Virus record (IMG/VR): IMGVR_UViG_3300027749_000034
DNA: 64,000 nucleotides
Reading direction: 5' to 3' (one strand)
Source: a virus
Taxonomy: Duplodnaviria; Caudoviricetes
Shown: piece by piece, positions 1 to 64,000 of the stretch
How the letters are laid out: each line of letters starts with the position of its first letter
Numbering within the stretch: the stretch's first letter is position 1
The notes under the pieces: model-generated
Database searches by the model: none
Seen by the model: the letters and a program-made list of their open reading frames with translations, nothing else
Told to the model about the DNA's origin: nothing
Position numbers and translations under genes: made by a program

Positions 1-1
1 T

Positions 2-916
2 GCTGGGCTTGACGAGTTTGCCAAAGAATACAATACATGGCAAGCACAAAGTGAATTGGGCTTGGAAATTAAGATGGGCAAGCCCAAAGGTTCAGGCACA
101 TACTATGAACGAGATTTGAAACAAGACCCTGATCGTGAGTATGGCGACATTGACATTGAATGTTTTATACACAGTCGCCCAGGTGCCAGTTCTGCACAAC
201 TTATTACACAGTACAAGAATGCCATCACAGAATTCACAAGACACAACAGAGACTTTGCATCTGACAATGGTACAAACATTATCATGACTACCAGTGCTGG
301 ACCAGCACAGGTTGATTTGATTTATACTTTCAATGAACATGCAGATTGGAGCCGTGCCCTAAGCCCAGAATATCGTGTCAAGGGTGTTATCAGCACCAGT
401 CTAACCAGTGCTCTGGCAGAAGTACTGAACTTTTCCTTTAGTTCACAAGGTGTGCAGGTGAAAACTCGAGCAGGGCGTCCTGTCAGCTTCCGTCAAAGCA
501 AAGACACAGAACTAACAACTGTATCAACCAATCCCGAGTCCTGGGCTCGAGACATGTTTCAGTACTATTATACCTTGGCCAATGGGCAACCATATGCGGA
601 TCGCCTGTTAGATTTAGATCAACATCCTGGACTCAAAGATGAACAGCGCCTGGCAGATATTGTACATTCTATTCGCAGTTTGGCCACAGAGTTAGAAAGA
701 AACAATTTGTTGGGCAATGGCGCATTAGACCATGTGGCCAATGCACAAACACTATTAACACAGGTTTCTAAAATTTATGCACAAAAGCTTGAAGCAGTAA
801 TTAATTCCAGCAAATTTGACAAAGCGGCCACCCCAGCGGCAGAAGAAAAGGCCAAAAAGACCAAGCTGATGCTGGCCAAATACCGCAATGAAGTCGCTAA
901 ACTATTGTTGAATTGA
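2..916 (+). CDS. Pol-beta superfamily nucleotidyltransferase-like protein (5' truncated by window edge)
   Basis: Frame is open from position 2. GSG...YGDIDI matches the GS + DxD catalytic signature of Pol-beta NTases; helical C-terminus. Confidence 0.55.
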   Translation, partial: AGLDEFAKEYNTWQAQSELGLEIKMGKPKGSGTYYERDLKQDPDREYGDIDIECFIHSRPGASSAQLITQYKNAITEFTRHNRDFASDNGTNIIMTTSAGPAQVDLIYTFNEHADWSRALSPEYRVKGVISTSLTSALAEVLNFSFSSQGVQVKTRAGRPVSFRQSKDTELTTVSTNPESWARDMFQYYYTLANGQPYADRLLDLDQHPGLKDEQRLADIVHSIRSLATELERNNLLGNGALDHVANAQTLLTQVSKIYAQKLEAVINSSKFDKAATPAAEEKAKKTKLMLAKYRNEVAKLLLN

Positions 917-994
917 CTAACCATAAAATTTAATTAACACTAAATATATGGCAATAGTTTGGGACGAAACCAAATTAAAAATATAGGAAGAAAA

Positions 995-1264
995 ATGTTA
1001 TCATTTATCAAGAATCTTTTTGGAGCAAAGCCAGCAACTCAACTTGAAGTAGAAGTTCGCGCTGAAGCACCATACAAAGTGCCAGAACCAGCGGCCACTA
1101 CACCAATTCCATTGGTTGTAGAAGCACCAGTAATTATCCCTGTTGCAGGCCTAATGTTGCCAGTTGAAGGCGCAGGCGAGGTTGCTGTACCAAAAGCAAA
1201 AAAAGCCGCGCCTGCTAAAAAACCAGCAGTGGCCAAAAAGCCGCGCACTCCTAAGGCAAAGTAA
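995..1264 (+). CDS. Small Ala/Pro/Lys-rich protein with histone-H1-like basic tail
   Basis: ATG 995 preceded by AGGAAG; C-terminus PKAKKAAPAKKPAVAKKPRTPKAK. Confidence 0.5.
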   Translation: MLSFIKNLFGAKPATQLEVEVRAEAPYKVPEPAATTPIPLVVEAPVIIPVAGLMLPVEGAGEVAVPKAKKAAPAKKPAVAKKPRTPKAK

Positions 1265-1267
1265 GCC

Positions 1268-2170
1268 GTGTTATTAGACGATCTTGGTCCACGAATCCGT
1301 GTAACAGAAATGTTACAAAAGATTGACGGCCGTTGGGCATTGGTTAACAAGCACAACCCTAAAAAAGTTTTGCAATACTATACCAACGAACGCTGGACCA
1401 AGAAAGTTCAAGGTGTGGTCAACGAAGGCGGAAATGCTTTCAAAGATCCTGTCACAAAAGAACATTTAACAAAGCAAGATGCCAGTACAGAAGAAGTACA
1501 TGCCACAGTCAAAGCATTGGAAAAGCGCATTGGCATTCCATTGTTTAAGAATTTAACCGGTAGTGCAATTTACGCAGGTAAAACCACAGGAGACGGTGAT
1601 GTCAACTTAGATCCTGCTGACTTCATTGATGTAGATCCAGCTGAAGATCCAAAGACTAGTCAGAACCGCTTTCGTGAATGGCTGACAGGTCAGTTGTTGA
1701 AGGCAGGATTTAAAGAACAAGAAGACTTTAAAAAGGGTGGCGACGGCTTGACTGTCAAAGCACCTATTCCAACACCAGGTACAAATGAGTTTTTACAAGT
1801 TGACTTGGACATTGGTGAACCCGGTCAAGGCGAATTCAGTCGCTGGTCTCGTCGTGGAGAGCCCGGTCAAGGCAAGGGCGCATTTAGACACATCTTAATG
1901 AGTGGCATTGCTCGTGCTGTCAATCCCAATTGGAAGTGGAGCTTCAAAGCTGGACTGTTTGATGAAGGATCTGGCAAGACTCTTAGCAGAAGTCCTGATG
2001 AGATTGCAAAGTATCTATTTGGAAGAACTGCCAAGGGCACAGACCTGGACAATATTCAAACAATATTGGCAAAATTAAAACAAACCAGAGCTGACATTTA
2101 TCAAGCAGTGGTAGACAAGGCCAATGACGGTATTGCCAATATGAAATATGACTATAGGCTAGGTCAATAA
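1268..2170 (+). CDS. Pol-beta superfamily nucleotidyltransferase-like protein, possibly virion-packaged
   Basis: LTGS...TGDGDV (GS + DxD) and a later QVDL acidic strand; N-terminal leader ends VVNE|GGNAF, resembling a prohead protease site. Confidence 0.55.
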   Translation: MLLDDLGPRIRVTEMLQKIDGRWALVNKHNPKKVLQYYTNERWTKKVQGVVNEGGNAFKDPVTKEHLTKQDASTEEVHATVKALEKRIGIPLFKNLTGSAIYAGKTTGDGDVNLDPADFIDVDPAEDPKTSQNRFREWLTGQLLKAGFKEQEDFKKGGDGLTVKAPIPTPGTNEFLQVDLDIGEPGQGEFSRWSRRGEPGQGKGAFRHILMSGIARAVNPNWKWSFKAGLFDEGSGKTLSRSPDEIAKYLFGRTAKGTDLDNIQTILAKLKQTRADIYQAVVDKANDGIANMKYDYRLGQ

Positions 2171-3661
2171 ATGTTGTTCAGAGAAATATTCATTGCTGAA
2201 GCAGGTCTAAGTCCAGCAGAATTAAAAAAGTATGATTTCAAGTATTTGAAAGTTCTTCGTGACCTTGGCAATAGCAATACTCCTCTAGAAGTTATTCCGG
2301 CCAAAAGAGAAAAATATGGTAATACTGTCACGCTTACGCCCAACAGCGTTAAATTTTTAAACAAATTTCTTGATCCAGATTCTGATTCCCCAATGCGAGA
2401 TATTGCACCATCCAGCATGGAAGTGTATGTGACTAATGCCAACGGTGAACAAGAAACACAAGTTATTCAAACCAGCTCGTTGTTCAAGAGTGGCGTATTC
2501 AAAGGTACAGAAAATCAAACTGAAGGTGGCAAAGATTATAATGCTGGCCATCTAACAGAACTATTCATGGGTCTTGCGGTAAGTGCCAAGTTCTTTGCCG
2601 CTGGTGCCGCAATTACTAAACAACAGGTCTTAGACATGTTCGGTCATATGGATACACACACTCATGAAAAGACTGTGGAATTTACTACAACAAGAACTAT
2701 TGTATATCCAGAGCGTAATAACAAAAACGATTCATTGTACTTCTCTGCTAAAATTCCCACAGGTAGTTCCGAATCATTTATTAGACAATATAATTCAAGA
2801 AAACTTGGTGAGGATTTAGAAGCATTGCTGTCCAGTGCTGTACTATATTGCAATGAATCTGCATCAGTTAAGACTGCCTGTGAACGAGTATATCAAGACA
2901 AGAACAATAACAGAATTGATATTGCTAGTGATGGCACCGGCGAAGCAACTGCTACCAAAGCAGATTTGACCTTAAAAGTTGATGGTACCAAAATTAACTT
3001 GTTGAGTTTAAAAACTTACAGTACAAAAACACTTGGCCAAATGAGCGGATTAAAGTTTTCTACACTACGAACTTTCTTTGATACTGCATTTGGTTTTGAC
3101 CTTGGCCCATATGGCAACAAATTTGATGAATCGTTGCCCAAAGAGCAACTGGTCAAGAACTTGTTGAATCTATATGATACTGTAATTTTCCCCAGTGTGC
3201 AAGAAACTGTTGAACTTCAGAAGCCCAGCATAGAGTCTGATATTGTTAATAAATTGGCCCGCGCCGCCTTGTTGTTTGCCCGTGGTGAAAAAATGGAAGA
3301 TGTTGAAGTAGTTAAACTCAACGATAAACTTGCAGATGGCGACTATAAAATTTTGAAGTTCAGCGACAACTTGCCAGAAGCTATGAAACATTACGATCTA
3401 GTGGCCAAGAAAGTGGGCACAGGCGATAACGGTCGTACCATCCAAATTTGGGTCAAACCTGCTCCAGGCGAACGAGTCATCAGAAACAGCCACATGTTGT
3501 GCCAATTCCGTAGCCAATTACAAGGCGGCTATATGCGAAACAACTTTGAAACAGGTGCCATATTAGAAGCATTAACAGAGGTTGGTAAAATCGACGTCAA
3601 CAAGCCCGCTAACCGTCAGAGTTCATTGAGCACCAACGCAGACCTAAGAAGTCTAAAATAA
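2171..3661 (+). CDS. Probable internal head protein with PD-(D/E)xK nuclease-like domain
   Basis: N-terminus MLFREIFIAE resembles the T4 capsid-targeting sequence MKTYQEFIAE; NAGHLTE...KADLTL...LSLK fits restriction-endonuclease-fold motifs. Confidence 0.5.
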   Translation: MLFREIFIAEAGLSPAELKKYDFKYLKVLRDLGNSNTPLEVIPAKREKYGNTVTLTPNSVKFLNKFLDPDSDSPMRDIAPSSMEVYVTNANGEQETQVIQTSSLFKSGVFKGTENQTEGGKDYNAGHLTELFMGLAVSAKFFAAGAAITKQQVLDMFGHMDTHTHEKTVEFTTTRTIVYPERNNKNDSLYFSAKIPTGSSESFIRQYNSRKLGEDLEALLSSAVLYCNESASVKTACERVYQDKNNNRIDIASDGTGEATATKADLTLKVDGTKINLLSLKTYSTKTLGQMSGLKFSTLRTFFDTAFGFDLGPYGNKFDESLPKEQLVKNLLNLYDTVIFPSVQETVELQKPSIESDIVNKLARAALLFARGEKMEDVEVVKLNDKLADGDYKILKFSDNLPEAMKHYDLVAKKVGTGDNGRTIQIWVKPAPGERVIRNSHMLCQFRSQLQGGYMRNNFETGAILEALTEVGKIDVNKPANRQSSLSTNADLRSLK

Positions 3662-3702
3662 TCACGCATTATAATAGTAGTTTTAGTTAACTACAACTAT
3701 AT

Positions 3703-3708
3703 TAAATA
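3703..3708 (+). promoter_or_regulatory. Late promoter box TAAATA upstream of csgF
   Basis: T4-like late -10 core in an intergenic region; the motif recurs upstream of many genes in this window. Confidence 0.5.
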
Positions 3709-3743
3709 ATAAGACTGGCACTTTAGCTGGTTATTAGGCGTAC

Positions 3744-4223
3744 ATGAAAAAACTGTTTTTGTTTCTCTTTCTTTCTATTACTATATCCGTACACTCGGCG
3801 GAACTCCAACATTCATTTAATAGTCCAGCATTCAGCGGCGTAGGCTATTCTTCTCATGTGTTGACAATCAAACAGCTTGAAGATCAACAAAAAGAAAAGA
3901 ATAAAAATTTAGTTGATGCACTGAAACAAAAGGCCGAAGCAGACGCATTGAATACACCCAGCGCAAGATTTGTTGCCAATTTGGAAAGTAGAATTTACAG
4001 CCAGTTGGCCAAACAGTTGACTGACAGCCTGTTTGGTGAAGGTGCAACTTGCACAACCAAAGGCATCATATGTGGTACCATTCCTGACATAGGCGGAAAT
4101 ACTATAACATGGAAGCTAGGTGACGGAAGCGACACAGGTTACATTGTTATTAATATTGTAAACATTGCCAATCCAAGTCAAACAACAACCATGAAGGTTC
4201 CCAGTGGAACATTTGCATTCTAA
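3744..4223 (+). CDS. csgF: Curli assembly protein CsgF-like
   Basis: Signal peptide, then ELQHSFNSPAFSG (CsgF N-terminal FxNPxFxG-like motif); directly upstream of CsgG. Confidence 0.75.
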   Translation: MKKLFLFLFLSITISVHSAELQHSFNSPAFSGVGYSSHVLTIKQLEDQQKEKNKNLVDALKQKAEADALNTPSARFVANLESRIYSQLAKQLTDSLFGEGATCTTKGIICGTIPDIGGNTITWKLGDGSDTGYIVINIVNIANPSQTTTMKVPSGTFAF

Positions 4224-5662
4224 TGAAAAAACTACTAGCTCTTATCGTGATTGCGGCAATATTGCAAGGTTGTGCAACCAGTAGTGCCATCAAGGAAAAA
4301 TTAACCGGCAATCAATTTGACGATCCTACTGTTGAAACTAGTAAATTCTTAAAGAAAAAAGAAAATTCGTTGTTGCCTCCTGCTGGTGGCCCAATTCCTG
4401 TGGCAGTCTACAGTTTCAGCGACAAGACTGGTCAACGCAAAAGTGTTACAGGTATTGCCAGTCTAAGCAGTGCTGTGACACAGGGTGCAGAAAGCTATCT
4501 GATCAAAGCACTACAAGATGCCGGCGATGGCAGATGGTTTATTCCAATTGAGCGAGTTGGTATTGATAACCTAATCAAAGAACGACAGATGATTCGTCAG
4601 GCTAGAGAATTATATCAAGGCAAAGAAGCACAGCCATTGCCTCCGATGGTGTTTGCTGGGATCATCATGGAAGGTGGAATCATTGGATACGACTCAAATA
4701 CATTAACTGGTGGTAGTGGCATGCGTGTATTTGGCATTGGTGCAACCACACAATATCAAAGCGATACTGTAACTGTAAATTTAAGAACTGTCAGTGTCAG
4801 CACCAGTGAAATTTTAACCAGTGTCACTGTGACTAAAACTGTGCTGAGTTACATGGACAAGTTGACGCTGTTGAGATTTGTCAACGATCCGGGCATTGCA
4901 GACCCAGCACTGGCGGCCAGCGCCTTGGCAATAGAAGGTGAAATAGGCGGCAGTATCAATGAAAGTATCAACAAGGCCATTGATGTGGCTGTGCAAGCGG
5001 CAGTGATTGAAACAATACAATCCGGTGCTCGTAAAGGACACTGGGGTTTCAAGCAAGAAAAGAAAGAAGTATCAATGCCTCCGCTACCTGCACATATTGA
5101 AAAGCCTGTTACTATTTCTAAGACTGAAGATGCAATAAGCATAGCACCGGTTCCGTTAAAACCTGTTGTAACACCTGCAACAGAAGTTCCAAAAGAGGAG
5201 AAGAAAGATGTCGTGGTTCAAACACAATCCCCCCAAACACCCGCCACCGTTGGCGAATCCGTCAGTGGCCCACCCGCACCGCTCAAGCCCAGCAACGACC
5301 AAGGCCCTGGAGGAGACAAAGCTGAAAGTAAGAGCACCGTCGACGACAGCAAAAATCAAGACAAAGACCAAAAGGTCAACCTAAAAGAAGATGCAACAAT
5401 ATCAACTGGCATAATTCCAAATACTTCATTGGCCACGCCAATTGCTCCTAGGGCTTTGTTTGGACAAAGGATGTTAAAAGAAGATGTGTTTATCTATGCT
5501 GAGCCCACTATTCAATCTGCAAAAAAATGGTGGTTCAAGAAAGGAACTATTATTAATGTTAGAGCACCAGGTCCAGAAGGGTGGTTAAAAGTGACAGATA
5601 ATGAACTCAGAGGTGGTTGGGTTCATACAGATGTACTAGAGGCAGTTACAGGTGTAAAATAA
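4223..5662 (+). CDS. csgG: Curli secretion channel CsgG-like lipoprotein with Pro-rich linker and C-terminal SH3b-like domain
   Basis: Lipobox LQGC; VAVYSFSDKTGQRK, SSAVTQGA, ERVGIDNLIKERQMIR, EGGIIGYDSN and DTVTVNLRTVSV are CsgG hallmarks; about 200 extra C-terminal residues. Confidence 0.88.
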   Translation: MKKLLALIVIAAILQGCATSSAIKEKLTGNQFDDPTVETSKFLKKKENSLLPPAGGPIPVAVYSFSDKTGQRKSVTGIASLSSAVTQGAESYLIKALQDAGDGRWFIPIERVGIDNLIKERQMIRQARELYQGKEAQPLPPMVFAGIIMEGGIIGYDSNTLTGGSGMRVFGIGATTQYQSDTVTVNLRTVSVSTSEILTSVTVTKTVLSYMDKLTLLRFVNDPGIADPALAASALAIEGEIGGSINESINKAIDVAVQAAVIETIQSGARKGHWGFKQEKKEVSMPPLPAHIEKPVTISKTEDAISIAPVPLKPVVTPATEVPKEEKKDVVVQTQSPQTPATVGESVSGPPAPLKPSNDQGPGGDKAESKSTVDDSKNQDKDQKVNLKEDATISTGIIPNTSLATPIAPRALFGQRMLKEDVFIYAEPTIQSAKKWWFKKGTIINVRAPGPEGWLKVTDNELRGGWVHTDVLEAVTGVK

Positions 5663-5700
5663 TTAACATGTAAAATTATTAACATGTTATATTATTAACA
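5662..5700. repeat. Three imperfect 16-bp-period direct repeats (ATTAACATGT core)
   Basis: ATTAACATGT at 5662 and 5678, ATTAACA at 5694, upstream of the curlin gene promoter. Confidence 0.6.
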
Positions 5701-5729
5701 GCGATATTTAATTTTTATGTCGCTTCGCT

Positions 5730-5735
5730 TAAATA
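5730..5735 (+). promoter_or_regulatory. Late promoter box TAAATA upstream of curlin-like gene
   Basis: Intergenic TAAATA, followed by a GGAG SD before ATG 5778. Confidence 0.5.
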
Positions 5736-5777
5736 GATAGCGTAAATTATGGAGTTTAACTCCAAGGGAGATACATT

Positions 5778-6530
5778 ATGACAAATTATAGAGTTTTGTC
5801 AGGAATTATTCTACTACTAGGGGCAGTAGTTGTTCCAACGAGCTTTGCACAGACTGTTTCAACAGGGCCCAACAAGGTTTATATTGAACAGATCGGTAAC
5901 ACAAATACTATAACCATTGAACAAGTTGGTGGTAGTAACAATGTTGGCGGAACTTCGTCCACAGCGCCGGGTAGCACAAATTACGGAACAATTTTTGGTA
6001 GTGCCAACACACTGGCATTAACACAGACCGGTGATGCCAATAACAGCCAATACAACATTAAAGGTAGTACCAACATATACACCAGTACAGTCACTGGCAA
6101 TACTAACTCATCAAAATTGGTAGTTGGCAACACTACTACGCCATCGTTGCGTAATAACTTGACTGAAACGGTACTTGGCAATGCCAATACATTAGATACC
6201 ACAGTTGTTGCAAATGATGTAATTAGTACCATTGCAATTGCTGGTAATACCAATGAAGTCACATCGGTATTACGAAGCAACAGAGGTGCCAGCGATATTG
6301 ACATTGCTGGCAATAACAATAAACTTGACATTGAACAACTTGATGCCGCAGGTGCCAATGGACACTTATTAAAACAAGTAATTGTTGGCGACTATAACTC
6401 TATTGTTACTCAACAACAGGGTATAAACGACACCACTGTTGATTTGAAAACAACTGGCGATCATAATACTATTACAATTAGAACCAGTAGTACTTCAATT
6501 ACATCTCCTAAAACTGCTGTTGCGAGGTAG
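5778..6530 (+). CDS. Curlin-repeat (CsgA/CsgB-like) secreted protein
   Basis: Signal peptide; N/Q/T/G-rich repeats such as NKVYIEQIGNTNTITIEQVG and QQQGINDTTVDLKTTGDHN. Confidence 0.75.
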   Translation: MTNYRVLSGIILLLGAVVVPTSFAQTVSTGPNKVYIEQIGNTNTITIEQVGGSNNVGGTSSTAPGSTNYGTIFGSANTLALTQTGDANNSQYNIKGSTNIYTSTVTGNTNSSKLVVGNTTTPSLRNNLTETVLGNANTLDTTVVANDVISTIAIAGNTNEVTSVLRSNRGASDIDIAGNNNKLDIEQLDAAGANGHLLKQVIVGDYNSIVTQQQGINDTTVDLKTTGDHNTITIRTSSTSITSPKTAVAR

Positions 6531-6532
6531 GT

Positions 6533-7642
6533 ATGGATGTGTTTGCAAAAGCGATTTTATGCTTTGCTATTTTAAATTCTGCTTGTTACGCAGGACCCAC
6601 CATTGGCACCGTCAGTGAAAATAAAGGCCTGGCCTGTGAGATCCTAAGAGGCAAAACTAAACTTACCGGAGTCAAAGGTTCAGATGTAGAGTCTATGGAC
6701 ACATACACCACTGGCGCATGCAGTAGCAATATTGTATTCCGAGACGATACCAAGGTTAAAATCACTGAAAATTCAAAATTGGTAATTGACGACTTTGTAT
6801 TTGATCCAAAGAATTCTGACGCAGGCAAACTAAGCATCAAGGCCGCAATGGGTACTATTCGCTATGCCAGTGGACAAATTGCCAAGGCAAACCCACAACA
6901 AGTGGCTGTTCAAACTCCTACTGCAAACATTGCTGTTCGCGGAACAGACTTTACAATGACCGTGGATGAAACTGGACAAAGTCTAATTGTACTGGTTCCA
7001 AGTTGTAAAGATGAAAAAGATATCAAACAGTTTGAGCTGGCTGAAAATACCTGCAAGGTTGGGCAAATTGATGTGGTCACAGCAGGCGGCCGTGTCACAT
7101 TGACCAAGGCATTTGAAGCTACCTTTGTTATCAGTGCAAGTGTTTCGCCAACAGCGCCGGTCATCATCAATACAGTGGAAAGTAAACTTACCAATATTTT
7201 AATTATTTCGCATCCACAAGAAATTGGCAAGGCCATTGGTATTGCCACTGGTAGAAGCAAGCGAGAAGAGCTAGAAGCTGAAATTGAAGCGGATGCACAA
7301 AAGCGTCTGGCGCAACGAGTTCGAGAAAATGCTGAACAGATTGAAGAAGCCAGAATTATGATATTATCAGAATCTGCTGTCAAGGCCGGCTGTAACCCGA
7401 CCACTTCAGTTTGTGTCGCATGGGACCGGCCTACTGAGTCAGAAGCTGCCAGCAGAGGTCGTGCCATTGCATTTCGTAACACTGAAAATGAACACTACGC
7501 AGAAGTAAAAACTCAAGGCTATAGTTCGAATACATTTGTAACAATTGTACACAATGATGCCAGCGCCAGTACTCTAATTGGCAGTGGCGAAGCAGGTGCC
7601 ACAACTGTTTATATCAAACAGAATGGCGGTATCAAACGATGA
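6533..7642 (+). CDS. FecR-domain periplasmic protein
   Basis: Signal peptide; IVFRDDTKVKITENSKLVID and TPTANIAVRGTDF are typical FecR-domain motifs. Confidence 0.8.
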   Translation: MDVFAKAILCFAILNSACYAGPTIGTVSENKGLACEILRGKTKLTGVKGSDVESMDTYTTGACSSNIVFRDDTKVKITENSKLVIDDFVFDPKNSDAGKLSIKAAMGTIRYASGQIAKANPQQVAVQTPTANIAVRGTDFTMTVDETGQSLIVLVPSCKDEKDIKQFELAENTCKVGQIDVVTAGGRVTLTKAFEATFVISASVSPTAPVIINTVESKLTNILIISHPQEIGKAIGIATGRSKREELEAEIEADAQKRLAQRVRENAEQIEEARIMILSESAVKAGCNPTTSVCVAWDRPTESEAASRGRAIAFRNTENEHYAEVKTQGYSSNTFVTIVHNDASASTLIGSGEAGATTVYIKQNGGIKR

Positions 7643-8778
7643 AATTTTTAATTGCCATAGCGTTCCTATTGGCCGGCTTTGGTAGCTGTAGTAAAGTACA
7701 GGCCACAGGTTTAGCTGATTTAAAATTTGGCCAGGCGCAAATAGCAGATAGTCAATGGAATGTTCAAGCATGTACACAAACAGCAACTTGTCAAATCTAT
7801 AGTACAAACCCAGGCACCGCATATAAGATTCCCTGGACTAGTGGTCAGATACAATGGGCAACAGGTGACTATATTCAATTCCAACCTTATACAAAAGATG
7901 CAAACAATCCTTGGTTGGCTGTACAATTTGATGCCAACGGTGTTGGTAAAACAAACATGGGTATAGGACATATTATTAACATGGGTACAGACTTTTTCTT
8001 TTTTGTAGGCAGTGATAATAATACTGGACAGTTGTTTAGTATGACCAGTGGATTATCCGGATCTGCTGGAGTGACCTGGACTGGTACATTGAATCCAACT
8101 GATGCTCAGGTTAATGCCTATGCCGCTAACGGATCTACTACTCCACTGGCCGCTGGACAAACTGCTGGACCCCCTCCATTGTGCTGTGGTGCTTCGGCAA
8201 CCGCTGTAATAGTTCAAGATACAAACTTTTACAATAGTGTCAACACCTTTATGAATAGAACTACAAACGATGCACAAATCTATGTAGAGCAAATTGGCAA
8301 TAATAATACCATTGTGATTGAGCAGACTGGTACTGCAAACAACCGAATCAGGTATGACGGTAACGGCAATAACAACAGCATTTCTACAAATCAAAACTCT
8401 ACAAATCCATCTGCTTACAATTTTATAGACTTGGGCGTGAATGGGAATGCCAACGCTGTAAACATTACACAGCAAAGTACTGGTGGTGTCAAGGGTGTGT
8501 TGGCCAGGATCAATGACAACAACAATTCATTGATTGTTCAGCAAAAGGACAGTGGCAACCATTATGCTGATGTTGTCCTCAGTGGTGGCAATAAAAATGT
8601 GGACATACTACAGGAAGGATCAGCCGGTCATGCCGCCCGGGTTGGTCTTACAGGAATGCCTGTTGATTTGAGTCTAACACAAAGCGGTAACGGCTTGGCC
8701 AATCAATCATACAGTATACAGTTTAACTGTGCCACCGCAGGTGGCTGTCCTAAAATTATCGTCCAACAGGGCAGATAA
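7639..8778 (+). CDS. Secreted protein with N-terminal beta-rich domain and C-terminal curlin repeats
   Basis: Signal peptide; QIYVEQIGNNNTIVIEQTG, NNNSISTNQ and NAVNITQQ curlin-type repeats. Confidence 0.7.
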   Translation: MKFLIAIAFLLAGFGSCSKVQATGLADLKFGQAQIADSQWNVQACTQTATCQIYSTNPGTAYKIPWTSGQIQWATGDYIQFQPYTKDANNPWLAVQFDANGVGKTNMGIGHIINMGTDFFFFVGSDNNTGQLFSMTSGLSGSAGVTWTGTLNPTDAQVNAYAANGSTTPLAAGQTAGPPPLCCGASATAVIVQDTNFYNSVNTFMNRTTNDAQIYVEQIGNNNTIVIEQTGTANNRIRYDGNGNNNSISTNQNSTNPSAYNFIDLGVNGNANAVNITQQSTGGVKGVLARINDNNNSLIVQQKDSGNHYADVVLSGGNKNVDILQEGSAGHAARVGLTGMPVDLSLTQSGNGLANQSYSIQFNCATAGGCPKIIVQQGR

Positions 8779-8781
8779 GTA
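8776..8781 (+). promoter_or_regulatory. Late promoter variant TAAGTA, 4 nt before ATG 8786
   Basis: No SD between box and ATG; same spacing as several other sites. Confidence 0.45.
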
Positions 8782-8785
8782 ATGA

Positions 8786-9748
8786 ATGAAGAAATTAATA
8801 CGGATTGAAAGAAATCCAAATCCTCTATTTGTCCATTGGAAGCTGACCGACTTCTGTAATCAAGCCTGTCACTATTGCCCAAGCTTTTTGCATGATGGGC
8901 GATTTGCAAAGGGTATCTTGTCCGGCGCAATGACTGCCACTCAAATTATAAATCTATGTGATCGCTTGCTTGATCTAACTCAGGATAGATCAGGCATTTT
9001 AACCGTCCTGGGAGGGGAGCCAACTGTACATGATATGCTTCCAACTATACTTGAAAAATTAAACAATAATTTTGCAATTGAAATTGTAACCAATGGAAGC
9101 AGAGGATTAAGTTGGTGGAAACAACTCAAAGCATTACCACACAAGGTTGCTATATCATTACATCCAGAGTACTATGATGCTACCCAATTTAGAATCAACG
9201 AGCTAGTGGATTTTCTATTAGAAAACAATGTAGCTGTATGTTTCAATTTGATGTGTGATACTGCTAATTGGAATACTGTAATTGATATCTACAATAGTAT
9301 ACGAGATGAATACAAGTGTTTGACCATTCCAACGATAATTACAGATTACCTGAATCAGGGCACAAGGAAATCAATCAAGTACACTGATGACCAAAATCAA
9401 TTTATGGCATCGTTATTATCAACGCTAAAGTTAAAACCAGTCAGCGGGCATTCTGTTAATACAGCAACCTACAATGATGGATCAACTGAAATTGTAAACG
9501 ATCCAAATCTGATTATAAATTCTAAAAATAATTACTTCAAAGGTTGGTCCTGTAGTGCAGGCAGGGATAGTATATCCGTTGATTTCAATGGTGCTATTAC
9601 CGCAGGAATATGCGGAGCAAAACGGTTAGGAAATGCCGCCACTTTCAAATTGAATACCGAAAATCTAATCTGTCCCAAAGATGTTTGCGCCTGTACCGGT
9701 GATGTGGGTCTGTCAAAGTTTGACTTACACCATGAATCTGTGCTATAA
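8786..9748 (+). CDS. Radical SAM protein with C-terminal SPASM/twitch-like Cys cluster
   Basis: CNQACHYC (CxxxCxxC), GGEPT, VTNGSR; C-terminal C...G..C...CPKDVCAC. Confidence 0.85.
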   Translation: MKKLIRIERNPNPLFVHWKLTDFCNQACHYCPSFLHDGRFAKGILSGAMTATQIINLCDRLLDLTQDRSGILTVLGGEPTVHDMLPTILEKLNNNFAIEIVTNGSRGLSWWKQLKALPHKVAISLHPEYYDATQFRINELVDFLLENNVAVCFNLMCDTANWNTVIDIYNSIRDEYKCLTIPTIITDYLNQGTRKSIKYTDDQNQFMASLLSTLKLKPVSGHSVNTATYNDGSTEIVNDPNLIINSKNNYFKGWSCSAGRDSISVDFNGAITAGICGAKRLGNAATFKLNTENLICPKDVCACTGDVGLSKFDLHHESVL

Positions 9749-9749
9749 T
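9720..9749 (+). promoter_or_regulatory. Sigma70-like promoter for adenylate cyclase
   Basis: TTGACT (9720), 18 nt, TATAAT (9744) with TG extension; GAGG SD before ATG 9768. Confidence 0.5.
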
Positions 9750-9767
9750 ACATACTGAGAGGTGAAT

Positions 9768-11813
9768 ATGAAAAACATTCTTAAAAATATACCTGGTCCA
9801 TTAAGTGTGGTTTGGGTCATTATTACAGCCGCATTGTTGATTTTCTTAAAAATTCAAAATCCTGCGGCAGTTGAAAGTCTACAGTTAAAAGGCTTTGACA
9901 CACTATTGGCCAGTGATGCAGTAGAGACCAGCAATGAAGTGGTTGTTGTGGACATTGGTGAAGCCAGTATGGCTCGGCTGGGACAATGGCCATGGGACCG
10001 ACGAGAAATTGCACAGGCAGTAAATCGCATGCGTGAACTGGGTGCCGCTACTGTTGTTATACCAATTCTAATGACTGAAAAAGACAGACTAAATGGGGAC
10101 AAAGATCTAGCCGAAGCACTGGCCAAGAGTCCCAGTGTTATTGCACAAACTCCAACTACACAAAACAAAAAGCCAGATGCTGTTCGACGAGGCGTTGCAG
10201 TGATTGGTGGCGATCCTTACATTTGGTTGTTCAATTGGCCAGGCGCATTGAGTCCGCGGCCAGAACTGGCGCAAAGTGCTAGAGGTGTTGGTACCACTGT
10301 CACTGCTCCTGAAATTGATGGGGTTGTTCGTCGTATGCCATTGGTTGTCACAGTCAACAAGGAATACTATCCAAGTCTTCCAATCGAAGCACTTCGTGTG
10401 TTTACTGGAGAAAAGAGTTATCAAATGAAGATGACTGATGCTGGCGTAGAGAAAGTTCGCATTGCCGGACAGCCTGTGGTTTCTACTGATGCACAAGGCC
10501 GTGTATGGCTACGCTGGAACCGAGAATTTAAACACTATGAGCTGGGTGACCTGAGTCTTAAAGACATAGATCTAAAAGGAAAGATTGTAGTACTGGGTCT
10601 AACAGTTGAAGGACTTGGAGGCATTGTTGCTACACCACGCGGAGAGACATGGGCACATAATTTACAGGCCACAGCAATACAAACACTCATTGATGGTACA
10701 AGTCCAACTCGTCCAGGTTGGGCCACAATGGCTGAGTTGTTGACAATCATTGCTGTTGCGGCCTTGATCATTTTTGCCATGCCACGAGTACCTGTTTGGT
10801 CTGCATTACTTGTGCTGGGCGGCATTGTATATGTGGTAGTCAAAGGTGGCTTGATATTATGGACAGAGTACAGTCAGCTATGGGATATCTATTATGTTGT
10901 ATTTGCCAGTGTCGTATTATACGGGCATGCTCTGTTTGCTAGATTTGTACAAGAGTTTAAGCAGAAACAACAGATTAAGAAACAGTTTGGCACATACCTA
11001 TCGCCAGCCTTGGTTGCCAAATTACAGAAAAATCCTGAACTGTTACAGCTGGGTGGAGACGAGCGTGAACTAAGTATCATGTTCACTGATGTTCGTGGCT
11101 TCACCACTATCTCCGAGCATTATGGCAAGGATGTACAAGGTCTAACTCGAATCATGAATCGTTACATGACTGCCATGACTGCAAAGATCATTGAGAATAA
11201 CGGAACACTTGACAAGTACATTGGCGATGCTCAGATGGCATTCTGGAATGCACCGCTTGATGAGGAACGTCATGCTCACATGGCAGTAAAGACTGCCTTA
11301 GAGATGATGGAGAGTTTAGATGCATTTAATGCAGAAGTTACAGCAGAAGGCGTACCAGCTTTTGGTATGGGCCTTGGGATTAATAGTGCAAGTGTTGTGG
11401 TGGGTAATATGGGATCTGATCAGCGTTTTGACTATACTTGTCTGGGCGACGGTGTTAACCTGGCATCACGCTTGGAAGGACAGAGTAAGAACTACGGCGT
11501 CAGAATTGTACTTGGTCAACGGACTGCGGAGTTGGTTAAGGACACATACCCGGTGGTAGAACTTGACAACATTGCTGTCAAAGGCAAAACACAAGGCGTT
11601 AAGATTTTCACACTGGGCAACACCAATCGCACATTGCACGATATCTATCTAACTGCATACTATCGCGGCGACTGGGCTCGTGCTATCAAATCATGTGAAA
11701 AGTTAATCAAAGAAAACACTGACATTACACATTATTATGAGAATATGTTGGAGCGAATGAAAGAAGGCCTGCCTGCTGAATGGGACGGCACTTACAGAGC
11801 CACAAGCAAATGA
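9768..11813 (+). CDS. CHASE2-domain membrane adenylate cyclase (class III)
   Basis: N-terminal TM; CHASE2 motifs (VVVDIGEAS, GQWPWDR, DGVVRRMPL); three TM segments; catalytic FTDVRGFT, DKYIGDA and GDGVNLASRLE, with Lys and Thr at ATP-specifying positions. Confidence 0.92.
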   Translation: MKNILKNIPGPLSVVWVIITAALLIFLKIQNPAAVESLQLKGFDTLLASDAVETSNEVVVVDIGEASMARLGQWPWDRREIAQAVNRMRELGAATVVIPILMTEKDRLNGDKDLAEALAKSPSVIAQTPTTQNKKPDAVRRGVAVIGGDPYIWLFNWPGALSPRPELAQSARGVGTTVTAPEIDGVVRRMPLVVTVNKEYYPSLPIEALRVFTGEKSYQMKMTDAGVEKVRIAGQPVVSTDAQGRVWLRWNREFKHYELGDLSLKDIDLKGKIVVLGLTVEGLGGIVATPRGETWAHNLQATAIQTLIDGTSPTRPGWATMAELLTIIAVAALIIFAMPRVPVWSALLVLGGIVYVVVKGGLILWTEYSQLWDIYYVVFASVVLYGHALFARFVQEFKQKQQIKKQFGTYLSPALVAKLQKNPELLQLGGDERELSIMFTDVRGFTTISEHYGKDVQGLTRIMNRYMTAMTAKIIENNGTLDKYIGDAQMAFWNAPLDEERHAHMAVKTALEMMESLDAFNAEVTAEGVPAFGMGLGINSASVVVGNMGSDQRFDYTCLGDGVNLASRLEGQSKNYGVRIVLGQRTAELVKDTYPVVELDNIAVKGKTQGVKIFTLGNTNRTLHDIYLTAYYRGDWARAIKSCEKLIKENTDITHYYENMLERMKEGLPAEWDGTYRATSK

Positions 11814-12514
11814 CACAGCAATTGGTCTACGACTTCTCACAACCGCCTACTAGGAATCCGGACTATTTCTTTCCGTTGAGTTTGAAATTGGATCCTGAGG
11901 AAAAGGCCAATTTTATCAATACTGCAATGGTTCAGCATAGTGCTAAATTTAAAGGTACAGGAATTGGATTGAGCAATGTTGGCAATGCTGATGATTTTTT
12001 TCCAAAGACAATTGCTCAAACAAATGAGTTTGTTAAACCATTGAAACTTAAAGTTCGCAAGGTTACTTTATTTTTAAGCGACGGAAGTCAGACCAGTTGG
12101 GTAATACATTGCGATGGAGTGCGATATAAGAAGCGGCCTGTAATATTGGAAGCTCGGCTGAGTTACTATGAAATTGCCGAAGAGCCCGGTGCAATACGAT
12201 GGTGGAACAATCTAGCAACTACACTAAAGGTACACCCTGCAAATGAGTATTCTCAAGAAAGAATCAACTGTCAGGCTGATGTGGCTGATCTATTGCGCGA
12301 AGATAAAATTACTTGGGATAAAATTCCGCAGCCTGCATTTAGCGTAGTAACTTCTGCGCCCAGCGCCATACTTAGAACCAACAGGCCGCATCATGTGATA
12401 CAAGGACCAGGACTACGAGTAACCATCAGCTGTCAATTAGTACATGACTCTGATGAAGACCCGTTTGGTGTCTGGGAACATATACAAAGAAACATACACC
12501 TGTTAGGTGCGTAA
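11810..12514 (+). CDS. Hypothetical protein, 2OG-Fe(II)/cupin-like
   Basis: IHCDG (HxD) and distal PHHV; ATGA overlap with the cyclase stop; resembles 63309..63839. Confidence 0.45.
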   Translation: MTQQLVYDFSQPPTRNPDYFFPLSLKLDPEEKANFINTAMVQHSAKFKGTGIGLSNVGNADDFFPKTIAQTNEFVKPLKLKVRKVTLFLSDGSQTSWVIHCDGVRYKKRPVILEARLSYYEIAEEPGAIRWWNNLATTLKVHPANEYSQERINCQADVADLLREDKITWDKIPQPAFSVVTSAPSAILRTNRPHHVIQGPGLRVTISCQLVHDSDEDPFGVWEHIQRNIHLLGA

Positions 12515-13207
12515 ATGGGCCAGTCCGAAGAATTTTAGTATTGTAATATACATCCATCCCGCATCAAATTCCCACCAACGAAGACTCAGTCTAGGGTTAG
12601 CAGGATCCAAATGATGGTTATTATGCAGGCATTCCCCACCAACAACAATATCCCAAGGAACAATGTTTCTACTGTGATCTTTAGTTTCGCCATTTCTATA
12701 TCCCCACCAATGTCCAATGCCGTTAATGACGCCGGCCGCCCAGAAAGGTATCCAGAGCATCTGAACACCCCAGATTAACACACCCCACCAGCCAAATATC
12801 ACTGTGTTGAGCACAAAGAGAATGCCAATGCCAAGTCTACTGTGAGGAGTGTATATGTTGTGCTCCATCCAATCAGAAGGAGTACCAACACCGTATGTAT
12901 CAACCATATCTTTATCTTTTGATGCTTCATGGTATAGTCCTGCTCCTCGAAAAAATACCTGTCCAATTCCATACACATGTGGACTATGCGGGTCACCGTC
13001 TTGTTCGGTGAATCTATGATGTTTGCGGTGTACAGCTACCCATTGCTTGGTGACCATGCCTGTGGTCAACCATAATATGGCTCGCATGAAATGTGCTACC
13101 GCAGGATTGAATGTGACTGATCTATGTGCTTGACTGCGGTGAAGATATAGTGTTACACAGGCTATGGTGATGTGTGTCATCACCAGTGTATATATTAGTG
13201 CTGTCAT
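12503..13207 (-). CDS. Acyl-lipid/acyl-CoA delta-9 fatty acid desaturase
   Basis: Three His boxes HRSQAH, HRKHH and HNNHH; TM segments; WWEFDAGW tail typical of DesC/OLE1. Confidence 0.92.
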   Translation of the reverse strand: MTALIYTLVMTHITIACVTLYLHRSQAHRSVTFNPAVAHFMRAILWLTTGMVTKQWVAVHRKHHRFTEQDGDPHSPHVYGIGQVFFRGAGLYHEASKDKDMVDTYGVGTPSDWMEHNIYTPHSRLGIGILFVLNTVIFGWWGVLIWGVQMLWIPFWAAGVINGIGHWWGYRNGETKDHSRNIVPWDIVVGGECLHNNHHLDPANPRLSLRWWEFDAGWMYITILKFFGLAHLRT

Positions 13208-13518
13208 TAATCTTTGACCGCTTCTTTGAATTTCTTTTCTGCTTCAAGGTCAACTTTATGTGCTTCCATTACACGATCACCTTCAATGATTTTGCCACGC
13301 AGGTGCAGGGTTGTGTTGACCTTTTGAGTTAGTCTAATTAAATCATTGTCCAGCATACGCACACGATCTATTAGCGCAATTAATGTGGTGTTGGCTTCGC
13401 TCAACACTGGTTTAATTTCCGTTGTGGCCCATTGCCACACATAGTAAATTAGATATCCCATGCCGCCAGCGGCAACTATAGGAAATCCATACTTGTTAAT
13501 TAATTCTGCTACATCCAT
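13207..13518 (-). CDS. Small membrane protein, paralog of 14078..14359
   Basis: GGAG SD; GFPIVAAG TM segment followed by coiled coil DRVRMLDNDLIRL. Confidence 0.6.
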   Translation of the reverse strand: MDVAELINKYGFPIVAAGGMGYLIYYVWQWATTEIKPVLSEANTTLIALIDRVRMLDNDLIRLTQKVNTTLHLRGKIIEGDRVMEAHKVDLEAEKKFKEAVKD

Positions 13519-13519
13519 T

Positions 13520-13939
13520 TTATACTCCAATTAAATGATCTTCTTCATGATCAACACGGGGGCAAACATGTGACCATGTCAATAAAAATTCCAGCAATTC
13601 TGGTCCTTCTGGAATCCAGAATCTTGTGCGATTTAAATGGGCTTCAAATTGAATCTTGTTGGTTTTAATCCAACGAATTACTTCAACAAATTCCGCATCT
13701 CTTGTATATACTGCAAATTGATATGACTTATCAGAATTATATACAACTTCTCGGGCACCGTCTAATACAAAAGCAGTCAATGGATCTACTTTGATCAGGG
13801 CTTTCTTGCCATTGCGGTCAACAACTTTCCAGTGGTCGCCTACTTGCCAGCCCAGTTTGTCAGTGTCTAACTCTGGGTCTGGCAACATGTAGTTTGGGTT
13901 TAAATCCCAGTTGTAGTCATAGTACAGCATTAGAAACAA
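13520..13939 (-). CDS. Hypothetical protein with C-terminal FW...FLLTWS motif (small Trp-rich family member)
   Basis: ORF track; ends RFWIPEGPELLEFLLTWS, similar to the 33-35 kb family. Confidence 0.55.
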   Translation of the reverse strand: MFLMLYYDYNWDLNPNYMLPDPELDTDKLGWQVGDHWKVVDRNGKKALIKVDPLTAFVLDGAREVVYNSDKSYQFAVYTRDAEFVEVIRWIKTNKIQFEAHLNRTRFWIPEGPELLEFLLTWSHVCPRVDHEEDHLIGV

Positions 13940-14076
13940 AGTCCTATTAGTAAACCAACAATGAAGGCACCAATTACAGCACCAACCATTTCATTATGTT
14001 TCCAAATTGGTTGATTTCTCAAGTAGTCTTGCGTGTCGGCCGGCAAGCTATCAAACCAAGATTCCCATTTTCCCAT
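13930..14076 (-). CDS. Small protein with C-terminal TM helix
   Basis: MGKWESWF...GAVIGAFIVGLLIGLCF; start placed immediately after the upstream stop. Confidence 0.5.
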   Translation of the reverse strand: MGKWESWFDSLPADTQDYLRNQPIWKHNEMVGAVIGAFIVGLLIGLCF

Positions 14077-14077
14077 T

Positions 14078-14359
14078 TTAGTCTCTTCTAGCATCGTTCT
14101 TGCCGTCTGCTCTGGCAATACGGTCCACATCAGGACTGAGTCCCAATGCATTTGATACTATTGTGTCAATACGAATAACATCGTGATTCATTGTCTTAAC
14201 ACGATTGTCTAGCGCACCAATGATGCCCTTTAATCCATTCACACTGGAAGTCACACCGGCTAAGATGAACTTGAGTGTTAAAAATACAAAGTAGCCGCCG
14301 GCCATTGCCGCGGCAATTGGAAAGCCAACTTCAGCTACTAATTTGAAAAATTCACCCAT
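14078..14359 (-). CDS. Small membrane protein, paralog of 13207..13518
   Basis: GFPIAAAMAGGYF TM segment, then LDNRVKTMNHDVIRID. Confidence 0.6.
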   Translation of the reverse strand: MGEFFKLVAEVGFPIAAAMAGGYFVFLTLKFILAGVTSSVNGLKGIIGALDNRVKTMNHDVIRIDTIVSNALGLSPDVDRIARADGKNDARRD

Positions 14360-14384
14360 CTTGGTAACCCCTTAATTATATGCA

Positions 14385-14390
14385 TATTTA
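14385..14390 (-). promoter_or_regulatory. Late promoter TAAATA for the minus-strand membrane/desaturase operon
   Basis: TATTTA on + strand; AGGGG SD before ATG 14359. Confidence 0.5.
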
Positions 14391-14463
14391 AAACTCATTA
14401 TAAAAACATTAACAGCTACGATTATGATAAGTAATATGAGTGACTATAATTATCCAAAACCCA

Positions 14464-14469
14464 TAAATA
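14464..14469 (+). promoter_or_regulatory. Late promoter TAAATA, 5 nt before ATG 14475
   Basis: CATAAATACACCTATG; no SD. Confidence 0.6.
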
Positions 14470-14474
14470 CACCT

Positions 14475-15419
14475 ATGAAACTACGAGATATCTTACAAAT
14501 ACACGAAGATGATGGAGGCGGTGCTTCTGCCGGAGCAACCACGTCTGCAGATATCGCAGGTGTGGCTTATCCGCTGTTTGTTCGTGGACGCACACGCAAA
14601 GACAAGCGAAAGAATGCCAGAGCCGCAGTGGGACAGAAATATAACGCAGGACCAGCAGGTGTTGGTACTGGTGTATATGAAGATGAAGTAGGTGAAGCGC
14701 ACACATTAAACAGCGACAGCGTTATCTATCGTTTAGATACAGAGCATCCAATGAGTGACACTGAGGTGGCTGTGTTGGGTGGTGCAGGCCGTTATACCTT
14801 GGCCGGACTCAGAGACAAAGCTCGTCGAGAAGCTAAAACACTCAGTGATGATTTAACTTCAGATCATGGTGGCAGCTTTCGTGGTGCCGCGCACAATATC
14901 AAACAATTGACAAATACATTAAATACCATTGTTGCCGCTTACAATGAATTAAAAAGAATTCGTTCCAAAGGTGGTCGTGGCAGTAGAGGAATCACAGACG
15001 AAGACAAAAACTTTGTTAGAGAATGTTTGACCACATTAGAAAATTACAGTAAAATAGTTGACCGTGCCATCAAAATCAGCAGTAGGGTTGACGAAGCAAT
15101 GAAGAACGGTAAAATGCACAGCAATCATGCAGGATCAATTCGCGGCATGTATCATTTAAACACTGATCCAGCTTATGGTTTTTATCGTTGGGCCATACAT
15201 GTGGCAGGAAATAAAGGCGGTGATAGTATTTCATTGGGACCTAATGCTGGTCCATTTGCCTATGCCTACACTGAAGAAGAAGGCGAAATGATTAGAAAAG
15301 CAGTCAAAGCTGTTACTGGAAAGAACGCAACTGAAATGACTGGTGGCAAGAGTACCGAGCCAGCTGACACAAATAAAAAAAGTACAATGCCAACAATAGA
15401 TTGGAAAAAGGTAAAATAA
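14475..15419 (+). CDS. Probable internal head protein
   Basis: CTS-like start MKLRDILQIHE; internal VYE, VGE and VDE sites; late promoter. Confidence 0.5.
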   Translation: MKLRDILQIHEDDGGGASAGATTSADIAGVAYPLFVRGRTRKDKRKNARAAVGQKYNAGPAGVGTGVYEDEVGEAHTLNSDSVIYRLDTEHPMSDTEVAVLGGAGRYTLAGLRDKARREAKTLSDDLTSDHGGSFRGAAHNIKQLTNTLNTIVAAYNELKRIRSKGGRGSRGITDEDKNFVRECLTTLENYSKIVDRAIKISSRVDEAMKNGKMHSNHAGSIRGMYHLNTDPAYGFYRWAIHVAGNKGGDSISLGPNAGPFAYAYTEEEGEMIRKAVKAVTGKNATEMTGGKSTEPADTNKKSTMPTIDWKKVK

Positions 15420-15420
15420 A

Positions 15421-18400
15421 ATGATTCGTATTCAACTAATACACCAAGGCCGCGTTGTAAAAACAATTAGTAGCCGAGTACATGAAAGTGTAATTCTCGA
15501 GCAGGTCAAGAGATATGACCAACCCGTTGACGAAATTCGCATTGTCAATGGCGAATTAAGTGAGGCCGGCAAGGGTATTTTACAACATGTTGCTAAAAAG
15601 ATTATTCCAGCCGCATTGGCCGCTGGTATGGCCATGAGTGGCGCCAATATGGCACACGCACAAAACCACGGTTCACCGGGACAGAATAGAGATTTTCCTG
15701 GCATGGAACTGAGCATTGGTCAACACCTGGCTACAATATTTGCGCCCAACTATCAAGAAATTATGCGCCAACGCAATTATGAATTACAAACACAGCGCGA
15801 AGTATGGAATGCAGAACAAGCTGAAATTCGTCGCGCCAGAGTTGAACAGGCTCGTGCTCAAGGTCGTGCTGAAATGGGTCTGCCACCTGCGGGCCAAAAC
15901 GCAAATATGCATGTGTATGATCAAGCTCGTACCAGCAGTGATGGCAAGTATTTCATCATCTACGGCATGGACAACAGTATCACAAAAATTCCAGTACAGG
16001 GCACAGAATTCATGCCCGGAGACAGTCAGCGTCTGCCACATTACATTGCACCAAGCGGTCGAGTATTTTATGTTCGACATCCTGCAGGCACCATGACAGA
16101 AAGCATCATCAGTGAAGGCACATGGGCATTGCCAGACAGTCCAGAAGCAGTGGATGAATTGACTGCATTGATGCAACAACCATTGGCGGCCAGCTTTGCC
16201 GCTGATAAATTATATAGCCTAGTTGGCGACGATCATTTATTTGATTTAATTGCCGGCATGAAAGAACAAAATCCAGGACAGAATATTTGGAAAAATCCAG
16301 CTGTAGCAAAAAGATTTTATGAGCTGGGTATTGAAATGAATGTTGCAGAAGGCTTTGGTACAATTGGTACCATTCCTGCCAGTGGCACAGGTGGTCGTGG
16401 ACAAAGTCCAAGCGGACATGCTGAGCCAATGTCCGACGATGAAGATGAAATGAATTTATCACCAGGATCAGCACAGGACAATCAAGTGCCACAGACAGGC
16501 ACTCAGCAAACAGGCAAGTCAACTACCTTGCACATTGATCAAAACGGAAATCTAGCCCTGGGCGATGAAGAAGATCCTAAGAACTTGCGCGAGTCCACAG
16601 ATGATTTAGTTAATATTATCATGGGGCACCAAGCTGATGTTAAAAAGTACACAGGTGGCAATGGTAGTAACATGAGCTCGGCATTGTCACAGGAATTGCA
16701 AGCTTATTATAATACGAATGACTTTGCCAAACAATTTGATTCAGATCTGGCCGCTATTTTCAAAGCCGCAGATCAGCATGCACCAGCACAAGAAAGCATA
16801 AATGAAATGACCGAAGCTGGATTAAAAGCAATCTTAGATCAGTACGCTGATTCGTTTGCCAAGTTCAAAGCCGGTGGTGAAATCGATGACAATGTGGATT
16901 TTTATGAAGCATTGTACAGTTACTATTCAGACGCTGGCGAAATGCCGTATGGTACACAAAAGGCCCGTGATGGAGATCCAGTGCAATGGATAGCTGACCG
17001 ACTAGATGCCGAAACTGGTATGATGCCAGTGGCTGAAGAAAACATAAACGAAGGTGCAGAATTTGGTGCTTACTACAGCGAACAACTGGCACAGAAAGTA
17101 TTTGATCAGAATCCCAACTTATCATGTGAAGGCAAGTGTGAAGAATTATTAGATGCGGCTTGGCCTATTGCTGTAGCCGATCTAGGCCGTAAGCGAGCAC
17201 AATATGAATTCGGTTACAATGAAGATTTTCCTTCGGATTTTGTAAGTGCATATATTCATTTACAAAAACAAAGTCAGGGTGTAACAGAAGGCCAATTAAA
17301 TGAATTCAACAGTAGTGTTTATGTTGTAAACTACATTGACAACGATTCAGGCGAAGAAAAACAACTTAAAATTGGTGCTTATAGTGCCGACGACGCCAAA
17401 GCCAAAGCATTAGCAAAATTAAGAGCCAATGGCATTGATGCATCTGTTACAGGTACCACTGGCGGAGAAACCGACACCGGAGACAATGGTGCAAGAGAGT
17501 GGAAACAGGTAATGCTTAGAAAGTTTGCTCATGACCAATTGAAAACTGAGTATGAGTGGGCGGCGCAGTATGATGTGTTCATGACCAAAGAACAAATATT
17601 AGAGTATATAGATGTACAAGCAACAGATAAAAAATTAACACCATTGGAATTCATGCATAACAATGGTTACGAGCAAGAAAATCTTTTTAAAGGATTTTTA
17701 AACAGATTAATAAAAGCAGGATTCAGTAAACAAATGCTGTTGTCAATGTGGAAAAGTTTCCGTAAAACTGGTAGTGTTGGTAATGTTGGGCCTGGTACAA
17801 CCAGTGCAATGGCAACGGCATTATTAAAAAATAAACTTGGCGAGACTGCAAATATCACCGAAGAAGATGAAGAAGGCAACTACGGTTACGACATTAAATC
17901 TGAATACATGGGCAATAGAGATTTTGAGTTGTTGATACAGAATATGAGAAAGCCCGGTTCAAAGCCAGTGCAGGTATTTTTAAGAGTGTTGGGCGTTGGC
18001 GAGTGGAGCCTTAGCCAATATTCGCTAGACAGCTTCCAGCTGAAAGGTGGTGTCAAACCAGTCGGCATTCAAAATGGTGTAAACGGTAACCATCCAATGT
18101 ATCAGGCCATTTTTAATCACTTTGATTTGGATACAAAAATGTGGAAATTCCTAGGAGAAATTTATCGTCATGATTCTGTGCAATACGACAGGGACGAAGA
18201 TTATCAAGCCGCTGGATGGCCAGGTGTGCCTATGCCCCCACAACTGCAAGCAACTGATGCTGGAGAATACATTGACAAGCATAATGATGCTGAAGATCAA
18301 ACCCAAGCCGCTATCAGTGCCGCTATGAGTGCATCTAAACGCAAGCCTGCAACTGAAGCATTTACCATACAAAGAGGCGATAAGTTTTTGGTAGGTGGCA

Positions 18401-18882
18401 ACTCTTGGGTCAGCCGAGAAAAAGTAGAGCAACAAAAGGCTCTGTTATATCGCCACAAGTCAATGGCACAGCAGGTGCTGAACAAAATTGGTAAACCTGG
18501 TGACAAAGTTGTAATGATTGAAAATGAAGAAGAAGCTAGTCCAGAAGAGCAAGGTGCCGCTGATAAAAACATCATTATGCAAATTCGTAAAGTAGCTGAT
18601 TATGAACGACCATCGCCAGTGACATTGGGTGATGGTGAATCAATCACCATTGATGCAGATACAGCTAGAACAATCCTGGCCAAGTTTGACACATTAAAGC
18701 CAGACAGCAAGGCATTGATGCAACAGACATTGAACACCAGCGAAGGATTTCATGAATTATTAAATTACTTCAACAAGCGCAAAGTGCATGAAGATGTAGA
18801 ACTAATAAGTACAGCAATGAAACCAGTCATGGAAGCAGACGCACGAGCCAAGCGACTAATGAAAAAAGTTTTTGGTATTTAA
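15421..18882 (+). CDS. Large modular acidic protein, probable prohead-protease-processed internal head polyprotein
   Basis: Many [ILVM]xE followed by A/S/G/D/E junctions (LSEA, MTES, ISEG, VAEG, LRES, INEMTEA, VAEENINEG, VTEGQLNE, ITEE, VHED, VMEA) separating short domains. Confidence 0.55.
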   Translation: MIRIQLIHQGRVVKTISSRVHESVILEQVKRYDQPVDEIRIVNGELSEAGKGILQHVAKKIIPAALAAGMAMSGANMAHAQNHGSPGQNRDFPGMELSIGQHLATIFAPNYQEIMRQRNYELQTQREVWNAEQAEIRRARVEQARAQGRAEMGLPPAGQNANMHVYDQARTSSDGKYFIIYGMDNSITKIPVQGTEFMPGDSQRLPHYIAPSGRVFYVRHPAGTMTESIISEGTWALPDSPEAVDELTALMQQPLAASFAADKLYSLVGDDHLFDLIAGMKEQNPGQNIWKNPAVAKRFYELGIEMNVAEGFGTIGTIPASGTGGRGQSPSGHAEPMSDDEDEMNLSPGSAQDNQVPQTGTQQTGKSTTLHIDQNGNLALGDEEDPKNLRESTDDLVNIIMGHQADVKKYTGGNGSNMSSALSQELQAYYNTNDFAKQFDSDLAAIFKAADQHAPAQESINEMTEAGLKAILDQYADSFAKFKAGGEIDDNVDFYEALYSYYSDAGEMPYGTQKARDGDPVQWIADRLDAETGMMPVAEENINEGAEFGAYYSEQLAQKVFDQNPNLSCEGKCEELLDAAWPIAVADLGRKRAQYEFGYNEDFPSDFVSAYIHLQKQSQGVTEGQLNEFNSSVYVVNYIDNDSGEEKQLKIGAYSADDAKAKALAKLRANGIDASVTGTTGGETDTGDNGAREWKQVMLRKFAHDQLKTEYEWAAQYDVFMTKEQILEYIDVQATDKKLTPLEFMHNNGYEQENLFKGFLNRLIKAGFSKQMLLSMWKSFRKTGSVGNVGPGTTSAMATALLKNKLGETANITEEDEEGNYGYDIKSEYMGNRDFELLIQNMRKPGSKPVQVFLRVLGVGEWSLSQYSLDSFQLKGGVKPVGIQNGVNGNHPMYQAIFNHFDLDTKMWKFLGEIYRHDSVQYDRDEDYQAAGWPGVPMPPQLQATDAGEYIDKHNDAEDQTQAAISAAMSASKRKPATEAFTIQRGDKFLVGGNSWVSREKVEQQKALLYRHKSMAQQVLNKIGKPGDKVVMIENEEEASPEEQGAADKNIIMQIRKVADYERPSPVTLGDGESITIDADTARTILAKFDTLKPDSKALMQQTLNTSEGFHELLNYFNKRKVHEDVELISTAMKPVMEADARAKRLMKKVFGI

Positions 18883-18883
18883 A

Positions 18884-20935
18884 ATGAAATTCTTCAGTGA
18901 AATTAAAAATCGAGTAAACGAAGCACCTCACTATCCAGAGGATCCGGATGAATGGAATGCCATGTTTGGTGCCCGTAAAAAGAAACCACAGGGTGATCCA
19001 GAAGATTATGAACCACGCACCTCTCCTGCTCAACAGGCGGCCGACGACGAAGAAGCTTTGAGTCAAAAGCTTCAGGCACAGCACAAGGCATTTGCACAAA
19101 AGCGCAAGGTTGAGTATGTTGATCAAGAAGGTGCCGCACCCAATGGGCAACGATACAATAAACTGTATGTGATCAATGCCAAGGACATGCAGACTGCCAA
19201 CCATGAAGAATATCTGTTTGACAAGCACGAGTGGGGTGCAAAGAAAGTGGTTGATGTTAAAAAACAACAAAATGAAGATGGTTCCGTAACTGCTACCTTG
19301 TACATTGTGGACAATCACAAGTATGGTACTTGGAAGCCATGGAAAAATATGCCGGCAAAAGAAGGCGTCAGTGCAGATACGCTGGAAGAAAGCGAAGAAG
19401 ACAATCCGGTACTGGGTGCCATCATTCATCGTATCATGGTTGGCCGTACAGATCTGTTGAGCAAGTTTGGTCCCGAGCGTATCATGGCCGCTGCCGAAGA
19501 TGTTGCAGACTTCGTTGGTGATGTGGAAGAAATTGGTAGCAGTGATGTCAGTGGCTGGGTCAAACAAGTTGAGAACAGTTTAAAAGATGCACAGTTGCCA
19601 GATGATGAACAGGAGAAAGTTACTGAGGCGCCATTCGGCCCAGAGAAAGATTTCCGTGCGGCAGCATTAAAGAAATACCCTGATGCCAAATTTAGAAGGA
19701 CGCAAGATTCAAGCAGGGACCTTACAGCATACAAACCCACTCCAAAACCTGCAGGGCATGTAAATGCAGTGCATGGTAAGCACTGGGGCAAAGAAGTCGG
19801 ATCGCGCAATGGATACATAGGGTTGTGGGATGTAAAGGAAGAACAGGAAGCAGATATGAAATCAAGTAACACAGGTTACAACAATATGTTGGCTGTTATG
19901 AAAGCAGTTGACGCAGGTGAAGATGCCACTTTCAATCTAGGTGGCGAACCCATCACGCTTGAATATCCAGAAGCTCGCTTCTTGTCAGGCAAATACAAAG
20001 CTTTCTTGAAAGCAGGTCGCCAAGAAGAATTTTTGCAGTACATGAGCAGTCCTGTGGCATTTGATCGTCTAATGCTACAGTTGCGTCATATGATCGACAA
20101 GCAAAAGAATTTTAAAGGTAGTGTGCCTGGTGAACGCGGTGTTGAGGAAGACGCAAGAACTTTTGCACCATTGAGTAAAGATCAATATTTGGCTCAAAAG
20201 AAGGCACTACAGGATATACAACTTGATCCGGAAACAGCAAACGATCCTGAACTTAGAAAAGAATTAATGCATAGGACTGGCGCATTGCGAAAGCAAGCAG
20301 TAGCATCTGGACTTATTGGAGTAGAAGAAGACGCTCCTGCCTTGGCCAAAATGGCAGGTGGACTTGGTCTAGGCCTTGTAGCGGCCGCAGGTGCGCCAGC
20401 CATTGTTGGCATCTTGGGCCCGTTGCTGGGTATTCCGTTTGCCGCTTACGGTGCTTACAGCGCGGCCAAAATGGGCATGGCAGGTGTTGAAAAACTATGG
20501 GACATGGCCACAGACAAACTGGGCGGGTCTGACAAAGTTGAACAGTATGCTACAGCTCAGATTGCCAAGTTGCCTCCAGAAAAAGCCAAAGCCGCCAATG
20601 CTGTGATTAAACAAGTGGCCGAAAGCAGAAAGACTGTAGAAAGCACTGGGCCGGCAAAAATGATTAGTCGTGGCGGCAAAGACATGGACGAAAGTGCTCC
20701 ACCAAACTTTCCAATGGATTTAGAAAAGAAGCTGTTGGCACAATATAAAAATGATCCAGGCCGGGCTTATGCAACAATGTGGACTTTACACAACAAACAA
20801 AAGCCCAAGACAGAAAGCCTAAAAGCGTTGCCAGCAGTAAATGAAAACGAATACTGGTGTGGCAACGGCAGAATGGCCAAACCAATCCCAACAGGATACA
20901 AGAAGTTATCCAATGGATACCTAACAAGGAAATAA
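18884..20935 (+). CDS. Modular probable internal head polyprotein with hydrophobic segment
   Basis: Start MKFFSEIKNRVNEA; junctions LEES, VTEA, VKEE, GVEEDA (twice), VAES, VNEN; Gly/Ala-rich TM-like stretch. Confidence 0.55.
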   Translation: MKFFSEIKNRVNEAPHYPEDPDEWNAMFGARKKKPQGDPEDYEPRTSPAQQAADDEEALSQKLQAQHKAFAQKRKVEYVDQEGAAPNGQRYNKLYVINAKDMQTANHEEYLFDKHEWGAKKVVDVKKQQNEDGSVTATLYIVDNHKYGTWKPWKNMPAKEGVSADTLEESEEDNPVLGAIIHRIMVGRTDLLSKFGPERIMAAAEDVADFVGDVEEIGSSDVSGWVKQVENSLKDAQLPDDEQEKVTEAPFGPEKDFRAAALKKYPDAKFRRTQDSSRDLTAYKPTPKPAGHVNAVHGKHWGKEVGSRNGYIGLWDVKEEQEADMKSSNTGYNNMLAVMKAVDAGEDATFNLGGEPITLEYPEARFLSGKYKAFLKAGRQEEFLQYMSSPVAFDRLMLQLRHMIDKQKNFKGSVPGERGVEEDARTFAPLSKDQYLAQKKALQDIQLDPETANDPELRKELMHRTGALRKQAVASGLIGVEEDAPALAKMAGGLGLGLVAAAGAPAIVGILGPLLGIPFAAYGAYSAAKMGMAGVEKLWDMATDKLGGSDKVEQYATAQIAKLPPEKAKAANAVIKQVAESRKTVESTGPAKMISRGGKDMDESAPPNFPMDLEKKLLAQYKNDPGRAYATMWTLHNKQKPKTESLKALPAVNENEYWCGNGRMAKPIPTGYKKLSNGYLTRK

Positions 20936-20936
20936 A

Positions 20937-21554
20937 ATGGAAATCACAGTAGAAATTTTACAAGCTTGTATACCACAAGCCAAGGCCGCAAGACTAGAAA
21001 TGTTTTGTGAAGGATTCAATGAAACCTTTGAACACTTTGATATTAGCAATCCGGCTCGTATGGCCATGTTTCTTGCACAGACTGCACATGAAAGCGGAAA
21101 CTTTAATGCAGTAGAAGAAAACTTGAATTATGCCGCCAAAGCATTGATGGCATTTTGGCCCAAGCGTTTTGCTGGTGTAGCAGATGCGTATGCTCGTAAA
21201 CCAGAAATGATTGCCAATCGTGCCTACTGTGATCGTATGGGCAATGGCAACGAAGCGTCAGGCGAAGGCTACATGTACCGCGGTCGTGGCATTATTCAAT
21301 TGACTGGCAAAGAAAATTATACCAAATGCGGCGACGCACTGGGCTTGGATCTAGTAAGCGATCCTGATCAAGTGGCACAGAATCCAGTGGCTATTCTGTC
21401 AGCAGGTTGGTTTTGGGATACTAGAAAACTAAATGCTGTCAGCGATACAGGTGATGTAGAACGAGCAACCAAGTTGATCAACGGTGGCACAATTGGCCTC
21501 AAAGAGCGAGGCGAACACTTCCATCACATATTGCAAGTATTGCAATCAATCTAA
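20937..21554 (+). CDS. Glycoside hydrolase family 19 endolysin (chitinase-like lysozyme)
   Basis: FLAQTAHES, YRGRGIIQLTGKENY, AGWFW and TKLINGG motifs. Confidence 0.92.
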   Translation: MEITVEILQACIPQAKAARLEMFCEGFNETFEHFDISNPARMAMFLAQTAHESGNFNAVEENLNYAAKALMAFWPKRFAGVADAYARKPEMIANRAYCDRMGNGNEASGEGYMYRGRGIIQLTGKENYTKCGDALGLDLVSDPDQVAQNPVAILSAGWFWDTRKLNAVSDTGDVERATKLINGGTIGLKERGEHFHHILQVLQSI

Positions 21555-21564
21555 GGAATAAAAA

Positions 21565-22557
21565 ATGAGTAAGATTATAAATTTATGTAAGGTGCCTGGT
21601 GACAATACAATGTCTAATGGGCCAAGCGACCACGGAACTCCAACTGCAATCGGAACTACAGATTGGAATTGGGCATGGTCCGGAGCAAACGAAGCTAGTT
21701 TAAATTTAACTAGTAACCAGCGCGGCGGCGAGGCGCATATAAATGTAGCAATTACAACTACCACTGGCGATAGGAATATTGTAATGCAAATTAAAAATGC
21801 ACTCATTGCTGATGGTACTGTGACTCTTTGGAATAACAATGCCGGACAAGGAAATGGCCTACCTGACCTGCTTGCTGGTTTTGATTTGAGTACTCTGGTT
21901 GGAAAAACTCTATACCAAGAAACCACCGACCCAACCACTCGCAATAACACTATCACTTCTGTTGATAGTTTAGGCAACGGAGCATATAGATTTCATGTGT
22001 CTGGCGGTGGTGGTGCAATTGGAGCAAGTACCGGTGGCACAAATATTTCCTGCACTATCAAAGCCGGTACAGGTGCTACAGGTTTATCAATTGTACTAGG
22101 ACCAGATCAAAGTTTTACAAATGATAAAGCCAAAGTTGGTGATACATTTCTTGTATATAGCGATTGGCTAGGTGCTGGTAGTGGGGGTGCAAGTGCTACT
22201 ATTACTGTTTCTGCCATTGATGCAGTGGCGGCAACAACCGCTGATATTATTGCTAGAGTAACAGGATTCGCAACTGCCAAGGCAGTTTCGGCTATGAAAG
22301 TATGGAACGATCGTAGTTATCGTATTACCAATACTGATGGTACTGGCGCATGTAAATTAGTTGCGGCCGCTCCAGGCGCAGGTGAGATGAATATGATTGC
22401 CACTGATTCAGCCGGTAACACATATTATGTTACCAGACTGTTTGAATGTTTGGCTGTGGTCACACAAAAGACCGGTAGCTCACATCAATTTGCAACTGGT
22501 TCAAGAGTAAAGTGGAACGAAAGTGCCGCAGTACTAAACACATCAGTTAAGATCTAA
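21565..22557 (+). CDS. Probable virion structural protein (Gly/Thr/Ser-rich, beta-rich)
   Basis: Composition, AGGA SD and late-gene context only. Confidence 0.4.
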   Translation: MSKIINLCKVPGDNTMSNGPSDHGTPTAIGTTDWNWAWSGANEASLNLTSNQRGGEAHINVAITTTTGDRNIVMQIKNALIADGTVTLWNNNAGQGNGLPDLLAGFDLSTLVGKTLYQETTDPTTRNNTITSVDSLGNGAYRFHVSGGGGAIGASTGGTNISCTIKAGTGATGLSIVLGPDQSFTNDKAKVGDTFLVYSDWLGAGSGGASATITVSAIDAVAATTADIIARVTGFATAKAVSAMKVWNDRSYRITNTDGTGACKLVAAAPGAGEMNMIATDSAGNTYYVTRLFECLAVVTQKTGSSHQFATGSRVKWNESAAVLNTSVKI

Positions 22558-22575
22558 TAAATAAACTTAACACGG

Positions 22576-22619
22576 CCCAAGTCACTGCGGAGTAGCTCTC
22601 CTGGCACACTTGGGTTTTT
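22576..22619 (+). terminator. Long imperfect hairpin with U tract (intrinsic terminator or small RNA 3' end)
   Basis: CCCAAGT (22576) pairs with ACTTGGG (22608); inner GGAG/CTCC; followed by TTTTT. Confidence 0.55.
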
Positions 22620-22626
22620 CTTTGGC

Positions 22627-22634
22627 TATAAGTA
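22627..22634 (+). promoter_or_regulatory. Late promoter TATAAGTA, 4 nt before ATG 22639
   Basis: No SD between box and ATG. Confidence 0.55.
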
Positions 22635-22638
22635 TCGC

Positions 22639-23955
22639 ATGGACAGTATTATATTGTATGGCGATAAAATTGAAAGAAACATAGATGGAAACAATCTGTT
22701 TGCACAATGGCATGGTTACCTAGAGCAGGATATTTGGAATCTAGATGATGATACAGAACACTTTACTCGGCATCCACTCATTGGTGCGGGCATATTTAAA
22801 TACTTTAATTGCCCAATAGAAATTCAACCCTTGGATCAGTTTGTGTCGGGTCGTCAGGGTGTTATACCAATTGGCTTGCTGGGCGGATGGAATGTCAACA
22901 AGTTAAAATACATCAAGCATTGGCTCACTCATCCATCACGCCGAGCGGCCTGGAATGATCCTGCTTGTCAAATTGTAATTGATTACAGCCTAGAAGGATT
23001 TACTGAAGAAGTATTTCCAGAGTTATGGCAGTGGATAGAAGACAATGACCTACACAATAGAATTCTCTATGTCAGCAGTAGCTACAATGTAGAGCAGTTA
23101 TATTTTCAGTGGTGTGATAAAGCTGGAGTGCGTACAAATATGCGAACAAGTTGGTATGGATTTTTCATCAACTGGATCAACAGAGACCGAGCGTTTTCAG
23201 CAGTCAAACCAGAACTACAACAAGCCCATTGGCAACAGGGCCATGCTAGATACATGTGTCTTAATCGTCGACCGCATGTGCATAGAATATTGTTGCTGAC
23301 TCTGCTTGAACGATTCGATTTAATTGAACATGGCGGAGTAAGTATGCCACGCAACTTTGAAGATGAAATTGATGGATTTGACAAACATGCATTTGATATT
23401 CCATATCAATGGCAGTGGCTCAAAGATGCACTCAATGGAAGCATTGATAACTTAGATGCTGACTTTGATCGCATGTGGGCTCGCTTGCCATTGATTGCAG
23501 ACACTGACAACTTTAAAAAGAATCATGCGTTGGACATCAATGAAGAATACTACACACAGTTTCCCATCAACATTGTAAGTGAGACATTCTTCTTCAGCGA
23601 GTCAGTGTTTGCCAGTGAGAAAGTTTGGAAGCCCATGCTGATTGGACAAATATTTCTTGCAATGGCCCCTGCATTTTATCTGCAAAGTCTAAGAGCAATT
23701 GGATTCCAAACTTTTAGTCCTTGGATCAATGAAGAATACGACCTAATTACCGACCATGTTGAACGGGCAATTGAACTGATGCGTGTGTTAAAGGGCCTGG
23801 TCAAACTTGGCGATGCTGAATTTGCACAACTGTTGGCTTGCTGTGAATCTGCTATACAGCACAATAGACAAATCCTCATGGACACTGACAGAATCAACAA
23901 ACTGATTGGGTCACAGGTAATTCCTGCAATTGAATCCTACTGGGCTACGGCCTAA
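22639..23955 (+). CDS. Putative glycosyltransferase-like protein (GT-B-like), paralog of 26036..27334
   Basis: LNRRPHVHR and INIVSET...SEKVWKP...IGFQTF motifs shared with 26036..27334. Confidence 0.5.
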   Translation: MDSIILYGDKIERNIDGNNLFAQWHGYLEQDIWNLDDDTEHFTRHPLIGAGIFKYFNCPIEIQPLDQFVSGRQGVIPIGLLGGWNVNKLKYIKHWLTHPSRRAAWNDPACQIVIDYSLEGFTEEVFPELWQWIEDNDLHNRILYVSSSYNVEQLYFQWCDKAGVRTNMRTSWYGFFINWINRDRAFSAVKPELQQAHWQQGHARYMCLNRRPHVHRILLLTLLERFDLIEHGGVSMPRNFEDEIDGFDKHAFDIPYQWQWLKDALNGSIDNLDADFDRMWARLPLIADTDNFKKNHALDINEEYYTQFPINIVSETFFFSESVFASEKVWKPMLIGQIFLAMAPAFYLQSLRAIGFQTFSPWINEEYDLITDHVERAIELMRVLKGLVKLGDAEFAQLLACCESAIQHNRQILMDTDRINKLIGSQVIPAIESYWATA

Positions 23956-23986
23956 ACTAAATATCTAAACATTAAATACTGCTTAA

Positions 23987-25462
23987 ATGAAAAAAACCGA
24001 ATTTGCCAAACGAATGATTCACATCAAAAGTGAATTAGACAAAGTAAGTCCAACCTATTGCGTGGCCAAGTGGCAACAGGTTACAATCCACTTGGCCACA
24101 GGACAAACACATTCGTGTCATCATCCACAGACTCATCGAGTTCCATTGGCTGAAGTGGCTGTTAACCCAAGCGCACTACACAATACATGGTATAAGAAAA
24201 CGCTACGCAAAGAAATGCTAGAAGGTATTCGCCCAGGTGAATGTGATTACTGCTGGCGAGCTGAAGATGCGCCCGGAGATCACTACAGTGATCGTATTAA
24301 AAAGTCAGCTGACGATAGCTGGGCTACTCCATATCTAGAGTCCAGCGCACAGATGCCATGGGACGCAGATGTGCAACCAAGTTATGTTGAAGTAAGTTTC
24401 AGTAATGCTTGTAATTTTGGTTGCGGGTACTGTAGTCCAGAAATCAGCAGTACCCTAATGGAAACTGCCAAGCGGCATGGACCAATCATGCTGACCAAAA
24501 CAAGTGATCATGACATCAATTGGCTCCGAGATGCCAACCGTATGCCTATTCCAAATAAAGATGTGAATCCCTATGTGGAGGCCTGGTGGAAATGGTGGCC
24601 CACACTATATCCCAATCTACGCACATTTCGTATCACTGGCGGTGAACCCTTACTGAGCAAAGAAACATTTAGAACACTGGATTGGATCATTGAAAATCCC
24701 AATCCCAATCTTGATCTGGCCATCAACACTAACCTGGGTGCTGATCAAAAGGTGTTGGACAAGTTCTTTGACAAGTGTAAACTGATCAAAGATGGCAACA
24801 TGGTCAAGCGTCTACAAATTTTTACCAGCTGTGACACCTGGGGTGATCAAGCAGAGTATATTCGACAAGGGCTAGACTATCAAAAATGGTACTACAACCT
24901 ATGGAATCTGTCACTGCGCTATCCAACGCTGGACATCACCATCATGTGTACTTTTAATCTGTTAAGCATACCCAAATTTAAATTGTTCTTGAATGATATA
25001 TTGAGTATTCGCCGTAGTGCAACTACAATTGACAAGCCCAATGGTATTCGTGGAATCAATCTGGACTTTCCTTATCTCAGGCACCCTAGATATCTAAGTG
25101 CATTGATTGCAGATGATCATATGACTGGACAGTTGATCAACACACTTGCCTGGGCCAAGAGTAATATTGCCAAATTTGATGAGTTTGAATTTCACGATGG
25201 TTTTTATCCACATGAAATAGATAACCTGCAACGACTTGTCAATATCATTGAAGCAGAGAATCCCAATCAAACTGAAAACATTACAGCAAGGCATGACTTC
25301 TATTTGTTTGTTACACAATTTGATGCTAGAAATAATTTAAACTTCTTAAAGACATTTCCAGAGTTTGAAGCATTCTATACAAGATGCCGAGAAGAATATG
25401 AAGCCAGTAAGGCGGCCAAAGAACTTGCAATAGTTGGTCAAGGATTAGAAGATGGGTTATAG
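23987..25462 (+). CDS. Radical SAM protein with N-terminal Cys/His auxiliary cluster
   Basis: CNFGCGYC, ITGGEPLL, INTN; N-terminal CVAKW...SCHH...CDYC; TAAATA boxes at 23958 and 23973. Confidence 0.85.
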   Translation: MKKTEFAKRMIHIKSELDKVSPTYCVAKWQQVTIHLATGQTHSCHHPQTHRVPLAEVAVNPSALHNTWYKKTLRKEMLEGIRPGECDYCWRAEDAPGDHYSDRIKKSADDSWATPYLESSAQMPWDADVQPSYVEVSFSNACNFGCGYCSPEISSTLMETAKRHGPIMLTKTSDHDINWLRDANRMPIPNKDVNPYVEAWWKWWPTLYPNLRTFRITGGEPLLSKETFRTLDWIIENPNPNLDLAINTNLGADQKVLDKFFDKCKLIKDGNMVKRLQIFTSCDTWGDQAEYIRQGLDYQKWYYNLWNLSLRYPTLDITIMCTFNLLSIPKFKLFLNDILSIRRSATTIDKPNGIRGINLDFPYLRHPRYLSALIADDHMTGQLINTLAWAKSNIAKFDEFEFHDGFYPHEIDNLQRLVNIIEAENPNQTENITARHDFYLFVTQFDARNNLNFLKTFPEFEAFYTRCREEYEASKAAKELAIVGQGLEDGL

Positions 25463-26039
25463 AACAGAGATATTAGGATGGATGACAGAACACGAACTCA
25501 AGACTCTTGAGCAGTTGGCAAAACAAGTTCCAGTGAACGGAAACATTTTAGAAATTGGATCTATGTTTGGGCGTAGTGCAGTTTGTTGGGCCATGAGTGC
25601 TGATCCGAGTGTTACTATATCCTGCATTGATTGGTTTTTAAATGACATGGTGCAAAATCATAGTATTGCCAAAGAATTTTGTGTAGAGCAATCATTTCCA
25701 CTGCCAGGAGTAATGTATGATGTGGAACACGCATTTATACAAAACACAAAGGAATTTACAAACATTAAACGATTCAAAGGAAGTAGTCCACATGATCTAG
25801 GTGGTTATGTTCCAGAGATGATTGATTTGTTTTTCCTTGACGCGGCCCATATTAACCCCAGTGACTGGGACAACTTGACTTATTTTCTGCCGCATGTTAA
25901 CACTAGCGGAATAATTTGTGGGCATGATTACAGTGACGATTGCCCGCATGTCAAAGAAAATGTTCTCAGACTAGAAGGTATAATTGGCACAAAGGCAATT
26001 GTATATCCGGGCACCTTAATTTGGTCAATTAAAAAATGA
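25452..26039 (+). CDS. Class I SAM-dependent methyltransferase (Methyltransf_24-like)
   Basis: ILEIGSMFGRS, FLDAAH, ICGHDY. Confidence 0.82.
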   Translation: MGYRTEILGWMTEHELKTLEQLAKQVPVNGNILEIGSMFGRSAVCWAMSADPSVTISCIDWFLNDMVQNHSIAKEFCVEQSFPLPGVMYDVEHAFIQNTKEFTNIKRFKGSSPHDLGGYVPEMIDLFFLDAAHINPSDWDNLTYFLPHVNTSGIICGHDYSDDCPHVKENVLRLEGIIGTKAIVYPGTLIWSIKK

Positions 26040-27334
26040 TACAGTTTGCTTTTCAAAATTGGAGTACAGAACACGACTGGTGGATTCCAAATACTATATC
26101 ACCCGACATGCTAGTTGATGGTGTTAAAGCTTTGCCGCCAACACATAGTTTCCAATGGTTTGAAATACCTGAAGTATTTCACGACCAAATCTTTGGCGCT
26201 CACCGAGATGAACTCGAAGCCTTTAATTATCCGGCAAAGCGAGATGAGTTCTTGTACAGCAATGATAATGTGCGCTACTCATTACTTTCTACCTTGGATG
26301 ACAAGAAATACATTTATCCAATTTGCATCAGAAATACCAGTTATTTCAATGATTATAAAAACATTGGATTTGATTTAATTGATCCAAAAGTCTTTGCTGA
26401 TGTTAAAGCTGGCCGTGCTAAAATTGTGTTATTGTTTCCGCTAGAAGGAACCAGCGGAAGTCTTTCATTTGAAAATGATTATGAGATTTTAAACGGCTGG
26501 TGTATCAAGCATGGATTAAAAAGAAATCAAGTATATTACATTCATGGAAATTGTAAAGGACCAATATCAAGTGTTAATTTTAATTTTACACCAATTGTAA
26601 GTGAGAGTTTTATATGCTGGGTTCCGCAACTATTAGATCAGCCTATCGCATATCGGCCCAGTGACAAATTCTTTTTAAGTTATAATCGTAGACCAAGACC
26701 ACATAGAGTAATATTATTGTGTGAAATAATTAAAAGGAATCTTGTCAGCAAAGGATTAATTAGCTACTGGGGGGACGATATTAGAGATAGCGTCAGCAGA
26801 GTTATTAAACATGGCCGTCCAGATTTAGAACCACAGGCGCTAAATCTGGACAAGTTGATTCCACTTGAAATTGATAAAAATTTAGGTCAACATAATCCAG
26901 CCTGGGACTTAATCCCAGAGCACTATCAGCAAACATTTCTATCAGTTCTACCTGAGACATTGTTTGACGTAGGTACAATTTTCTTCAGTGAAAAGACATG
27001 GAAAACTATTGTCGCTGGGCACCCGTTTATAATGATAGGTAGTCCAGGAATGTTGAAGGAATTGCGTAATCAAGGCTACTACACTTTTGGATCTTTCTGG
27101 GACGAAAGCTACGACAACGAACCAGACTTGGGGAAACGAATACAAATGGCAATGGACGAATGTTACCGATTGTCATTTCTATCCGATGAAAAACTAATGT
27201 ACTTGCGGGAGCAAATGTTACCAATTCTAATACATAATCAACAATTGTTCAACGAGCGGCATAGAAAAAAGTGCTTGCCATCTGTTGAGCAAGGACTCTT
27301 TACGCTCGTTGAACAGATTTGGAACTTGTTCTAA
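26036..27334 (+). CDS. Putative glycosyltransferase-like protein, paralog of 22639..23955
   Basis: YNRRPRPHR, SVLPET...FSEKTWK...GHPF...GYYTF. Confidence 0.5.
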   Translation: MIQFAFQNWSTEHDWWIPNTISPDMLVDGVKALPPTHSFQWFEIPEVFHDQIFGAHRDELEAFNYPAKRDEFLYSNDNVRYSLLSTLDDKKYIYPICIRNTSYFNDYKNIGFDLIDPKVFADVKAGRAKIVLLFPLEGTSGSLSFENDYEILNGWCIKHGLKRNQVYYIHGNCKGPISSVNFNFTPIVSESFICWVPQLLDQPIAYRPSDKFFLSYNRRPRPHRVILLCEIIKRNLVSKGLISYWGDDIRDSVSRVIKHGRPDLEPQALNLDKLIPLEIDKNLGQHNPAWDLIPEHYQQTFLSVLPETLFDVGTIFFSEKTWKTIVAGHPFIMIGSPGMLKELRNQGYYTFGSFWDESYDNEPDLGKRIQMAMDECYRLSFLSDEKLMYLREQMLPILIHNQQLFNERHRKKCLPSVEQGLFTLVEQIWNLF

Positions 27335-27363
27335 TAAATACATACTTAATATTAAGGATAATC

Positions 27364-28008
27364 ATGTCGGAAATTAAAATGAACATCAACATTCCAGGAT
27401 GGAATGGCAAAGAGATTCTTTACAAAATTGGAACTTATGCATCACAAGTACCAGAAAATGGTGTTATAATCGAACTGGGTGCGTTGTTTGGAAGATCAAC
27501 ATATACCATTGGACATAGTAAACATCCTAGTGTTAGATTATTTACAATTGACATTTTTACTAAAATTCTATTTAAAAATCATGAACAAGTTGGATTTCAT
27601 GATGGTAGGACAAGTGGATTAGAAAAAGCAATTATGGAAGCGGAAATTCTAGAAGATCCAAAGCGTATCAATGGTGATAGCCTGTTTAAATTGTGGAAAA
27701 TTTATAACCATGACATTCCAAATTTATTTGGACAGCGAGGTAATGCCAGCACAATAGACCCAACAACATTACCTTATGCGGATATGATTTTTCACGATGC
27801 TGGACACGAATACAATGATATCTATACTGACTTATCGAGATGGTGGCCCCGGGTAAAGCAAGATGGTATACTAATCATCGACGACTATGAACCCAGAGAT
27901 CCGTCATTTGCTGGAATGGTCCAAGGTGTTGACCAATTTGTTGCAGAAAATGACTTAGAAATGGAAACTTTAACTCCAAGAAATGTATTGTTGAGAAGAA
28001 AGAAATGA
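27364..28008 (+). CDS. Class I SAM-dependent methyltransferase (Methyltransf_24-like)
   Basis: IIELGALFGRS, FHDAGH, IIDDY; TAAATA at 27335; AAGGA SD. Confidence 0.82.
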   Translation: MSEIKMNINIPGWNGKEILYKIGTYASQVPENGVIIELGALFGRSTYTIGHSKHPSVRLFTIDIFTKILFKNHEQVGFHDGRTSGLEKAIMEAEILEDPKRINGDSLFKLWKIYNHDIPNLFGQRGNASTIDPTTLPYADMIFHDAGHEYNDIYTDLSRWWPRVKQDGILIIDDYEPRDPSFAGMVQGVDQFVAENDLEMETLTPRNVLLRRKK

Positions 28009-29243
28009 AAGTAGCAATGATTGGCTGTGGTAAACTAGGTTTACCATGTGCAGAAGTAATGGCAGAACACTATGATGTGTGCGGTTATGATATTAATCTG
28101 GTAGACCCAACACAGACCGTGGCAATTAAGAGTTCGATAGCCGAGGCTGTAACAGGATGTGATTTAATATTTGTTGCAGTACCAACACCACATGATCCTG
28201 CGTATGGTGGCAGTTCACCAATTACAGATTTGCCACCAAAGAATTTTGATTACAGTATTGTACAACATGTCTTGCAAGAGATCAATCCTCATGTGACTCG
28301 AGATCAATTGGTAGTGCTAATCAGTACTGTGCTTCCTGGTACAGTCCGAGCACATTTACAGCCGCTGATTACCAATGCTCGTTTCATTTACAATCCGTAT
28401 CTTATTGCTATGGGCTCTGTAAAATGGGACATGGTCAATCCCGAGTGCTTGATCATTGGCACCGAAGATGGCACTCGCACAGGTGATGCAGGACTGCTAA
28501 TTGACTTCTACAAACCCATCATGGAAAACACGCCACAGATTAATGTAGGTACATGGGACGAGGCTGAAGCCATTAAGATTTTCTATAACACATTTATTTC
28601 AGCCAAGATTGGTCTTGTCAACATGATTCAAGATGTGGCAGAAGCCAATGGTAACATCAATGTGGATGTAGTTACAGACGCACTAAAGGCCGCAACGCAA
28701 CGAATTACTGGTCCAAAATATCTCACAGCTGGTATGGGAGATGCAGGTGCTTGCCATCCCAGAGATAACATTGCCCTGCGCTGGCTGGCAGAAGAATACG
28801 ACCTTGGATATGATTTGTTTCATGCGTTCATGGGCAGTAGAGATATGCAGGCCAAGAAGATGGCCATGCGTTTGGTCAAGTTGGCAGAAGAACATGATAT
28901 TCCTGTGATCATTCATGGTCGTGCATACAAGCCCTATGTTCCTTACACCATTGGAAGCTATAGTGAATTGGTTGGTTACTATGTTGAACAACAAAATGTT
29001 CAGTTGTATTATGCTGACCCATTGACAGGAGATGTTATTTTTGGGTCGCCAAGAGCAGTAGTATTAATGGCACACAATGCTGGCATTACCTATGCTGGTA
29101 CTGGTGTAGAGATTACAAAAGACAGTTTCTACTTTGATATTACACCAGGTAGTGTCATTGTTGATCCGTGGCGCACATTACCAGACATGCCGGGCATGAC
29201 TGTGATACATTACGGCAACCCTAGAAAATCAACAAGTCGTTGA
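28005..29243 (+). CDS. UDP-glucose/GDP-mannose 6-dehydrogenase family
   Basis: IGCGKLG Rossmann motif, VAVPTP, STVLPG, EAIKIFYN, GACHPRD catalytic Cys, AYKP. Confidence 0.88.
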   Translation: MKVAMIGCGKLGLPCAEVMAEHYDVCGYDINLVDPTQTVAIKSSIAEAVTGCDLIFVAVPTPHDPAYGGSSPITDLPPKNFDYSIVQHVLQEINPHVTRDQLVVLISTVLPGTVRAHLQPLITNARFIYNPYLIAMGSVKWDMVNPECLIIGTEDGTRTGDAGLLIDFYKPIMENTPQINVGTWDEAEAIKIFYNTFISAKIGLVNMIQDVAEANGNINVDVVTDALKAATQRITGPKYLTAGMGDAGACHPRDNIALRWLAEEYDLGYDLFHAFMGSRDMQAKKMAMRLVKLAEEHDIPVIIHGRAYKPYVPYTIGSYSELVGYYVEQQNVQLYYADPLTGDVIFGSPRAVVLMAHNAGITYAGTGVEITKDSFYFDITPGSVIVDPWRTLPDMPGMTVIHYGNPRKSTSR

Positions 29244-30118
29244 ACAATACTGTCAACTGGTAAAATCTCAGTTATATCATTGATGCCCTTACCGGCAAAT
29301 ATGTGACCTGATTCAGGATTTTTTATACCAGCAAGTAAACCCTTGGTGTTGTTATAGTTGTCATTCAATGTTGAGGAAAATACCAACGCATTTTGTGTTG
29401 CACCTGTGCTCAACTGTGTAATGTTTTCAGATGAGGCTTCTACCATCTTTAACTTAGTTTCGTAAGATACTGAACTTTCAACGGATGCGGCAAATAGTGT
29501 GCCAATACCAACGGCCACGGCGCCTTTATCTAAAAATGATTTGACTTGTGCGCTTGTGCCAATGCCACCAGAAACAATAATTGGCAGGTTGGGAAACTTA
29601 TTGCGAACTTTTTCAAATAGTATTTCTAAATTATTAGTACCTCGGCCAGCGCCGTCATTGCCCTTTAGTATAACTCCGTCGATATCATCTATTACATGTT
29701 CCACTGATAGCACCTTAACAAATACCAATGCCCCATTACTACGAACCTCATCAATTGCCAGCGCAAGCTGATCGTTGCGAAATTGAGATAGTGGTGTTTC
29801 ACCGTATGAGTCTGGTATTAGTTCAATCAGTCCGACTTGTTCTTCTACAATTACTTTTTGAAATCGTTTATCTATTAACTCAGATACACTAACACTTAGA
29901 AGAATATTGCAGTCTCCGGTTGCTAATTTGTATCTAACTAACGCAGACCTTAATAGATTATCATCAATGTAATCAGGTCCTGTAAAATAGTTAAAAATAG
30001 AGAGACTTGGAATTGCACCAGCTTTACTAACAGCAATGGCAAGATTAACATCGCTAACTTTGTTCATTGCCATTGCAATTATTGGGTACTTTGACCCTAA
30101 TAGGTTTTGGCTTGTCAT
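29210..30118 (-). CDS. Nitronate monooxygenase / FabK-like FMN oxidoreductase
   Basis: Reads MTSQNLL on the minus strand; YPIIAMAM, AVSKAGA, GAG, IIVSGGIG, GAVAVGIGTLFAASVES. Confidence 0.8.
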   Translation of the reverse strand: MTSQNLLGSKYPIIAMAMNKVSDVNLAIAVSKAGAIPSLSIFNYFTGPDYIDDNLLRSALVRYKLATGDCNILLSVSVSELIDKRFQKVIVEEQVGLIELIPDSYGETPLSQFRNDQLALAIDEVRSNGALVFVKVLSVEHVIDDIDGVILKGNDGAGRGTNNLEILFEKVRNKFPNLPIIVSGGIGTSAQVKSFLDKGAVAVGIGTLFAASVESSVSYETKLKMVEASSENITQLSTGATQNALVFSSTLNDNYNNTKGLLAGIKNPESGHIFAGKGINDITEILPVDSIVQRLVDFLGLP

Positions 30119-30123
30119 GCAAT

Positions 30124-30140
30124 TACTTAACCATTAAATA
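30124..30140. promoter_or_regulatory. Back-to-back divergent late promoters
   Basis: Minus-strand TAAGTA (30129-30124) 5 nt before ATG 30118; plus-strand TAAATA (30135-30140) 7 nt before ATG 30148. Confidence 0.6.
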
Positions 30141-30147
30141 TCCGTAG

Positions 30148-31320
30148 ATGACCCCTAACTTAATTTTACCGCATCAGAGCAAAGATAAATTTGGATTCTA
30201 TCAGGTAGGCGACTTCAAAACCTACAGTAAGGTAGAAGCAATTGAGCTGGCCAATAAGACCGGTAACAAAGTACATTGGAATTTTAATGATGCCGAATTT
30301 ACAAATTTTGATTGGACCATTGAGCCACCTGTTTCTTTAAAACAATTGTATCAAGCCCGTGCTAGGCAAATCAGAGAACGCTACGACTACATTGTGCTTT
30401 GGTGGTCAGGTGGCGCAGATAGTTACACCATGCTTCGTGCATTTGTTGATGAAGGATTATTTGTAGATGAACTTGCTACATTCCATAATATGGGCGGAGA
30501 TGGTTCATGGGACACATATCTCAACAGTGAAGTAAAACAAGTGGCCATTCCCGTGGCAGAAAAGATACTAGAGTCTAGTCCAAATACAAAGTTCCGCTTG
30601 GTGGACCATTTGGATTATCAAGCAGACCTGTTTGACAAAGACGATAACAAATTTGATTTTATCTATAAAGCAAATGCTGTGTTTAGTCCAAACCAACAGT
30701 CTCGCAGATATATTAGAGAAAAAGAAAAAGACTACTTAGACCTGTTTGCTCAGGGAAAACGAGTATGCTTTGTATGGGGTATGGACAAGCCAAGGGTAAC
30801 CAATATCAATGGAAAATTTGCCATTCAATTTGTTGACATTGTTGACAATTCGGTTAATCCGTTGACGCAAACGCTAGACCGACCTTGGGAGAACGATGAG
30901 TTCTTTTTCTGGAGTCCAGACGCTAGAGAATTACTAAGCAAGCAAGGACACATTGTCAAGCGTTACTTGAACAACATACCAGATGTTGATTTAAACAGTA
31001 GATGGGTCAGCAGAAAAAGCAATGCGCTAGGACATGTTAAAAAAAATGGAATTACCTGGTTTCTTACCAATGATGGATTACATCGATTAGTTTATCCAGA
31101 TTGGAGCCCGGACACATATACCAGTGGCAAGCATGATTTTTTATTAATGTGGAGTCCTAGAGACGAGTGGTTCCTTAAAGACACCAATGCAGTACATACA
31201 CAAGTATACCGAGCTGGCTTGGAAAAGCTTGCAGAAGTAGTTGGTTCTAACTGGATCAAGATTGGTGGTATCACTAGGGGACTAACCAATTGTCAAAGCT
31301 TACCCTTATTTTTGGAATAA
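30148..31320 (+). CDS. PP-loop (adenine nucleotide alpha-hydrolase) superfamily protein
   Basis: LWWSGGADS PP-loop; lacks the QueC C-terminal Zn-binding Cys cluster. Confidence 0.6.
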   Translation: MTPNLILPHQSKDKFGFYQVGDFKTYSKVEAIELANKTGNKVHWNFNDAEFTNFDWTIEPPVSLKQLYQARARQIRERYDYIVLWWSGGADSYTMLRAFVDEGLFVDELATFHNMGGDGSWDTYLNSEVKQVAIPVAEKILESSPNTKFRLVDHLDYQADLFDKDDNKFDFIYKANAVFSPNQQSRRYIREKEKDYLDLFAQGKRVCFVWGMDKPRVTNINGKFAIQFVDIVDNSVNPLTQTLDRPWENDEFFFWSPDARELLSKQGHIVKRYLNNIPDVDLNSRWVSRKSNALGHVKKNGITWFLTNDGLHRLVYPDWSPDTYTSGKHDFLLMWSPRDEWFLKDTNAVHTQVYRAGLEKLAEVVGSNWIKIGGITRGLTNCQSLPLFLE

Positions 31321-31321
31321 C

Positions 31322-31924
31322 ATGGAAAATATATTTGCACTTAGAAAAAATTATGCACAAGATGCACAACAGATTATGGATTGGTTCCCAGTCATTGTCA
31401 ATGATTTAAAATCATCAAAACTTGGATTGGCCAGAAATGAATCTTTATTAAGACACATTAGGCAAACTCCGGGATTAATTGATACTGTAGATTTTATGAA
31501 TGACATATATGACAAACTTGAATTGTCGGCGGCCTATATTGCGTTGTGTCGTATCAAACCATTTATAGTAACTGTACCAATTCTTGCCAAGGCTCGTACA
31601 GATACATTTGATCCAACAAAAGACCGACAATTTGATGCCACAGTTCCTAATAGAAAATGTAGGCTACATATACCAGTAGCCGCACATAATAATTTACAAG
31701 TACAGTGGATAGATCCAACAGAAAATATTACAGATGAAAATTTTTTTAACGGACCGTTTAGAACTGTTGGTAGTGAATTAGTTCCCGACTCGGCTTATCT
31801 AATTGCACCAGGGCCGTACAGATATATCAATACAGAAAACTTAGAGCATATATACTATGTTGAGGTTGGGTTTGAAAATAATCCAGACTTCGAGGAAATA
31901 AAAGGAAAATTTAATTCTTTATGA
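31322..31924 (+). CDS. Hypothetical protein, Asp/Asn beta-hydroxylase-like cupin fold
   Basis: RLHIPV motif; metal-ligand His residues are not clearly conserved. Confidence 0.4.
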   Translation: MENIFALRKNYAQDAQQIMDWFPVIVNDLKSSKLGLARNESLLRHIRQTPGLIDTVDFMNDIYDKLELSAAYIALCRIKPFIVTVPILAKARTDTFDPTKDRQFDATVPNRKCRLHIPVAAHNNLQVQWIDPTENITDENFFNGPFRTVGSELVPDSAYLIAPGPYRYINTENLEHIYYVEVGFENNPDFEEIKGKFNSL

Positions 31925-32688
31925 AAATAGTTTTAGTCACTGGAGGATTTGATCCTGTACACAGTGGGCATATTGCCTACTTCAAGACTGCAAGAACCCT
32001 GGGTGACATGTTAATTGTTGGTCTCAACAGTGATGAATGGTTAGAACGCAAAAAAGGTCAGGCATTCATGACATGGAACGAACGATTATGTATCGTTAAC
32101 AATTTGAGCATGGTAGATGAAGTTTATACCTTTGACGATGCCGATGATTCAGCTAGACACTTTATCCAACAAGCAAGAGCACATTATCCCAATGCTGAAT
32201 TGATATTTGCCAACGGTGGCGATAGGACCAAAGATAATATTCCAGAAATGGATGTTGTAGATTCTAATTTATCATTTGTATTTGGCGTTGGTGGCACAGA
32301 CAAAAAGAACAGCAGTAGTTGGATCTTAGAAGAATGGAAGAGCCCAAAAACACAACGGCCTTGGGGCTACTATCGTGTATTATATGAAGATGATGTCATG
32401 TTTCATACCAAGGTCAAAGAGCTGACTGTGATGCCTGGCCAAAGTCTAAGCATGCAACGCCATGCCTTTAGAAAAGAGTTTTGGCATGTGGCTCAGGGCA
32501 TGTGTGATGTAACTGCTCGCATGCCATCTGGTTATCAAATGCCTCCTAGAACTCTTAGAGTGCATGACCGAATAGACATACTGGAGAATGAATGGCATCA
32601 ACTTAGCAATCCATACTCAGGACCATGTAAGGTTGTAGAGATACAGTACGGATCAAGTTGCAACGAAGAAGATATTGAACGTCAATAA
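31921..32688 (+). CDS. Cytidylyltransferase fused to mannose-6-phosphate isomerase type II cupin
   Basis: GGFDPVHSGH (HxGH), FANGGDR; C-terminal RPWGYY...QSLSMQRH...EFWHV. Confidence 0.88.
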   Translation: MKIVLVTGGFDPVHSGHIAYFKTARTLGDMLIVGLNSDEWLERKKGQAFMTWNERLCIVNNLSMVDEVYTFDDADDSARHFIQQARAHYPNAELIFANGGDRTKDNIPEMDVVDSNLSFVFGVGGTDKKNSSSWILEEWKSPKTQRPWGYYRVLYEDDVMFHTKVKELTVMPGQSLSMQRHAFRKEFWHVAQGMCDVTARMPSGYQMPPRTLRVHDRIDILENEWHQLSNPYSGPCKVVEIQYGSSCNEEDIERQ

Positions 32689-32689
32689 C

Positions 32690-32718
32690 TTGACCTGTGG
32701 GTTTATATGCTGTATACT
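32690..32718 (+). promoter_or_regulatory. Sigma70-like early promoter
   Basis: TTGACC, 17 nt, TATACT with TG extension; AGGAG SD before 32752. Confidence 0.65.
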
Positions 32719-32751
32719 TGTACTGTAGATTACAACTCACAGGAGAAATAA

Positions 32752-33003
32752 ATGAGCTTTACCCCAGAACAAATTGCCAAACTTACCAAAGTGATCCAAG
32801 AAGGTGTCCAAGTCAAACGAGAAATTGATGACCTTAGTGTGGGCCTAAAGGAAACAGTTGCCGCCATTGCTGAAGAAATGGAAATTAAACCAGCTGTCCT
32901 TACCAAAGCAATTACCAAGGCCTTCAAAGGCGACTTTGACAAAGACCAAAGCGACTTGGAAGCTGTTGAAGAAATTCTAATTGTAACTAAAAACAAACAG
33001 TAA
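32752..33003 (+). CDS. T4 DsbA/GapR-like dsDNA-binding protein
   Basis: Size and pattern EIDDL...LKETVAAIAEEMEIKPAVLTKAI; strong SD. Confidence 0.55.
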   Translation: MSFTPEQIAKLTKVIQEGVQVKREIDDLSVGLKETVAAIAEEMEIKPAVLTKAITKAFKGDFDKDQSDLEAVEEILIVTKNKQ

Positions 33004-33290
33004 TGAAAAAGTTACTTGCCAGTGTAAGAGATTACATTCGCGAGGATTGGCAAGAAAATCCAGTAAGATGTGTGCTGGAAATTCTCGCTTGGTTCCTAAG
33101 CATTGGTTGTGCTTTTACAATGATGCTTACAGTTCCTAATCCTCCGTTTTTAATTCTGTATCCCCTGTTCATAACCCAGTGTGCTATTTTTGCATGGGCC
33201 AGTAAAACTAGAGGAAGCACCGGCATGTTGGCCAACTATACTTTGCTGGTCACTATTGATACCATAGCACTAATTAGAATGTGGATGTGA
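33003..33290 (+). CDS. Small membrane protein (three TM segments)
   Basis: Hydrophobic segments; TAATG coupling to the upstream gene. Confidence 0.6.
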   Translation: MKKLLASVRDYIREDWQENPVRCVLEILAWFLSIGCAFTMMLTVPNPPFLILYPLFITQCAIFAWASKTRGSTGMLANYTLLVTIDTIALIRMWM

Positions 33291-33580
33291 TGCAGGTTCG
33301 AAAACTTGACAAGCGATACTCGGGCTATCCGTATTTCAAGTATTTTGTCGAGTTGAGCCAAAGCAATGAAGTTAACTTTCATAATGTGAGAGCCTGGTGC
33401 TGGAACACATGGGGTGCTAGTAAGGGCTTTAAAGATTGGGAATGGCATGAAAGAACTCCCACCCCACATGATGTTTGTCAAAATTCCAACTGGTGTTGGG
33501 TTGACGATCAATACCGAAATCGTATCTTGTTCAAAGGAAAAGAAGATGCGGCACTTTTTAAATTGTATCACGGTGCGTAA
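33281..33580 (+). CDS. Small Trp-rich family protein
   Basis: WC...WG core; ends RILFKGKEDAALFKLYHG. Confidence 0.6.
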   Translation: MDVMQVRKLDKRYSGYPYFKYFVELSQSNEVNFHNVRAWCWNTWGASKGFKDWEWHERTPTPHDVCQNSNWCWVDDQYRNRILFKGKEDAALFKLYHGA

Positions 33581-33873
33581 TGAAACAACAAATATCAGTT
33601 CATCACTGGCGGTATGAAGATGGATGGCATGACATTCCTTATGTACTACTAAAGGATAAGAAGCAACCTCAGAAAGAGTTCCGTGAAGAAATTGTGGGCT
33701 GGCATTGCTGGGTCTATTGCAATGATCATCGAGAGTTCACAAATTGGATGGAAGCACATTGCCCTACCGCAGACTGTACTCCCAGATTTAATTCAGGTGA
33801 TCCAATGATCACTGTTAACATTACCAGCAAGGATGAGGCGGCATACTTTATGCTAAACTTCAATGTATTTTAA
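33580..33873 (+). CDS. Small Trp-rich family protein
   Basis: Ends VNITSKDEAAYFMLNF. Confidence 0.6.
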   Translation: MKQQISVHHWRYEDGWHDIPYVLLKDKKQPQKEFREEIVGWHCWVYCNDHREFTNWMEAHCPTADCTPRFNSGDPMITVNITSKDEAAYFMLNFNVF

Positions 33874-34141
33874 CAGTCTGTACATTGGCGATGTTGACCT
33901 CGATGCATTGTTAAATTGGTTGTGCGAAAACATTAGCGGATTAGTAATGACCACTCGCAACGAGTATTCGTATCACAACATGTATCATGGTGACAATGAT
34001 TTATGGATTATGTCGACCAGTGATGTTAGTGATGTAAGAGGTAGTCACTGGGACGAAATGACACAATTACAATTTAAAAACAAAGAAGATTTATTTTTGT
34101 GTAAGTTAACTTGGGGCGGTGCGGTTGCTGAACAGATATAA
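33863..34141 (+). CDS. Small Trp-rich family protein
   Basis: Ends LQFKNKEDLFLCKLTWG. Confidence 0.6.
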   Translation: MYFNSLYIGDVDLDALLNWLCENISGLVMTTRNEYSYHNMYHGDNDLWIMSTSDVSDVRGSHWDEMTQLQFKNKEDLFLCKLTWGGAVAEQI

Positions 34142-34153
34142 ATCTGTTATAAT
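34125..34153 (+). promoter_or_regulatory. Sigma70-like promoter with palindromic spacer
   Basis: TTGCTG, 17 nt, TATAAT; spacer AACAGAT-ATAA-ATCTGTT. Confidence 0.55.
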
Positions 34154-34177
34154 ATTTTGATTGTTCAAAGGAGAAAA

Positions 34178-34540
34178 ATGAACTATTGGGGTTACCACTT
34201 AATTTTAGATTGCGGGCGGTGCAATCCGGATCAAATGAAAGACTTTGACAATGTTGATACCTGGATCCGCCAGTTAGTCAAGGACATCAACATGGAGCCA
34301 ATTGGTGAGCCCAGGATTGAATACACCGCAGGAGAATTTCCTGATAAGGCTGGCTTTACAGTGGTTCAAGTAATTGTTACCAGTAGTATTGTTGCTCACT
34401 TTGTAGATAATCTACAACAGATCTATCTTGATGTTTTTAGTTGTAAAGAATTTGATACAGCCATTGTTGAAGCCAGCATAAAGAAACACTTTGGTGTTGG
34501 TTCAATTAGAAAATACTTTTTAACAAGACAAGCAGATTAA
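34178..34540 (+). CDS. speD: S-adenosylmethionine decarboxylase proenzyme
   Basis: GYHLILDC, G.T.VQVIVTSSIVAH (self-cleavage region), YLDVFSCKEFD; AGGAG SD. Confidence 0.8.
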   Translation: MNYWGYHLILDCGRCNPDQMKDFDNVDTWIRQLVKDINMEPIGEPRIEYTAGEFPDKAGFTVVQVIVTSSIVAHFVDNLQQIYLDVFSCKEFDTAIVEASIKKHFGVGSIRKYFLTRQAD

Positions 34541-34794
34541 TGGACGACGAAAATTGGGGAGTACAAATTACTAAGAGTTGGCGGCATGGTTCTCTTTGGT
34601 GTTTCTGGTGCTTTCCTTATTTTATTGATCCTGCTCCAGTTCCATATCCAGGATTTGAATATCTTAAAATATGGTTGAATATGAATTGTCCAAGTGCGGT
34701 GTACGAAGTAAGATACAATAATGGTTCTCCAAAGTTGGAAGTTACTTTTAACGATGAAGAAGAAGCATTGCTATTTAGGATGACATACTCGTGA
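34540..34794 (+). CDS. Small Trp-rich family protein
   Basis: Ends VTFNDEEEALLFRMTYS. Confidence 0.6.
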   Translation: MDDENWGVQITKSWRHGSLWCFWCFPYFIDPAPVPYPGFEYLKIWLNMNCPSAVYEVRYNNGSPKLEVTFNDEEEALLFRMTYS

Positions 34795-35069
34795 TAGTTA
34801 AAACAGCAATCCAACAACAATGGAATATTGTGTTTCCTAATTCTGGTCCAGGTTATACTGTTTTGGCAATGGTTGACATAGACAACAAAAAGTGGTATAC
34901 TATACATGTGAGCAAGGATATTGCTACTTGGACCAGAACACAATCTCAGGACCAATGGTATGAACATCCTTATGAACAACCTACTCGCTACAATTTTCAT
35001 GAGCCATCATCTGCAAAATTTGATGTACATTGTGAATTGTTAGCAATTTTAAAACTGACATGGGGCTAA
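34791..35069 (+). CDS. Small Trp-rich family protein
   Basis: Ends FDVHCELLAILKLTWG. Confidence 0.55.
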   Translation: MIVKTAIQQQWNIVFPNSGPGYTVLAMVDIDNKKWYTIHVSKDIATWTRTQSQDQWYEHPYEQPTRYNFHEPSSAKFDVHCELLAILKLTWG

Positions 35070-35070
35070 T

Positions 35071-35490
35071 ATGAACATTGTTGTACATTCAAAAAGTGCA
35101 GGCAAACAGGCCTTGGTTAACGCAACAGCACATCTTTATAAACAAGAACTTAAAATTTCCAACAGCACTTATACTGTAGAGATTCAGTTTAAGAAAGGTC
35201 TAGCAAATGTTGACGGTATGAAAGGTAGCGTATGTGAGATTGCCCCCAAGCATATTCTAATGCTACTGGATGCGGATTTAAAACAAGAACGACTGTTTGA
35301 GACTCTGGCGCATGAAATGGTTCATGTAAAACAATATGCCAAAGGGCAGTACAAGACCATCCGTACAAAAAGATTTTGGATGGGTAGTCATGTTAAGGCC
35401 GACTACTTTGACCAACCTTGGGAACGAGAGGCAATGAGTAAAGAAAAGTTGCTGGCTGGTAAAGTTTATGCTATACTTGCTAAAGCATGA
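35071..35490 (+). CDS. Zincin-like metallopeptidase (HExxH)
   Basis: TLAHEMVHVKQY...Y..QPWEREA. Confidence 0.75.
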   Translation: MNIVVHSKSAGKQALVNATAHLYKQELKISNSTYTVEIQFKKGLANVDGMKGSVCEIAPKHILMLLDADLKQERLFETLAHEMVHVKQYAKGQYKTIRTKRFWMGSHVKADYFDQPWEREAMSKEKLLAGKVYAILAKA

Positions 35491-35711
35491 GAAGTGCGTT
35501 GAGTGGTTGGTATGTGGCCAGTATTATGGCGCCGGTTGACGAAACAGTCAATGGCAAATACCGGTACCAAGGATGGACACCTTGTATTGAATGGTGCAAC
35601 AAACAGTTTGGTGACAAGGTCACTGATGGCTGGAATTTTAAAGGTGACGGCATCTTTGAATTTAGAGAACAAGCAGACTACCTGCTGTTTACGCTGACAT
35701 GGGGTAAATGA
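35487..35711 (+). CDS. Small Trp-rich family protein
   Basis: EWCNKQFG...FEFREQADYLLFTLTWG. Confidence 0.6.
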   Translation: MRSALSGWYVASIMAPVDETVNGKYRYQGWTPCIEWCNKQFGDKVTDGWNFKGDGIFEFREQADYLLFTLTWGK

Positions 35712-35944
35712 TGTACCAAGAATTTAGCTGGCGCAATGCCAAACATGATTCAATGATAATTGAAATCATGCACCACGGACATGTAGTAATGCATTTCTTC
35801 TTGGGAGAAGGAATGGAAGGTGCAGGGCGTAAGCGAGTAATGGCGCATGTAAGAGAATGCGACAGCAGTACATGGCTCACTGAGTGGCGTGAACATGCCG
35901 AAGAAGAAATGTTACAAAAGTTGAAAGATGATCATAGCCTATAA
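35708..35944 (+). CDS. Hypothetical protein
   Basis: ORF track; ATGA-type coupling. Confidence 0.5.
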   Translation: MMYQEFSWRNAKHDSMIIEIMHHGHVVMHFFLGEGMEGAGRKRVMAHVRECDSSTWLTEWREHAEEEMLQKLKDDHSL

Positions 35945-35973
35945 ATGACAGACTTGGATTTAGGAGTTGAAGA

Positions 35974-36171
35974 ATGACAGTAGAAGATTTAGAATATATT
36001 TTTGAATATCAGATAGTAGACGGTACAGAAAAGTTGTACTTTATGCTGATAGACGGTGATCGCTTGCCTATGATTGAGCGGCATCCTGCCGATGATTTGA
36101 AGGGATTGTTACCTATGCTATCAAGTTTTGAATATGCAGGCAATGAAGTCATGCCGAGGTTTAAAAAATGA
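35974..36171 (+). CDS. Hypothetical protein
   Basis: AGGAG SD; coupled to the next gene. Confidence 0.5.
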   Translation: MTVEDLEYIFEYQIVDGTEKLYFMLIDGDRLPMIERHPADDLKGLLPMLSSFEYAGNEVMPRFKK

Positions 36172-36563
36172 CCGATGACGTTAAAAAACAAGAAGTAATG
36201 GATGCACTACATGAATCTGGTAAAAGTTTTGCCAAGGCGGCCAAAGAATATCAAGACATGTGCCAAACTTACTATTCAGGTCTAGAACCTGAGGAACAGT
36301 TGATGGCATTTTGTGCCATTGTTGAAAAGTTATGTCAAGGTGAATTAGATGAACGGCGTAGTTACCGAGGTGTCTTGTATGGCACCTTTGGTTGGGGACC
36401 AGAAGCCTATGCCGCCGCACAAGGTGCTGGCTACTTGGGATTGCATAATGCTATCTATCGATTTGAAGACCTAGAGCATGTGATGACCAACACTCTCAAA
36501 GAACTTGAAATTGAAGTTGATTCAGAAAAGTTGCGCGATGCACTGGCCAAACACTTCTATTAA
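36168..36563 (+). CDS. Hypothetical protein
   Basis: GAGG SD; ORF track. Confidence 0.6.
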   Translation: MTDDVKKQEVMDALHESGKSFAKAAKEYQDMCQTYYSGLEPEEQLMAFCAIVEKLCQGELDERRSYRGVLYGTFGWGPEAYAAAQGAGYLGLHNAIYRFEDLEHVMTNTLKELEIEVDSEKLRDALAKHFY

Positions 36564-36580
36564 AGTAAAATACATACTAC

Positions 36581-39229
36581 ATGTTCATTGACGCATATCA
36601 CGATAAGAAAAAAGAAATCATCCATGTTGTAGAACGAGTGGATGGCAAGAGGGTGCTCAAAGAGTATCCAGCAAAGTATGTCTTGTACTATCCTGACAAC
36701 AAAGGCAAGTTCACTGACATTGCTGGCAACAGAGTCAGCCGAGTGCTTTTGAGCAATGCCACAGCATTTGACAAAGAACGGCGTATTCACAGCAACAAAA
36801 AGTTATGTGAAAGCGACTATAGACCGTTGAATCGATGTCTAGAAGAAATCTATGGCGGTCAAGAAGCACCTAAACTTCATGTTGCATTTTTTGACATTGA
36901 GGTTGCATACGATAAGGTCAAGGGCTTTGCTGATCCCAGTGATCCTTTTAATACCATTACAGCAATCACAGTACACCTGGGGTGGCTAGACAGGACTGTT
37001 ACACTGGTTCTCAAGCCAGATGCAATGCCACAGCCACAGGCTGAGGACATTGTTAAACGATTTGATGATACAATCTTGTGTTCCAATGAAAAAGAAATGT
37101 TGGAAATGTTTCTTGACTTGATTGATGATGCAGATGTAATGAGTGGCTGGAACAGTGAAGGATTTGATATCCCATACACTACAAATCGTATCAGCCGTGT
37201 ACTGAGCAAAGAACAAACACGCAAGTTTTGCTTGTGGGATCAGTTTCCTAAAAAGCGAGAGTTTGAAAAGTATGGCAGAACATTGGAAACTTACGATCCA
37301 ATTGGTCGAGTTCACCTGGACTATCTTGAACTGTATCGCAAGTACAACTATCACGAGATGCATACCTATCGCTTGGATGCCATTGGTGAGTACGAGATTG
37401 GTGAAAAGAAAATACCATATGAAGGCTCATTGGATCAGTTGTACAATAATGATTTTGAAAAGTTTATTGCCTACAACAGACAAGACGTCATCTTGCTTAA
37501 AAAATTAGATGCCAAGTTGCAATTTATTGAACTTACTAATCTTATTAGTCATGCCAATACCGTTGGACTTCGTGCAACATTGGGTGCGGTGGCAGTTACA
37601 GACCAAGCAGTCATCAATGAGGCACATGGTCTAGGTATGGTGGTTCCAGATCGTCCACGGCGCAGTGAAGATGCCAAGGACAATGCCGCGGCAGGTGCGT
37701 ATGTTGCTGTGCCCAAAGCAGGCATGCATGAGTGGATCGGAAGTATGGACATTAACAGTCTGTATCCATCTCTAATTCGTGCGCTGAACATGAGCCCAGA
37801 AACCATTGTTGGTCAAGTTAGACAGACACGCACACTGGCCGGTATTGATGACAGCATTGCTTCTGGTCGGGGTATTGCAGACTTTTGGGATGGCAAGTTT
37901 GCTTGCTACGAGTATGAAAGTGTAATGGCCAGGGACATTGGACAAACTGAAACAGTTGATTGGGCTGATGGAACCAGTACACAAATGAGTTCTGCACAAG
38001 TGTACGATTATGTATTCCTTAGTGGACAACCTTTGATTATCAGTGGCAACGGTACAATCTTTAACTATACCAACAAAGGTATCATACCTGGACTGCTAGA
38101 GCGTTGGTACGCCGAGCGTAAAGAATTACAAAAGAAACTCAAAGAAGCAACGACTCCTGAAGAGGTTGAGTTTTGGGACAAACGGCAGTTGGTTAAGAAA
38201 ATTAACTTGAACTCTGCGTATGGTGCGTTGTTGAATGCAGGTTCGAGGTTCTTTGATCAACGACTAGGACAAAGTACTACCTTATGCGGTCGGCTTGTTG
38301 CCAGACACATGGCAGGAAGTGTCAACGACAGCCTAACTGGAGAGCATGATCACACAGGTAAAGCAATTATCTATGGTGACACTGACTCTGTTTACTTCAG
38401 TGCATATCCCATCTTCAAAGAACAAATTGAGAATGGTCAATTTGAATGGACCAAAGAAAAGATCATTGAACTGTATGATGCAATAAGCGAACAGGTAAAT
38501 GATACCTTTCCGGCATTTATGAATACCGCATTTAATTGTCCACAAGCCCAGGGTGAGATTATCAAAGCAGGTCGAGAACTGGTTGCCAGCAAAGGCATCT
38601 ACATGACCAAGAAGCGTTATGCTGTTCTTATCTTTGACAAGGAAGGCAAGCGCAAAGATACAAATGGATCACTGGGCGAACTGAAAGCCATGGGTCTGGA
38701 CATGAAGCGAGCAGACACTCCAGAGTTCATGCAACGGTTCTTGGAAGAAGCATTGACTATGACCCTGGAAGGTAAAACTGAATATGAGGTCATGGCCCGT
38801 GTCAAACAGTTCCGTGAGGAGTTCAAGAGCAGACCTGGTTGGGAAAAGGGCACCCCCAAGCGTGTGAACAATCTAACTAAACATACTGCTGTTTACGAAA
38901 AGACTGGCAAGTGCGGAGTTGGTCATGCCATGGCGGCCATCAACTGGAATCGATTCAAGCAGGCGCACAGTGACAACCGAAGTATGGAAATAACGGATGG
39001 TCAAAAAGCCATTGTTTGTAAACTGAGATCCAACAACTACAACATAACATCTATTGCTTATCCAATTGACGAATTGAATCTTCCAGATTGGTTTAAGCTA
39101 TTACCATTTGATCATACTGCAATGGAAGAAACCATCATTGACAGTAAGATTGAAAACTTGCTAGGTGTATTACATTGGGACTTGAACCAAAGTAAGGACC
39201 GAGGCTTTATCGATGACTTGTTTTCTTAA
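36581..39229 (+). CDS. Family B DNA polymerase (T4 gp43-like)
   Basis: Exonuclease motifs FFDIEV, WNSEGFDIPY, YNRQD; polymerase motifs DINSLYPS, KINLNSAYG, YGDTDS, KKRY; no intein. Confidence 0.96.
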   Translation: MFIDAYHDKKKEIIHVVERVDGKRVLKEYPAKYVLYYPDNKGKFTDIAGNRVSRVLLSNATAFDKERRIHSNKKLCESDYRPLNRCLEEIYGGQEAPKLHVAFFDIEVAYDKVKGFADPSDPFNTITAITVHLGWLDRTVTLVLKPDAMPQPQAEDIVKRFDDTILCSNEKEMLEMFLDLIDDADVMSGWNSEGFDIPYTTNRISRVLSKEQTRKFCLWDQFPKKREFEKYGRTLETYDPIGRVHLDYLELYRKYNYHEMHTYRLDAIGEYEIGEKKIPYEGSLDQLYNNDFEKFIAYNRQDVILLKKLDAKLQFIELTNLISHANTVGLRATLGAVAVTDQAVINEAHGLGMVVPDRPRRSEDAKDNAAAGAYVAVPKAGMHEWIGSMDINSLYPSLIRALNMSPETIVGQVRQTRTLAGIDDSIASGRGIADFWDGKFACYEYESVMARDIGQTETVDWADGTSTQMSSAQVYDYVFLSGQPLIISGNGTIFNYTNKGIIPGLLERWYAERKELQKKLKEATTPEEVEFWDKRQLVKKINLNSAYGALLNAGSRFFDQRLGQSTTLCGRLVARHMAGSVNDSLTGEHDHTGKAIIYGDTDSVYFSAYPIFKEQIENGQFEWTKEKIIELYDAISEQVNDTFPAFMNTAFNCPQAQGEIIKAGRELVASKGIYMTKKRYAVLIFDKEGKRKDTNGSLGELKAMGLDMKRADTPEFMQRFLEEALTMTLEGKTEYEVMARVKQFREEFKSRPGWEKGTPKRVNNLTKHTAVYEKTGKCGVGHAMAAINWNRFKQAHSDNRSMEITDGQKAIVCKLRSNNYNITSIAYPIDELNLPDWFKLLPFDHTAMEETIIDSKIENLLGVLHWDLNQSKDRGFIDDLFS

Positions 39230-39245
39230 AACGGAGAACAAGCAG

Positions 39246-39274
39246 TTGACTTTAGATCTAAATCTAACTACAAT
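39246..39274 (+). promoter_or_regulatory. Sigma70-like promoter with palindromic spacer
   Basis: TTGACT, 17 nt, TACAAT; spacer TTAGAT-CTAA-ATCTAA. Confidence 0.7.
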
Positions 39275-39294
39275 AGTAACATTAACGGAGAAAC

Positions 39295-40032
39295 ATGACA
39301 ATGCTAAAAGACATTACGCTTGATGTAGCAAAAAACATCGCAGGACTAGGAATCTTTGAAGAGATCCTGGTTGAACAAGAACCAAACAGTACAAAATTTA
39401 CTGCGTATCCGGAAGATTCATTGCTGACTGTACTTGCCAACAGCAAGGACAAGGTCACAGAGTTTCCTGAGGCATGCGGCATGCTTAACTTGGGCTTCTT
39501 TGTTGGCTTGACAAACTTATACAAAGATCCAGATGTTACAAAAAAGTGTAATGTCACAGTTGGATCAAACAACAAAGGTGATGTTGATCGTTTGGCATTC
39601 AACAATGCAGACGGCAACAATGACGAATATCGTTTGACGCCAACTAACCTGATGAAGACCAAGAGTCGTAGTTTTAACGGCACAACTTGGGAAGTAGTTG
39701 TTAGTCCACAAGCAAATAAAATCAGTGAGCTGAGCCAGCGCGGTACATTGTATGCCACCATTGACCCAAATTTAACTGCAAGCACAGAGAATGGCAAGTT
39801 GGTTTTTAGCTTTGGTGGAAGTGCTGGTGGTGGTCATGCAGGTAAGTTTGTATTTGCTGACACTACACAAACCTTGAAGCGTCCAGTATCCTTGTCAATT
39901 CAGGCTTTGTTAACTGCATTTAAAATGTGTAGCCAAGGCACACCGGTGTTGAGCATCAGTGAGCGAGCTACCAAGGTTGAATTTAACAGTGGCTTAATTG
40001 CTTACGAATACATTACTCCAACACAGAAGTAA
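39295..40032 (+). CDS. Probable DNA sliding clamp (gp45/PCNA-like)
   Basis: About 245 aa, beta-rich two-domain pattern, directly after the DNA polymerase; inferred from size, position and pattern. Confidence 0.55.
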   Translation: MTMLKDITLDVAKNIAGLGIFEEILVEQEPNSTKFTAYPEDSLLTVLANSKDKVTEFPEACGMLNLGFFVGLTNLYKDPDVTKKCNVTVGSNNKGDVDRLAFNNADGNNDEYRLTPTNLMKTKSRSFNGTTWEVVVSPQANKISELSQRGTLYATIDPNLTASTENGKLVFSFGGSAGGGHAGKFVFADTTQTLKRPVSLSIQALLTAFKMCSQGTPVLSISERATKVEFNSGLIAYEYITPTQK

Positions 40033-40036
40033 GAAT

Positions 40037-41596
40037 ATGCCAAGTAAAAAAAGTAAAGTTGACTTGTGGGCTAAGAATGAAGACTATGCAGTTTTCTTGC
40101 CTAGTATCTCATCTTTTTACAATACCATTATTAGTAAAGAACGAAACGAGCCCGGCGTTAGTGTAAAAGCTGACCGTGTTCCAAAAGAATTTGAAAATGG
40201 TATTGAGGGTATGAACTTCCTTAACAAGGAACAAGCATACTTTTACTATCCTTATGCACTATATTCTGCGGGCCATGCACAGCTGGATCTCAAGAAGACT
40301 GACAAAGAAGAAGCAATGGTTCAACAACGAGATCGCAAGAATACTTTTATTCTAGGCGACTCTGGTGGATTCCAAATTGCAAAAGGTGTCATCAAGTTTG
40401 ACTGGGAAAACTTTATGGAGAAGCCAGGTGATGCTGGCTACAAAGGTTCTGCAGACAAGACTCGCGGCGCAATTTTAAATTGGTTAGAGCATACTGCTGA
40501 CTATTCGATGGTATTGGATATTCCAACCTGGGCGGCACGACCACCACTGAACGAACGCACTGGTCTAAAGTCATTCCAACAATGTTTGGATGGCACACTT
40601 TACAACAATGCATGGTTCTTGGCCAATCGACAAAACAAAACAAAGTTTCTAAATGTGTTACAGGGTAGTAACAATGAAGAAGCAGACATTTGGTACGACA
40701 ATGTTAAACACTTCCCATTTGAAGGTTGGGCAATGGGTGGTAACAACATGCAAGACGCACACTTGGTTCTCCGTAGACTAATTCAAATGCGTGACGAAGG
40801 TATGTTGGCGCCAGGTAAGGATGTCATTCACTTCTTGGGCACAAGTCGTTTAGAATGGACAATTTTCTTAACTGCAATTCAGCGAGCATTGCGAGAACAT
40901 GTCAATCCAAACATGCTAGTAACATATGATTGTGCAAGTCCATTTGTTTCTGTGGCATACGGACTAAGCTATACACAACATGTGCATAGCAATGATCGCT
41001 TTACCTATGTGATGGAAAAGGCTGTGGATAACCGAGACCTAAGTGGATCTAAAATTCCATGGCCTTGGAACAGTCCAATCGGTGAACGCTTGACCATGGG
41101 CGATGTGTGCTATTACAAACCAGGTCAAGAAAATAAAAATGGTAAGGTTTCAAGAACAAGTTGGGACACATTCAGTTATAGTCTTATTATGGGCCATAAT
41201 GTTTACCAACACATTGAAAGTGTACAGCGAGCCAACACACTTGCTGACATTGCACACAAGTTGAATCGTCCAGACCCAGCCGAATGGCGCAAAGGTCGGC
41301 AAAGAAGTCAGGAAGGACAGGTTGACTTATGGGTACCTCGTAATGTATTATACATAATGGAACTAGTAGATCAAGTGTTTAGAGTTGAGAACCCATATGA
41401 ATTGTTAGAACAAAGTTCTGCATTGCTAAGTGAGTTCTCTGGACGCAAGACTCGTAAGAGTGGTGCAGAAGCTGTGCATGATATTTTTACCACTGGTGAT
41501 GGTACCAGTGCAAATGAAATGGCAGAAGGTGGAGAGTTTGATGATATGAACGATCCTAAACTAACTGAACTTGAACAATCGCTTAAGGATGAATGA
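40037..41596 (+). CDS. dpdA: DpdA-type 7-deazaguanine DNA transglycosylase (TGT fold)
   Basis: LGDSGGFQ, MVLDIP, NVLQG, GWAMGG, IHFLG and TYDCASP match TGT/DpdA catalytic motifs; FolE and QueE lie nearby. Confidence 0.82.
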   Translation: MPSKKSKVDLWAKNEDYAVFLPSISSFYNTIISKERNEPGVSVKADRVPKEFENGIEGMNFLNKEQAYFYYPYALYSAGHAQLDLKKTDKEEAMVQQRDRKNTFILGDSGGFQIAKGVIKFDWENFMEKPGDAGYKGSADKTRGAILNWLEHTADYSMVLDIPTWAARPPLNERTGLKSFQQCLDGTLYNNAWFLANRQNKTKFLNVLQGSNNEEADIWYDNVKHFPFEGWAMGGNNMQDAHLVLRRLIQMRDEGMLAPGKDVIHFLGTSRLEWTIFLTAIQRALREHVNPNMLVTYDCASPFVSVAYGLSYTQHVHSNDRFTYVMEKAVDNRDLSGSKIPWPWNSPIGERLTMGDVCYYKPGQENKNGKVSRTSWDTFSYSLIMGHNVYQHIESVQRANTLADIAHKLNRPDPAEWRKGRQRSQEGQVDLWVPRNVLYIMELVDQVFRVENPYELLEQSSALLSEFSGRKTRKSGAEAVHDIFTTGDGTSANEMAEGGEFDDMNDPKLTELEQSLKDE

Positions 41597-42114
41597 TGTC
41601 TATTGATCGCGTTGCACCGGACTTCTTTACTGGCATTGAAGTTGAACACAGCCCTGCACTTGGAATGAATACACTATTTGTAGTTGGTATCCATCCTGGT
41701 GAGGAAATTGTAAAACTTGCCAAAGAGAAAAAGATTGGTCACATTTACATTGGTGCTAATATGAGTCTGCACCATGTGGAAAATGACAATCACGATGTTT
41801 GGCGATCAATTGACGACATGATCAATAAGGTGCTTGAAGATCAGAGTATTCACTATGTCACAGTTGATATACAGCTAAGTCAAGTTGAGGGATTTTTAGA
41901 AAGTATGGCCAGTGACGAACATCGCGTCATTCCAATGATTTCGGCCAAACTACCATACACTAGATTGCTTAACTACAATACAACCGTTAAAATCGACGAT
42001 AAAGGTTTTAACAAAACGAATCCTGGGGTGTGGTGCGTTCCTTTAAGTGACTTAACTGATAGGAAGTATTTTACTCCGTGGATAGCCTACCAAGGCGATA
42101 GCCCTGTTAATTAA
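41593..42114 (+). CDS. Hypothetical protein translationally coupled to dpdA
   Basis: ATGA overlap with the dpdA stop; no recognised motif. Confidence 0.65.
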   Translation: MMSIDRVAPDFFTGIEVEHSPALGMNTLFVVGIHPGEEIVKLAKEKKIGHIYIGANMSLHHVENDNHDVWRSIDDMINKVLEDQSIHYVTVDIQLSQVEGFLESMASDEHRVIPMISAKLPYTRLLNYNTTVKIDDKGFNKTNPGVWCVPLSDLTDRKYFTPWIAYQGDSPVN

Positions 42115-42130
42115 ATTTAAGGAAAATGAA

Positions 42131-42352
42131 ATGAACGACGAAGTCAAGGTTGGTAATTTTACTAAACCAATTAAGCGACCAGTTCCAAAAACTGCTGGCG
42201 CACCTGTTAGAGAAGAAGCACCTGAGACAGCTGTAGGTGGAGATGCTGGGATTGCTGATCTTAACAAAAAAATGGACAAGCTTTTAGAATTTGCTCAGGC
42301 AATTGACTGGAAGTTGTGGGTCTACTTAAAAGCAAATAATTACATCGAGTAA
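42131..42352 (+). CDS. Hypothetical protein
   Basis: AAGGA SD; C-terminal helix. Confidence 0.6.
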   Translation: MNDEVKVGNFTKPIKRPVPKTAGAPVREEAPETAVGGDAGIADLNKKMDKLLEFAQAIDWKLWVYLKANNYIE

Positions 42353-42361
42353 AGGAATAAC

Positions 42362-42733
42362 ATGTCACAAGACATGATTTGGGTTACCTTTCGTAAGGAA
42401 GGCATTCATAGGTATCCGGCTGCACTTACGGATGCTAAATTGGCAACAGGTGACGAGTATGATGTTTCTTTTTTAGGACATCCTCATCGACACATGTTCC
42501 ACTTTAAAGTGTATCTCGAAGTCTTCCATGACGATAGAGATGTGGAGTTTATTCAGTTCAAGCGTTGGTTGGAGAATTTATATAACCAAGGAACACTTGA
42601 GTTGAATCACAAGTCCTGCGAAATGATGGCAGATGACCTACATGGTCAAATCTCATCAAAGTACACAGATCGTAAAATTTGGATTGAAATTTCGGAGGAT
42701 GGCGAAAATGGATGCCTCAAACAATACTCTTGA
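42362..42733 (+). CDS. QueD-paralog T-fold protein with LxxxHRHxF motif (DpdL-like candidate CDG decarboxylase)
   Basis: EGIH near the N-terminus, FLGHPHRHMF, DRDVEFIQFK, HKSCE; HRH replaces the canonical QueD CxxxHGH. Confidence 0.7.
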   Translation: MSQDMIWVTFRKEGIHRYPAALTDAKLATGDEYDVSFLGHPHRHMFHFKVYLEVFHDDRDVEFIQFKRWLENLYNQGTLELNHKSCEMMADDLHGQISSKYTDRKIWIEISEDGENGCLKQYS

Positions 42734-43169
42734 CAATCGCGTTCGTTTTGAACGCAAAGATCGCGGAAACTATAATCCGCAGTACCAGGCTCGCCGAGCT
42801 GGACTTAACATCAACCACATCAAGTTTGACTTGCTAAAAATTAGCGAGTTATATGACGGTGTGTTGACAGCAGAGCTAGGGCACTTGCCACTAGCGTTCT
42901 ACAATCAGTATCTTACTGATCTGTGCCATGCTGGTATGATCTATGGTTATGCCATTGACTTGCCAGAAATGCGTAGGCATGAGCCAACAGGTGATCGCAG
43001 TTTCACCTACACTATCAATGTGCAAAGTGCAGTTGATCGTGCAAACAAGGCACTTAAAATCCATGTGGGATTTTATAAGAGTGCATGGGCAGGTGAAACT
43101 GTGCATACCGAAGATGGTATGTGCTGTATGCCTAATCGCTTGGATCGCGATGAGGTAGTAAATGCGTAA
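42708..43169 (+). CDS. Hypothetical protein
   Basis: GGAGG SD 9 nt before ATG 42708; overlaps both neighbours. Confidence 0.55.
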   Translation: MDASNNTLDNRVRFERKDRGNYNPQYQARRAGLNINHIKFDLLKISELYDGVLTAELGHLPLAFYNQYLTDLCHAGMIYGYAIDLPEMRRHEPTGDRSFTYTINVQSAVDRANKALKIHVGFYKSAWAGETVHTEDGMCCMPNRLDRDEVVNA

Positions 43170-44340
43170 GCTCTTTTATATGGGCTTGGAGCCCTATGAA
43201 GGAAGATACACCCTTCAACTCCAGCAATGGAATGAAGCGGTGTTCAAACGCCGGGGCATTGACTATGTGTTAGTACCCGGCAGTACCATTGACAATACCA
43301 AAGCAATCAGTGTTGGTCAAGTGTTAGACGCACATGGTCGCAGTTACTTTGGTATGAGCCAGATGATGAATCTGGTGCAGATGATGCGCCGTGGTGATGT
43401 CACCAGTGAAGATGTCATCTACTTTGAAGACATGTTTCAACCCGGCATTGAAAGCTTGCCTTACATTCTAGATCAAGTGCCTGCCAACTTGCGACCACGC
43501 ATATATGTTCGTTGTCTGGCCCAGGCCATTGACCCAGATGACTTTGTGCATGTATGGGGTATGAGCAAATGGATGAGTACATATGAACAAATGGTCAATT
43601 GTTTTGTCACAGGTGTACTTGCTACAAATGAAGAGATGGTTGCCCATATGCGTATTGCTAATTGGACTGCTCCTATCTATAACATTAGCGGTCTAGCATA
43701 TGGCAAAGAAGAAGTTCTTGGCCGAGTTAATAATAAAGTTAAGTCCTGGTCTGAAAGAGCTCATCGTGTTGTATTTGCCGCAAGGTTTGACCAAGAGAAG
43801 CAACCAGACTTCTTTATGGATCTCATTGAGAAGTGGCATGCCGAACAACCTGACAATCCAGTTGAGTTTGCTGTATTAAGTGGTGGACCATTGCGTAGTA
43901 ACAATCCCAAATACTTAGAGCGTGCCTATAAAATGGCGGCACAGGGAAAACTCAAGATTTATGAGGACCTTAATAAAAATGAGTACTATAATATTGTCAA
44001 CGATAGTCGTGTGCTGTTTAATTGTGCTTTACAAGACTGGGTTTCAAACACCGTCAGCGAGGCCGACACTCTTGGCTGTAATGTTTTGTATCCTGCTTAT
44101 CGTAGTTTTCCAGAAACATTCGCCAATGATCATACCAGACTATATGTTCCTTGGTCGTTAGATGATGCCATACAAAAACTTCGAGTTCAGTTATCTGGTG
44201 TTCATGTCAATCAAGGCAAGATTAGTGATTGGAACAATGGCACTATCGACCGTGTGCTAGATATCATGCAAGGCACAGGTGAACAATGGAATCGGGCCGG
44301 TAACAGATATCGTGACCATATTGCAGAGGCAAAGTACTAA
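43162..44340 (+). CDS. GT-B fold glycosyltransferase (GT4-like)
   Basis: VFAARFDQEK donor-binding loop; LQDWVSNTVSEADTLGCNVLYP C-terminal nucleotide-binding motif. Confidence 0.75.
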   Translation: MRKLFYMGLEPYEGRYTLQLQQWNEAVFKRRGIDYVLVPGSTIDNTKAISVGQVLDAHGRSYFGMSQMMNLVQMMRRGDVTSEDVIYFEDMFQPGIESLPYILDQVPANLRPRIYVRCLAQAIDPDDFVHVWGMSKWMSTYEQMVNCFVTGVLATNEEMVAHMRIANWTAPIYNISGLAYGKEEVLGRVNNKVKSWSERAHRVVFAARFDQEKQPDFFMDLIEKWHAEQPDNPVEFAVLSGGPLRSNNPKYLERAYKMAAQGKLKIYEDLNKNEYYNIVNDSRVLFNCALQDWVSNTVSEADTLGCNVLYPAYRSFPETFANDHTRLYVPWSLDDAIQKLRVQLSGVHVNQGKISDWNNGTIDRVLDIMQGTGEQWNRAGNRYRDHIAEAKY

Positions 44341-45329
44341 TGGAAAAATGGGTAGCTATAACAGGGTGTAATGGTTACATTGGTGGGCAGACTGTTTTAA
44401 AATTCAAAGATGCTGGTTACAATGTCATTGGTGTAGACCGCAACAATACTGCTCCTTGGATTACAGAAAGAGTCGATCGTTATATCAACGGTGACTTTAA
44501 CAATCCAATGTTTACCAGTTTGATTATACAAAACAATCCTGTTGCATTGATACACATTGCCGGAACCAGTCTAGTGGGACCAAGCATACAAGATCCAGCA
44601 CCCTATTATTTAAATAATGTTGGTAATACTGCCAACATGTTGGGAATGTTGGCTCGCAATGGCTGGAACAAGACTGTGGTCTTCTCAGGTAGTGCCGCCA
44701 TCTATGGAAACCCCGGAGCCCATTCTATCACAGAAGAAACTCCTCGACTTCCAATCAGTCCATATGGACACAGTAAACTTATGGCAGAGCAGGTATTAAG
44801 AGATTGTGCATTTGGATATGGATTCAAAACTATATCGTTGCGATACTTCAATGCTTGTGGTGCAGACAACATGGTCAGGCATGGTCAATTGAAAAAGGCA
44901 ACGCACCTAATTGCTAAAATTATGGAAAGTATTGTCAACCAAGATGTGTTTACTTTAAACGGCACAAACTATTCTACTCCCGACGGTACTTGCATTAGAG
45001 ACTATTTGCATGTTGAAGATATTGCCAATGCTCATTACCTGTCAACCATGTATGCAGAAACCATGGAAGTACCCAGTGTTGAGTTTAATCTAGGAACTGG
45101 TAAAGGTGTTAGCATTAGAGAAATTATTTCCAGTGTTGAACGCATTACTGGAAAAACTGTTTTGGTACATACTGGCGGTGCAAGAGCCGGCGATCCTGAA
45201 GTACTGGTTGCAAGTTCTAACAAAATTAAAATGCAAATGGGATGGGTACCAGAGAACAGCAAGATTGATAATATTGTGCGTAGTGCATGGGATTGGTACA
45301 ACTCAGTAGAATTTAAGAGTCGAGCATGA
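44340..45329 (+). CDS. galE: UDP-glucose 4-epimerase
   Basis: ITGCNGYIGG, HIAG, YGHSK (YxxxK), LRYFNACGAD, GTCIRDYLHVED, RAGDP. Confidence 0.9.
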   Translation: MEKWVAITGCNGYIGGQTVLKFKDAGYNVIGVDRNNTAPWITERVDRYINGDFNNPMFTSLIIQNNPVALIHIAGTSLVGPSIQDPAPYYLNNVGNTANMLGMLARNGWNKTVVFSGSAAIYGNPGAHSITEETPRLPISPYGHSKLMAEQVLRDCAFGYGFKTISLRYFNACGADNMVRHGQLKKATHLIAKIMESIVNQDVFTLNGTNYSTPDGTCIRDYLHVEDIANAHYLSTMYAETMEVPSVEFNLGTGKGVSIREIISSVERITGKTVLVHTGGARAGDPEVLVASSNKIKMQMGWVPENSKIDNIVRSAWDWYNSVEFKSRA

Positions 45330-45754
45330 AAGTAGGTTTCACTTGTTCAACCTTTGATTTGCTACATGCTGGCCATGTTTCCATGTTACAAGAAGCAAAG
45401 ACCAAATGCGACTACTTAATTTGTGGATTGCAAAATGATCCAACGCTGGATCGTGTCACAAAGAATAAACCTGTACAGACCATTGTAGAACGACAGATGC
45501 AACTCAAAGGCAGTCGTTATGTTGACGAAGTGTGGGTCTACAACACAGAAAAAGATCTAGAAGATCTACTATTAACATTACCTATTAATGTGCGTATACT
45601 AGGAGTTGAATATGAAAACAAAGAATTCACTGGTAGAGAAATTTGTCACAAGCGTAATATTGATCTATATTTTAATGGTCGTGATCACAGTTTTAGTTCA
45701 AGCAGTTTAAGAAAACGAGTGTACGAGGCACAGATACAAAAGGAACAACAATGA
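45326..45754 (+). CDS. Cytidylyltransferase (TagD/glycerol-3-phosphate CTase-like)
   Basis: TFDLLHAGH, ER..QL..SRYVDE, RDHSFSSSSL. Confidence 0.88.
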   Translation: MKVGFTCSTFDLLHAGHVSMLQEAKTKCDYLICGLQNDPTLDRVTKNKPVQTIVERQMQLKGSRYVDEVWVYNTEKDLEDLLLTLPINVRILGVEYENKEFTGREICHKRNIDLYFNGRDHSFSSSSLRKRVYEAQIQKEQQ

Positions 45755-46188
45755 AAATCAATGAATTAGAGAATGGCATCACAGATGCTTGGTTTAAACA
45801 AGGTGGCTTTGAAACATTCAAAAAACCAATTCCGGTGCCGTATACCATTGCCAATAGTGACGGAGTCACACAAACATTGGAAGGTCCAGTAGAGCACAAG
45901 GCAGGACATTACATCATGGGTCCGGGTCCTAAGAAAGAATTTTGGCCGTTGGAACCTGAAAATTTTCATGATAAGTACGATGACAATGGTGACGGTACAG
46001 GAACTCCCAAGGGCGGTGTAACTAAATTGGCCAAGTTAGCAGATCACAATGGTGTCATCAAAGCCACATGGGGTGACTTGAACTATACCACAGGCAATGA
46101 CTATATTGTACGGCATGGTCCAAACGACTACGGTGTGGTAAAGAAAGATATCTTTGCTCAAACTTACGATACATCACAGGAAAAATAA
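45751..46188 (+). CDS. Protein with tandem PGDYG-like modules and CTS-like N-terminus
   Basis: Two repeats, GHYIMGPG..EFWPL....FHDKYD and NDYIVRHG..DYGVV..DIFAQTYD; starts MKINELE. Confidence 0.55.
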   Translation: MKINELENGITDAWFKQGGFETFKKPIPVPYTIANSDGVTQTLEGPVEHKAGHYIMGPGPKKEFWPLEPENFHDKYDDNGDGTGTPKGGVTKLAKLADHNGVIKATWGDLNYTTGNDYIVRHGPNDYGVVKKDIFAQTYDTSQEK

Positions 46189-46433
46189 TGGAAATTACAA
46201 TTTACAGCAAACAACCTTGTCCCTACTGCGACATGGCAAAGAATTGGTTTAAGAGTAAAAATCTTACATACACTGAACACAAGGTTGGTACCAATGGATT
46301 CACTCGCGAAATGCTAATGGAAGCAGTACCTACCGCTAGAACTGTTCCTCAGATTATCATTGATGGTAAGTTAATCGGTGGCTGGGATGACTTGCGTAAC
46401 AGTGAGTTCTATGCCAACGCAAACCAAGGATAA
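46188..46433 (+). CDS. Glutaredoxin
   Basis: CPYC, TVPQI, IGGWDDL. Confidence 0.93.
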   Translation: MEITIYSKQPCPYCDMAKNWFKSKNLTYTEHKVGTNGFTREMLMEAVPTARTVPQIIIDGKLIGGWDDLRNSEFYANANQG

Positions 46434-46692
46434 AGTTTATTCGGCCAAGACTGCCAGCCATGTGTTTATACTAAAAAACATTAGGCGGTGGTTAATTGCT
46501 AATTGCAAGAACAGATGGTCTGCTACAGATTACAAAGGTGATCCATTTAATTGGCGCAAGTTGGCAAAGATTGAGTCAGCCAAGTATTCAAATGAAATGT
46601 TTGACATTACAATCATGGTACATTTTAAGAAGCCCGAAGATCTAATGCTTTATCTTTTAACTTGGCCAAGCGAGGTCTTGCTCATTGACTAA
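46378..46692 (+). CDS. Small Trp-rich family protein (true start uncertain)
   Basis: Ends VHFKKPEDLMLYLLTWP. Confidence 0.55.
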   Translation: MAGMTCVTVSSMPTQTKDKVYSAKTASHVFILKNIRRWLIANCKNRWSATDYKGDPFNWRKLAKIESAKYSNEMFDITIMVHFKKPEDLMLYLLTWPSEVLLID

Positions 46693-46706
46693 CTATCTGT
46701 TATAAT
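46678..46706 (+). promoter_or_regulatory. Sigma70-like promoter upstream of folE
   Basis: TTGCTC, 17 nt, TATAAT with TG extension. Confidence 0.55.
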
Positions 46707-46732
46707 ACAACACAACCTAAAGAAAATTAAAC

Positions 46733-47470
46733 ATGAACGAACCTGTAACATTTAATAACATAGACGACAAGGGCTATGAAGAAGCCAATCTAGCAGATGT
46801 GATTCGATTCAAGATGAAGCGAGATAACAAACGCTTCTGGGCAGGCGATAACATTAGCGAATATGTAACTGACGAACATAAAGAAATCTTAATCAAAGAG
46901 GCCGCAGAAGCATTTGAAACAGTGCTAGACAGTTTGTTAATTGACAGAGAAACAGATCCCAACAGCAAAGGTACTGCTAAACGATTAGCTAAAATGTATT
47001 TTAATGAAGTAATGGCAGGTAGATATGAACCATCCCCAGATGCAACAGCTTTTCCAAATGATAGTGACGACCGCTACGAAGGTATGTTGGTCGTGCGTAG
47101 CGAACTTCGTAGTATGTGTAGTCATCATCACCAACCCGTTTCTGGTGTTGCCTATATTGGCATTATTGCCGCTAATAAACTTATTGGCCTATCAAAGTAT
47201 ACACGGATCGCCCAGTGGTGTGCCCGACGTGGTACTCTCCAGGAGGAACTTTGTAATGATATTGCTCGGGAAATTAGCAAAGCAACAGGCGCAACAGACT
47301 TAGGCGTATACATTCAAGCCACTCACGGATGCTGTGAAAATCGCGGCATCATGGCACACTCCAGTCTTACACAGACTACTGTGCTCAAAGGTGCCTTTAA
47401 GGACGACCAAAGTACAAAGAAAGAATTCTTTGATAACATTAAAATGCAACAAGAATTTGCTCCACGGTGA
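46733..47470 (+). CDS. folE: GTP cyclohydrolase I
   Basis: TAKRLAKMY, SMCSHHHQP, IGLSKYTRI, LQEEL, ATHGCCENRG. Confidence 0.94.
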   Translation: MNEPVTFNNIDDKGYEEANLADVIRFKMKRDNKRFWAGDNISEYVTDEHKEILIKEAAEAFETVLDSLLIDRETDPNSKGTAKRLAKMYFNEVMAGRYEPSPDATAFPNDSDDRYEGMLVVRSELRSMCSHHHQPVSGVAYIGIIAANKLIGLSKYTRIAQWCARRGTLQEELCNDIAREISKATGATDLGVYIQATHGCCENRGIMAHSSLTQTTVLKGAFKDDQSTKKEFFDNIKMQQEFAPR

Positions 47471-47473
47471 ACT

Positions 47474-47995
47474 ATGGACAATGACTCAAAAAACAAATTG
47501 AAAGACGTACTGTCTACTATAGATCCTGTTGAGTTCAAATGGGACGAGACCAATACAACTGTTGGCGGCAAAAATGCACAGGATGTTTCTACCATCACTC
47601 TTTCCGGAGACCTGTATGATATTGGTATGAATACCATGGGCAGTATCGACCTAACCAACATTGGACTCAGTAACGGCATTACAACAATTGGTGGATCAGG
47701 AGCAGGCTTTACTATAGCAGGAAACTTGTCAGCAGGAAATATCAGTTACAATACCAGTGCTTCAATTCTTTCTGCAGACACCACTGAGTATGGTAAGACT
47801 ACAATCAAAACTGCCAAGAACACAATTGACTTAGATGAGCTGGCTGATATGATGGAAACATTGAAGAAGCGGTTGCTGATCATAGCACCTAACTTTGAAA
47901 TGCATGAAAAATATCCCATGCTCAAGGAAATGTACAACGAGTACAAAGCAATGGAAAAACTATTAGGCGGCCCAGAATCGTCGGAAGAAAAATAA
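47474..47995 (+). CDS. Hypothetical protein (Thr/Gly-rich middle, helical C-terminus)
   Basis: ORF track. Confidence 0.6.
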   Translation: MDNDSKNKLKDVLSTIDPVEFKWDETNTTVGGKNAQDVSTITLSGDLYDIGMNTMGSIDLTNIGLSNGITTIGGSGAGFTIAGNLSAGNISYNTSASILSADTTEYGKTTIKTAKNTIDLDELADMMETLKKRLLIIAPNFEMHEKYPMLKEMYNEYKAMEKLLGGPESSEEK

Positions 47996-48513
47996 TGTTA
48001 AAAAAATGTTCATTGTCCTGGGGCGACATAGAGTATCTGGCCCATACCATTGTCCGTGATATCAATGTGAGTGGTTGGCGGCCTGATATTATCATTGGCA
48101 TTGATCGTGGCGGATTAATTCTCAGTAACATGCTCAGTCATTACTTAGAGATTCCACATACCAGTGTCAAAGTGTCGTTGAGAGATTTTGAAGACACCGA
48201 ATCGTTGTTATGGGCACCAGAAGAAGTGTTGGCTGGCAAGAAAATATTACTGGTAGATGACATAAATGATTCGGGTGCAACTCAAGCATGGCTTAAAGAA
48301 GATTGGGCCAGTTCTGTGGCCGGTGTAGAGCCAGATTTCGTCGACAAGCATTGGCATAAATCAGTTCGTTTGGCCGTTTTGGTTGACAATGAGGCTAGCG
48401 ACCAGTATACTGACTATTGTGGTATGATTGTTAACAAAGTTGAAAAAGATGTATGGATCGACTTCCCGTGGGAGTCTTGGTGGACAAGGAGCACATATGA
48501 AAGTGGGATTTAG
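47995..48513 (+). CDS. Type I phosphoribosyltransferase (xanthine-guanine PRT-like)
   Basis: IIGIDRGGL, LLVDDINDSGAT (PRPP loop), WIDFPWE. Confidence 0.88.
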   Translation: MLKKCSLSWGDIEYLAHTIVRDINVSGWRPDIIIGIDRGGLILSNMLSHYLEIPHTSVKVSLRDFEDTESLLWAPEEVLAGKKILLVDDINDSGATQAWLKEDWASSVAGVEPDFVDKHWHKSVRLAVLVDNEASDQYTDYCGMIVNKVEKDVWIDFPWESWWTRSTYESGI

Positions 48514-48910
48514 TCTAGGCCGTTGTATCCGTGACATTGTTACAGATGTTGTTGATATCAACGATGTTGTGGTTATTGTGTCTGGTACACGATTTGAAAC
48601 ACAGGAACAACTGGTTCCTATCATCAATGAATACATGTATCGCTCTGGATATTTAGAAGGATTAGACGAAACAGCCTGCCAAGGTGTGGCCAGTGTGCTG
48701 TTCCGAGAAGGAAAGATACATCAACCTCGTAACTTTGGTACATATAGAAGTATGATGCCAGAAAATGCTGTATGGGCAGACTTGTTTCCTACCGGTGGAC
48801 ATGAAGATCCAATGGTGCAAGAAGCTTGGCAGACATATAGAGGTATGTTGGGGTTAACTGGTAACCGGCCCAACAACAAAGAACGCATCGAATCTAATTG
48901 GAAGATATAA
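48497..48910 (+). CDS. Hypothetical protein
   Basis: AGGAG SD before ATG 48497. Confidence 0.65.
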
Positions 48911-48911
48911 A

Positions 48912-49235
48912 ATGACTTATGTAGTAACTGAAAGTTGCGTCAAATGCAAGTATACTGATTGTGTCGATGTATGCCCTGTTGATTGTTTTAAAGAAGGACC
49001 AAACTTTCTTGTCATTGATCCTGACGAATGTATTGACTGTGGTGTTTGTATTCCTGAATGTCCAGTAGATGCTATCGTTGCAGATCGAGATATGACAGAA
49101 GAACAAAAACCTTGGCTACCAATCAACATTGAACTTAGCAAAATTTGGCCAGTGATTAATAAAAGCAAGGCCCCACTTGATACTGCTGAAGAATTTAAAG
49201 ATGTCAAGGATAAAAAGGATTTGTTAGAGAGATGA
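48912..49235 (+). CDS. fdxA: 7Fe ferredoxin (FdxA/Fd I type)
   Basis: [49 protein letters not shown]. Confidence 0.93.
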
Positions 49236-49999
49236 ATTTAGAAACATTTGCTTCTCTGATCAGACTGTATGATTGTCCGCGACTCAATGAAAAATACAAA
49301 GGTATTATTTCATTGCCGTTGGCATTGCCAAAATTTGAATTAGACAATGCTGATGAATTTTGGAAGATTTGGGATTCGCAGAACGAAACAGTACATCGAC
49401 AACATATTGACCGTGGCGCGGTTGGAAAAGATCCTGCTAAAGTATCAAAGTTATATACTCAATGGGATGGGTTGGCACTATACGAAGACAAGTCATTGCT
49501 TGATCAAGCGGCATGGCGGACAACAGTATCTAAAGAATTAGCAGATTCTCAACCAACTTATCTTAAATCAATTTTAGGAATATTACCGTTTACAAAAGTT
49601 AGATCCATCCGATTATGGAGCAACCATAAAGTTATTCCAGCACACTATGATGGCAATCTCCCATCAAGTATAGATGGTAAAATGCGATTTCCAACTGAGA
49701 TCCGTTTGATGTTGCATGATGAAAATCCAATTGAAACATTCTACTTGACACTAGCAAATAAATATCCTCCGCACACAGACATTCCACTGCATGATCGATA
49801 CTATGTAAAATTACCAAATGATACTAATACATTTGCATGGAACAATGAAGACTACTTACATGGAGCAGACTTTAATCCAAAGTATAAAAAAATACTTGTT
49901 GTGATCAAAGGATGGGTTCACTTGGGACGATTAGAAAAGTTGCTAGATGCAAGCATAGAAAAATATCCAGATTTTATATTAAGAGAGAAAAATGACTAA
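49232..49999 (+). CDS. Hypothetical protein, 2OG-Fe(II)/cupin-like
   Basis: IPAHYDG (HxD) and distal YLHGA. Confidence 0.45.
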
Positions 50000-50786
50000 A
50001 GTTATCATACAGGGCCAAGGTACAGTTGGCCAATCAACTGAAATGTTTTTGAGAACATTTGTTCCTGAGATTGAGATTGAATTCAATGATCCAGGCAAGG
50101 ATGTTGTTGCTGACCCGAGTAGTTGGGCAGTGGCCGACTATGTCATTGTTTGTGTCAATACAGATTTGAATGATTCGGAAATATTGCCCGAGAATGATAC
50201 ATCATGCGTTGATGCGGCAATCAACGAAGCATTACAAAATGAATTCAGAGGGAAAATCATTGTAAGAAGTACCATTGGTGTAGAGTCTGCTGTAAAATTA
50301 GAAAAACAGTTAGGGCAAAATTTAATTATTTGGCCAGAATACATTCGTGAAGCCACTTGGAAAGAAGATAGTGTTAATCCAACAATGGTTGTCATTGGTG
50401 GTGAGGCCACAGAAGAATTTGCAAATGTGATCAGCCTGTATAAGGGAACACTATTAATAACTGATGCGGTTGAAGCAATGATTGCCAAGTTAAGCACAAA
50501 CACATTCTTGGCAATGAAAGTTATCTTTGCCAATCAAGTAAGACAACTGTGCGAGAAAAATGCGGCTTCATATGAGATAGTACAACAGCTACTACAATCA
50601 GAGGGTCGACTTGGATCAAGTCATTGGCAAAGTCCTGGTCCAGATGGGCAAGCCGGATATGGCGGCAAATGCTTTCCTAAAGATGTCAGGACTTTTGAAG
50701 CGGCCCTGGTCAAGTCTGGAATACATGTTGACTTGATCCGTGCTATCAGTGACCTCAATAGAGAAATGCGACCTAATGGCAACTAA
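49992..50786 (+). CDS. Short UDP-glucose dehydrogenase-like protein lacking the C-terminal domain
   Basis: GQGTVG, RSTI, PEYIRE, AKLSTNTFLAMKV, GYGGKCFPKD; only 264 aa. Confidence 0.8.
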   Translation: MTKVIIQGQGTVGQSTEMFLRTFVPEIEIEFNDPGKDVVADPSSWAVADYVIVCVNTDLNDSEILPENDTSCVDAAINEALQNEFRGKIIVRSTIGVESAVKLEKQLGQNLIIWPEYIREATWKEDSVNPTMVVIGGEATEEFANVISLYKGTLLITDAVEAMIAKLSTNTFLAMKVIFANQVRQLCEKNAASYEIVQQLLQSEGRLGSSHWQSPGPDGQAGYGGKCFPKDVRTFEAALVKSGIHVDLIRAISDLNREMRPNGN

Positions 50787-51069
50787 CGATTGGGACTCAA
50801 TTAAAAAAGCATTGCGGTCCATGGGCGATATTGAAAAACATTCGCTTGACACACAGTGGTTAATATGCTACAATGATGGTACTAGGAAACTTGTATTAGA
50901 TCACAATCACGACAACTTAGAAGAGATTTTACAAGCATTTTCAGATTTCTGCAAAGGTGCTGGATTTATCTTTGATGGTTTCGCTATTGTGGACGAAGAT
51001 GGTATTCCAGTTAACGGATTAAACTCTATAGCAAAGCTCGAGGACGATGATGAAGATAAAGCTGGTTAG
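50776..51069 (+). CDS. Hypothetical protein
   Basis: ORF track; contains an internal promoter. Confidence 0.5.
   Translation: MATNDWDSIKKALRSMGDIEKHSLDTQWLICYNDGTRKLVLDHNHDNLEEILQAFSDFCKGAGFIFDGFAIVDEDGIPVNGLNSIAKLEDDDEDKAG
50846..50874 (+). promoter_or_regulatory. Sigma70-like promoter inside a CDS
   Basis: TTGACA, 17 nt, TACAAT with TG extension. Confidence 0.6.
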
Positions 51070-51940
51070 TGATTTACATTTGGAATTTTCAGATGTTAAC
51101 ATTGTTAACAATGACAACTGTGATGTTCTAATCTTAGGTGGCGATATCTGTATCGCCCAGGATCTGCACGACCATCCCGAACCTAACAATACTAGCGAAC
51201 AGGCGGCTATTGCCAATGGCACCGGGCTAGGTCGCAGACAGCAGGCCGCACAGCGTTTTAGAGATTTCTTCAAGCGTTGTAGTTTTCAGTTCCCACATGT
51301 GATTTACATTATGGGCAATCATGAATTTTACAATGGCAAGTTCTATGCAGGTATTGATTACATGCGTGAAGAACTGGCCCGGTATCCTAACATCTATATG
51401 TTAGAAAATGACACTAAAATTATTCAAGACCGTAACAGAGACACAGGTGAAGTCACTGATGTTGTATTTGTTGGTGGTACCTTGTGGACTGATATGAACC
51501 GGCGTGACCCTCTTACTATGCATGCCATTGAAGGTATGATGAACGACTTTCGTATCATTCGTAATGATCAACGAAACTATGCTACTATGAGTGCGTTGGA
51601 TGTTGCAGTACGGCACGACAAGACACTGGGCTATATCAAGCATATTGTAAAAGAACACAATGACAAAAAGGTTGTAGTAGTTGGACATCACACTCCAAGC
51701 TTTCAAAGTTGTCACCCAATGTACAGCCGTGACACATTGATGAACGGTGGCTACCATAGTGAGTTGAGTGAGTTTATATTGGATCATCCACAGATCAAAC
51801 TGTGGACACATGGACATACTCATCATCCTTTTGATTATACAATTGGAGAGACCCGAGTGGTATGTAACCCACGAGGCTATCATCACAATGGTTACAGCGA
51901 AGATACAGGCTGGAATCCTAATTTGGTATTGGAGGTATAA
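51047..51940 (+). CDS. Calcineurin-like metallophosphoesterase
   Basis: SDLH, GGDI, MGNHE, GHH, HGHTH. Confidence 0.9.
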   Translation: MMKIKLVSDLHLEFSDVNIVNNDNCDVLILGGDICIAQDLHDHPEPNNTSEQAAIANGTGLGRRQQAAQRFRDFFKRCSFQFPHVIYIMGNHEFYNGKFYAGIDYMREELARYPNIYMLENDTKIIQDRNRDTGEVTDVVFVGGTLWTDMNRRDPLTMHAIEGMMNDFRIIRNDQRNYATMSALDVAVRHDKTLGYIKHIVKEHNDKKVVVVGHHTPSFQSCHPMYSRDTLMNGGYHSELSEFILDHPQIKLWTHGHTHHPFDYTIGETRVVCNPRGYHHNGYSEDTGWNPNLVLEV

Positions 51941-52155
51941 TGAAGCCAGTTGACCCACCAGAAGCCCTGTGTGTTTGGATTATAGCCAGCCTCAGTTCAA
52001 CTGGCATGATGACAGGACATATTCCTTCTGCACCTGGGGCGGCTATCTTCCCGGGCTATTATGTTAAACTTGAAGATGCACAGCAAGAACAGATGTTATT
52101 AGCATTAAAGGGCACTAAGGCTCATGTGTTCCAACTAGACTTTCCAAGACCATGA
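51940..52155 (+). CDS. Hypothetical protein
   Basis: GGAGG SD; coupled to neighbours. Confidence 0.5.
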   Translation: MKPVDPPEALCVWIIASLSSTGMMTGHIPSAPGAAIFPGYYVKLEDAQQEQMLLALKGTKAHVFQLDFPRP

Positions 52156-52355
52156 AAACAAGAGAACAAATTATTACTAGAATGTGCTACACATGGCGAC
52201 ATGACTATGGACTCCGTAAAGGTGGCGCCGAGGACTACGGCACTAAATTCAGTGCTGGTATGACAGATGAAGAAGCAAGGTCATTATGGAATCAAATGGC
52301 TCAGATCTTTGATAACGATATTGCACCCTACATGGAAATTAAAAATGGACAGTAA
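52152..52355 (+). CDS. Hypothetical protein
   Basis: ATGA coupling. Confidence 0.55.
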   Translation: MKTREQIITRMCYTWRHDYGLRKGGAEDYGTKFSAGMTDEEARSLWNQMAQIFDNDIAPYMEIKNGQ

Positions 52356-52617
52356 ACTTTACGAAATTATGAACATTCTCTCGGAGGAATGTGCCGAAGT
52401 GATTCAGGCTGTTAGCAAATGCAATCGTTTTGGATTGGACAATATGAAGCCAGGCAAGCCGCTAACTAATGCACAGCACTTAGAAGGTGAAATTGGTGAT
52501 TTACTTGCCATGGTAGACCTGTTACAATCGTTGGGTGTAGTAACAGTCGAAGGCATGGAAGCCGCGAAGCAAGCCAAGTTTGAGAAACTAAAGAAATGGT
52601 CCAGCATATATGAATGA
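52345..52617 (+). CDS. MazG-like NTP pyrophosphohydrolase
   Basis: EECAEV...EIGDLL (EXXE...EXXD). Confidence 0.8.
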   Translation: MDSKLYEIMNILSEECAEVIQAVSKCNRFGLDNMKPGKPLTNAQHLEGEIGDLLAMVDLLQSLGVVTVEGMEAAKQAKFEKLKKWSSIYE

Positions 52618-53479
52618 ATTTAAAGTAAGCGAAATATTTTACAGCGCACAAGGCGAAGGTCGCTTTGTTGGCGTACCTAGTGTGTTCTTTAGAACATTTG
52701 GTTGTAACTTTAAGTGTGCGGGCTTTGGCTTGCCCACAGGTGAAAAGACCACTGAGCCAGATGACATTGGTAAAGTGGTACACCTGTACCCAACCTTCAA
52801 TGACTTACCACTGGCCAATACCGGTTGTGACAGTTACGCAAGCTGGCATCCTGCATTCAAACATCTAAGTCCTAACTATAGTGTTGAGCAGGCAGTTGAT
52901 GCTATGTTAGACTTGACACCCAACAATCACTGGGAACAGAACAATGGTAATGATGTACATTTGGTCATCACAGGTGGTGAGCCGTTGTTGGGTTGGCAAC
53001 AATTGTATCCTGCATTGTTAAGCAATAGCCGTATGAGTGACTTGGCCAATTTGACATTTGAAACAAATGGTACTCAGAAATTGCATGATGACTTTCATAC
53101 CTATCTGTTTGAAGAATGGACTAGGTTTGGCCGAGACCGCGACTATCTTACATTCAGTGTTAGCCCCAAGCTGACTTCCAGTGGTGAGAAATGGTCAGAT
53201 GCTATTAAACCTGATGTAGTTGTTGAATATCAAACACTTGGTTACACCTATTTAAAATTTGTAATTGACAACATCATGGACTTTAAAGAAGTAGACCAAG
53301 CAGTCGGTGAATACCGTGCGGCAGGCTTTGGTGGACAAGTTTATGTGATGCCGGTGGGCGGCACAGACAAAGCATACTTTTCTAACACAAGACACATTGC
53401 TGATGAAGCACTGGCCAGAGGCTATCGTTATAGTCCCAGGTTGCATGTTGACATTTGGTCCAATGGTTGGGGCAAGTGA
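52610..53479 (+). CDS. queE: 7-carboxy-7-deazaguanine synthase (radical SAM)
   Basis: EIFYSAQGEG, FFRTFGCNFKC...CDS, VITGGEP, FETNGT, VSPK, VMPVGG, RYSPRLHV. Confidence 0.88.
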   Translation: MNEFKVSEIFYSAQGEGRFVGVPSVFFRTFGCNFKCAGFGLPTGEKTTEPDDIGKVVHLYPTFNDLPLANTGCDSYASWHPAFKHLSPNYSVEQAVDAMLDLTPNNHWEQNNGNDVHLVITGGEPLLGWQQLYPALLSNSRMSDLANLTFETNGTQKLHDDFHTYLFEEWTRFGRDRDYLTFSVSPKLTSSGEKWSDAIKPDVVVEYQTLGYTYLKFVIDNIMDFKEVDQAVGEYRAAGFGGQVYVMPVGGTDKAYFSNTRHIADEALARGYRYSPRLHVDIWSNGWGK

Positions 53480-53716
53480 TTGCCGTTTTATTACAGTCGT
53501 ACACAGATGTCTTCGTTTCACGATAAAGCATTTTGGAAATCAAGATTTCTTTGGAAGCCACGCAGATGTGAACTAACAGGAAAGTTACTGTGGTTAAGAT
53601 ATGCAGTAGAAGGTGTAGTTATATGGGCAGGCACATGGGCAGGCACAAATGAAGCAGTTGTTGAATTTCGTTATCATGACAAAAAGGAACACTTGATATG
53701 GCTACTAACACATTGA
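53480..53716 (+). CDS. Hypothetical Trp-rich protein (start uncertain; ATG 53507 possible)
   Basis: ORF track. Confidence 0.45.
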   Translation: MPFYYSRTQMSSFHDKAFWKSRFLWKPRRCELTGKLLWLRYAVEGVVIWAGTWAGTNEAVVEFRYHDKKEHLIWLLTH

Positions 53717-54045
53717 AAGCGCAAGTACCAGCAGAAGGTATATTGAAGAAAAACGATTGGGGCGATGCCATGACCTATCAAGTGGTATGCGAATGTGGTG
53801 ATGATAATCACGATCATAATGTGTGGATCGAAGCTGATGATACCGGCGTTACTGTAACAACATACACACAACAAAAAAGCAAGTGGTGGGCATTGAATCG
53901 TTGGCAAAAGATATGGACTTTACTGACTCGAGGATACATTGAATATGAGGCCAGTATTATCATGCGAGAACAACAGGCTCTTAATTATGCAGAAACTTTG
54001 AAGACTGCAATCAAAGATGTAAAGAATTTTAAGAATAGTAAATGA
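53698..54045 (+). CDS. Hypothetical protein
   Basis: AAGGA SD; CEC...H possible Zn site. Confidence 0.6.
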   Translation: MATNTLKAQVPAEGILKKNDWGDAMTYQVVCECGDDNHDHNVWIEADDTGVTVTTYTQQKSKWWALNRWQKIWTLLTRGYIEYEASIIMREQQALNYAETLKTAIKDVKNFKNSK

Positions 54046-54329
54046 GTAATTTGATTGACATTTTAAGGATATATAACACTATGGCAACTTGGAAACATCT
54101 TTGTTTTTCTAACAATGTTATCAGTATCCTCCCATTGGCTGATGCTTGTAAACTCTGTGGTGTATCTAATGCTTTACAAAGTGTTAGATACGCCGGTTAT
54201 GATCCAAGGTCCTTGATTCAGCCTAAGAATGTTGATTCTAAGTTAGGCCAGTTAGCCGCATTATTTAAACCAAAGAAGAAGATTTCAATTGATGAGCACC
54301 AACATGACTACCTCGACAGGGCCGGATGA
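54042..54329 (+). CDS. Hypothetical protein
   Basis: ORF track. Confidence 0.45.
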   Translation: MSNLIDILRIYNTMATWKHLCFSNNVISILPLADACKLCGVSNALQSVRYAGYDPRSLIQPKNVDSKLGQLAALFKPKKKISIDEHQHDYLDRAG

Positions 54330-54501
54330 GCATGCAAACAACACAAACCCATGCGTAGGTATTTGTGCAACAGATGGTGATGGCATGTGTATTGGTTGTT
54401 TCAGAACCGACGAAGAACGACTTGGCTGGTACAGCGAAACAGTTGAATGGAGAGAACAAGTTTTGATTAAATTAAAAGAGCGAGAAGAAAAATATGTTTA
54501 A
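54289..54501 (+). CDS. DUF1289-like Cys-rich small protein
   Basis: NPCVGIC......CIGCFRT.EE...W. Confidence 0.75.
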   Translation: MMSTNMTTSTGPDEHANNTNPCVGICATDGDGMCIGCFRTDEERLGWYSETVEWREQVLIKLKEREEKYV

Positions 54502-54817
54502 CTGGTTAAAAAACAAATTTAAAAGCAAAGAAACAGCAAAGTCAATGCGTGACAGTGCTGAGCCATGGGTTAATGTTATCAAAGCACATGTAGATCCAAA
54601 TAATCCAAAGTCAGGTTACTTTGAATTGGAATGGAATCCTGCCTTTGTTATATTCCTTAGAAAGAATGGGTATACTGGTATGGCGCCCGAAGAAATCGTA
54701 GATGCTTGGTTCACGGACCTATGTCGTAATGTGGGCCAAGATGGACAAGCCACTACTGATTTTATAGCAGATAGCGGCCGTGTTGCTACAAACGAAAAAA
54801 CAAAAAATCAATCTTGA
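54494..54817 (+). CDS. Hypothetical protein
   Basis: EPWVNV...GYFELEWN...WF..LCRN. Confidence 0.65.
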   Translation: MFNWLKNKFKSKETAKSMRDSAEPWVNVIKAHVDPNNPKSGYFELEWNPAFVIFLRKNGYTGMAPEEIVDAWFTDLCRNVGQDGQATTDFIADSGRVATNEKTKNQS

Positions 54818-54842
54818 CTTTGAGGGTAGCATCTGCTACAAT
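54814..54842 (+). promoter_or_regulatory. Sigma70-like promoter, probably leaderless for RNase H
   Basis: TTGACT, 17 nt, TACAAT; ATG 6 nt downstream; palindrome GTAGCA-TC-TGCTAC. Confidence 0.65.
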
Positions 54843-54848
54843 AACTAC

Positions 54849-55832
54849 ATGAGCTATTTAATTGTTGATGCCGCTAATCTTTTCTTCCGTGCCCGTCATG
54901 TGATCCGTACTGGTGATCCTGAGGAACGGGTTGCTATGAGTTATCATATTATTCTTTCTGCTGTTCTTAAACAATGGAAAGAGCGCAAGGGTCGGCATGT
55001 GGTGTTCTGCTTTGAAGGTCGAAGCTGGCGCAAGGATGTTTATAAACCTTATAAGGCTCAGCGTTCAGATGCCCGTGCTAAACACACAGTCAAAGAAGCT
55101 GAGGAAGAAAAGCTGTTCTGGGAAAGCTTTGATAAGTTTTATGAATACATTAGCACTCGTACCAATGTAACAGTATTGCGTAATCCTGTATGCGAAGCTG
55201 ATGATTTTATTGCTCGCTGGATACAACTGCATCCCAGTGACAACCATACTATTGTTTCAAGCGATGGCGACTTTGAACAATTGGTAGCTCCCAATGTTCA
55301 GTTATACAATGGCATTGCTGGAGTGCTGACCACGCACGAAGGTTACTTTGATGACAAGGGTAAAACCATTGTTGATAAAAAGACAAAGGAAGTAAAGCCT
55401 GCTCCTGATCCAGAATGGTTGCTGTTTGAGAAATGTATGCGTGGCGATACCAGCGACAACATCTTCAGTGCGTTTCCTGGAGTGCGTACCAAAGGTAGTA
55501 AAAACAAAGTGGGCCTACTGGAAGCCTTTGCTGATCGTCATAACAAAGGCTTCATGTGGAACAATCTCATGCTTCAGCGTTGGACCGACCATGAAGAAAT
55601 CGAACATGTGGTTAGAGATGATTACGAACGCAACCGAGCCATTATTGACCTAACAGCACAACCCGACAACATCAAGGCAATATTGGATCAAGGCATTGCC
55701 GAAGCTGTGCAACGAGAAAAATATCCTAGCGTGGGGCCGCATTTTATGAAGTTCTGTGGTAAGTATGGTTTACAGAAGGCTTCGGATAATGCTCAACAAC
55801 ACACTGACTGGCTGGCGGCCGGTTATAACTAA
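54849..55832 (+). CDS. rnh: T4 RNase H-like 5'-3' exonuclease (FEN family)
   Basis: LIVDAAN, SWRK..Y..YKAQR, CEADD, SSDGDF.QL, GDTSDNI. Confidence 0.9.
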   Translation: MSYLIVDAANLFFRARHVIRTGDPEERVAMSYHIILSAVLKQWKERKGRHVVFCFEGRSWRKDVYKPYKAQRSDARAKHTVKEAEEEKLFWESFDKFYEYISTRTNVTVLRNPVCEADDFIARWIQLHPSDNHTIVSSDGDFEQLVAPNVQLYNGIAGVLTTHEGYFDDKGKTIVDKKTKEVKPAPDPEWLLFEKCMRGDTSDNIFSAFPGVRTKGSKNKVGLLEAFADRHNKGFMWNNLMLQRWTDHEEIEHVVRDDYERNRAIIDLTAQPDNIKAILDQGIAEAVQREKYPSVGPHFMKFCGKYGLQKASDNAQQHTDWLAAGYN

Positions 55833-56154
55833 ATTTGCCGTAATTGCACTGGTACTATATCTAGTATTAAAGTGCTTGCCAGTGTTGGCCGCGGTATTTC
55901 AAACCAATGTTCCATGGACTTGTGCCACCAGTGAAGAAGTAATAGGCAGTTTGGCCAGCGTAGGCGAAGAATTGGTCATTACCGGTGAAGTTGACTCGAT
56001 AGAGTTGTTGATGACTATATGGGCCAGCAGAACTACCGGAAATTGGACCATAGTAGCATCAGGAATGACAGCAGACGAAAGCAAAACCAGCTTGAGTTGT
56101 GTGGTACTAACTGGTAAAAATCTAAAATCGTTTAAAGCCAAAACATTCATTTAA
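55756..56154 (+). CDS. Hypothetical exported protein (start uncertain)
   Basis: Hydrophobic signal-like stretch followed by a two-Cys domain. Confidence 0.45.
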   Translation: MVSMVYRRLRIMLNNTLTGWRPVITKFAVIALVLYLVLKCLPVLAAVFQTNVPWTCATSEEVIGSLASVGEELVITGEVDSIELLMTIWASRTTGNWTIVASGMTADESKTSLSCVVLTGKNLKSFKAKTFI

Positions 56155-56191
56155 GTAGTAGTTTATCCAGTCATTAAATATGCTGTTTTGA

Positions 56192-56197
56192 TAAATA
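56192..56197 (+). promoter_or_regulatory. Late promoter TAAATA, 5 nt before ATG 56203
   Basis: A second box lies at 56175; no SD. Confidence 0.6.
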
Positions 56198-56202
56198 ACT
56201 GC

Positions 56203-56514
56203 ATGTCCAGACCCAAGCCAACCATTCTCCTTACCAATACTAACCCTCGCACATACAAAAGCGAAGAAGTGCTCGCGGCTGACGCCATCTATGCTGTATT
56301 CTACAAAGATAAACCCATCAATCTTCGTACACTAAACAGCCTAGTAAGTTATCCAGGCCCTAAATACAAAAAAGTCAGTTTCTCTAATCCAGGACATGCT
56401 TTTAACCTTGCTGATCGTTTAAATAAAATGTTCAAAGTTGAAGATTTTTCAGTCGTTGAATTAAAACAAGGACGCCGTATCAATGAGCAAGGAAATTCCT
56501 TTAAAGATCACTGA
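56203..56514 (+). CDS. Basic hypothetical protein (late)
   Basis: MSRPKP...GPKYKKVSFSNPGHA. Confidence 0.7.
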   Translation: MSRPKPTILLTNTNPRTYKSEEVLAADAIYAVFYKDKPINLRTLNSLVSYPGPKYKKVSFSNPGHAFNLADRLNKMFKVEDFSVVELKQGRRINEQGNSFKDH

Positions 56515-56866
56515 GTATCTGGCTCAGTACCCTGTTCCGCACATTTGGGCAAGCACTAAGATAACGCCTTACACGGTGTTTAAAAATTATCAACCAGGCC
56601 GTCAAAAAGGTCTTCGTTTAACCAGCTTTGGTTGGGAACTGATGCGACCTCATTTTAGGTATTGGTCTTATCAATGTCCTGTTGGTTGGAGTCCCAAGCC
56701 TGGTCACCTAATAGGCCTAGAGCGACATCTGGATTGGCCATACTATCACGGAGCCGGTTACTTTCGTATATTCGGCGAACAGGATGCAATGGAAATTCGA
56801 TTGGTCAATGAAGATATCATATTATGGTTAGATGGGCTGAGTCGAAAAGCACAAGGCAAAGGTTAG
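56483..56866 (+). CDS. Hypothetical Trp-rich protein
   Basis: ORF track; AAGGA SD. Confidence 0.6.
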   Translation: MSKEIPLKITEYLAQYPVPHIWASTKITPYTVFKNYQPGRQKGLRLTSFGWELMRPHFRYWSYQCPVGWSPKPGHLIGLERHLDWPYYHGAGYFRIFGEQDAMEIRLVNEDIILWLDGLSRKAQGKG

Positions 56867-56888
56867 CGTCGGTAACTTCTCTGCATCC

Positions 56889-56896
56889 TATAAATA
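56889..56896 (+). promoter_or_regulatory. Perfect T4 late promoter TATAAATA, 5 nt before ATG 56902
   Basis: Exact T4 consensus. Confidence 0.7.
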
Positions 56897-56901
56897 TCAA
56901 C

Positions 56902-57336
56902 ATGCAAAATTGGCAACCATATGTTAGAGCCGGGTGGGAAATTGTTGTAGAAGCCCAGGGTGCTAGTCAGACTTTTTTAGAGCCTGATGTAGAGGCATTT
57001 TTAGTTCACACCATTGCCCGCACAATGGAACGCACTGATATTTGGAACGAACCAATTGCCATTAAAATTCTAAGCGCACAGTCCCTGCCAGGTATCAAGC
57101 GAAAACCAATCATGCGAGAGATTGGAGAAGAATGCTTGTTCATTGATGGGTGGGGTATCAAGCAACCAAGATGGCCTAATCCTAAATACTTTGCTGACAT
57201 GGGAGAAATTGCATTTGGCATGGCCAGTACCTCATCCAATCCTGCAGATGAGCTGTTAGAGTTAGTGAGTACTAACTTTGTGCGTATGAGTTCCATATTA
57301 AAGCAGGCAAAAACGCTGTTTCTGCTTAAAAATTAA
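56902..57336 (+). CDS. Hypothetical protein
   Basis: ORF track; start chosen from promoter spacing. Confidence 0.6.
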   Translation: MQNWQPYVRAGWEIVVEAQGASQTFLEPDVEAFLVHTIARTMERTDIWNEPIAIKILSAQSLPGIKRKPIMREIGEECLFIDGWGIKQPRWPNPKYFADMGEIAFGMASTSSNPADELLELVSTNFVRMSSILKQAKTLFLLKN

Positions 57337-57344
57337 GCAATAAG

Positions 57345-57364
57345 TTGTTGTAAAAATACAACAA
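57345..57364. repeat. Perfect inverted repeat TTGTTGTA-AAAA-TACAACAA
   Basis: 8-bp arms just upstream of an early promoter. Confidence 0.75.
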
Positions 57365-57382
57365 AAATAGTCAAAAAACAGG

Positions 57383-57411
57383 TTGACTCTTGGCTCTAGT
57401 TGCCATATAAT
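57383..57411 (+). promoter_or_regulatory. Sigma70-like early promoter
   Basis: TTGACT, 17 nt, TATAAT. Confidence 0.75.
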
Positions 57412-57420
57412 AGTAACACT

Positions 57421-57585
57421 ATGAAACGGACAATCCTTACTTTAAAGTTTAAAGCGCCAAAGCGTAGAGCTATTGAGCTGTACCATGCTGACAGTCCTTT
57501 TAGGGCCAAAGTTGTGGAAAGCAAAAAAGTCTACAAAAGAGGTGCTAAGAACCAAAAAGAGGTTGACAAGGATCTGGGTCTGTAG
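57421..57585 (+). CDS. Small basic early protein
   Basis: ATG 9 nt after the -10 box; Lys/Arg-rich. Confidence 0.5.
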   Translation: MKRTILTLKFKAPKRRAIELYHADSPFRAKVVESKKVYKRGAKNQKEVDKDLGL

Positions 57586-57591
57586 TATAGT
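57563..57591 (+). promoter_or_regulatory. Sigma70-like early promoter
   Basis: TTGACA, 17 nt, TATAGT. Confidence 0.65.
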
Positions 57592-57597
57592 ATACAT

Positions 57598-57618
57598 ATT
57601 GCGGAACAGTTCCGCAAT
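57598..57618. repeat. 21-bp palindrome ATTGCGGAAC-A-GTTCCGCAAT
   Basis: 10-bp perfect arms at the predicted transcription start. Confidence 0.75.
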
Positions 57619-57646
57619 GTTTTTAAACACACACAGGAGTATTTTT

Positions 57647-58003
57647 ATGTCTAAAGTTCTTTCGCAAACACCTACCGCAATCCGTAAGCGTGAAGCTCGT
57701 GCCCGGGCCAAGTCCATGGCATCTGTTGCTACTGCTCCAATTGCGCCTGCTGTTGTCACTGCCGCAATTGAAGCAGTTACCAACGGTGAGACTTTTACCC
57801 ATGTTGGATATGCTGTTAGCAAAAACGGCAAAGGTGCAGTTCGTTACACAAACGACAAGCGCCGTACTCGTACTCTAGTCCGTGCAGGTTGCACAGATGT
57901 CAAGTTTGTCGAGTTGCCTTTTGCAATGACAAAAGAAGCCATTGATGCTTCTGAGTTTGTTGCTCAAGTTAGCCCTGCAGTTTCTGCAGAAGCAGTTGCG
58001 TGA
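57647..58003 (+). CDS. Early hypothetical protein, Ala-rich
   Basis: AGGAG SD at 57635. Confidence 0.7.
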   Translation: MSKVLSQTPTAIRKREARARAKSMASVATAPIAPAVVTAAIEAVTNGETFTHVGYAVSKNGKGAVRYTNDKRRTRTLVRAGCTDVKFVELPFAMTKEAIDASEFVAQVSPAVSAEAVA

Positions 58004-58008
58004 TAACA

Positions 58009-58044
58009 ACAGGGGTTGACAACAACCCCTGTGTTTGCTATAAT
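58009..58044 (+). promoter_or_regulatory. Sigma70-like promoter with hairpin over the -35 box
   Basis: TTGACA (58016), 17 nt, TATAAT (58039); ACAGGGGTTG-ACAA-CAACCCCTGT. Confidence 0.75.
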
Positions 58045-58082
58045 TATTTTATTAATTAACAACCCCTAGTAGGAGCCACCAA

Positions 58083-59180
58083 ATGGGAAATCAAGTAGAA
58101 ACCCGCACCGTTAAAATTAGCGAGTGCAAACCTATCCTGCGCCGAGCAGTACAAAAGCGTCGACCAGTCTTTGTCTGGGGCCCTCCGGGCGTAGGCAAAA
58201 GTGACATGGTAAACCAGGTTGCCGCAGAATGGCCCAATTCCGCAGTCGTGGACTTGCGTATGGCCCTAATGGATCCTACAGATATTAAGGGTGTCCCTTA
58301 TTATAGTGCAGGTGACAATACTATGAAGTGGGCTACCCCTTCAGAATTGCCTACCGAGGAATTTGCAAAAGAATACGACATTGTATTCTTGTTCTTGGAC
58401 GAGCTTAACTCTGCTCCTCCTGCTGTACAGGCCGCGGCCTATCAGCTTATCCTTAACCGCAAAGTTGGACAGTATAAACTGCCAGACAATGTTGTACTAA
58501 TTGCCGCAGGCAACCGAATGGGTGATAAAGGTGTCACCTATCGTATGCCTAGCCCACTGGCCAACCGCTTCATGCACTTGGAAATCCGTGTGGACTTTGA
58601 AGACTGGGAACAATGGGCCATCATGCATGAAGTCCATCCGCATGTGGTTGGCTTCTTGAAGCAGTTCAAAGGCGACTTATACAACTTTGATCCTACGCAA
58701 CACGACCGTGCCTTTGCTACTCCTCGTACATGGAGTTTTGTAAGCGACATGATTGATGACGACATGCCAGACAGCGCCAACACAGACATGGTATCTGGCC
58801 TAGTAGGTGAAGGTATGGCAATTAAGTTTATGAGCCATCGTAAACATGCCGCAGACTTGCCAGCGCCAGAAGATGTGCTGTCAGGCAAAGTTACCACTTT
58901 CAAGAGCAAAGAGGTAAGTGCCGCTTATGCAATGGTTACCAGCTTGAGCTACGAACTTCGTACACGATACGAATCCGGCAAGCGGAGCGGCAAGTTGGAC
59001 GAGTTCAACAAGAGTGCAGATAACTGGCTAGGTTTTATGATGAGTAACTTTGAACCAGAGATGGTTATCATGGGAGCTCATACTGTATTGAAGTCCTACA
59101 AGGTAGTGTTTGATCGTAAGAAGATGACCAACTTCCCCGAGTTCTTCAAACGCTATGCCAACTTACTCACAGACGAGTAA
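58083..59180 (+). CDS. MoxR-like AAA+ ATPase
   Basis: WGPPGVGKS (Walker A), LFLDE (Walker B), AAGN, PLANRF (Arg finger), TPRTW. Confidence 0.9.
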   Translation: MGNQVETRTVKISECKPILRRAVQKRRPVFVWGPPGVGKSDMVNQVAAEWPNSAVVDLRMALMDPTDIKGVPYYSAGDNTMKWATPSELPTEEFAKEYDIVFLFLDELNSAPPAVQAAAYQLILNRKVGQYKLPDNVVLIAAGNRMGDKGVTYRMPSPLANRFMHLEIRVDFEDWEQWAIMHEVHPHVVGFLKQFKGDLYNFDPTQHDRAFATPRTWSFVSDMIDDDMPDSANTDMVSGLVGEGMAIKFMSHRKHAADLPAPEDVLSGKVTTFKSKEVSAAYAMVTSLSYELRTRYESGKRSGKLDEFNKSADNWLGFMMSNFEPEMVIMGAHTVLKSYKVVFDRKKMTNFPEFFKRYANLLTDE

Positions 59181-59505
59181 ACGACAAAGGAACTGGGCCG
59201 TACTTGAAATAATGTACGGCTCAGAAGCCCGCCAAGTTTGGACGGATCAGCCCCCTACCCCATCTGATGTTAGCGAGTGGCTCCGCGAACAAAGGAAGAG
59301 TTGGTCCGTCCGACCTTACCCCAAAGGAGCCACAATTAATGAAGTTACCAGATGGGCCAGGGAACAGGGATTAAAGCGATTAGATTGGGACTTTGTACCA
59401 AAGCAATACGTCTGGTTTAGAGAACCACAAGTAGCAATGATTTGGGATATTTCAGGACCACAAAATAAAGTAGAAAAAACGGTTGACCTGAATCAGGATA
59501 CATAG
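59155..59505 (+). CDS. Hypothetical Trp-rich protein between MoxR and vWA genes
   Basis: ORF track; ends VWFREPQVAMIW. Confidence 0.5.
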   Translation: MPTYSQTSKRQRNWAVLEIMYGSEARQVWTDQPPTPSDVSEWLREQRKSWSVRPYPKGATINEVTRWAREQGLKRLDWDFVPKQYVWFREPQVAMIWDISGPQNKVEKTVDLNQDT

Positions 59506-59511
59506 TATAAT
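59483..59511 (+). promoter_or_regulatory. Sigma70-like promoter for the vWA gene
   Basis: TTGACC, 17 nt, TATAAT; CCTGA-A-TCAGG palindrome. Confidence 0.7.
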
Positions 59512-59544
59512 ACATACATATACAAACAAGTTGGAGCCACCAAA

Positions 59545-60753
59545 ATGTCAAAGATGATTGCTAGAGACAAACTAATTAAGAGCCGTGTTGCTATGCTGTT
59601 AAAGTATCCGTTCTGGGGTCCTCTTGCGGCACGTCTTATTCTAGAAGAAGTTGAATGGTGCAATACTATTGCAACAGACGGTCGTAAATTTTACTACAAC
59701 AAGGCATTCGTTGACAAGCTCAGCGATGGTGAAATGATTTTTGGCTTTGGCCACGAACTTGGACATATCATCTTTGAGCACATGACACGCCGTGGCGACC
59801 GTGTGCCACAAATTTGGAACATGGCAGGTGACTATGTTATCAACAACATGCTGATCCGTGAAAGCGTTGGCACTCCAATTACAGCCGTTTCCATCTTGGC
59901 AGATCGCAAGTACGAAGGCAAAACTGCCGACGAAGTCTATGACGACTTGTTTGACAATGCTGTAAAAATTCAAGTTACCTTAGACGACCACTTGGACATG
60001 GAAGGTGATGGCGATGGCGAAGGCGAAGGTAACGGGCCTGGCAAAGACGGCAAAGGCAGGCCCAAGTTTAAGAAACTGTCAGAAGAAGAAAAGAAAGCCC
60101 TGCGCGATGAATGGCGTGAAGCTGTGATACAGGCCGCCAAGCAAGCAGGCGCAGGCAATACTCCTGCCGCTATCCAGCGTCTGGTTAAAGATGTTACTGC
60201 TCCTGTAATGGATTTGAAGGACTTGTTGCGTATTCAATTTAGTGGCTCTGTTAAAAGCGACTACACATGGATGCGTCCAAACCGCAAGGGCTGGCACACC
60301 GGTGCAGTATTGCCTGGACAATTACCTGGTGAAGAGCTTGACATTGTAGTGGCATTAGATGCATCTGGTTCCATTGATGAAGGCATGTTGATGGACTTCC
60401 TGGGCATGGTGCAAGGTAGCTTGGATCAGTTTACTTCTTACAAGGTACGGATAGTTACATTTGATACAGATGTATACCACGAAGATACATTTACCGGTGA
60501 TGACGGTCGTAGCATGGGTGAATATCAAGTTACCGGTGGCGGCGGAACAGACTTTGCTTGTGTATGGCAATGGATGAAAGATAACGATGTTAACCCGCAT
60601 CAACTTGTAATGTTCACAGACGGCTACCCGTTTGGCACTTGGGGCGACCCAGACTACTGCGACACGCTGTTTGTTGTACACGGAAGCAACGAAATTACAG
60701 CACCGTTTGGTATCACTGCCAATTATGTTCCACCAGGAAGAAAACGGAATTAA
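59545..60753 (+). CDS. Metallopeptidase-like + vWA domain protein (DUF2201-type MoxR partner)
   Basis: IATDG, HELGH (HExxH), acidic Gly linker, DASGS MIDAS, GGGTDF, FTDG. Confidence 0.88.
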   Translation: MSKMIARDKLIKSRVAMLLKYPFWGPLAARLILEEVEWCNTIATDGRKFYYNKAFVDKLSDGEMIFGFGHELGHIIFEHMTRRGDRVPQIWNMAGDYVINNMLIRESVGTPITAVSILADRKYEGKTADEVYDDLFDNAVKIQVTLDDHLDMEGDGDGEGEGNGPGKDGKGRPKFKKLSEEEKKALRDEWREAVIQAAKQAGAGNTPAAIQRLVKDVTAPVMDLKDLLRIQFSGSVKSDYTWMRPNRKGWHTGAVLPGQLPGEELDIVVALDASGSIDEGMLMDFLGMVQGSLDQFTSYKVRIVTFDTDVYHEDTFTGDDGRSMGEYQVTGGGGTDFACVWQWMKDNDVNPHQLVMFTDGYPFGTWGDPDYCDTLFVVHGSNEITAPFGITANYVPPGRKRN

Positions 60754-60769
60754 TTTTACTACACTTGTT

Positions 60770-60797
60770 AAAACGCACTACGGTGCGTTTTTTTTTT
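60770..60797 (+). terminator. Rho-independent terminator
   Basis: AAAACGCAC-TACG-GTGCGTTTT followed by a long T run; cUACGg tetraloop. Confidence 0.92.
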
Positions 60798-60822
60798 GGT
60801 CTAACATCCGGTTCTCCAATGC

Positions 60823-60830
60823 TATAAGTA
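60823..60830 (+). promoter_or_regulatory. Late promoter TATAAGTA
   Basis: Just after the terminator; AGGAG SD before 60869. Confidence 0.55.
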
Positions 60831-60868
60831 TCTAAGGACAAATTCCGTTCTAACCTAGGAGATTTTAA

Positions 60869-61150
60869 ATGGAACAAGATACAGTAGTAAATGAAGCACC
60901 GGCAACTGAAGCGCCAGCCGCAGTGGTAGGGTTAACATTACAAGATTTAAGAGTGCTTGCTGGTTCAATTGAACTTGGCGCACAGCGTGGTGCATATCGC
61001 GCACAAGAGATGGAAGTCATTGGTTCAACCTATAACAAATTGGCCAAGTTTCTAGAAGCCAATGCACCAAAAGAAGAAGAGGCACCAGCTTCAACCGAAG
61101 GCGCACCCACTGGCGTAGAAGTTACCGAAACTGCTACTTCAGCTGAATAA
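60869..61150 (+). CDS. Hypothetical acidic protein
   Basis: LTLQDL...RGAYRAQE...YNKL core. Confidence 0.7.
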   Translation: MEQDTVVNEAPATEAPAAVVGLTLQDLRVLAGSIELGAQRGAYRAQEMEVIGSTYNKLAKFLEANAPKEEEAPASTEGAPTGVEVTETATSAE

Positions 61151-61165
61151 TTAAGGAGGTTACCA

Positions 61166-61759
61166 ATGGCACAATTTATCAAACACGTCGGTGTTAATAT
61201 TAACGGCAAAAAAGTAGTTGTTGTTTTTAGAGAGGTACCAGGCGAGCCTGAATCGGCATTGGTAATCCTAACTGAATCATTGCCAACAAATCATCATGAT
61301 GATTTAATAAAAGCAATCGAAAGTAATCCTTGTCAGAGTTCGATGGATCCAAGTGAGTTTCTGTTTCGACAATCATTTCATGACGGTACCAATATGTTAA
61401 ACACCGTACATCAAAAAGGATGGATGGTTAAAGTTCCTACAAAAAGTATTTTAATGGTTCCTTCGCCTGGCGTTGAAATTAACTTGGTTGAGTTAAACAA
61501 ACAACTAAAGGGCATTGCAAATACCAGCGCCGCAAGTGGTACTAGATCAGCAGATATTGCAAATACATCATCGCCGTCGGCACCTGGTGTACTAGATGAT
61601 GCGGCACTTGCATCAAAGTTTCGTTCGCAAGCTATGACATTTCAAGCCGAAGCTCGCAAGCTTTTAGAGGAGGCAGAGAAACTTGACCCAAAAGGACAGG
61701 TAGCAGTAGAAGAGGTAAAGCGAGGCCGAGGGCGGCCAGCAAAAGTACAAGTGGTTTAA
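61166..61759 (+). CDS. Hypothetical protein with C-terminal AT-hook-like motif
   Basis: AAGGAGG SD; ends KRGRGRPAK. Confidence 0.7.
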   Translation: MAQFIKHVGVNINGKKVVVVFREVPGEPESALVILTESLPTNHHDDLIKAIESNPCQSSMDPSEFLFRQSFHDGTNMLNTVHQKGWMVKVPTKSILMVPSPGVEINLVELNKQLKGIANTSAASGTRSADIANTSSPSAPGVLDDAALASKFRSQAMTFQAEARKLLEEAEKLDPKGQVAVEEVKRGRGRPAKVQVV

Positions 61760-61802
61760 ATACACGCATACTTGATCGTATTAAATCTTTTTGGAGTAGA
61801 TA

Positions 61803-62102
61803 ATGAGTATTCGAAAGAAGGACAGAAGTTTTGAGAACATGCTTAAAGATATTCGTGTTGAAGAAGTTCCTGTTGAATACATAGATTGGATTAAAGTTTA
61901 TCTTAATGATGGCACAGAAATTATTTTTAAGAAAGAAGATTTGACCGATATTAAAACTAGCAAAGAAGTTTTAGCAATAAAACAACTTGAACAATACCTA
62001 GATCGTATTGTTGATTTTGAAGTAATGATGAATAGCGAGTTGATTAAATCTAGAGTAACTCGATTTGTTGGTGCATTACTGGCAACACATTTTGAGAGAT
62101 AA
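61803..62102 (+). CDS. Hypothetical protein
   Basis: GGAG SD; TAAATA at 61757. Confidence 0.65.
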   Translation: MSIRKKDRSFENMLKDIRVEEVPVEYIDWIKVYLNDGTEIIFKKEDLTDIKTSKEVLAIKQLEQYLDRIVDFEVMMNSELIKSRVTRFVGALLATHFER

Positions 62103-62104
62103 AC

Positions 62105-62809
62105 ATGGACCTATTATTAGTAAACCCGCCTGATACTGCAATGAATTATATTTTTGCTCTCTTAGAGAAAGAAATTGATTTAACAGTTGTAGTAACGCAC
62201 AACCGTTTCAATGCCGAAATGCTGGATCGGAGTTTGATTAAAGTAATTGATCTAGAAACATCTATATGGGATAGCACAGAAGAGATTACATCTGCTATTT
62301 CTTGGAATCGACCCGGGCAGGATTTTTTAGATTCAATTGCTGGACAAATTGCATTGTCCAATTCAAAGGGATTACTGCAAGAACGACAGCGGCTACAAAT
62401 AGATCCAAAAATTCAGGTTGGTACATATATGCTTGATCTATTGTCGTACAAAGGTCGGCATGTACTTTGTAGTGTTATGATTCGACAAGAAGAAATATTC
62501 AGATTCCAAGAAGATCAAGATTCGGCAGAGTTTAAAAATAATGTAGAAACGGCTTTTCAAACAGTAGATGACGCTGGTATTATCAACGGGCCAAGTAGAG
62601 TGTTTATAACAGGCGACTTGGTTGCATTAAAACCATCATTGCCGGATCGTGCATTTTTAGAAAGAAAAGTTGCCAAGCGATTTCTTGATGTGTGGCCAAA
62701 TGTTATAAAATTTGAAAAAGACAACCCAAAGAAAGCACATCTTACATTTTATGATTGGGTAGAAAAGTACGGTAATGCAAAACGATATAGTTTAAATCTT
62801 ACTGGTTAA
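62105..62809 (+). CDS. Hypothetical protein
   Basis: ORF track; possibly a degenerate ATP-grasp fold (not confirmed). Confidence 0.5.
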   Translation: MDLLLVNPPDTAMNYIFALLEKEIDLTVVVTHNRFNAEMLDRSLIKVIDLETSIWDSTEEITSAISWNRPGQDFLDSIAGQIALSNSKGLLQERQRLQIDPKIQVGTYMLDLLSYKGRHVLCSVMIRQEEIFRFQEDQDSAEFKNNVETAFQTVDDAGIINGPSRVFITGDLVALKPSLPDRAFLERKVAKRFLDVWPNVIKFEKDNPKKAHLTFYDWVEKYGNAKRYSLNLTG

Positions 62810-63258
62810 GTTGGTTTATGGGACTTGAATAATAAGTCCCAAATTGGCAAAAACAATCCAAAGTTTGAATTAGTGTCATGATGGTGAATTAGATGCCATT
62901 TTCCACTGGTTAAAAATGGAGACCAATCAAACTGTTTATTGTGTTCAATTACCTCTTGTAACAATGCGGCCCAGAGATAATAAAATACACTTAGCCACCA
63001 ATAGCCAGTTATCCAAGAAAAGATTAGAGTTGGTATCACCTCAGTTATCCACAAATCTAATGTGCTCATCCATGTATCATTGAATAAGAACAAATTGTTC
63101 CAATGCCATGTTGTTTGTTTGTTTATATTAATATAACGATGGTGATCTGCATGTGCTGTAAATGCAAGTGGTGCAAATTTCAACCCAATTGAATGTATAG
63201 TCCGATGTATTACATACAGATATAAGGTCCAAGTCAAGAAAGAAAAAATGTATTCCAT
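62806..63258 (-). CDS. Sterol desaturase / fatty acid hydroxylase superfamily membrane enzyme
   Basis: His boxes HRTIH, HADHH and HLIHH, then NFG....WD.LF; minus-strand TAAGTA 4 nt upstream. Confidence 0.85.
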   Translation of the reverse strand: MEYIFSFLTWTLYLYVIHRTIHSIGLKFAPLAFTAHADHHRYININKQTTWHWNNLFLFNDTWMSTLDLWITEVIPTLIFSWITGYWWLSVFYYLWAALLQEVIEHNKQFDWSPFLTSGKWHLIHHHDTNSNFGLFLPIWDLLFKSHKPT

Positions 63259-63262
63259 GCTT

Positions 63263-63303
63263 TACTTATTAGAAAAACTGATAAGGGTATACTCCAATAA
63301 ATA
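63263..63303. promoter_or_regulatory. Divergent late promoters
   Basis: Minus-strand TAAGTA (63268-63263) 4 nt before ATG 63258; plus-strand TAAATA (63298-63303) 5 nt before ATG 63309. Confidence 0.6.
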
Positions 63304-63308
63304 TTCGG

Positions 63309-63839
63309 ATGGAATACTACAAAGAGATCAATCTTCCAAATTGGGAGAAAATTCAAAAATTTTGCCTGGAAAAGTGGACAGGTAAATTTACGCTTAGTCA
63401 AACTTTTCAAGGCGAACAATTGCGCTACATTGGAATGCTGTTGAAAAAAGACATCAAAGAAGTACTGGGCATTGATGTCAAAGTTAAAACAGCAATCATG
63501 TTTATAAATGAGCCTAGATTTGTACAAGATATGCATATCGACGGATTTCAAATTGATCGTGCAAATGCCAGTAATACTGCACTTAACTTGCCAATACTAA
63601 ATTGTGACACTGGACTAATGAAATGGTACAGTGGAGAGTTTTATCTTACTGAAAGCCCGCATAAATCTATCAAATATCTGAAAATTAACTGGACCACTGA
63701 GTCAAAGGTCGCTGTTGAAAAAATTATCAATCGGCCAACCATTGTTAAAATAAACATTCCACACCACATTGAAAATCAATGTGACCTGCCAAGATTGATG
63801 TTGAGTGTTCGCTTCACTGAAGACATCCTCATTGGCTAA
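63309..63839 (+). CDS. Hypothetical protein, 2OG-Fe(II)/cupin-like
   Basis: MHIDG, ALNLPI, PHHI, RLMLSVRF. Confidence 0.55.
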   Translation: MEYYKEINLPNWEKIQKFCLEKWTGKFTLSQTFQGEQLRYIGMLLKKDIKEVLGIDVKVKTAIMFINEPRFVQDMHIDGFQIDRANASNTALNLPILNCDTGLMKWYSGEFYLTESPHKSIKYLKINWTTESKVAVEKIINRPTIVKINIPHHIENQCDLPRLMLSVRFTEDILIG

Positions 63840-63885
63840 TCCTCAGCGGATTATTGGCATACATAAATTATATTAGGAGATAGCT

Positions 63886-64000
63886 ATGCGTTGGGTTGCA
63901 CTTGCATGTACCGCCGAGAATGAAATACTCGCTTGGTCCAATGATTTATCAATTTTAGAAAGTGGATGCTCGGGAGAATTCCGAGCAATTTGCAGAATCT
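63886..64000 (+). CDS. Hypothetical protein, 3' truncated by window edge
   Basis: AGGAGA SD; frame is open to the end of the window. Confidence 0.5.
   Translation, partial: MRWVALACTAENEILAWSNDLSILESGCSGEFRAICRI

Follow-up and report, generated by a model that had tools for sequence, protein, structure and literature searches.

A phage module joining curli secretion genes to a FecR-domain protein and a CHASE2 adenylate cyclase

Why a phage should carry curli secretion genes next to a FecR-domain protein and a receptor cyclase, and whether these genes form one unit, is the question raised by IMG/VR record IMGVR_UViG_3300027749_000034, of which 64,000 nucleotides (the window) were analyzed. 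The carrier, a jumbo phage from fresh water, has a DNA polymerase closest to those of Agrobacterium phage Atu_ph07 and Sinorhizobium phage Phosso. A preliminary description of this DNA listed a contiguous set of curli, FecR, curlin, radical SAM, and CHASE2 cyclase genes, and all seven were found on the plus strand at positions 3744 to 11813, in the order csgF, csgG, curlin, FecR, curlin, radical SAM, and cyclase. The export signals that it assigned to the secreted parts were also located, with N-terminal hydrophobic leaders on four proteins (CsgF, both curlins, and the FecR protein) and a lipobox (LQGC) on CsgG. By sequence, the curlins and the FecR protein are Sec-exported.

The linkage of the curli genes, FecR, and the cyclase is not due to chance. 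Among the CsgG-seeded phage loci, 42 extend 9 kb or more downstream, and each of these carries both FecR and the cyclase. The gene order was kept in 41 of them, the exception being locus L211, in which the cyclase gene is inverted. The order csgF-csgG-curlin-FecR-curlin-cyclase was seen in each IMG/VR locus seeded by the cyclase that had roughly 6 kb or more of upstream sequence, as well as in Pelagibacter phage HTVC008M and phage Melnitz, and the phage cyclases formed one side of a branch in a tree with 77 bacterial cyclases. These results support the view that the genes make up one conserved phage module. The module is not novel, however. The same arrangement (CsgF-CsgG-CsgA/B-FecR-CsgA/B-adenylate cyclase) was described in SAR11 podo- and myophages by Wittmers et al. 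in 2022 (PMC9599517), where the cassette was also expressed in ocean metatranscriptomes, and the present module is a copy of this published viral type VIII secretion (curli), FecR, and adenylate cyclase cassette. The preliminary description named only csgF and csgG for some marine T4-like phages, but the complete cassette had already been published with FecR and the cyclase in it. Two features go beyond the ocean-phage cassette, namely a dedicated triple DNA operator before the fiber genes and an early-type promoter that serves the cyclase separately.

The first two genes encode the pore. The csgF gene (3744 to 4223, plus strand) encodes a secreted cap or adaptor of the CsgG channel; the protein is 159 amino acids long, starts with a signal peptide, and carries SFNSPAFSG as its N-terminal motif. 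It matched Pfam CsgF with 31.9 bits (cut-off, 25.8) and phrog_35372 with an E value of 6e-32, and a profile of 24 phage homologues placed E. coli CsgF (6l7a and 6lqh) at the top of the PDB matches (E value, 0.014) over the motif FQFRNPNFGG. The csgG gene (4223 to 5662, plus strand) encodes an outer-membrane lipoprotein channel with a core at residues 1 to 280, which matched Pfam CsgG (E value, 1e-42) and the solved E. coli CsgG (PDB 3x2r; E value, 3e-45, residues 5 to 279). The core is followed by a linker rich in Pro, Thr, and Lys and then by an SH3b-like domain (residues 420 to 472), whose SH3_3 score of 21.5 bits is below the cut-off of 27. This extension is common to 11 related loci, with matches extending to query residue 472.

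Two curlin-repeat proteins with signal peptides were retained in nearly all module members. Curlin 1 (5778 to 6530, plus strand; 250 amino acids), a secreted curlin-repeat beta-solenoid, is likely the major fiber subunit. As single sequences, both curlins matched Pfam below threshold (E values, 0.005 to 0.009), but a profile built from 39 phage homologues of curlin 1 matched the solved curlins 8c50 (E value, 7e-14) and E. coli CsgA 8enq (E value, 4e-5), and its AF2 model was an all-beta solenoid with a pLDDT of 83. Curlin 2 (7639 to 8778, plus strand; 379 amino acids) carries a globular beta-rich head (residues 24 to 165), a disordered linker (178 to 209), and a C-terminal curlin solenoid (211 to 377). 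The AF2 model of curlin 2 showed a beta-solenoid with a pLDDT of 79. The top structural match of the C-terminal domain was 8c50 (Z score, 15.8), ahead of SufD 1vh4 (15.2) and 8enq (15.0); other beta-solenoids tie at a Z score of about 15. Some relatives of curlin 2 keep the tail and have a different head, either discoidin (PF00754 and PF22633) or CBM_4_9, and others are only about 87 amino acids long; the heads are swappable and lectin-like. The head of curlin 2 contains conserved cysteines, and its passage through the narrow CsgG channel would require unfolding.

Between the curlin genes lies the gene for the FecR-domain protein (6533 to 7642, plus strand; 369 amino acids), which has a signal peptide, a conserved FecR-type core (residues 25 to 230), a coiled-coil-like middle, and a conserved C-terminal tail with an ITIKQ-like end. 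It matched PF04773 (E value, 1.8e-10) and phrog_37870 (E value, 1e-68), and in an alignment of 41 sequences the core was conserved and Gln363 of the tail did not vary. The curlin-like appearance of this tail is weak, with an hhalign probability of 9% over 14 columns. The protein differs from E. coli FecR in that a cleavable leader replaces the cytoplasmic anti-sigma domain and membrane anchor.

In bacteria, FecR-domain proteins recur together with CHASE2 receptors, both in the loci of the nearest cyclases and in the literature. A FecR-domain gene was found within 10 kb in 36 of the 79 loci of the nearest bacterial cyclases and directly upstream of the cyclase in 19 of 61 loci, and ABC and HlyD type I secretion genes adjoined the cyclase in 33 loci. 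Of five bacterial FecR proteins scanned, four were 650 to 1700 amino acids long, three of these with cadherin-, Ig-, or RTX-type domains, and most of the others were 1000 to 3000 amino acids by ORF length. The Afipia order, for example, is FecR-adhesin, ABC, HlyD, cyclase, MBL-fold protein, and cNMP-binding protein. Because the nearest bacterial cyclases sit in such operons of type I secretion and giant FecR-headed adhesins, an exported surface fiber with FecR and a CHASE2 cyclase is a recurring design. Previous studies described a FecR-CHASE2 pair in a Burkholderia operon with a LysM/FecR protein and a CHASE2 kinase (PMC5192318). In S. meliloti, the CHASE2 cyclases CyaD1, CyaD2, and CyaK work upstream of the cAMP regulator Clr, whose targets include the FecR-domain protein SMc02177 (PMC5498481), and the signal of these cyclases is sensed via an outer-membrane protein (PMC13001267).

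The last gene of the module encodes a CHASE2 receptor adenylate cyclase of 683 amino acids (9762 to 11813, plus strand), probably starting at the ATG at 9768. It consists of a first transmembrane segment, a CHASE2 domain (residues 32 to 321), three further transmembrane segments, a cytoplasmic class III domain (436 to 616), and a C-terminal tail of about 65 residues; the four transmembrane segments put the CHASE2 domain in the periplasm. The protein matched Pfam CHASE2 (E value, 5e-44), Guanylate_cyc (class III; 1e-19), phrog_35576 (2e-229), and the PDB adenylate cyclases 6fht (3e-33) and 3r5g (7e-29). The catalytic residues, previously noted as intact, are all present (D443, D489, K485, T559, N566, and R570) and invariant in 41 phage homologues. 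By sequence, the cytoplasmic class III domain has every residue needed for cAMP synthesis, and the Lys/Thr pair indicates ATP as the substrate. The cyclase is the best-conserved sequence of the module, with a mean column identity of 64% and a nearly invariant catalytic core. A sigma70-like promoter of its own, as stated in the preliminary description, was found directly before the cyclase at 9720 to 9749 on the plus strand (TTGACT-18-TATAAT with an extended TG; 11 of 12 matches). The element TTGAC(T/A)-17-TAnnnT occurs at the same place in near relatives (L003 to L007 and L009 to L014), in which the upstream genes differ, and is absent from the distant marine clade. Because this promoter is the cyclase's own and is conserved, it is plausible that the cyclase is made earlier than the fiber genes, in line with the sensor-before-fiber timing proposed earlier.

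In contrast to these genes, the radical SAM gene (8786 to 9748, plus strand; 320 amino acids) does not belong to the set in which it was originally included. The enzyme matched PF04055 (E value, 1e-9) and named subfamilies below threshold only. No homologue was found in 160 related IMG/VR loci; the gene occupies the same slot only in the closest relatives (L243), and homologues at 43% identity adjoin baseplate and ligase genes elsewhere in phage genomes. In relatives, an amidoligase, a glycosyltransferase (GT4), or genes of unknown kind stand at this place. The site is a variable cargo slot, and the radical SAM gene in it is a passenger outside the core of the module.

We also examined the regulatory elements of the curli genes, to which late boxes had been ascribed. 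Two variants matching the T4 late consensus at seven of eight positions do exist, ATTAAATA at 3701 to 3708 (plus strand; 36 nucleotides before the csgF start codon) and CTTAAATA at 5728, but no canonical TATAAATA was found upstream of the curli genes or in the region. A different element lies upstream of the curlin genes at 5653 to 5700, where three abutting palindromic boxes of 16 nucleotides (TGTAAAATAATTAACA, TGTAAAATTATTAACA, and TGTTATATTATTAACA) make up a putative operator that a dimeric regulator of the CRP-family type could bind. The box consensus, TGTTAAAATTTTAACA, rests on 45 boxes taken from 16 different loci. Abutting TGT-N10-ACA pairs occurred in 31 loci (among 164 phage loci, 2.6 Mb), in 29 of which they lie 109 to 243 nucleotides upstream of the curlin 1 start; a further pair lies just past csgG on a contig that stops before curlin 1 (L223). 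In 30 loci the triple operator is confined to the curlin promoter, and a related genome of 285 kb has no such site apart from the one at the curlin genes. Just 3' of the boxes is a putative promoter-like pair, TTTAAT-N17-TAAATA (5707 to 5735, plus strand), followed by a small hairpin (5751 to 5763) and a ribosome-binding site. The form T(T/A)TAAT-N17-TAAATA was counted, with its spacer of 17 nucleotides, in the window and in L172, L180, and L232, and similar hexamers are visible in the remaining box-bearing loci. The operator frame is that of the S. meliloti Clr box, TGTTN8AACA; strict Clr boxes were not enriched upstream of bacterial FecR-adhesin genes. No phage cNMP-binding protein was found in the related 285-kb record, so any cAMP effect depends on a host receptor. 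The reader of the operator could instead be a phage regulator unrelated to cAMP.

From these findings we infer fiber display coupled to a relay from FecR to the cyclase. Our preferred explanation, to which we assign a probability of about 0.45, is a displayed curli fiber with FecR-CHASE2 sensing, cAMP output, and two regulatory layers. In the infected Gram-negative cell, curlin 1 would be exported through CsgG and CsgF as a surface fiber, which curlin 2 would join by its curlin tail, presenting its variable, lectin-like head. The FecR-domain protein would stay periplasmic as a partner or ligand of the CHASE2 domain and may replace the missing gate CsgE at the pore, and cAMP synthesis would be set by the state of export or of the fiber. 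The cyclase could be made first from its own host-type promoter, and the curlin-FecR-curlin genes are placed behind the triple CRP-family-type operator, which a host cAMP receptor protein could read. Counting against this model are the lack of CsgE, CsgC, and CsgD homologues, the unfolding that the curlin 2 head would need, the dependence of any cAMP effect on a host receptor, the lack of Clr box enrichment before the bacterial FecR-adhesin genes, the possible reading of the operator by a phage regulator, and the weak curlin-like look of the FecR tail. In addition, Melnitz-infected cells showed no clumping by cytometry or transmission electron microscopy (Buchholz et al. 2022, PMC9004378). The same study proposed from structure modelling and synteny that the Melnitz genes form a lysis-timing pore, in which CsgG and CsgF would be a gated outer-membrane pore (pinholin- or secretin-like) and the curlin-like proteins, FecR, and the cyclase would be its accessories or regulators rather than makers of a fiber. 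Although the missing gate protein CsgE fits this proposal as well, a bare pore needs no curlins, and two are kept that match solved curlins by profile and fold. Moreover, the curlin genes in particular have a dedicated operator, and no lysis gene was identified beside the module in the window, in which the four flanking ORFs scanned had no Pfam or named PHROG match. We consider a lysis pore distinctly unlikely.

Alternatively, the cyclase may be the point of the module, with cAMP reprogramming host CRP-type regulation or nucleotide signaling, FecR and CHASE2 sensing a cue from the envelope (superinfection or damage to the cell wall, for example), and curli as separate cargo. The cyclase's own promoter and high conservation would suit such a role, the FecR-CHASE2 pair also occurs without curli genes in bacteria, and insertions between the curli part and the cyclase cost neither. 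However, the csgF/csgG linkage is complete in every judgeable locus, across phage lineages that otherwise share little, and bacterial members of the same cyclase clade are again tied to an export system and a surface substrate. Together, the complete phage linkage and the bacterial export association suggest that export and sensing are functionally connected, and we regard separate cargo as rather unlikely. Uptake of nutrients or cofactors through an ungated CsgG pore, with FecR as an iron-citrate-type regulator, was suggested by Zaragoza-Solas et al. in 2020 (PMC7029224) and by Wittmers et al. in 2022 (PMC9599517) and agrees with the absence of CsgE. It is very unlikely here, since it leaves the curlins and CsgF unexplained and the FecR protein lacks the anti-sigma domain and membrane anchor of E. 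coli FecR. Moreover, no ECF sigma factor or TonB-dependent receptor was seen among the genes examined beside the FecR gene, and the bacterial FecR relatives are heads of secreted adhesins beside CHASE2 cyclases, not iron systems. Finally, the curlin-repeat proteins might be fibers or decoration of the virion; beta-solenoids are common in tail fibers and spikes, several beta-solenoids are among the weaker fold matches of curlin 2, and in HTVC008M and Melnitz structural genes are found close to the module. Virion assembly takes place in the cytoplasm, whereas the curlins, CsgF, and FecR carry export leaders and CsgG a lipobox, and bacterial curlins are the best sequence and fold matches, which makes a virion role extremely improbable.

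Next, we compared the module with named systems. Its genes and their order are those of the pelagiphage viral type VIII secretion system, (HK)-CsgF-CsgG-CsgA/B-FecR-CsgA/B-adenylate cyclase (PMC9599517, PMC7029224, and PMC9004378), and its proteins are 38 to 47% identical to those of HTVC008M and the Methylophilales phage Melnitz (curlins, 23 to 29%). CsgE is absent in both, and the nearest cellular cyclases are alphaproteobacterial, as in the phylogeny of PMC9599517. In contrast, the carrier here is a jumbo phage whose polymerase is Atu_ph07-like, neither one of the Kyanoviridae nor an HTVC023P-type pelagiphage, and the SH3b-like tail of CsgG, the globular head of curlin 2, the radical SAM insertion, the sigma70-like promoter of the cyclase, and the triple operator of the curlin genes set the present module apart from these. 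Judged from a literature search, the pelagiphage papers do not mention CHASE2 in the main text, and they read FecR as an iron regulator. The E. coli csgBAC/csgDEFG system shares the CsgG channel, CsgF with its N-terminal channel-binding motif, and subunits with Q-x-G-x-N type repeats and a beta-solenoid fold. The phage module differs in having no homologues of CsgE, CsgC, or CsgD, in its longer subunits (250 amino acids, and 379 with the head), and in including a FecR protein and a cyclase, neither of which is encoded in bacterial curli operons (PMC9599517).

On the sensing side, the Burkholderia "BiofilmReg" operon (response regulator, LysM/FecR, CHASE2 histidine kinase, and DUF4136), linked to biofilm formation (PMC5192318), likewise has a secreted FecR directly upstream of a CHASE2 receptor; it differs in its histidine kinase output, the LysM on FecR, and the absence of secretion genes. 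The alphaproteobacterial CHASE2 cyclases (S. meliloti CyaD1, CyaD2, and CyaK; Bradyrhizobium, Afipia, and others) have the same domain layout at 33 to 38% identity over the full length, with a FecR gene alongside and a tie to export machinery and to the surface protein that it exports. There, the FecR domain forms the head of a giant cadherin/RTX-type adhesin with type I export, whereas in the phage it is a separate protein with a type VIII system. Clr and NsrA, an outer-membrane protein, belong to the S. meliloti system, and the phage operator fits the frame of its cAMP-dependent Clr box.

Seven genes were found head to tail on the plus strand at 3744-11813 of the window. Pfam and PHROGs identified CsgF (3744-4223), CsgG (4223-5662), a FecR-domain protein (6533-7642), a radical SAM enzyme (8786-9748), and a protein with CHASE2 and class III cyclase domains (9762-11813), and profile and fold comparisons identified two curlins (curlin 1, 5778-6530; curlin 2, 7639-8778). 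CsgG matched PF03783 (E = 1e-42) and the solved E. coli CsgG (E = 3e-45), and its N terminus carries the lipobox LQGC, as in the outer-membrane lipoprotein channel; its tail, a long linker with an SH3b-like domain, is common to some relatives. CsgF scored above the Pfam cut-off. A profile of phage CsgF homologues ranked CsgF chains at the top (E = 0.014) and aligned FQFKSPAFSG with FQFRNPNFGG, the N-terminal channel-binding motif that E. coli CsgF inserts into the CsgG barrel. Both curlins, which fell under the Pfam threshold as single sequences, are predicted to fold as beta-solenoids. A profile of 39 curlin 1 homologues matched the solved curlins 8c50 (E = 7e-14) and E. coli CsgA 8enq (E = 4e-5). 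For the C-terminal solenoid of curlin 2, to which the VIA-align comparison was confined, 8c50 was the top structural match (Z = 15.8) and 8enq the third (Z = 15.0), tied with other beta-solenoids, and Foldseek against the PDB gave no significant match for curlin 1 or curlin 2. N-terminal export leaders were present on CsgF, both curlins, and the FecR protein, so that the profiles, folds, and leaders together indicate secreted curlin-repeat subunits. These results bear out the preliminary description, which had proposed a contiguous curli secretion set joined to a FecR protein and a CHASE2 cyclase, with signal peptides or a lipobox on the secreted parts. No ORF or Pfam match for the CsgE gate, the CsgC chaperone, or the CsgD regulator was found in 3700-11813; the absence of CsgE has been reported for the phage module too (PMC9599517). 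Curlin 2 is modular. Its curlin tail is conserved and its head varies between relatives, being a beta-rich domain in the window and a discoidin or CBM domain in relatives, and the head is nearly gone in the marine clade, where the whole protein has about 87 amino acids.

Pfam and transmembrane prediction give the cyclase the layout of a class III (IIIb-like) enzyme with a CHASE2 sensor, with a periplasmic CHASE2 domain between membrane segments and a cytoplasmic catalytic domain; its four hydrophobic segments lie at residues 13-31, 322-340, 348-366, and 378-396. D443, D489, K485, T559, N566, and R570 align with solved cyclases and were invariant across 41 phage homologues. We take these to be the two metal-binding Asp, the substrate-binding Lys and Thr/Asp, and the transition-state Asn and Arg. 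The earlier assignment of intact catalytic residues was thus upheld. A PADLOC match to a Pycsar cyclase (E = 2e-24) was weaker than the matches to adenylate cyclases and was read as generic superfamily likeness.

The order csgF, csgG, curlin, FecR, (second) curlin, and cyclase on one strand is that of the pelagiphage module, and the Pelagibacter phage HTVC008M and the Methylophilales phage Melnitz are annotated with the identical order. Their tblastn identities to the window were 41% for the cyclase, 42 to 43% for CsgG, 45 to 47% for FecR, 38 to 39% for CsgF, and 23 to 29% for the curlins, and homology was further indicated by membership of the module proteins in PHROG families 35372, 20175, 37870, and 35576. 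A survey seeded with the cyclase returned 582 IMG/VR contigs with a cyclase relative; among the best 80 of these 582, which were read, every locus with enough upstream DNA carried the colinear set. Independent seeding with CsgG gave 42 loci that extend 9 kb or more downstream, and all 42 contained both FecR and cyclase genes, with the cyclase on the opposite strand in one of them (L211). The synteny survey that had been called for therefore showed the cyclase linked to the curli genes in relatives, and no unlinking was seen. The module is real, conserved, and functional-looking, and the preliminary description assigned its genes correctly, with two exceptions, the radical SAM gene and the late boxes.

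The cassette itself is already published, and the copy in the window is a further member. The curli cluster was described in pelagimyophages by Zaragoza-Solas et al. 2020 (PMC7029224), CsgG/CsgF of Melnitz were discussed as a possible lysis-timing pore by Buchholz et al. 2022 (PMC9004378), and the cassette in full, with FecR and the adenylate cyclase, was described in SAR11 podo- and myophages by Wittmers et al. 2022, who also covered its ocean-wide distribution, expression, and alphaproteobacterial affinities (PMC9599517). The main texts of these three papers do not name the CHASE2 domain, and FecR is read there as an iron regulator. Curli genes are absent from Pelagibacter and from the OM43 host of Melnitz (PMC9599517, PMC9004378). 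New here are the candidate operator, the cyclase promoter, the modular make-up of curlin 2, and the CsgG tail, along with the bacterial parallel. One bacterial entry, a metagenome-assembled genome labelled Bacteroidetes (L083, RGCF01000015.1), contains a full phage-type module with a cyclase 51% identical to that of the window; the contig is probably of phage origin and was placed in a bacterial bin.

The phage differs from the published carriers in kind. Its T4-type family B DNA polymerase (36581-39229) is closest (46 to 48%) to the polymerases of two jumbo phages, Sinorhizobium phage Phosso and Agrobacterium phage Atu_ph07. Curlin 2 has an identical copy on a 293-kb contig, a contig of 285 kb is the nearest relative in IMG/VR, and freshwater and lake metagenomes from several studies contain nearly identical DNA. 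These matches mark it as a jumbo phage of fresh water rather than a pelagimyophage of the sea. No near-identical DNA was found in cultured phages, and no cultured jumbo phage of the collection searched carries the curli-cyclase module. The window contains no tRNAs, and no Rfam family was found in 1-16000. In three lake metatranscriptome runs, short contigs 90 to 97% alike covered csgF, csgG, both curlins, and the cyclase; they belong to relatives, and the RNA libraries they come from may contain DNA. Some contigs end at the triple boxes described below. Because the assembly most likely broke there at a repeat, no transcription start was inferred from these ends.

The radical SAM gene had been counted as part of the set, which the survey contradicts: no homologue was found in 160 related IMG/VR loci, the gene occupies the same position only in the closest relatives, and more distant homologues adjoin baseplate-like and ligase genes on other phage contigs. 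Relatives have other genes between curlin 2 and the cyclase, namely amidoligase-like, glycosyltransferase, or unknown ones, and the radical SAM gene is a passenger in this slot. Its PADLOC match to viperin covers the common core only and was taken as generic superfamily likeness. Directly before csgF, a 496-residue ORF (2171-3661) without a Pfam family belongs to an unnamed PHROG (phrog_3560) and also precedes csgF in at least 12 relatives, including L004-L007, L164, L208-L210, L220, and L243. It travels with the module in the clade of the window and is not a recognisable histidine kinase; the histidine kinase gene that precedes csgF in the podophage form was not found here, and the myophage form has not been described as always having it (PMC9599517). 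After the cyclase, as in the near clade, a 244-residue ORF (11780-12514) has a 34-nt overlap with the cyclase stop, and translation may in fact begin at its residue 11, an ATG. No Pfam family matched this ORF, the one lead, a weak one, was to 2OG-Fe(II)/PhyH oxygenases (score, 0.80), and it was not counted as part of the module.

The history of the cyclase was considered separately. In numerous relatives (L168, L172, and L180-L185 among them), CsgG was 52 to 78% and FecR 53 to 64% identical to the window, and the cyclase only 36 to 43%. Multiple acquisitions of the cyclase were considered because some modules with CsgG of 65 to 78% identity have cyclases of only 36 to 43% identity. In the tree, however, every phage cyclase fell on one side of a branch with the bacterial ones opposite, which is compatible with a single origin. 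By these identities, the cyclase has either diverged far beyond its neighbours or been swapped between phage lineages. In one locus (L212), the cyclase match spans residues 355-683 only, and CHASE2 may be missing.

Two regulatory elements were characterized. A sigma70-like promoter lies before the cyclase at 9720-9749, with 11 of 12 matches and an extended TG. The near clade keeps a similar element in this position despite a different upstream gene. The marine clade, in which the second curlin gene directly adjoins the cyclase or overlaps it, lacks the element. The separate cyclase promoter of the preliminary description was accordingly retained; its late boxes at the curli genes are near-matches only, and the canonical T4 late promoter is absent from the region. 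The second element is a candidate operator of three abutting 16-nt palindromes at 5653-5700, across the csgG stop. Downstream of it come a T(T/A)TAAT-N17-TAAATA pair, a hairpin, and then the start of curlin 1, and its TGT-N10-ACA palindromes upstream of a promoter have the frame of CRP/FNR operators. Two or three boxes, with the consensus TGTTAAAATTTTAACA, are kept in 16 distinct loci in which the sequence has diverged and the frame is fixed. Abutting box pairs occurred in 31 loci across 2.6 Mb of phage loci, 30 of them between csgG and curlin 1, and a related 285-kb genome has a single such site. Six loci without the triple boxes (L004, L005, L008, L011, L177, and L197) have a different conserved element, TGCATAGATCTTGCTTGT, in the spacer between csgG and curlin 1; in four of these loci, an inverted repeat, GTGTGTGG/CACACACC, comes after it. 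There seem to be two or more interchangeable versions of the curlin promoter region.

From gene identities, topologies, and linkage, we infer a mechanism to which we assign a probability of about 45% as a whole. Curlin 1 would be exported as a fibre via CsgG/CsgF, and curlin 2 would attach to it by its tail and display its binding head. The periplasmic FecR protein would be the partner of CHASE2, perhaps standing in for CsgE, so that the state of export or of the fibre sets the cAMP output, and cAMP may act back on the triple operator through a host CRP-type protein. Infected cells would thereby gain a predicted surface-fibre export system. FecR has been read as an iron regulator in the published accounts. 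E. coli FecR works within FecIRA, with a cytoplasmic anti-sigma domain, a membrane anchor, an ECF sigma factor, and a TonB-dependent receptor. The phage protein has a cleavable-type leader and no further transmembrane segment, its Pfam match is to the periplasmic FecR domain only, and no sigma factor or receptor gene was seen beside its gene, either in the window or in HTVC008M and Melnitz as annotated. On these features it has a domain in common with FecR but is neither a FecR-type regulator nor an iron regulator. Two observations were counted against our mechanism: Melnitz-infected cells do not clump (PMC9004378), and no cNMP-binding protein was found in a related 285-kb phage record. Complex prediction for CHASE2 (residues 32-320) with the FecR core (residues 22-235), using 41-row alignments for each, scored 0.00 (mark, 0.32), which speaks neither for nor against the pairing.

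A more ambitious version, in which the phage runs a closed circuit, is considered unlikely. The cyclase would be made early from its own host-type promoter, raising cAMP; a host CRP/Clr-type receptor would fill the triple operator and turn on the curlin-FecR-curlin genes; and FecR, at the pore or tied to the fibre by a curlin-like tail, would report export or surface contact to CHASE2. For such a tail, the curlin HMM gave weak C-terminal matches in many FecR proteins, and profile-profile comparison of the FecR tail with curlin gave 9% probability over 14 columns, which makes a curlin repeat there a lead only. We know of no ligand for the CHASE2 domain; if true, the closed circuit would provide the first defined protein ligand for this orphan domain. 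The operator and the cyclase promoter could show whether the phage times fibre production by host cAMP signalling, and together with the bacterial parallel they make the function of the module easier to test. Aquatic phages carry the module in large numbers, the cyclase alone being present on more than 580 IMG/VR contigs.

Finally, the module was compared with bacterial systems. The nearest cellular cyclases are alphaproteobacterial (33 to 38% identity, full length), and no curli genes lie near them. A FecR-domain gene occurs within 10 kb of the bacterial cyclase in 36 of 79 loci and ends just upstream of it in 19 of 61. The bacterial FecR-domain ORFs are mostly very long (about 1000 to 3000 amino acids), three of the five scanned contain cadherin-like, Ig-like, and RTX-type domains, and ABC and HlyD type I secretion genes adjoin the cyclase in 33 loci. 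In Afipia birgiae (L089, 1-14000), one operon encodes, in this order, a 1427-residue FecR/cadherin protein, an ABC exporter, the HlyD adaptor, a CHASE2 cyclase, an MBL-fold protein, and a cNMP-binding protein, and similar layouts occur in about 30 further alphaproteobacterial loci. In a Burkholderia operon, a LysM/FecR protein precedes a CHASE2 kinase (PMC5192318). In S. meliloti, the CHASE2 cyclases CyaD1, CyaD2, and CyaK signal via the cAMP regulator Clr, whose targets include the FecR-domain gene smc02177 (PMC5498481); these cyclases sense their signal via an outer-membrane protein (PMC13001267), and a CyaD1 plasmid with CHASE2 deleted gives constitutive cAMP (PMC5498481, PMC13001267). The phage boxes have the frame of the S. 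meliloti Clr box, TGTTN8AACA, a likeness of frame that makes them a candidate operator only; six strict Clr boxes were found in 1.39 Mb of bacterial loci, none in promoter position. Phages and bacteria thus have one design in common, in which a fibre or adhesin exported to the surface is combined with the machine that exports it, a FecR domain, and a CHASE2 cyclase. CHASE2 is repeatedly paired with FecR-domain proteins of exported fibres or adhesins, both in the phages and in the bacteria closest to them, and these proteins are a concrete candidate for its partner. If the closed circuit proposed above is real, one FecR-CHASE2 device would monitor exported surface fibres both in bacteria, as type I adhesins, and in phages, as type VIII curli.

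Follow-up and report, generated by a model that had tools for sequence, protein, structure and literature searches.

Modular late proteins joined by hydrophobic-x-Glu sites as candidate head-packaged cargo polyproteins of an uncultured T4-like jumbo phage

The internal proteins (IPs) of bacteriophage T4 are the textbook example of proteins delivered with the DNA, each carried by its own targeting tag, and they are mutually unrelated apart from this capsid targeting sequence (CTS). In polyproteins of the picornavirus type, a virus protease separates the functional units of a single translation product by cutting at a short consensus that lies between them. The cleavage motif of phage phiKZ is Ala/Ser/Gly-x-Glu. 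In the T4 CTS, residues 4 and 7 are responsible for targeting and residues 8 and 10 for processing, and the protease gp21 acts in the prohead (PMC9026906). In giant phages, a gp21-related protease cleaves head-internal proteins after Glu at several positions, and the resulting pieces are ejected into the host (PMC10052503, PMC9026906); the cleavage motif in SPN3US is A-X-E (PMC10052503). Polyvalent proteins combine many effector-like domains in one polypeptide, show variable architectures and are predicted to be co-delivered with the DNA (Iyer et al. 2017, PMC5512222).

Three adjacent genes, designated A, B and C, were analyzed in an uncultured freshwater T4-like jumbo phage (IMG/VR record IMGVR_UViG_3300027749_000034). 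They lie in a window of 64,000 nucleotides, which is the whole stretch of DNA that was analyzed. As the original prediction had stated, they encode 314, 1153 and 683 amino acids (aa); all three are open reading frames (ORFs) of the plus strand: A at 14475..15419, B at 15421-18882 and C at 18884-20935, with the starts of A (14475) and C (18884) fixed by comparison with relatives. B, C and the GH19 lysozyme-like gene that follows them are each coupled to the preceding gene by the stop/start sequence TAAAATG. A late-promoter-like box, ATAAATA, identified by its motif (14462..14468, plus strand), is located 6 nt upstream of the ATG of gene A, and is kept 5-6 nt 5' of this codon in the window and nearly all relatives. 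The canonical TATAAATA was sought upstream of A and is absent, the shorter ATAAATA standing there instead. Judging by this conserved T4-type late box, transcription of A-B-C is probably late, and the mRNA of gene A is probably leaderless.

The locus shares several features with T4 IPI, IPII, IPIII and Alt. These include a short leader at the N-terminus, which follows the same pattern and ends in hydrophobic-x-Glu↓Ala (the arrow marks a junction or putative cut point), processing after Glu by a Peptidase_S77 (encoded by relatives of this phage, cleavage being predicted here), late genes located outside the head block and beside an endolysin gene (e-ipIII-ipII in T4), and hypervariability of the cargo set from one related phage to another (PMC3012670, PMC9026906). 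However, T4 has one cargo per leader and gene, whereas up to about nine modules follow a single leader here. Copies of the predicted cleavage site occur between these modules, so that the site would be both a processing signal and a shuffling joint. This locus also differs in that position P3 is mostly Val, that B has a 48-aa prodomain in place of a CTS and that some of the putative cargo is led by Sec or Tat signals. No sequence homology to IPI, IPII, IPIII or Alt was detected with Pfam, PHROGs, NCBIfam or tblastn against phage records.

Head-internal proteins with several Glu cuts, which are predicted here, are also known from phiKZ, 201phi2-1 and SPN3US (gp175/gp245). In those phages, however, the extra cuts fall within a long N-terminal propeptide, and its removal yields a single mature protein (PMC10052503), whereas here every piece between two sites is an independent, exchangeable domain. 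No homologs of giant-phage inner-body or ejection proteins were found in phage records. Identity with processed head proteins of the phiKZ/SPN3US type was rejected, as the motif is Val/Ile-x-Glu instead and no homology was found in those records. Polyvalent proteins are likewise multi-domain chains with highly variable architectures that are predicted to be packaged with the DNA, but they are defined by recognisable enzyme domains, and where processing is proposed for them it is by a zincin-like peptidase domain that they carry themselves. The proteins studied here contain no known domain, and the proposed cutter is the head protease acting at a standard linker. A polyvalent identity was rejected, since Pfam-A shows no MPTase, ART, ParB-like or helicase domain in A, B, C and nine relatives. 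Picornavirus-type polyproteins belong to another realm, are cut by another protease and carry replication and capsid proteins, whereas accessory cargo would here be cut within a preformed capsid; this likeness is an analogy only.

Gene A encodes a CTS-like leader, a basic Gly/Ala-rich N-module and a C-module, and the junction VYE↓DEVGE↓A (residues 67-74, DNA 14673-14696, plus strand) lies between the two modules. In B, the mature part of module M1 (15661..16116, plus strand; residues 81-232) comprises a long helix and a beta domain, ends in ISE↓G and is found in all B-type proteins. Modules M2-M5 (16117..17304, plus strand) were delimited by their other orders and positions in homologs and by junctions located in linkers of low pLDDT: M2 covers residues 233-310 and ends in VAE↓G, M3 residues 311-465 (INE↓MTE↓A), M4 residues 466-544 (VAE↓ENINE↓G) and M5 residues 545-628 (VTE↓GQLNE↓F). 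M6 (residues 629-814, ending in ITE↓E) and M7 (residues 815-1034, ending in MIE↓N), together at 17305..18522 on the plus strand, form a 410-aa insert that is absent from the closest relatives; in four homologs (P0005, P0007, P0008 and P0009) approximately residue 623 is joined straight to approximately residue 1034. M7 is common only to B of the window and one homolog (P0006). M8 (18523..18882, plus strand; residues 1035-1153) is conserved at the C-terminus of every B-type protein and is followed by the stop codon. C contains a leader, modules with borders at residues 169 (LEE↓S), 248 (VTE↓A), 319 (VKE↓E), 422 (VEE↓D), 482 (VEE↓D), 580 (VAE↓S) and 654 (VNE↓N), and a conserved 29-aa C-terminal tail. 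These borders correspond to pile-ups of HSP starts and ends from 117 homologs.

The proposal that modules are shuffled among related phages was borne out: in more than 200 metagenomic relatives they are reordered, lost, duplicated and swapped among A, B and C. The family includes 64 B-type and more than 200 C-type homologs, found in metagenomes of lakes and other sources, and in both types modules have changed order, been deleted or been inserted. M5, for example, is located directly behind M1 in two homologs (P0038 and P0048), M4 is found near residue 1000 in two others (P0054 and P0050), and A-type proteins share modules with C-type proteins of other phages. Lengths range from 287 to 757 aa in A-type, 233 to 1493 aa in B-type and 204 to 1178 aa in C-type proteins, those of the B and C types varying widely among relatives with the same neighbours. 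In four contigs of one lineage (L019-L022), B is divided into separate genes at the module borders. M1 is a gene alone there, and the downstream pieces, which start with MKNMRQLINAVMVTE↓GTWALP and MNMRKLINIVE↓ADP, each have their own short leader ending in a hydrophobic-x-Glu motif. In the 285-kb relative G001, the modules are restricted to the A-B-C cluster, with the exception of one small ORF. On these sequence comparisons, A, B and C are strings of swappable modules joined by conserved hydrophobic-x-Glu↓small-residue sites. A tape measure protein is conserved in length among close relatives, as it sets tail length, and is encoded by one gene per genome in the tail block. This identity was rejected in view of the length ranges of the B and C types and of the distance of the cluster from the head block of G001 (about 95 kb), and tail-fibre and holin readings were ruled out by length variability and architecture.

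All junction strings listed in the original prediction are present in the sequence. Nevertheless, the expected enrichment of raw [ILV]xE was not found, as observed counts match composition shuffles in A (5 vs 2.8 expected, z = 1.5), B (20 vs 14.8, z = 1.4) and C (9 vs 9.1, z = -0.05) and other genes of the window score alike. The loose motif is therefore as frequent as composition predicts, an outcome that the prediction itself had named as speaking against it. The stricter motif [VILM]xE[AGS] occurs 17 times in A, B and C together vs 7.8 expected (p about 0.002), 10 times vs 4.2 in B alone (p about 0.01) and 56 times vs 45 in the other ORFs of the window. More than 20 junctions had been claimed. 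About 18 positions fall at the border of a module or at the conserved end of a leader, both of which were defined without using the motif: residues 11 and 69/74 of A, residues 48, 232, 310, 462/465, 539/544, 623/628, 814 and 1034 of B, and residues 13, 169, 248, 319, 422, 482, 580 and 654 of C. The other [ILV]xE sites are internal to modules and seem incidental.

Across 111 proteins, 52% of 432 break-point peaks have [ILVM]xE within 4 aa, compared with 14% of random positions (maximum 20% in 200 trials), although related sequences are counted and these are therefore not independent events. The control motifs [ILVM]xD/K/Q were found near 5-15% of the peaks, which is at or below background, and [AGS]xE was weakly associated with break-points (17% vs 12%). 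Raw HSP ends gave 34% vs 13% at random. The logo of 167 distinct junctions, all of which have V, I, M or L at P3 by construction of the set, shows G/P/S at P4, V over I, M and L at P3, a small residue at P2, E at P1 and A/G/S at P1' in 77%. P3 is thus mostly Val here, whereas T4 sites read from NC_000866 have Ile. The abrupt change in sequence character that had been noticed at the junctions agrees with both the homology break-points and an AlphaFold model of B residues 225-640, in which all five junctions (5/5) are in segments with pLDDT <50 between helical domains at 70-87. Junctions within the window share no DNA word. In relatives, the junction QGVAEG is encoded by an identical 18-nt word, CAAGGTGTGGCGGAAGGC, at no fewer than eight different junctions in four phages, which implies that junction conservation may partly reflect recombination rather than protease selection. 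The junctions of the window differ in codons and residues (ISE, VAE, INE, VTE, VEE, LEE) yet keep hydrophobic-x-Glu, which argues for selection on the protein.

Two of the three genes were said to begin with leaders resembling the T4 CTS, and this holds for A (MKLRDILQIHE, residues 1-11, ending in IHE↓D) and C (MKFFSEIKNRVNE, residues 1-13, ending in VNE↓A). Both leaders are present in the sequence and conserved in relatives, with the consensus MK[LF]R[ED][LI]..E↓ for the A-type and MKFF[QS]EI...NE↓A for the C-type. The corresponding T4 leaders, read from NC_000866, are MKTYQEFIAE↓A in IPIII and IPII and MKTFKEF...ITE↓A in IPI. The pattern used for comparison, 10-19 N-terminal aa of the form M-K-x-aromatic-x-E-hydrophobic ending in hydrophobic-x-Glu before a small residue, was found in A and C. 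B has no CTS-like leader; it starts with a prodomain (15421..15564, plus strand; residues 1-48), a small beta-beta-alpha-beta unit that ends in LSE↓A. In the alignment of B homologs S47 and E48 are invariant and L46 is nearly so, and residues 1-43 have a pLDDT of about 80 in the AlphaFold model. Among all ORFs of G001, residues 1-50 of B match the B homolog and no other.

The prodomain is followed by a segment resembling a Sec-type signal peptide (15565..15660, plus strand; residues 49-80), with a Lys-Lys n-region, an Ala/Gly/Met-rich h-region and AHA↓Q. A PAA.AAG motif in this segment, after LSE↓, is invariant in 18 divergent homologs. The Sec-like nature of the segment was judged by pattern, and it would be N-terminal only if LSE↓A were cut. 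In relatives a Sec-like module, GWK[DE]KL..AALAG...A.A↓R (pattern only), is found behind LNE↓ or LDE↓. Moreover, an 876-aa C homolog (contig L005) contains a Tat signal at residues 158-185, behind VAE↓GSLEE↓, which scores 24.2 bits with TIGR01409 (NCBIfam cut-off 16.7) and 21.7 with Pfam TAT_signal. As it is internal, this signal would become N-terminal only after a cut, and signal peptides right behind junctions are sensible only if the junction is cut. C of the window contains a transmembrane-hairpin module (20330..20623, plus strand; residues 483-580, hydrophobic segments 486-524) right behind VEE↓D, and the same module is present in B-type proteins of eight relatives (L004, L006, L009, L010, L018, P0025, P0053 and P0055). 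These Sec/Tat-like signals and the hairpin are the sole functional clues and would point to the host envelope. We know of no precedent for signal peptides on proteins injected into the cytoplasm.

Two IMG/VR relatives with the same gene cluster, G001 and G002, encode a Peptidase_S77 (gp21; PF03420, 90 bits vs a cut-off of 27), the capsid protein gp23 (PF07068, 323 bits) and a gp22-like scaffold ORF that is rich in the junction sites; these results apply to the two relatives and not to the genome of the window itself. The 213-aa protease ORF of G001 is found in L024. Within the cluster, no other candidate protease with Glu-junction specificity was found. Apart from the Tat signal, Pfam, PHROGs and NCBIfam gave no family for A, B, C or nine larger relatives. 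PDB sequence searches with B and C were empty, and an ESM Atlas feature search with B residues 83-232 gave no usable match. Structure searches per fragment had been recommended; the one run with the AlphaFold model of M1 (mean pLDDT 69) gave no Foldseek match in the PDB and just weak, inconsistent rows against AFDB clusters. Megablast and tblastn against 50,697 cultured-phage records detected no relative of A, B or C, and no published description of such polyproteins was found. Since no module has a recognisable function, with no Pfam, PHROG, NCBIfam, PDB or fold match, the suggested anti-defence or takeover role is unsupported. Overall, the observation behind the original prediction is partly confirmed, and its interpretation is partly supported.

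On balance, we favour the interpretation that A, B and C encode polyproteins carried as cargo in the phage head, which are cut by a gp21-type protease and delivered with the DNA, although considerable room for doubt is left. In this model, A, B and C would be made late from one operon, and a short N-terminal leader would draw the entire polypeptide into the scaffolding core as the prohead assembles, the entry signal being the T4-CTS-like leader in A and C and the 48-residue prodomain in B. The activated gp21-type prohead protease would then cut after Glu at hydrophobic-x-Glu↓Ala/Gly/Ser, both at the end of the leader and in every inter-module linker. This would release approximately 15-18 individual proteins, most of them about 7-25 kDa and a few shorter, to be retained in the head until they exit together with the DNA when the next cell is infected. 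One short address tag would probably load a whole set of proteins into the capsid. Because leader and linker share one code, modules could be gained, lost or swapped by recombination without loss of packaging. Several of the freed pieces would begin with a Sec/Tat signal or a membrane hairpin, so part of the cargo would probably reach the inner membrane or the periplasm of the new host.

It is unlikely that the junctions are cut outside capsids, by a phage or host protease in the cytoplasm or membrane of the producing cell, and that Sec/Tat-exported pieces act late on the envelope of that cell, for instance by controlling lysis, excluding superinfection or remodelling the envelope. Such a role would be consistent with the signal peptides and membrane hairpin behind junctions, the GH19 lysozyme-like gene closing the operon, the small membrane-protein genes just upstream on the other strand and other exported proteins in the same window. 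However, T4 ipIII and ipII also adjoin the endolysin gene e, so the endolysin neighbourhood is no argument against packaging. Moreover, the leaders resemble the T4 capsid targeting sequence, no other protease of fitting specificity is seen in the cluster, and the junction code fits the Glu-specific gp21 family encoded by relatives, which acts in the prohead in T4 (PMC9026906).

Quite unlikely is the alternative that nothing is cut, and that A, B and C are ordinary multi-domain proteins whose linker is a recombination joint, providing micro-homology for module swaps. Internal Tat and Sec signals would be useless unless cleaved, split genes gain a leader ending in the same motif, and the junctions of the window keep hydrophobic-x-Glu despite varied codons and the lack of a common DNA word, whereas the identical QGVAEG word shared by at least eight junctions in four phages and the loose motif without enrichment in the window would favour this alternative. 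Very unlikely, finally, is that the proteins are packaged and cut as scaffold or core material like T4 gp22, gp67 and gp68, with pieces expelled or merely filling the head, instead of being delivered effectors. The end modules M1, M8 and the C tail do behave as structural constants, and the same sites abound in the gp22-like scaffold of relatives. Nevertheless, the modules are predicted folded domains of 8-25 kDa, some with export signals, and the rapid turnover of middle modules and wide range of gene lengths differ from T4, in which core proteins are described as conserved (PMC9026906).

If the packaged-cargo interpretation is correct, a single tag would load a set of at least a dozen proteins whose membership can change, and the site of the head protease would at the same time be a plug-and-play joint through which this set evolves. 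It would also account for a large group of long late genes labelled 'hypothetical' in uncultured jumbo phages, make virion cargo predictable from sequence by a simple rule and suggest a natural way to load T4-type capsids with several foreign proteins. The signals behind cut sites would then represent a new route by which injected proteins reach the host envelope. A broader joint reading, in which cleavage unmasks Sec/Tat signals, injected proteins are exported by the new host before phage expression and the linker serves as a universal in-frame joint for module trade within the clade, is tentative and rather doubtful.

The GH19 lysozyme-like gene (20937..21554, plus strand), coupled to C, matches the endolysin family phrog_181 (E = 3e-79), and Pfam Glyco_hydro_19 was detected in the syntenic genes of relatives. 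It is regarded here as a neighbour of A-B-C. Small membrane-protein genes are located on the opposite strand immediately upstream of A-B-C, and further exported proteins are encoded within the same window.

Genes A, B and C lie next to each other on the plus strand, starting at 14475, 15421 and 18884 and encoding 314, 1153 and 683 aa; comparison with relatives fixed these starts and agrees with the three consecutive genes originally noted. A TAAAATG stop/start coupling links B, C and the next gene downstream, and directly after C follows a GH19 lysozyme-like gene (20937-21554, plus strand; match to phrog_181, 3e-79).

A search with B retrieved 64 metagenomic homologs, and BLAST against these defined eight modules in B: M1 (residues 1-232), M2 (233-310), M3 (311-465), M4 (466-544), M5 (545-628), M6 (629-814), M7 (815-1034) and M8 (1035-1153). 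Residues 624-1033 are precisely missing from the closest relatives, two homologs (P0038 and P0048) pass directly from M1 to M5, and two others (P0050 and P0054) carry M4 near residue 1000. Regardless of which module comes next, the border is hydrophobic-x-Glu with Gly, Ala, Ser or Asp as the next residue. Alignment ends in C, for which 117 of more than 200 homologs were compared, accumulate at 169, 235-248, 319, 422, 482, 580 and 654. Modules also move among the three gene types: at least eight relatives carry the transmembrane-hairpin module of C (residues 483-580) in a B-type protein, and an A-type module (contig L007) shares 63% identity with a portion of a C-type protein (L001). Lengths among relatives range from 287 to 757 aa for A, 233 to 1493 aa for B and 204 to 1178 aa for C. 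The predicted shuffling of modules among related phages is supported.

A motif-blind all-against-all BLAST of 112 cluster proteins yielded 432 break-point peaks. An [ILVM]xE motif lay at most four residues from 52% of them, compared with 14% of random positions (never above 20% in 200 trials) and 5-15% for the control motifs [ILVM]xD, xK and xQ; the counts include related sequences and are not independent events, but the controls, carrying the same bias, stay flat. For raw HSP ends, the figures were 34% versus 13%. The logo of 167 distinct junctions has G, P or S at P4, V (101), I (33), M or L at P3, a small residue at P2, E at P1 and A, G or S at P1' in 77%. Motif counts alone would be a weak finding. 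The expectation that [ILV]xE exceeds its compositional frequency failed (A, 5 versus 2.8 expected; B, 20 versus 14.8; C, 9 versus 9.1), and ordinary enzymes of the window have similar frequencies. Enrichment is restricted to the stricter four-residue [VILM]xE[AGS], with 17 versus 7.8 expected in A, B and C together (p about 0.002) and 56 versus 45 in the remaining ORFs of the window.

At the DNA level, the 18-mer CAAGGTGTGGCGGAAGGC (QGVAEG) is identical at no fewer than eight junctions in four related phages (L001, L005, L008 and L014; for example L014:12739, 12919, 4971 and 5178), and two of the L014 copies belong to genes located upstream of its A-B-C cluster. The window holds a single diverged version, CAGGGTGTAACAGAAGGC (QGVTEG), and a search within it for a DNA word repeated at junctions found none. 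Because its junctions keep hydrophobic-x-Glu with differing codons and residues, at least part of the constraint is on the protein. Four contigs (L019-L022), which come from different samples, have B divided at module borders into separate coupled genes. The first encodes M1 alone (233 aa), the second begins with MKNMRQLINAVMVTE followed by GTWALP, the first residues of M2, and the third begins with MNMRKLINIVE followed by the beginning of M3. A module that becomes its own gene thus gains a short leader with the junction motif at its end, as would be predicted of a targeting-plus-processing signal and not of a passive linker. An AlphaFold model of B 225-640 (mean pLDDT 54) contains helical domains at pLDDT 70-87 for the folded part of M3, M4 and M5, with M2 only about 50. 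All five junctions fall inside segments below 50 that separate the domains, a coincidence that, taken alone, is only suggestive since about half of the residues in this model score below 50. The M1 model (18-sequence alignment, mean pLDDT 69) consists of a small prodomain (1-43), a hydrophobic helix, a disordered stretch, a long helix and a beta domain; Foldseek found no fold match in the PDB, and only weak, inconsistent rows in AFDB clusters.

The leaders resemble those of the T4 internal head proteins. In the T4 record, IPIII and IPII begin with MKTYQEFIAE/A (slash, cut or predicted cut) and IPI with MKTFKEF...ITE/A; the C-type leader MKFF[QS]EI...NE/A and the A-type leader MK[LF]R[ED][LI]..E/ conform to this pattern, as had been noted for two of the three genes. 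The first ten residues of IPIII are enough for packaging, with residues 4 and 7 targeting and residues 8 and 10 directing processing, and gp21 cleaves after Glu (PMC9026906). Two IMG/VR relatives with the A-B-C cluster, G001 (285 kb) and G002, encode a Peptidase_S77 protease (90 bits, cut-off 27), a gp23-type capsid protein (323 bits) and a gp22-like scaffold densely set with hydrophobic-x-Glu sites like those at junctions. The genes ipIII and ipII adjoin the endolysin gene e in T4, as A-B-C adjoin the GH19 gene. A, B and C are somewhat more probably than otherwise packaged in the head and cleaved, and the polyproteins would be a variant of the T4 capsid targeting sequence (CTS)/internal-protein system. 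In T4 each CTS carries one cargo, whereas here several modules share a leader. In giant phages, several cuts fall in long propeptides but a single mature protein remains (PMC10052503), and polyvalent proteins have known enzyme domains and their own peptidase where processing is proposed (PMC5512222). Searching a library of papers for polyproteins cut by a prohead protease, or for injected head proteins that bear signals, turned up nothing relevant.

Several junctions are followed by signal-peptide-like segments. In the C-type protein of L005, a twin-arginine signal stands immediately after VAE/GSLEE/ (TIGR01409, 24.2 bits, above the cut-off of 16.7; Pfam TAT_signal, 21.7, just below 22.7); its internal position (residues 158-185 of 876) would keep it from working without an upstream cut in the chain. 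By sequence pattern alone, a Sec-like GWK[DE]KL...AxA/R segment opens a module after LNE/ or LDE/ in eleven proteins, and in every B-type protein an invariant LSE/A at residue 48 precedes another such case, a Sec-like segment with Lys-Lys, an Ala/Gly-rich stretch and AHA/Q. That cleavage unmasks these signals and the pieces are exported is a tentative proposal, which we consider rather unlikely. The suggested anti-defence or takeover role gains no support, as Pfam, PHROG and NCBIfam searches of A, B and C, and PDB sequence searches with B and C, found no recognisable function; the sole functional clues, the export signals and the membrane hairpin, point to the envelope.

The leader-plus-junction design may reach beyond the A-B-C cluster. 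G001 (L027-L041) has further minus-strand ORFs with MK[FI]x[DE]-type leaders (54162-54791, 56668-59805, 229786-230631, 231255-233576 and 239580-240068), among them a 1045-aa protein with several hydrophobic-x-Glu/small sites close to its N-terminus. In the window, the 496-aa product of 2171-3661 (plus strand; phrog_3560, function unknown) begins with MLFREIFIAE/AG, the last four leader residues being identical to the T4 CTS ending FIAE/A, and is a candidate for a further packaged protein. C-type proteins share a short conserved tail, IP.GYKK..NG..T.K, past the last junction (window 20846-20932; C-terminus of L019:14092-15843), and B-type proteins end in a conserved ...SVFGK; these ends may be C-terminal signals, given that processing of T4 Alt takes place at its N- and C-termini alike (PMC9026906).

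An ATAAATA box lies 6 bases upstream of the ATG of A, and nearly all relatives have it at 5-6 bases, consistent with a T4-type late promoter whose position gives an almost leaderless mRNA; the canonical TATAAATA was absent upstream of A. The window holds seven ATAAATA copies, and in four cases an ATG follows after 5-6 nt. (T)AAATA-type boxes occur at 14462, 56191, 56890 and 63297, and TAAGTA/TACATA variants precede 8786, 22639, 36581 and, on the minus strand, 30118 and 63258. With 4-6 nt between (T)AAATA-type boxes and the ATG, a Shine-Dalgarno sequence has no space, pointing to leaderless late mRNAs.

Other products of the window include a T4-type DNA polymerase (phrog_262) and a CHASE2 adenylate/guanylate cyclase that shares 41% identity with the cyclase of the T4-like phages Melnitz and HTVC008M. 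A 293-kb contig carries an identical copy of C, and contigs bearing relatives measure 200-332 kb. At 3744-11813 (plus strand), the cyclase follows a run of genes whose products have a signal peptide or a lipoprotein box at the N-terminus, together a phage-encoded module of exported proteins and cyclase; relatives have FecR and faint curlin-repeat matches. Four small minus-strand genes (13207-14359) diverge from A. At least two have hydrophobic N-terminal segments, syntenic counterparts in relatives match DUF4337 and DUF1353, and the products could be membrane or lysis-related proteins.

Follow-up and report, generated by a model that had tools for sequence, protein, structure and literature searches.

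The closest described relative of this locus is the DpdA3/DpdL system of Cellulophaga phage phiST, whose DNA has been proven to contain 2'-deoxy-7-deazaguanosine (dDG). DpdL is defined by the motif LxxxHRHxF in place of the CxxxHGH of its paralogue QueD, and it is the proposed decarboxylase of 7-carboxy-7-deazaguanine (CDG), an activity that is predicted only (PMC10516641). The phiST DpdA3 is short (259 aa) and was detected solely by HHpred (PMC10516641). In the Pseudomonas jumbo phage PA5oct a modified G, chemically uncharacterized, has been reported; the DNA of this phage resists restriction at G-containing sites and is cut by nucleases that sense hypermodified DNA (PMC12191111). There is also precedent for sugars on deazapurines outside DNA. 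HuiG, an actinomycete enzyme of huimycin biosynthesis with a GT4 domain (PF13439), attaches the sugar of a UDP-sugar donor to a nitrogen atom on a free 7-deazapurine base. In animal tRNAs, mannosyl- and galactosyl-queuosine carry a sugar on a 7-deazaguanine-derived nucleoside, namely on the cyclopentenediol side chain of Q. QueC, QueA, and QueG appear to be missing from the phage pathway, so that no Q side chain is expected there.

Here we consider a stretch of 64 kb of phage DNA, which we refer to as the window. We propose that it encodes a phiST-type 7-deazaguanine DNA-modification module together with one dedicated glycosyltransferase (GT) that would add a hexose to the 7-deazaguanine nucleus, a reading to which we assign a probability of roughly 55%. 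Like phiST, the window encodes an LxxxHRHxF DpdL, a divergent DpdA with the fold of tRNA-guanine transglycosylase (TGT), and a MazG-like protein, and the module lies beside the DNA polymerase gene (table 1). The GT, GalE, and the orphan protein hyp173 are absent from phiST, and the window DpdA is a long form that matches DpdA3 only weakly. What appears to be new relative to the phiST system, judging from gene content, is a GT dedicated to a DpdL-type deazaguanine module. PA5oct carries DpdA of the same subfamily as the window, GT, DpdL, and QueE in one run; a truncated SDR takes the place of GalE there, and hyp173 is missing. The genes of the run described in the earlier note are all present on the + strand and are indeed tightly packed, with overlaps of 1–8 bases or spacers of 9–16 bases at the junctions, which makes translational coupling along the run plausible. 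A sigma-70-like match falls in the single real intergenic gap (39230–39294), but shuffled sequence yields such matches at least as often.

Table 1. Genes of the putative deazaguanine glycosylation module and its surroundings (positions in the window).
Feature	Position	Strand	Basis or remark
PolB	36581-39229		clamp-like gene directly 3' of PolB
Sliding-clamp-like protein	39295..40032	+	phrog_12062, E 6e-22
Long-form DpdA, TGT-fold DNA transglycosylase candidate, 519 aa	40037..41596	+	motif and fold
Orphan 173-aa protein hyp173	41593..42114	+	conserved partner of DpdL
73-aa hypothetical, subclade-specific	42131..42352	+	only ~20 close loci
DpdL, QueD paralogue, proposed CDG decarboxylase	42362..42733	+	LxxxHRHxF, phrog_17812
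~145-aa hypothetical, subclade-specific	~42699..43169 (start uncertain, ORF opens 42633)	+	22 loci only
GT4-like GT-B glycosyltransferase (GT)	43162..44340	+	AF2 fold
UDP-glucose 4-epimerase GalE	44340..45329	+	TIGR01179
Small HIGH-type nucleotidyltransferase, RfaE domain II / TagD-like	45326..45754	+	PF01467, E 2e-11
GTP cyclohydrolase I FolE	46733..47470	+	PF01227, E 6e-39
HGPRT-like phosphoribosyltransferase	47995..48513	+	PF00156, E 1.5e-13
MazG-like pyrophosphohydrolase	52267..52617	+	PF03819, E 1e-5
QueE, CDG synthase, radical SAM	52610..53479	+	BUCT-ZZ01 QueE similarity

Several observations identify the deazaguanine genes. The protein previously recognized as an HRH T-fold protein is DpdL: it reads L-GHP-HRH-M-F at the signature, and tblastn aligns it with phiST CGPG_00067 at 31% identity over 93% of the query (E 9e-7). 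It is accompanied in the window by DpdA and by FolE and QueE, both of which were found downstream of the run, as had been claimed. QueE matched five NCBIfam QueE models, all below threshold, and shares 45% identity with the protein annotated as QueE in BUCT-ZZ01. Neither QueD nor a QueC-like gene was found within the 64-kb window, and no scanned ORF gave a QueC-like match; phiST has FolE, QueD, and QueE without QueC. FolE is syntenic in most loci that encode the GT, and the HGPRT-like gene recurs in the module, fused to FolE in 13 of the distant loci. In phiST, too, there is a MazG-like gene, which adjoins DpdL.

A clustering of FolE and a GT with a T-fold protein resembling PTPS and QueD and with an SDR-fold gene might also suggest a pathway for a cofactor or pigment that has FolE in common and yields a pterin glycoside, similar to the biopterin-glycoside route of cyanobacteria and Chlorobium. 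Pteridine glycosyltransferases do exist (PMC5683033, PMC4133829), and BUCT-ZZ01, which carries the module, infects Synechococcus elongatus. However, the cysteine that is catalytic in QueD and PTPS is missing from DpdL, the SDR-fold gene is a true GalE rather than a sepiapterin reductase, and the cassette is accompanied by QueE and DpdA, which are unnecessary for pterins. Together with the presence of dDG in phiST DNA, this makes a pterin product quite improbable.

The assignment of DpdA could not have been made from family databases, because the protein matches nothing in Pfam (including PF01702), NCBIfam, or PHROGs, and for relatives joined to it by jackhmmer the PF01702 E values are only 9e-4 and 0.04. 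Two other lines of evidence uphold it. First, D108-S-G-G-F-Q113 and D298 are invariant among 25 homologs that are 38–78% identical; we take these to contain the catalytic aspartates of the DSGGFQ-type and FDC-type motifs of TGT. Second, the top 50 PDB matches found by Foldseek with the AF2 model (pLDDT 85.8) are all TGTs (E ~6e-8, probability 1.0). Furthermore, jackhmmer groups the protein with one annotated as TGT in Xanthomonas phage X1, and gp316 of PA5oct is 38% identical to it. We therefore regard the window DpdA as a candidate TGT-fold DNA transglycosylase that may exchange guanine and 7-deazaguanine in DNA. The clamp-like protein encoded between PolB and DpdA is linked by jackhmmer to the "DNA polymerase III sliding clamp beta" of Phosso and to the neighbor of DpdA in PA5oct, and its gene is syntenic in 57/80 close GT loci.

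The evidence that carries the argument is the distribution of the GT. Our set of 167 GT-family loci spans two deep clades and includes seven lineages of cultured phages and two matches in prokaryote genomes, and in 154 of these loci DpdL lies within 10 kb of the GT, usually adjacent to it (median gap 200–320 bp). Among the 13 remaining loci, 10 are contigs cut within ~1.3 kb of the GT. The linkage is thus near-obligate. In the second clade, in which the GT is only ~30–35% identical to that of the window, DpdL is present in 74/80 loci. Beyond the window, the GT is paired with deazaguanine genes in more than 150 phage contigs as well as in several cultured phages; gene order differs among ACP17, X1, PA5oct, Phosso, BCSR5, and BUCT-ZZ01, but the GT–DpdL pairing is kept. 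Minimal cassettes of only five genes (QueD-QueE-FolE-DpdL-GT) are also seen. The neighborhood analysis that the earlier note had called for likewise links the GT family with dpdA: a DpdA-type gene lies within 10 kb in 72/80 and 74/80 uncultured loci (160 in total), the rest being cut contigs, so that GT homologs do not mostly occur without dpdA. The reverse dependence does not hold. The GT is absent genome-wide from five DpdL phages, including phiST (positive control 5/5), and this one-way dependence places the GT downstream of DpdL; comparative gene content thus indicates that the GT is dependent on the DpdL branch. DpdL phages without the GT use the short phiST-type DpdA3, which GT-bearing loci never do.

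These patterns also bear on the alternative raised in the earlier note, namely that virion proteins, the cell wall, or host LPS are the targets of the GT and its sugar-nucleotide genes, which would lie beside dpdA by chance or through shared early expression. Other sugar genes do occur elsewhere in the window, and polysaccharide-modifying GT clusters are known from jumbo phages (PMC7824862). Mere adjacency, however, sits poorly with a GT family found almost only beside DpdL and deazaguanine genes, across deep lineages and despite rearranged gene orders. No member was seen without deazaguanine genes, and the single fully flanked locus that lacks DpdL has DpdA. Moreover, no other protein of the module is as well conserved: the GT is 74–77% identical where PolB is 52–58% and the clamp 21–29% identical. 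We consider a target on the virion or the cell surface very improbable.

The AF2 model of the GT (pLDDT 94.8) shows two Rossmann domains in a GT-B arrangement of the retaining GT4 type, and its nearest folds are BshA, MshA, SenB, and GlgM, as well as LmbT, which are GT4 enzymes with small-molecule acceptors (for BshA, MshA, GlgM, and PimA, E 1e-13 to 1e-9 and TM 0.6–0.7). Sequence-based matches are weaker: the PDB yielded none, and Pfam Glycos_transf_1 reaches 18.7 bits (E 1e-3), below its gathering cut-off of 26.4, although a BUCT-ZZ01 homolog (72% identical) scores 26.5 and 28.3 bits. Among 66 diverse homologs, R208, E212, and K213 never vary and E300 almost never does; compared by eye, these residues appear to match the R/K and EX7E donor-binding positions of GT4 enzymes. 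The family comprises 842 clusters at 50% identity and is mildly acidic (median pI 5.8). With the T4 alpha- and beta-glucosyltransferases, which glucosylate hmC in DNA, the GT shares the GT-B fold, a presumed UDP-hexose donor, association with replication genes, and an anti-restriction rationale. Its likeness to these enzymes goes no further than that to any GT-B enzyme: they are absent from its best 50 fold matches in PDB and its best 30 in Swiss-Prot. The family of the GT also differs in being acidic, and the T4 enzymes act on a hydroxymethyl group of a pyrimidine, for which no pathway was seen among the scanned window ORFs.

The latter point argues against the idea that the GT modifies another DNA base, such as a hydroxymethylated pyrimidine, or a pathway protein such as DpdA, with co-inheritance reflecting a joint need for the two marks. 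To our knowledge all known DNA glycosylation does use a hydroxymethyl-pyrimidine handle, and the match to the GT at rank 20 in BFVD is a "DNA alpha-GT" of Cyanophage S-TIM5. Yet neither the window ORFs that were scanned nor the minimal five-gene cassettes showed a thymidylate-synthase-like hydroxymethylase, and the one-way dependence on DpdL would be left unexplained. We regard this as the least probable of the explanations considered.

An acidic GT whose nearest folds act on small molecules could instead glycosylate a free 7-deazapurine or another pathway intermediate and so yield a soluble metabolite outside DNA, such as a compound similar to huimycin or the base in a stored or detoxified state. 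HuiG provides the precedent, but it is a cellular enzyme that acts on an O-methylated base derived from preQ0 and yields a free metabolite rather than modified DNA. Such metabolites are made in cells, yet 185,579 prokaryote genomes contain only two members of the GT family, both in DpdL-GT-QueD-QueE-FolE clusters. In nearly all loci with enough flank the GT lies in a replication module beside a DNA transglycosylase, and the DpdA subfamily co-varies with the presence of the GT. We therefore think a purely soluble product unlikely, though it is the strongest of the competing explanations.

Thus, we favor glycosylation of 7-deazaguanine, before or after its insertion into DNA, as the most likely function of the GT, and we infer the following route. 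FolE, a QueD encoded outside the window, and QueE would convert GTP to CDG, which DpdL would decarboxylate to 7-deazaguanine (inferred from PMC10516641). The long TGT-fold DpdA would exchange guanine in phage DNA for this base, and the HGPRT-like enzyme plausibly returns the released guanine toward GTP. The GT would then place a hexose on the deazaguanine nucleus, the donor probably being UDP-galactose or UDP-glucose supplied through GalE. The free base may be glycosylated first and then inserted by DpdA, a route that would agree with the small acceptors of the related GT4 enzymes and with the change of DpdA subfamily; alternatively, the sugar may be added to dDG already within DNA. As 7-deazaguanine has no hydroxyl and no additional functionalizing enzyme is universal to the module, the acceptor chemistry would be unprecedented for DNA. 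Candidate acceptor atoms are C7, exposed only after decarboxylation, and the 2-amino nitrogen, as in huimycin; we know of no GT4 enzyme that is a C-glycosyltransferase. Against the pathway we count the acidity of the GT, its lack of special kinship with the T4 enzymes, the fact that the activity of DpdL is a prediction, the failure to find QueD in the window, and the lack of any mass-spectrometric report of a glycosylated deazaguanine among the literature that we found.

The pairing of the GT with deazaguanine genes points to a putative sugar-bearing purine in DNA. More tentatively, with slightly less than even confidence, we suggest that the DNA of thousands of uncultured phages, and likewise that of PA5oct, ACP17, X1, BCSR5, Phosso, and BUCT-ZZ01, contains glycosylated 7-deazaguanine, and that a GT4-type enzyme puts the hexose directly on the deazapurine nucleus (C7 or N2), possibly on the free base that a specialized long DpdA then inserts. 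If the suggestion is true, these phages would provide the first case of a genome with a sugar on a purine.

The proposed sugar-supply genes differ in how they follow the GT. GalE, which passes the TIGR01179 equivalog cut-off (297.4 versus 262.3 bits), is a frequent partner, abutting the GT in 62/79 close loci and present in 30/80 distant ones. The cytidylyltransferase of the earlier note, a nucleotidyltransferase that matches TIGR02199 at 68 bits, below the cut-off of that model, is confined to the subclade of the window phage (26/80 close loci, 0/80 distant). Its distribution indicates that it is a lineage-specific extra, and the proposed transfer of a polyol-phosphate is therefore left without comparative support. 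The ~145-aa hypothetical upstream of the GT matches no family in Pfam, NCBIfam, or PHROGs. hyp173, which has no match in Pfam, PDB, or Atlas, is present in 66/79 close and 43/80 distant GT loci and is fused to the C-terminus of DpdL at nine loci. Elsewhere the window encodes two UDP-glucose dehydrogenase-like proteins and a second nucleotidyltransferase-cupin.

The linkage of the GT4-like GT-B glycosyltransferase (GT) to deazaguanine genes, set beforehand as the point on which the proposal could be refuted, held in close, distant, cultured and cellular comparisons. First, the close set of 80 IMG/VR loci, whose GT is 74-94% identical to that of the window, retains the arrangement PolB-clamp-DpdA-hyp173-DpdL-GT-GalE-FolE even where PolB identity is 52-58% and clamp identity 21-29%, and in these loci no other protein of the module is as well conserved as the GT. 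Second, the distant clade, with a GT about 30-35% identical to that of the window, has DpdL in 74 of 80 loci, QueE in 65 and FolE in 57. DpdL lies within 10 kb of the GT, and typically next to it, in 154/167 GT loci; of the 13 GT loci without DpdL in that range, ten lie on contigs that end beside the GT. The cultured carriers of both genes (BUCT-ZZ01, ACP17, PA5oct, X1/BUDD, Phosso and BCSR5) differ in gene order, and the clade of the window is a seventh lineage. Among 185,579 prokaryote genomes, scans that used one degenerate pattern each (A3 gave two loci, A4 none) returned only two matches, both phage-like MAG contigs with DpdL-GT-QueD-QueE-FolE, and as judged by such patterns the GT family seems nearly absent from cellular genomes. 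Given the linkage in so many loci and the varied gene orders, it is very unlikely that the GT is merely adjacent to dpdA, as the earlier note had allowed, and glycosylation of a virion protein or LPS is accordingly given very little credence. The dependence is one-way: no GT was found by whole-record search in phiST, RHph_I1_18, Bakedbeans, Ahp1 and D479 (positive control 5/5), that is, DpdL occurs without the GT, and there is essentially no case of a GT without DpdL. From this we infer that the substrate of the GT exists only in the DpdL branch.

Coordinates of the features discussed (window positions, or positions in a numbered comparison locus, L)
Feature	Location	Remarks
Second cluster	23987-32688	5' of replication genes
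S-adenosylmethionine decarboxylase	34157-34540	PF02675, E 1e-15
PolB (family-B DNA polymerase)	36581-39229	Pfam/NCBIfam/PHROGs
Gene run	39295-45754	nine + strand ORFs
Long DpdA	40037-41596	519 aa
hyp173	41593-42114	173 aa
DpdL	42362-42733	
GT	43162-44340 (+)	
FolE	46733-47470	separate gene in window
HGPRT-like phosphoribosyltransferase	47995-48513	separate gene in window
UDP-glucose-dehydrogenase-like ORF	49992-50786	264 aa; NAD-binding and central domains; subclade-conserved
DpdL-hyp173 fusion ORFs	L097:9253-9996, L101:8834-9730, L139:9036-9959, L158:9126-9986, five more	DpdL domain N-terminal
FolE-HGPRT-like single ORFs	L093:8599-9603, L097:8299-9210, 11 more	
DpdA3 in GT-free DpdL phages	L173:8798-9577, L090:9683-10540, L089:9420-10292, L086:11065-12333, L087:16036-17016	
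DSGAHS protein	L100:12197-13204 and 38 similar loci	335 aa
Second QueE-like gene	L100:11437-12195, L113:11447, L121:11334	
Bakedbeans gp176	L087:8212-9363	
PA5oct epimerase-like protein	L083:9636-10154	172 aa
BUCT-ZZ01 glycosyltransferases	L001:9010-10353, L001:12001-13167	flank DpdA-DpdL

The gene run in the window was borne out as first read. Its ORFs follow PolB, and neighbouring ORFs either overlap by 1-8 bases or lie 9-16 bases apart. Family searches (Pfam, NCBIfam, PHROGs) identify PolB, GalE (297 bits against TIGR01179, above the cut-off) and a small nucleotidyltransferase of the HIGH type; their match to a group-1 glycosyltransferase is weak, and they gave no family match for DpdA, hyp173, hyp73 and hyp145. 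PDB sequence and profile searches with DpdA, the GT, hyp173 and the protein of the type found in comparison locus L100 returned nothing meaningful. The run is followed 3' by genes for a PGDYG protein, a glutaredoxin, FolE, the HGPRT-like phosphoribosyltransferase and a ferredoxin, and further 3' by a short UDP-glucose-dehydrogenase-like gene, which apparently lacks the C-terminal UDP-binding domain, a metallophosphoesterase, MazG and QueE. Neither QueD nor QueC was found within the 64-kb window. The window is phage-like, and a near-identity DNA search of the region against a phage collection gave no match.

The HRH T-fold protein of the earlier note is DpdL, a QueD paralogue proposed to decarboxylate 7-carboxy-7-deazaguanine and so yield 2'-deoxy-7-deazaguanosine (dDG) in Cellulophaga phage phiST (Cui et al., PMC10516641). 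The DpdL of the window has L-GHP-HRH-M-F, the LxxxHRHxF signature of that study, and matches phiST CGPG_00067 directly. The orphan protein hyp173 is widespread in the module, is absent from several cultured carriers, and gave no usable match and no model in an ESM Atlas look-up. In nine loci it is fused to the C-terminus of DpdL, each fusion ORF sitting directly 5' of the GT, which is a Rosetta-stone link of hyp173 with DpdL, whose own activity is only proposed. In Bakedbeans, a Vibrio phage without the GT, gp176 carries a DpdL domain with an N-terminal extension of about 260 aa.

Several lines of evidence identify the 519-aa protein as a long-form DpdA. D-S-G-G-F-Q and a second aspartate are invariant in 25 homologues of 38-78% identity, the top 50 PDB matches of its AlphaFold model (pLDDT 85.8) are all tRNA-guanine transglycosylases (TGTs), and iterated searches join it to a protein of Xanthomonas phage X1 annotated as a TGT, as well as to proteins of ACP17, BCSR5 and BUCT-ZZ01, some of which score below threshold against PF01702. 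The short phiST-type DpdA3 is present in 5/5 GT-free DpdL phages and in 0/167 GT loci, a contrast drawn from five GT-free lineages whose weight is limited by phylogenetic non-independence. GT loci instead carry either the long DSGG[FL]Q DpdA or a DSGAHS protein; among the distant loci, 36/80 have the long form, and in a further 38 a DpdA candidate is recognised at the level of motifs. The DSGAHS protein is encoded one to two genes 3' of the GT, has invariant D-S-G and V-D-S motifs, and occurs in 80-100 kb phage genomes without a recognisable TGT, none having turned up when five complete carrier genomes of this size were searched with PF01702 and A1. It has no Pfam match, and hhalign against the long DpdA gives a probability of 2.5%; going by its motifs, it is possibly another DpdA subfamily. 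The transglycosylase thus appears to be co-adapted with the presence of the GT, as would be expected if the handled base differs, for example by being already glycosylated.

The model of the GT (pLDDT 94.8) has a GT-B fold, and its nearest folds are retaining GT4 transferases acting on small acceptors (BshA, MshA, SenB, LmbT and GlgM). Membership of the T4 BGT/AGT group was rejected, as neither is among the top fold matches. In 66 homologues down to 26% identity, R208, E212 and K213 never vary and E300 hardly does, a pattern that fits a working nucleotide-sugar site. The GT is acidic, and since the DpdA family is equally so, global charge says nothing on DNA binding. In the Synechococcus phage BUCT-ZZ01, one of the two glycosyltransferases is 72% identical to the GT of the window, and the other, of 447 aa, has marginal similarity to it.

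GalE abuts the GT in 62/79 close loci and is present in 30/80 distant loci, and this company suggests a donor of UDP-Gal or UDP-Glc type. PA5oct encodes a truncated epimerase-like Rossmann protein; other lineages have full-length GalE. The cytidylyltransferase-like gene, a 73-aa ORF and an ORF of about 145 aa are restricted to the subclade of the window, and the cytidylyltransferase was therefore rejected as a core component; the transfer of a polyol-phosphate, raised in the earlier note, is for the same reason left without comparative support. An HGPRT-like gene recurs and is fused with FolE in 13 loci; its product might salvage guanine freed by base exchange, feeding GTP back to deazaguanine synthesis. 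Some distant loci have a second radical-SAM (QueE-like) gene right after the GT or DpdL, in addition to a canonical QueE upstream.

The smallest recurring set is QueD-QueE-FolE-DpdL-GT plus a DpdA, a variant of the known Dpd/dDG system with the GT added. The original proposal of sugar-hypermodified deazaguanine DNA is supported in part: the functional coupling is strongly supported, and the chemical product is a prediction, one that would amount to a DNA base of a new kind. None of the enzymes universal to the module could provide a hydroxyl handle, which would leave the 7-deazaguanine nucleus itself as the place for the sugar. One acceptor could be C7, a carbon freed only by decarboxylation, which would explain the dependence on DpdL. 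TGT-type enzymes tolerate large C7 substituents; we know of no C-glycoside formation among GT4 enzymes, which speaks against C7. The other acceptor could be the 2-amino nitrogen, for which the huimycin pathway offers a precedent in its GT4-domain enzyme HuiG (bioRxiv 10.64898/2026.04.15.718813). A soluble glycosylated deazapurine metabolite is an unlikely product. A pterin glycoside is less probable still: the PTPS/QueD cysteine is missing from DpdL, the SDR is a genuine GalE, and the cassette is accompanied by QueE and DpdA. We see scant reason to expect that the acceptor is a different DNA base, or a protein of the pathway, in place of deazaguanine in DNA.

To our knowledge, every known glycosylated DNA base is a pyrimidine with a hydroxymethyl handle, and our literature search found no paper describing glycosylated deazaguanine in DNA. 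A glycosylated deazapurine, if confirmed, would represent a new class of DNA hypermodification, and the transfer of a glycosyl group to a pyrrolopyrimidine would be new as enzyme chemistry. PA5oct has DpdA-GT-DpdL-QueE, and its authors infer a modified G whose chemistry is not given (PMC12191111); the proposed base would account for the uncharacterised modified G of such therapeutic-candidate phages. The GT family is large, with no fewer than 8000 close members; clustering at 50% identity gives 842 groups. Nearly all are viral, and freshwater and marine viromes may therefore commonly contain the mark. Its practical bearing would be on restriction and CRISPR evasion, on sequencing artefacts and on enzyme tools to label G sites.

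Elsewhere in the window, a phage-encoded S-adenosylmethionine decarboxylase lies about 2 kb 5' of PolB. The separate second cluster encodes a 491-aa radical-SAM protein, a SAM methyltransferase, a full-length UDP-glucose/GDP-mannose dehydrogenase, an NMO/IMPDH-like oxidoreductase (minus strand) and a nucleotidyltransferase fused to a mannose-6-phosphate-isomerase-type cupin, and may represent a second sugar-nucleotide or modification pathway.
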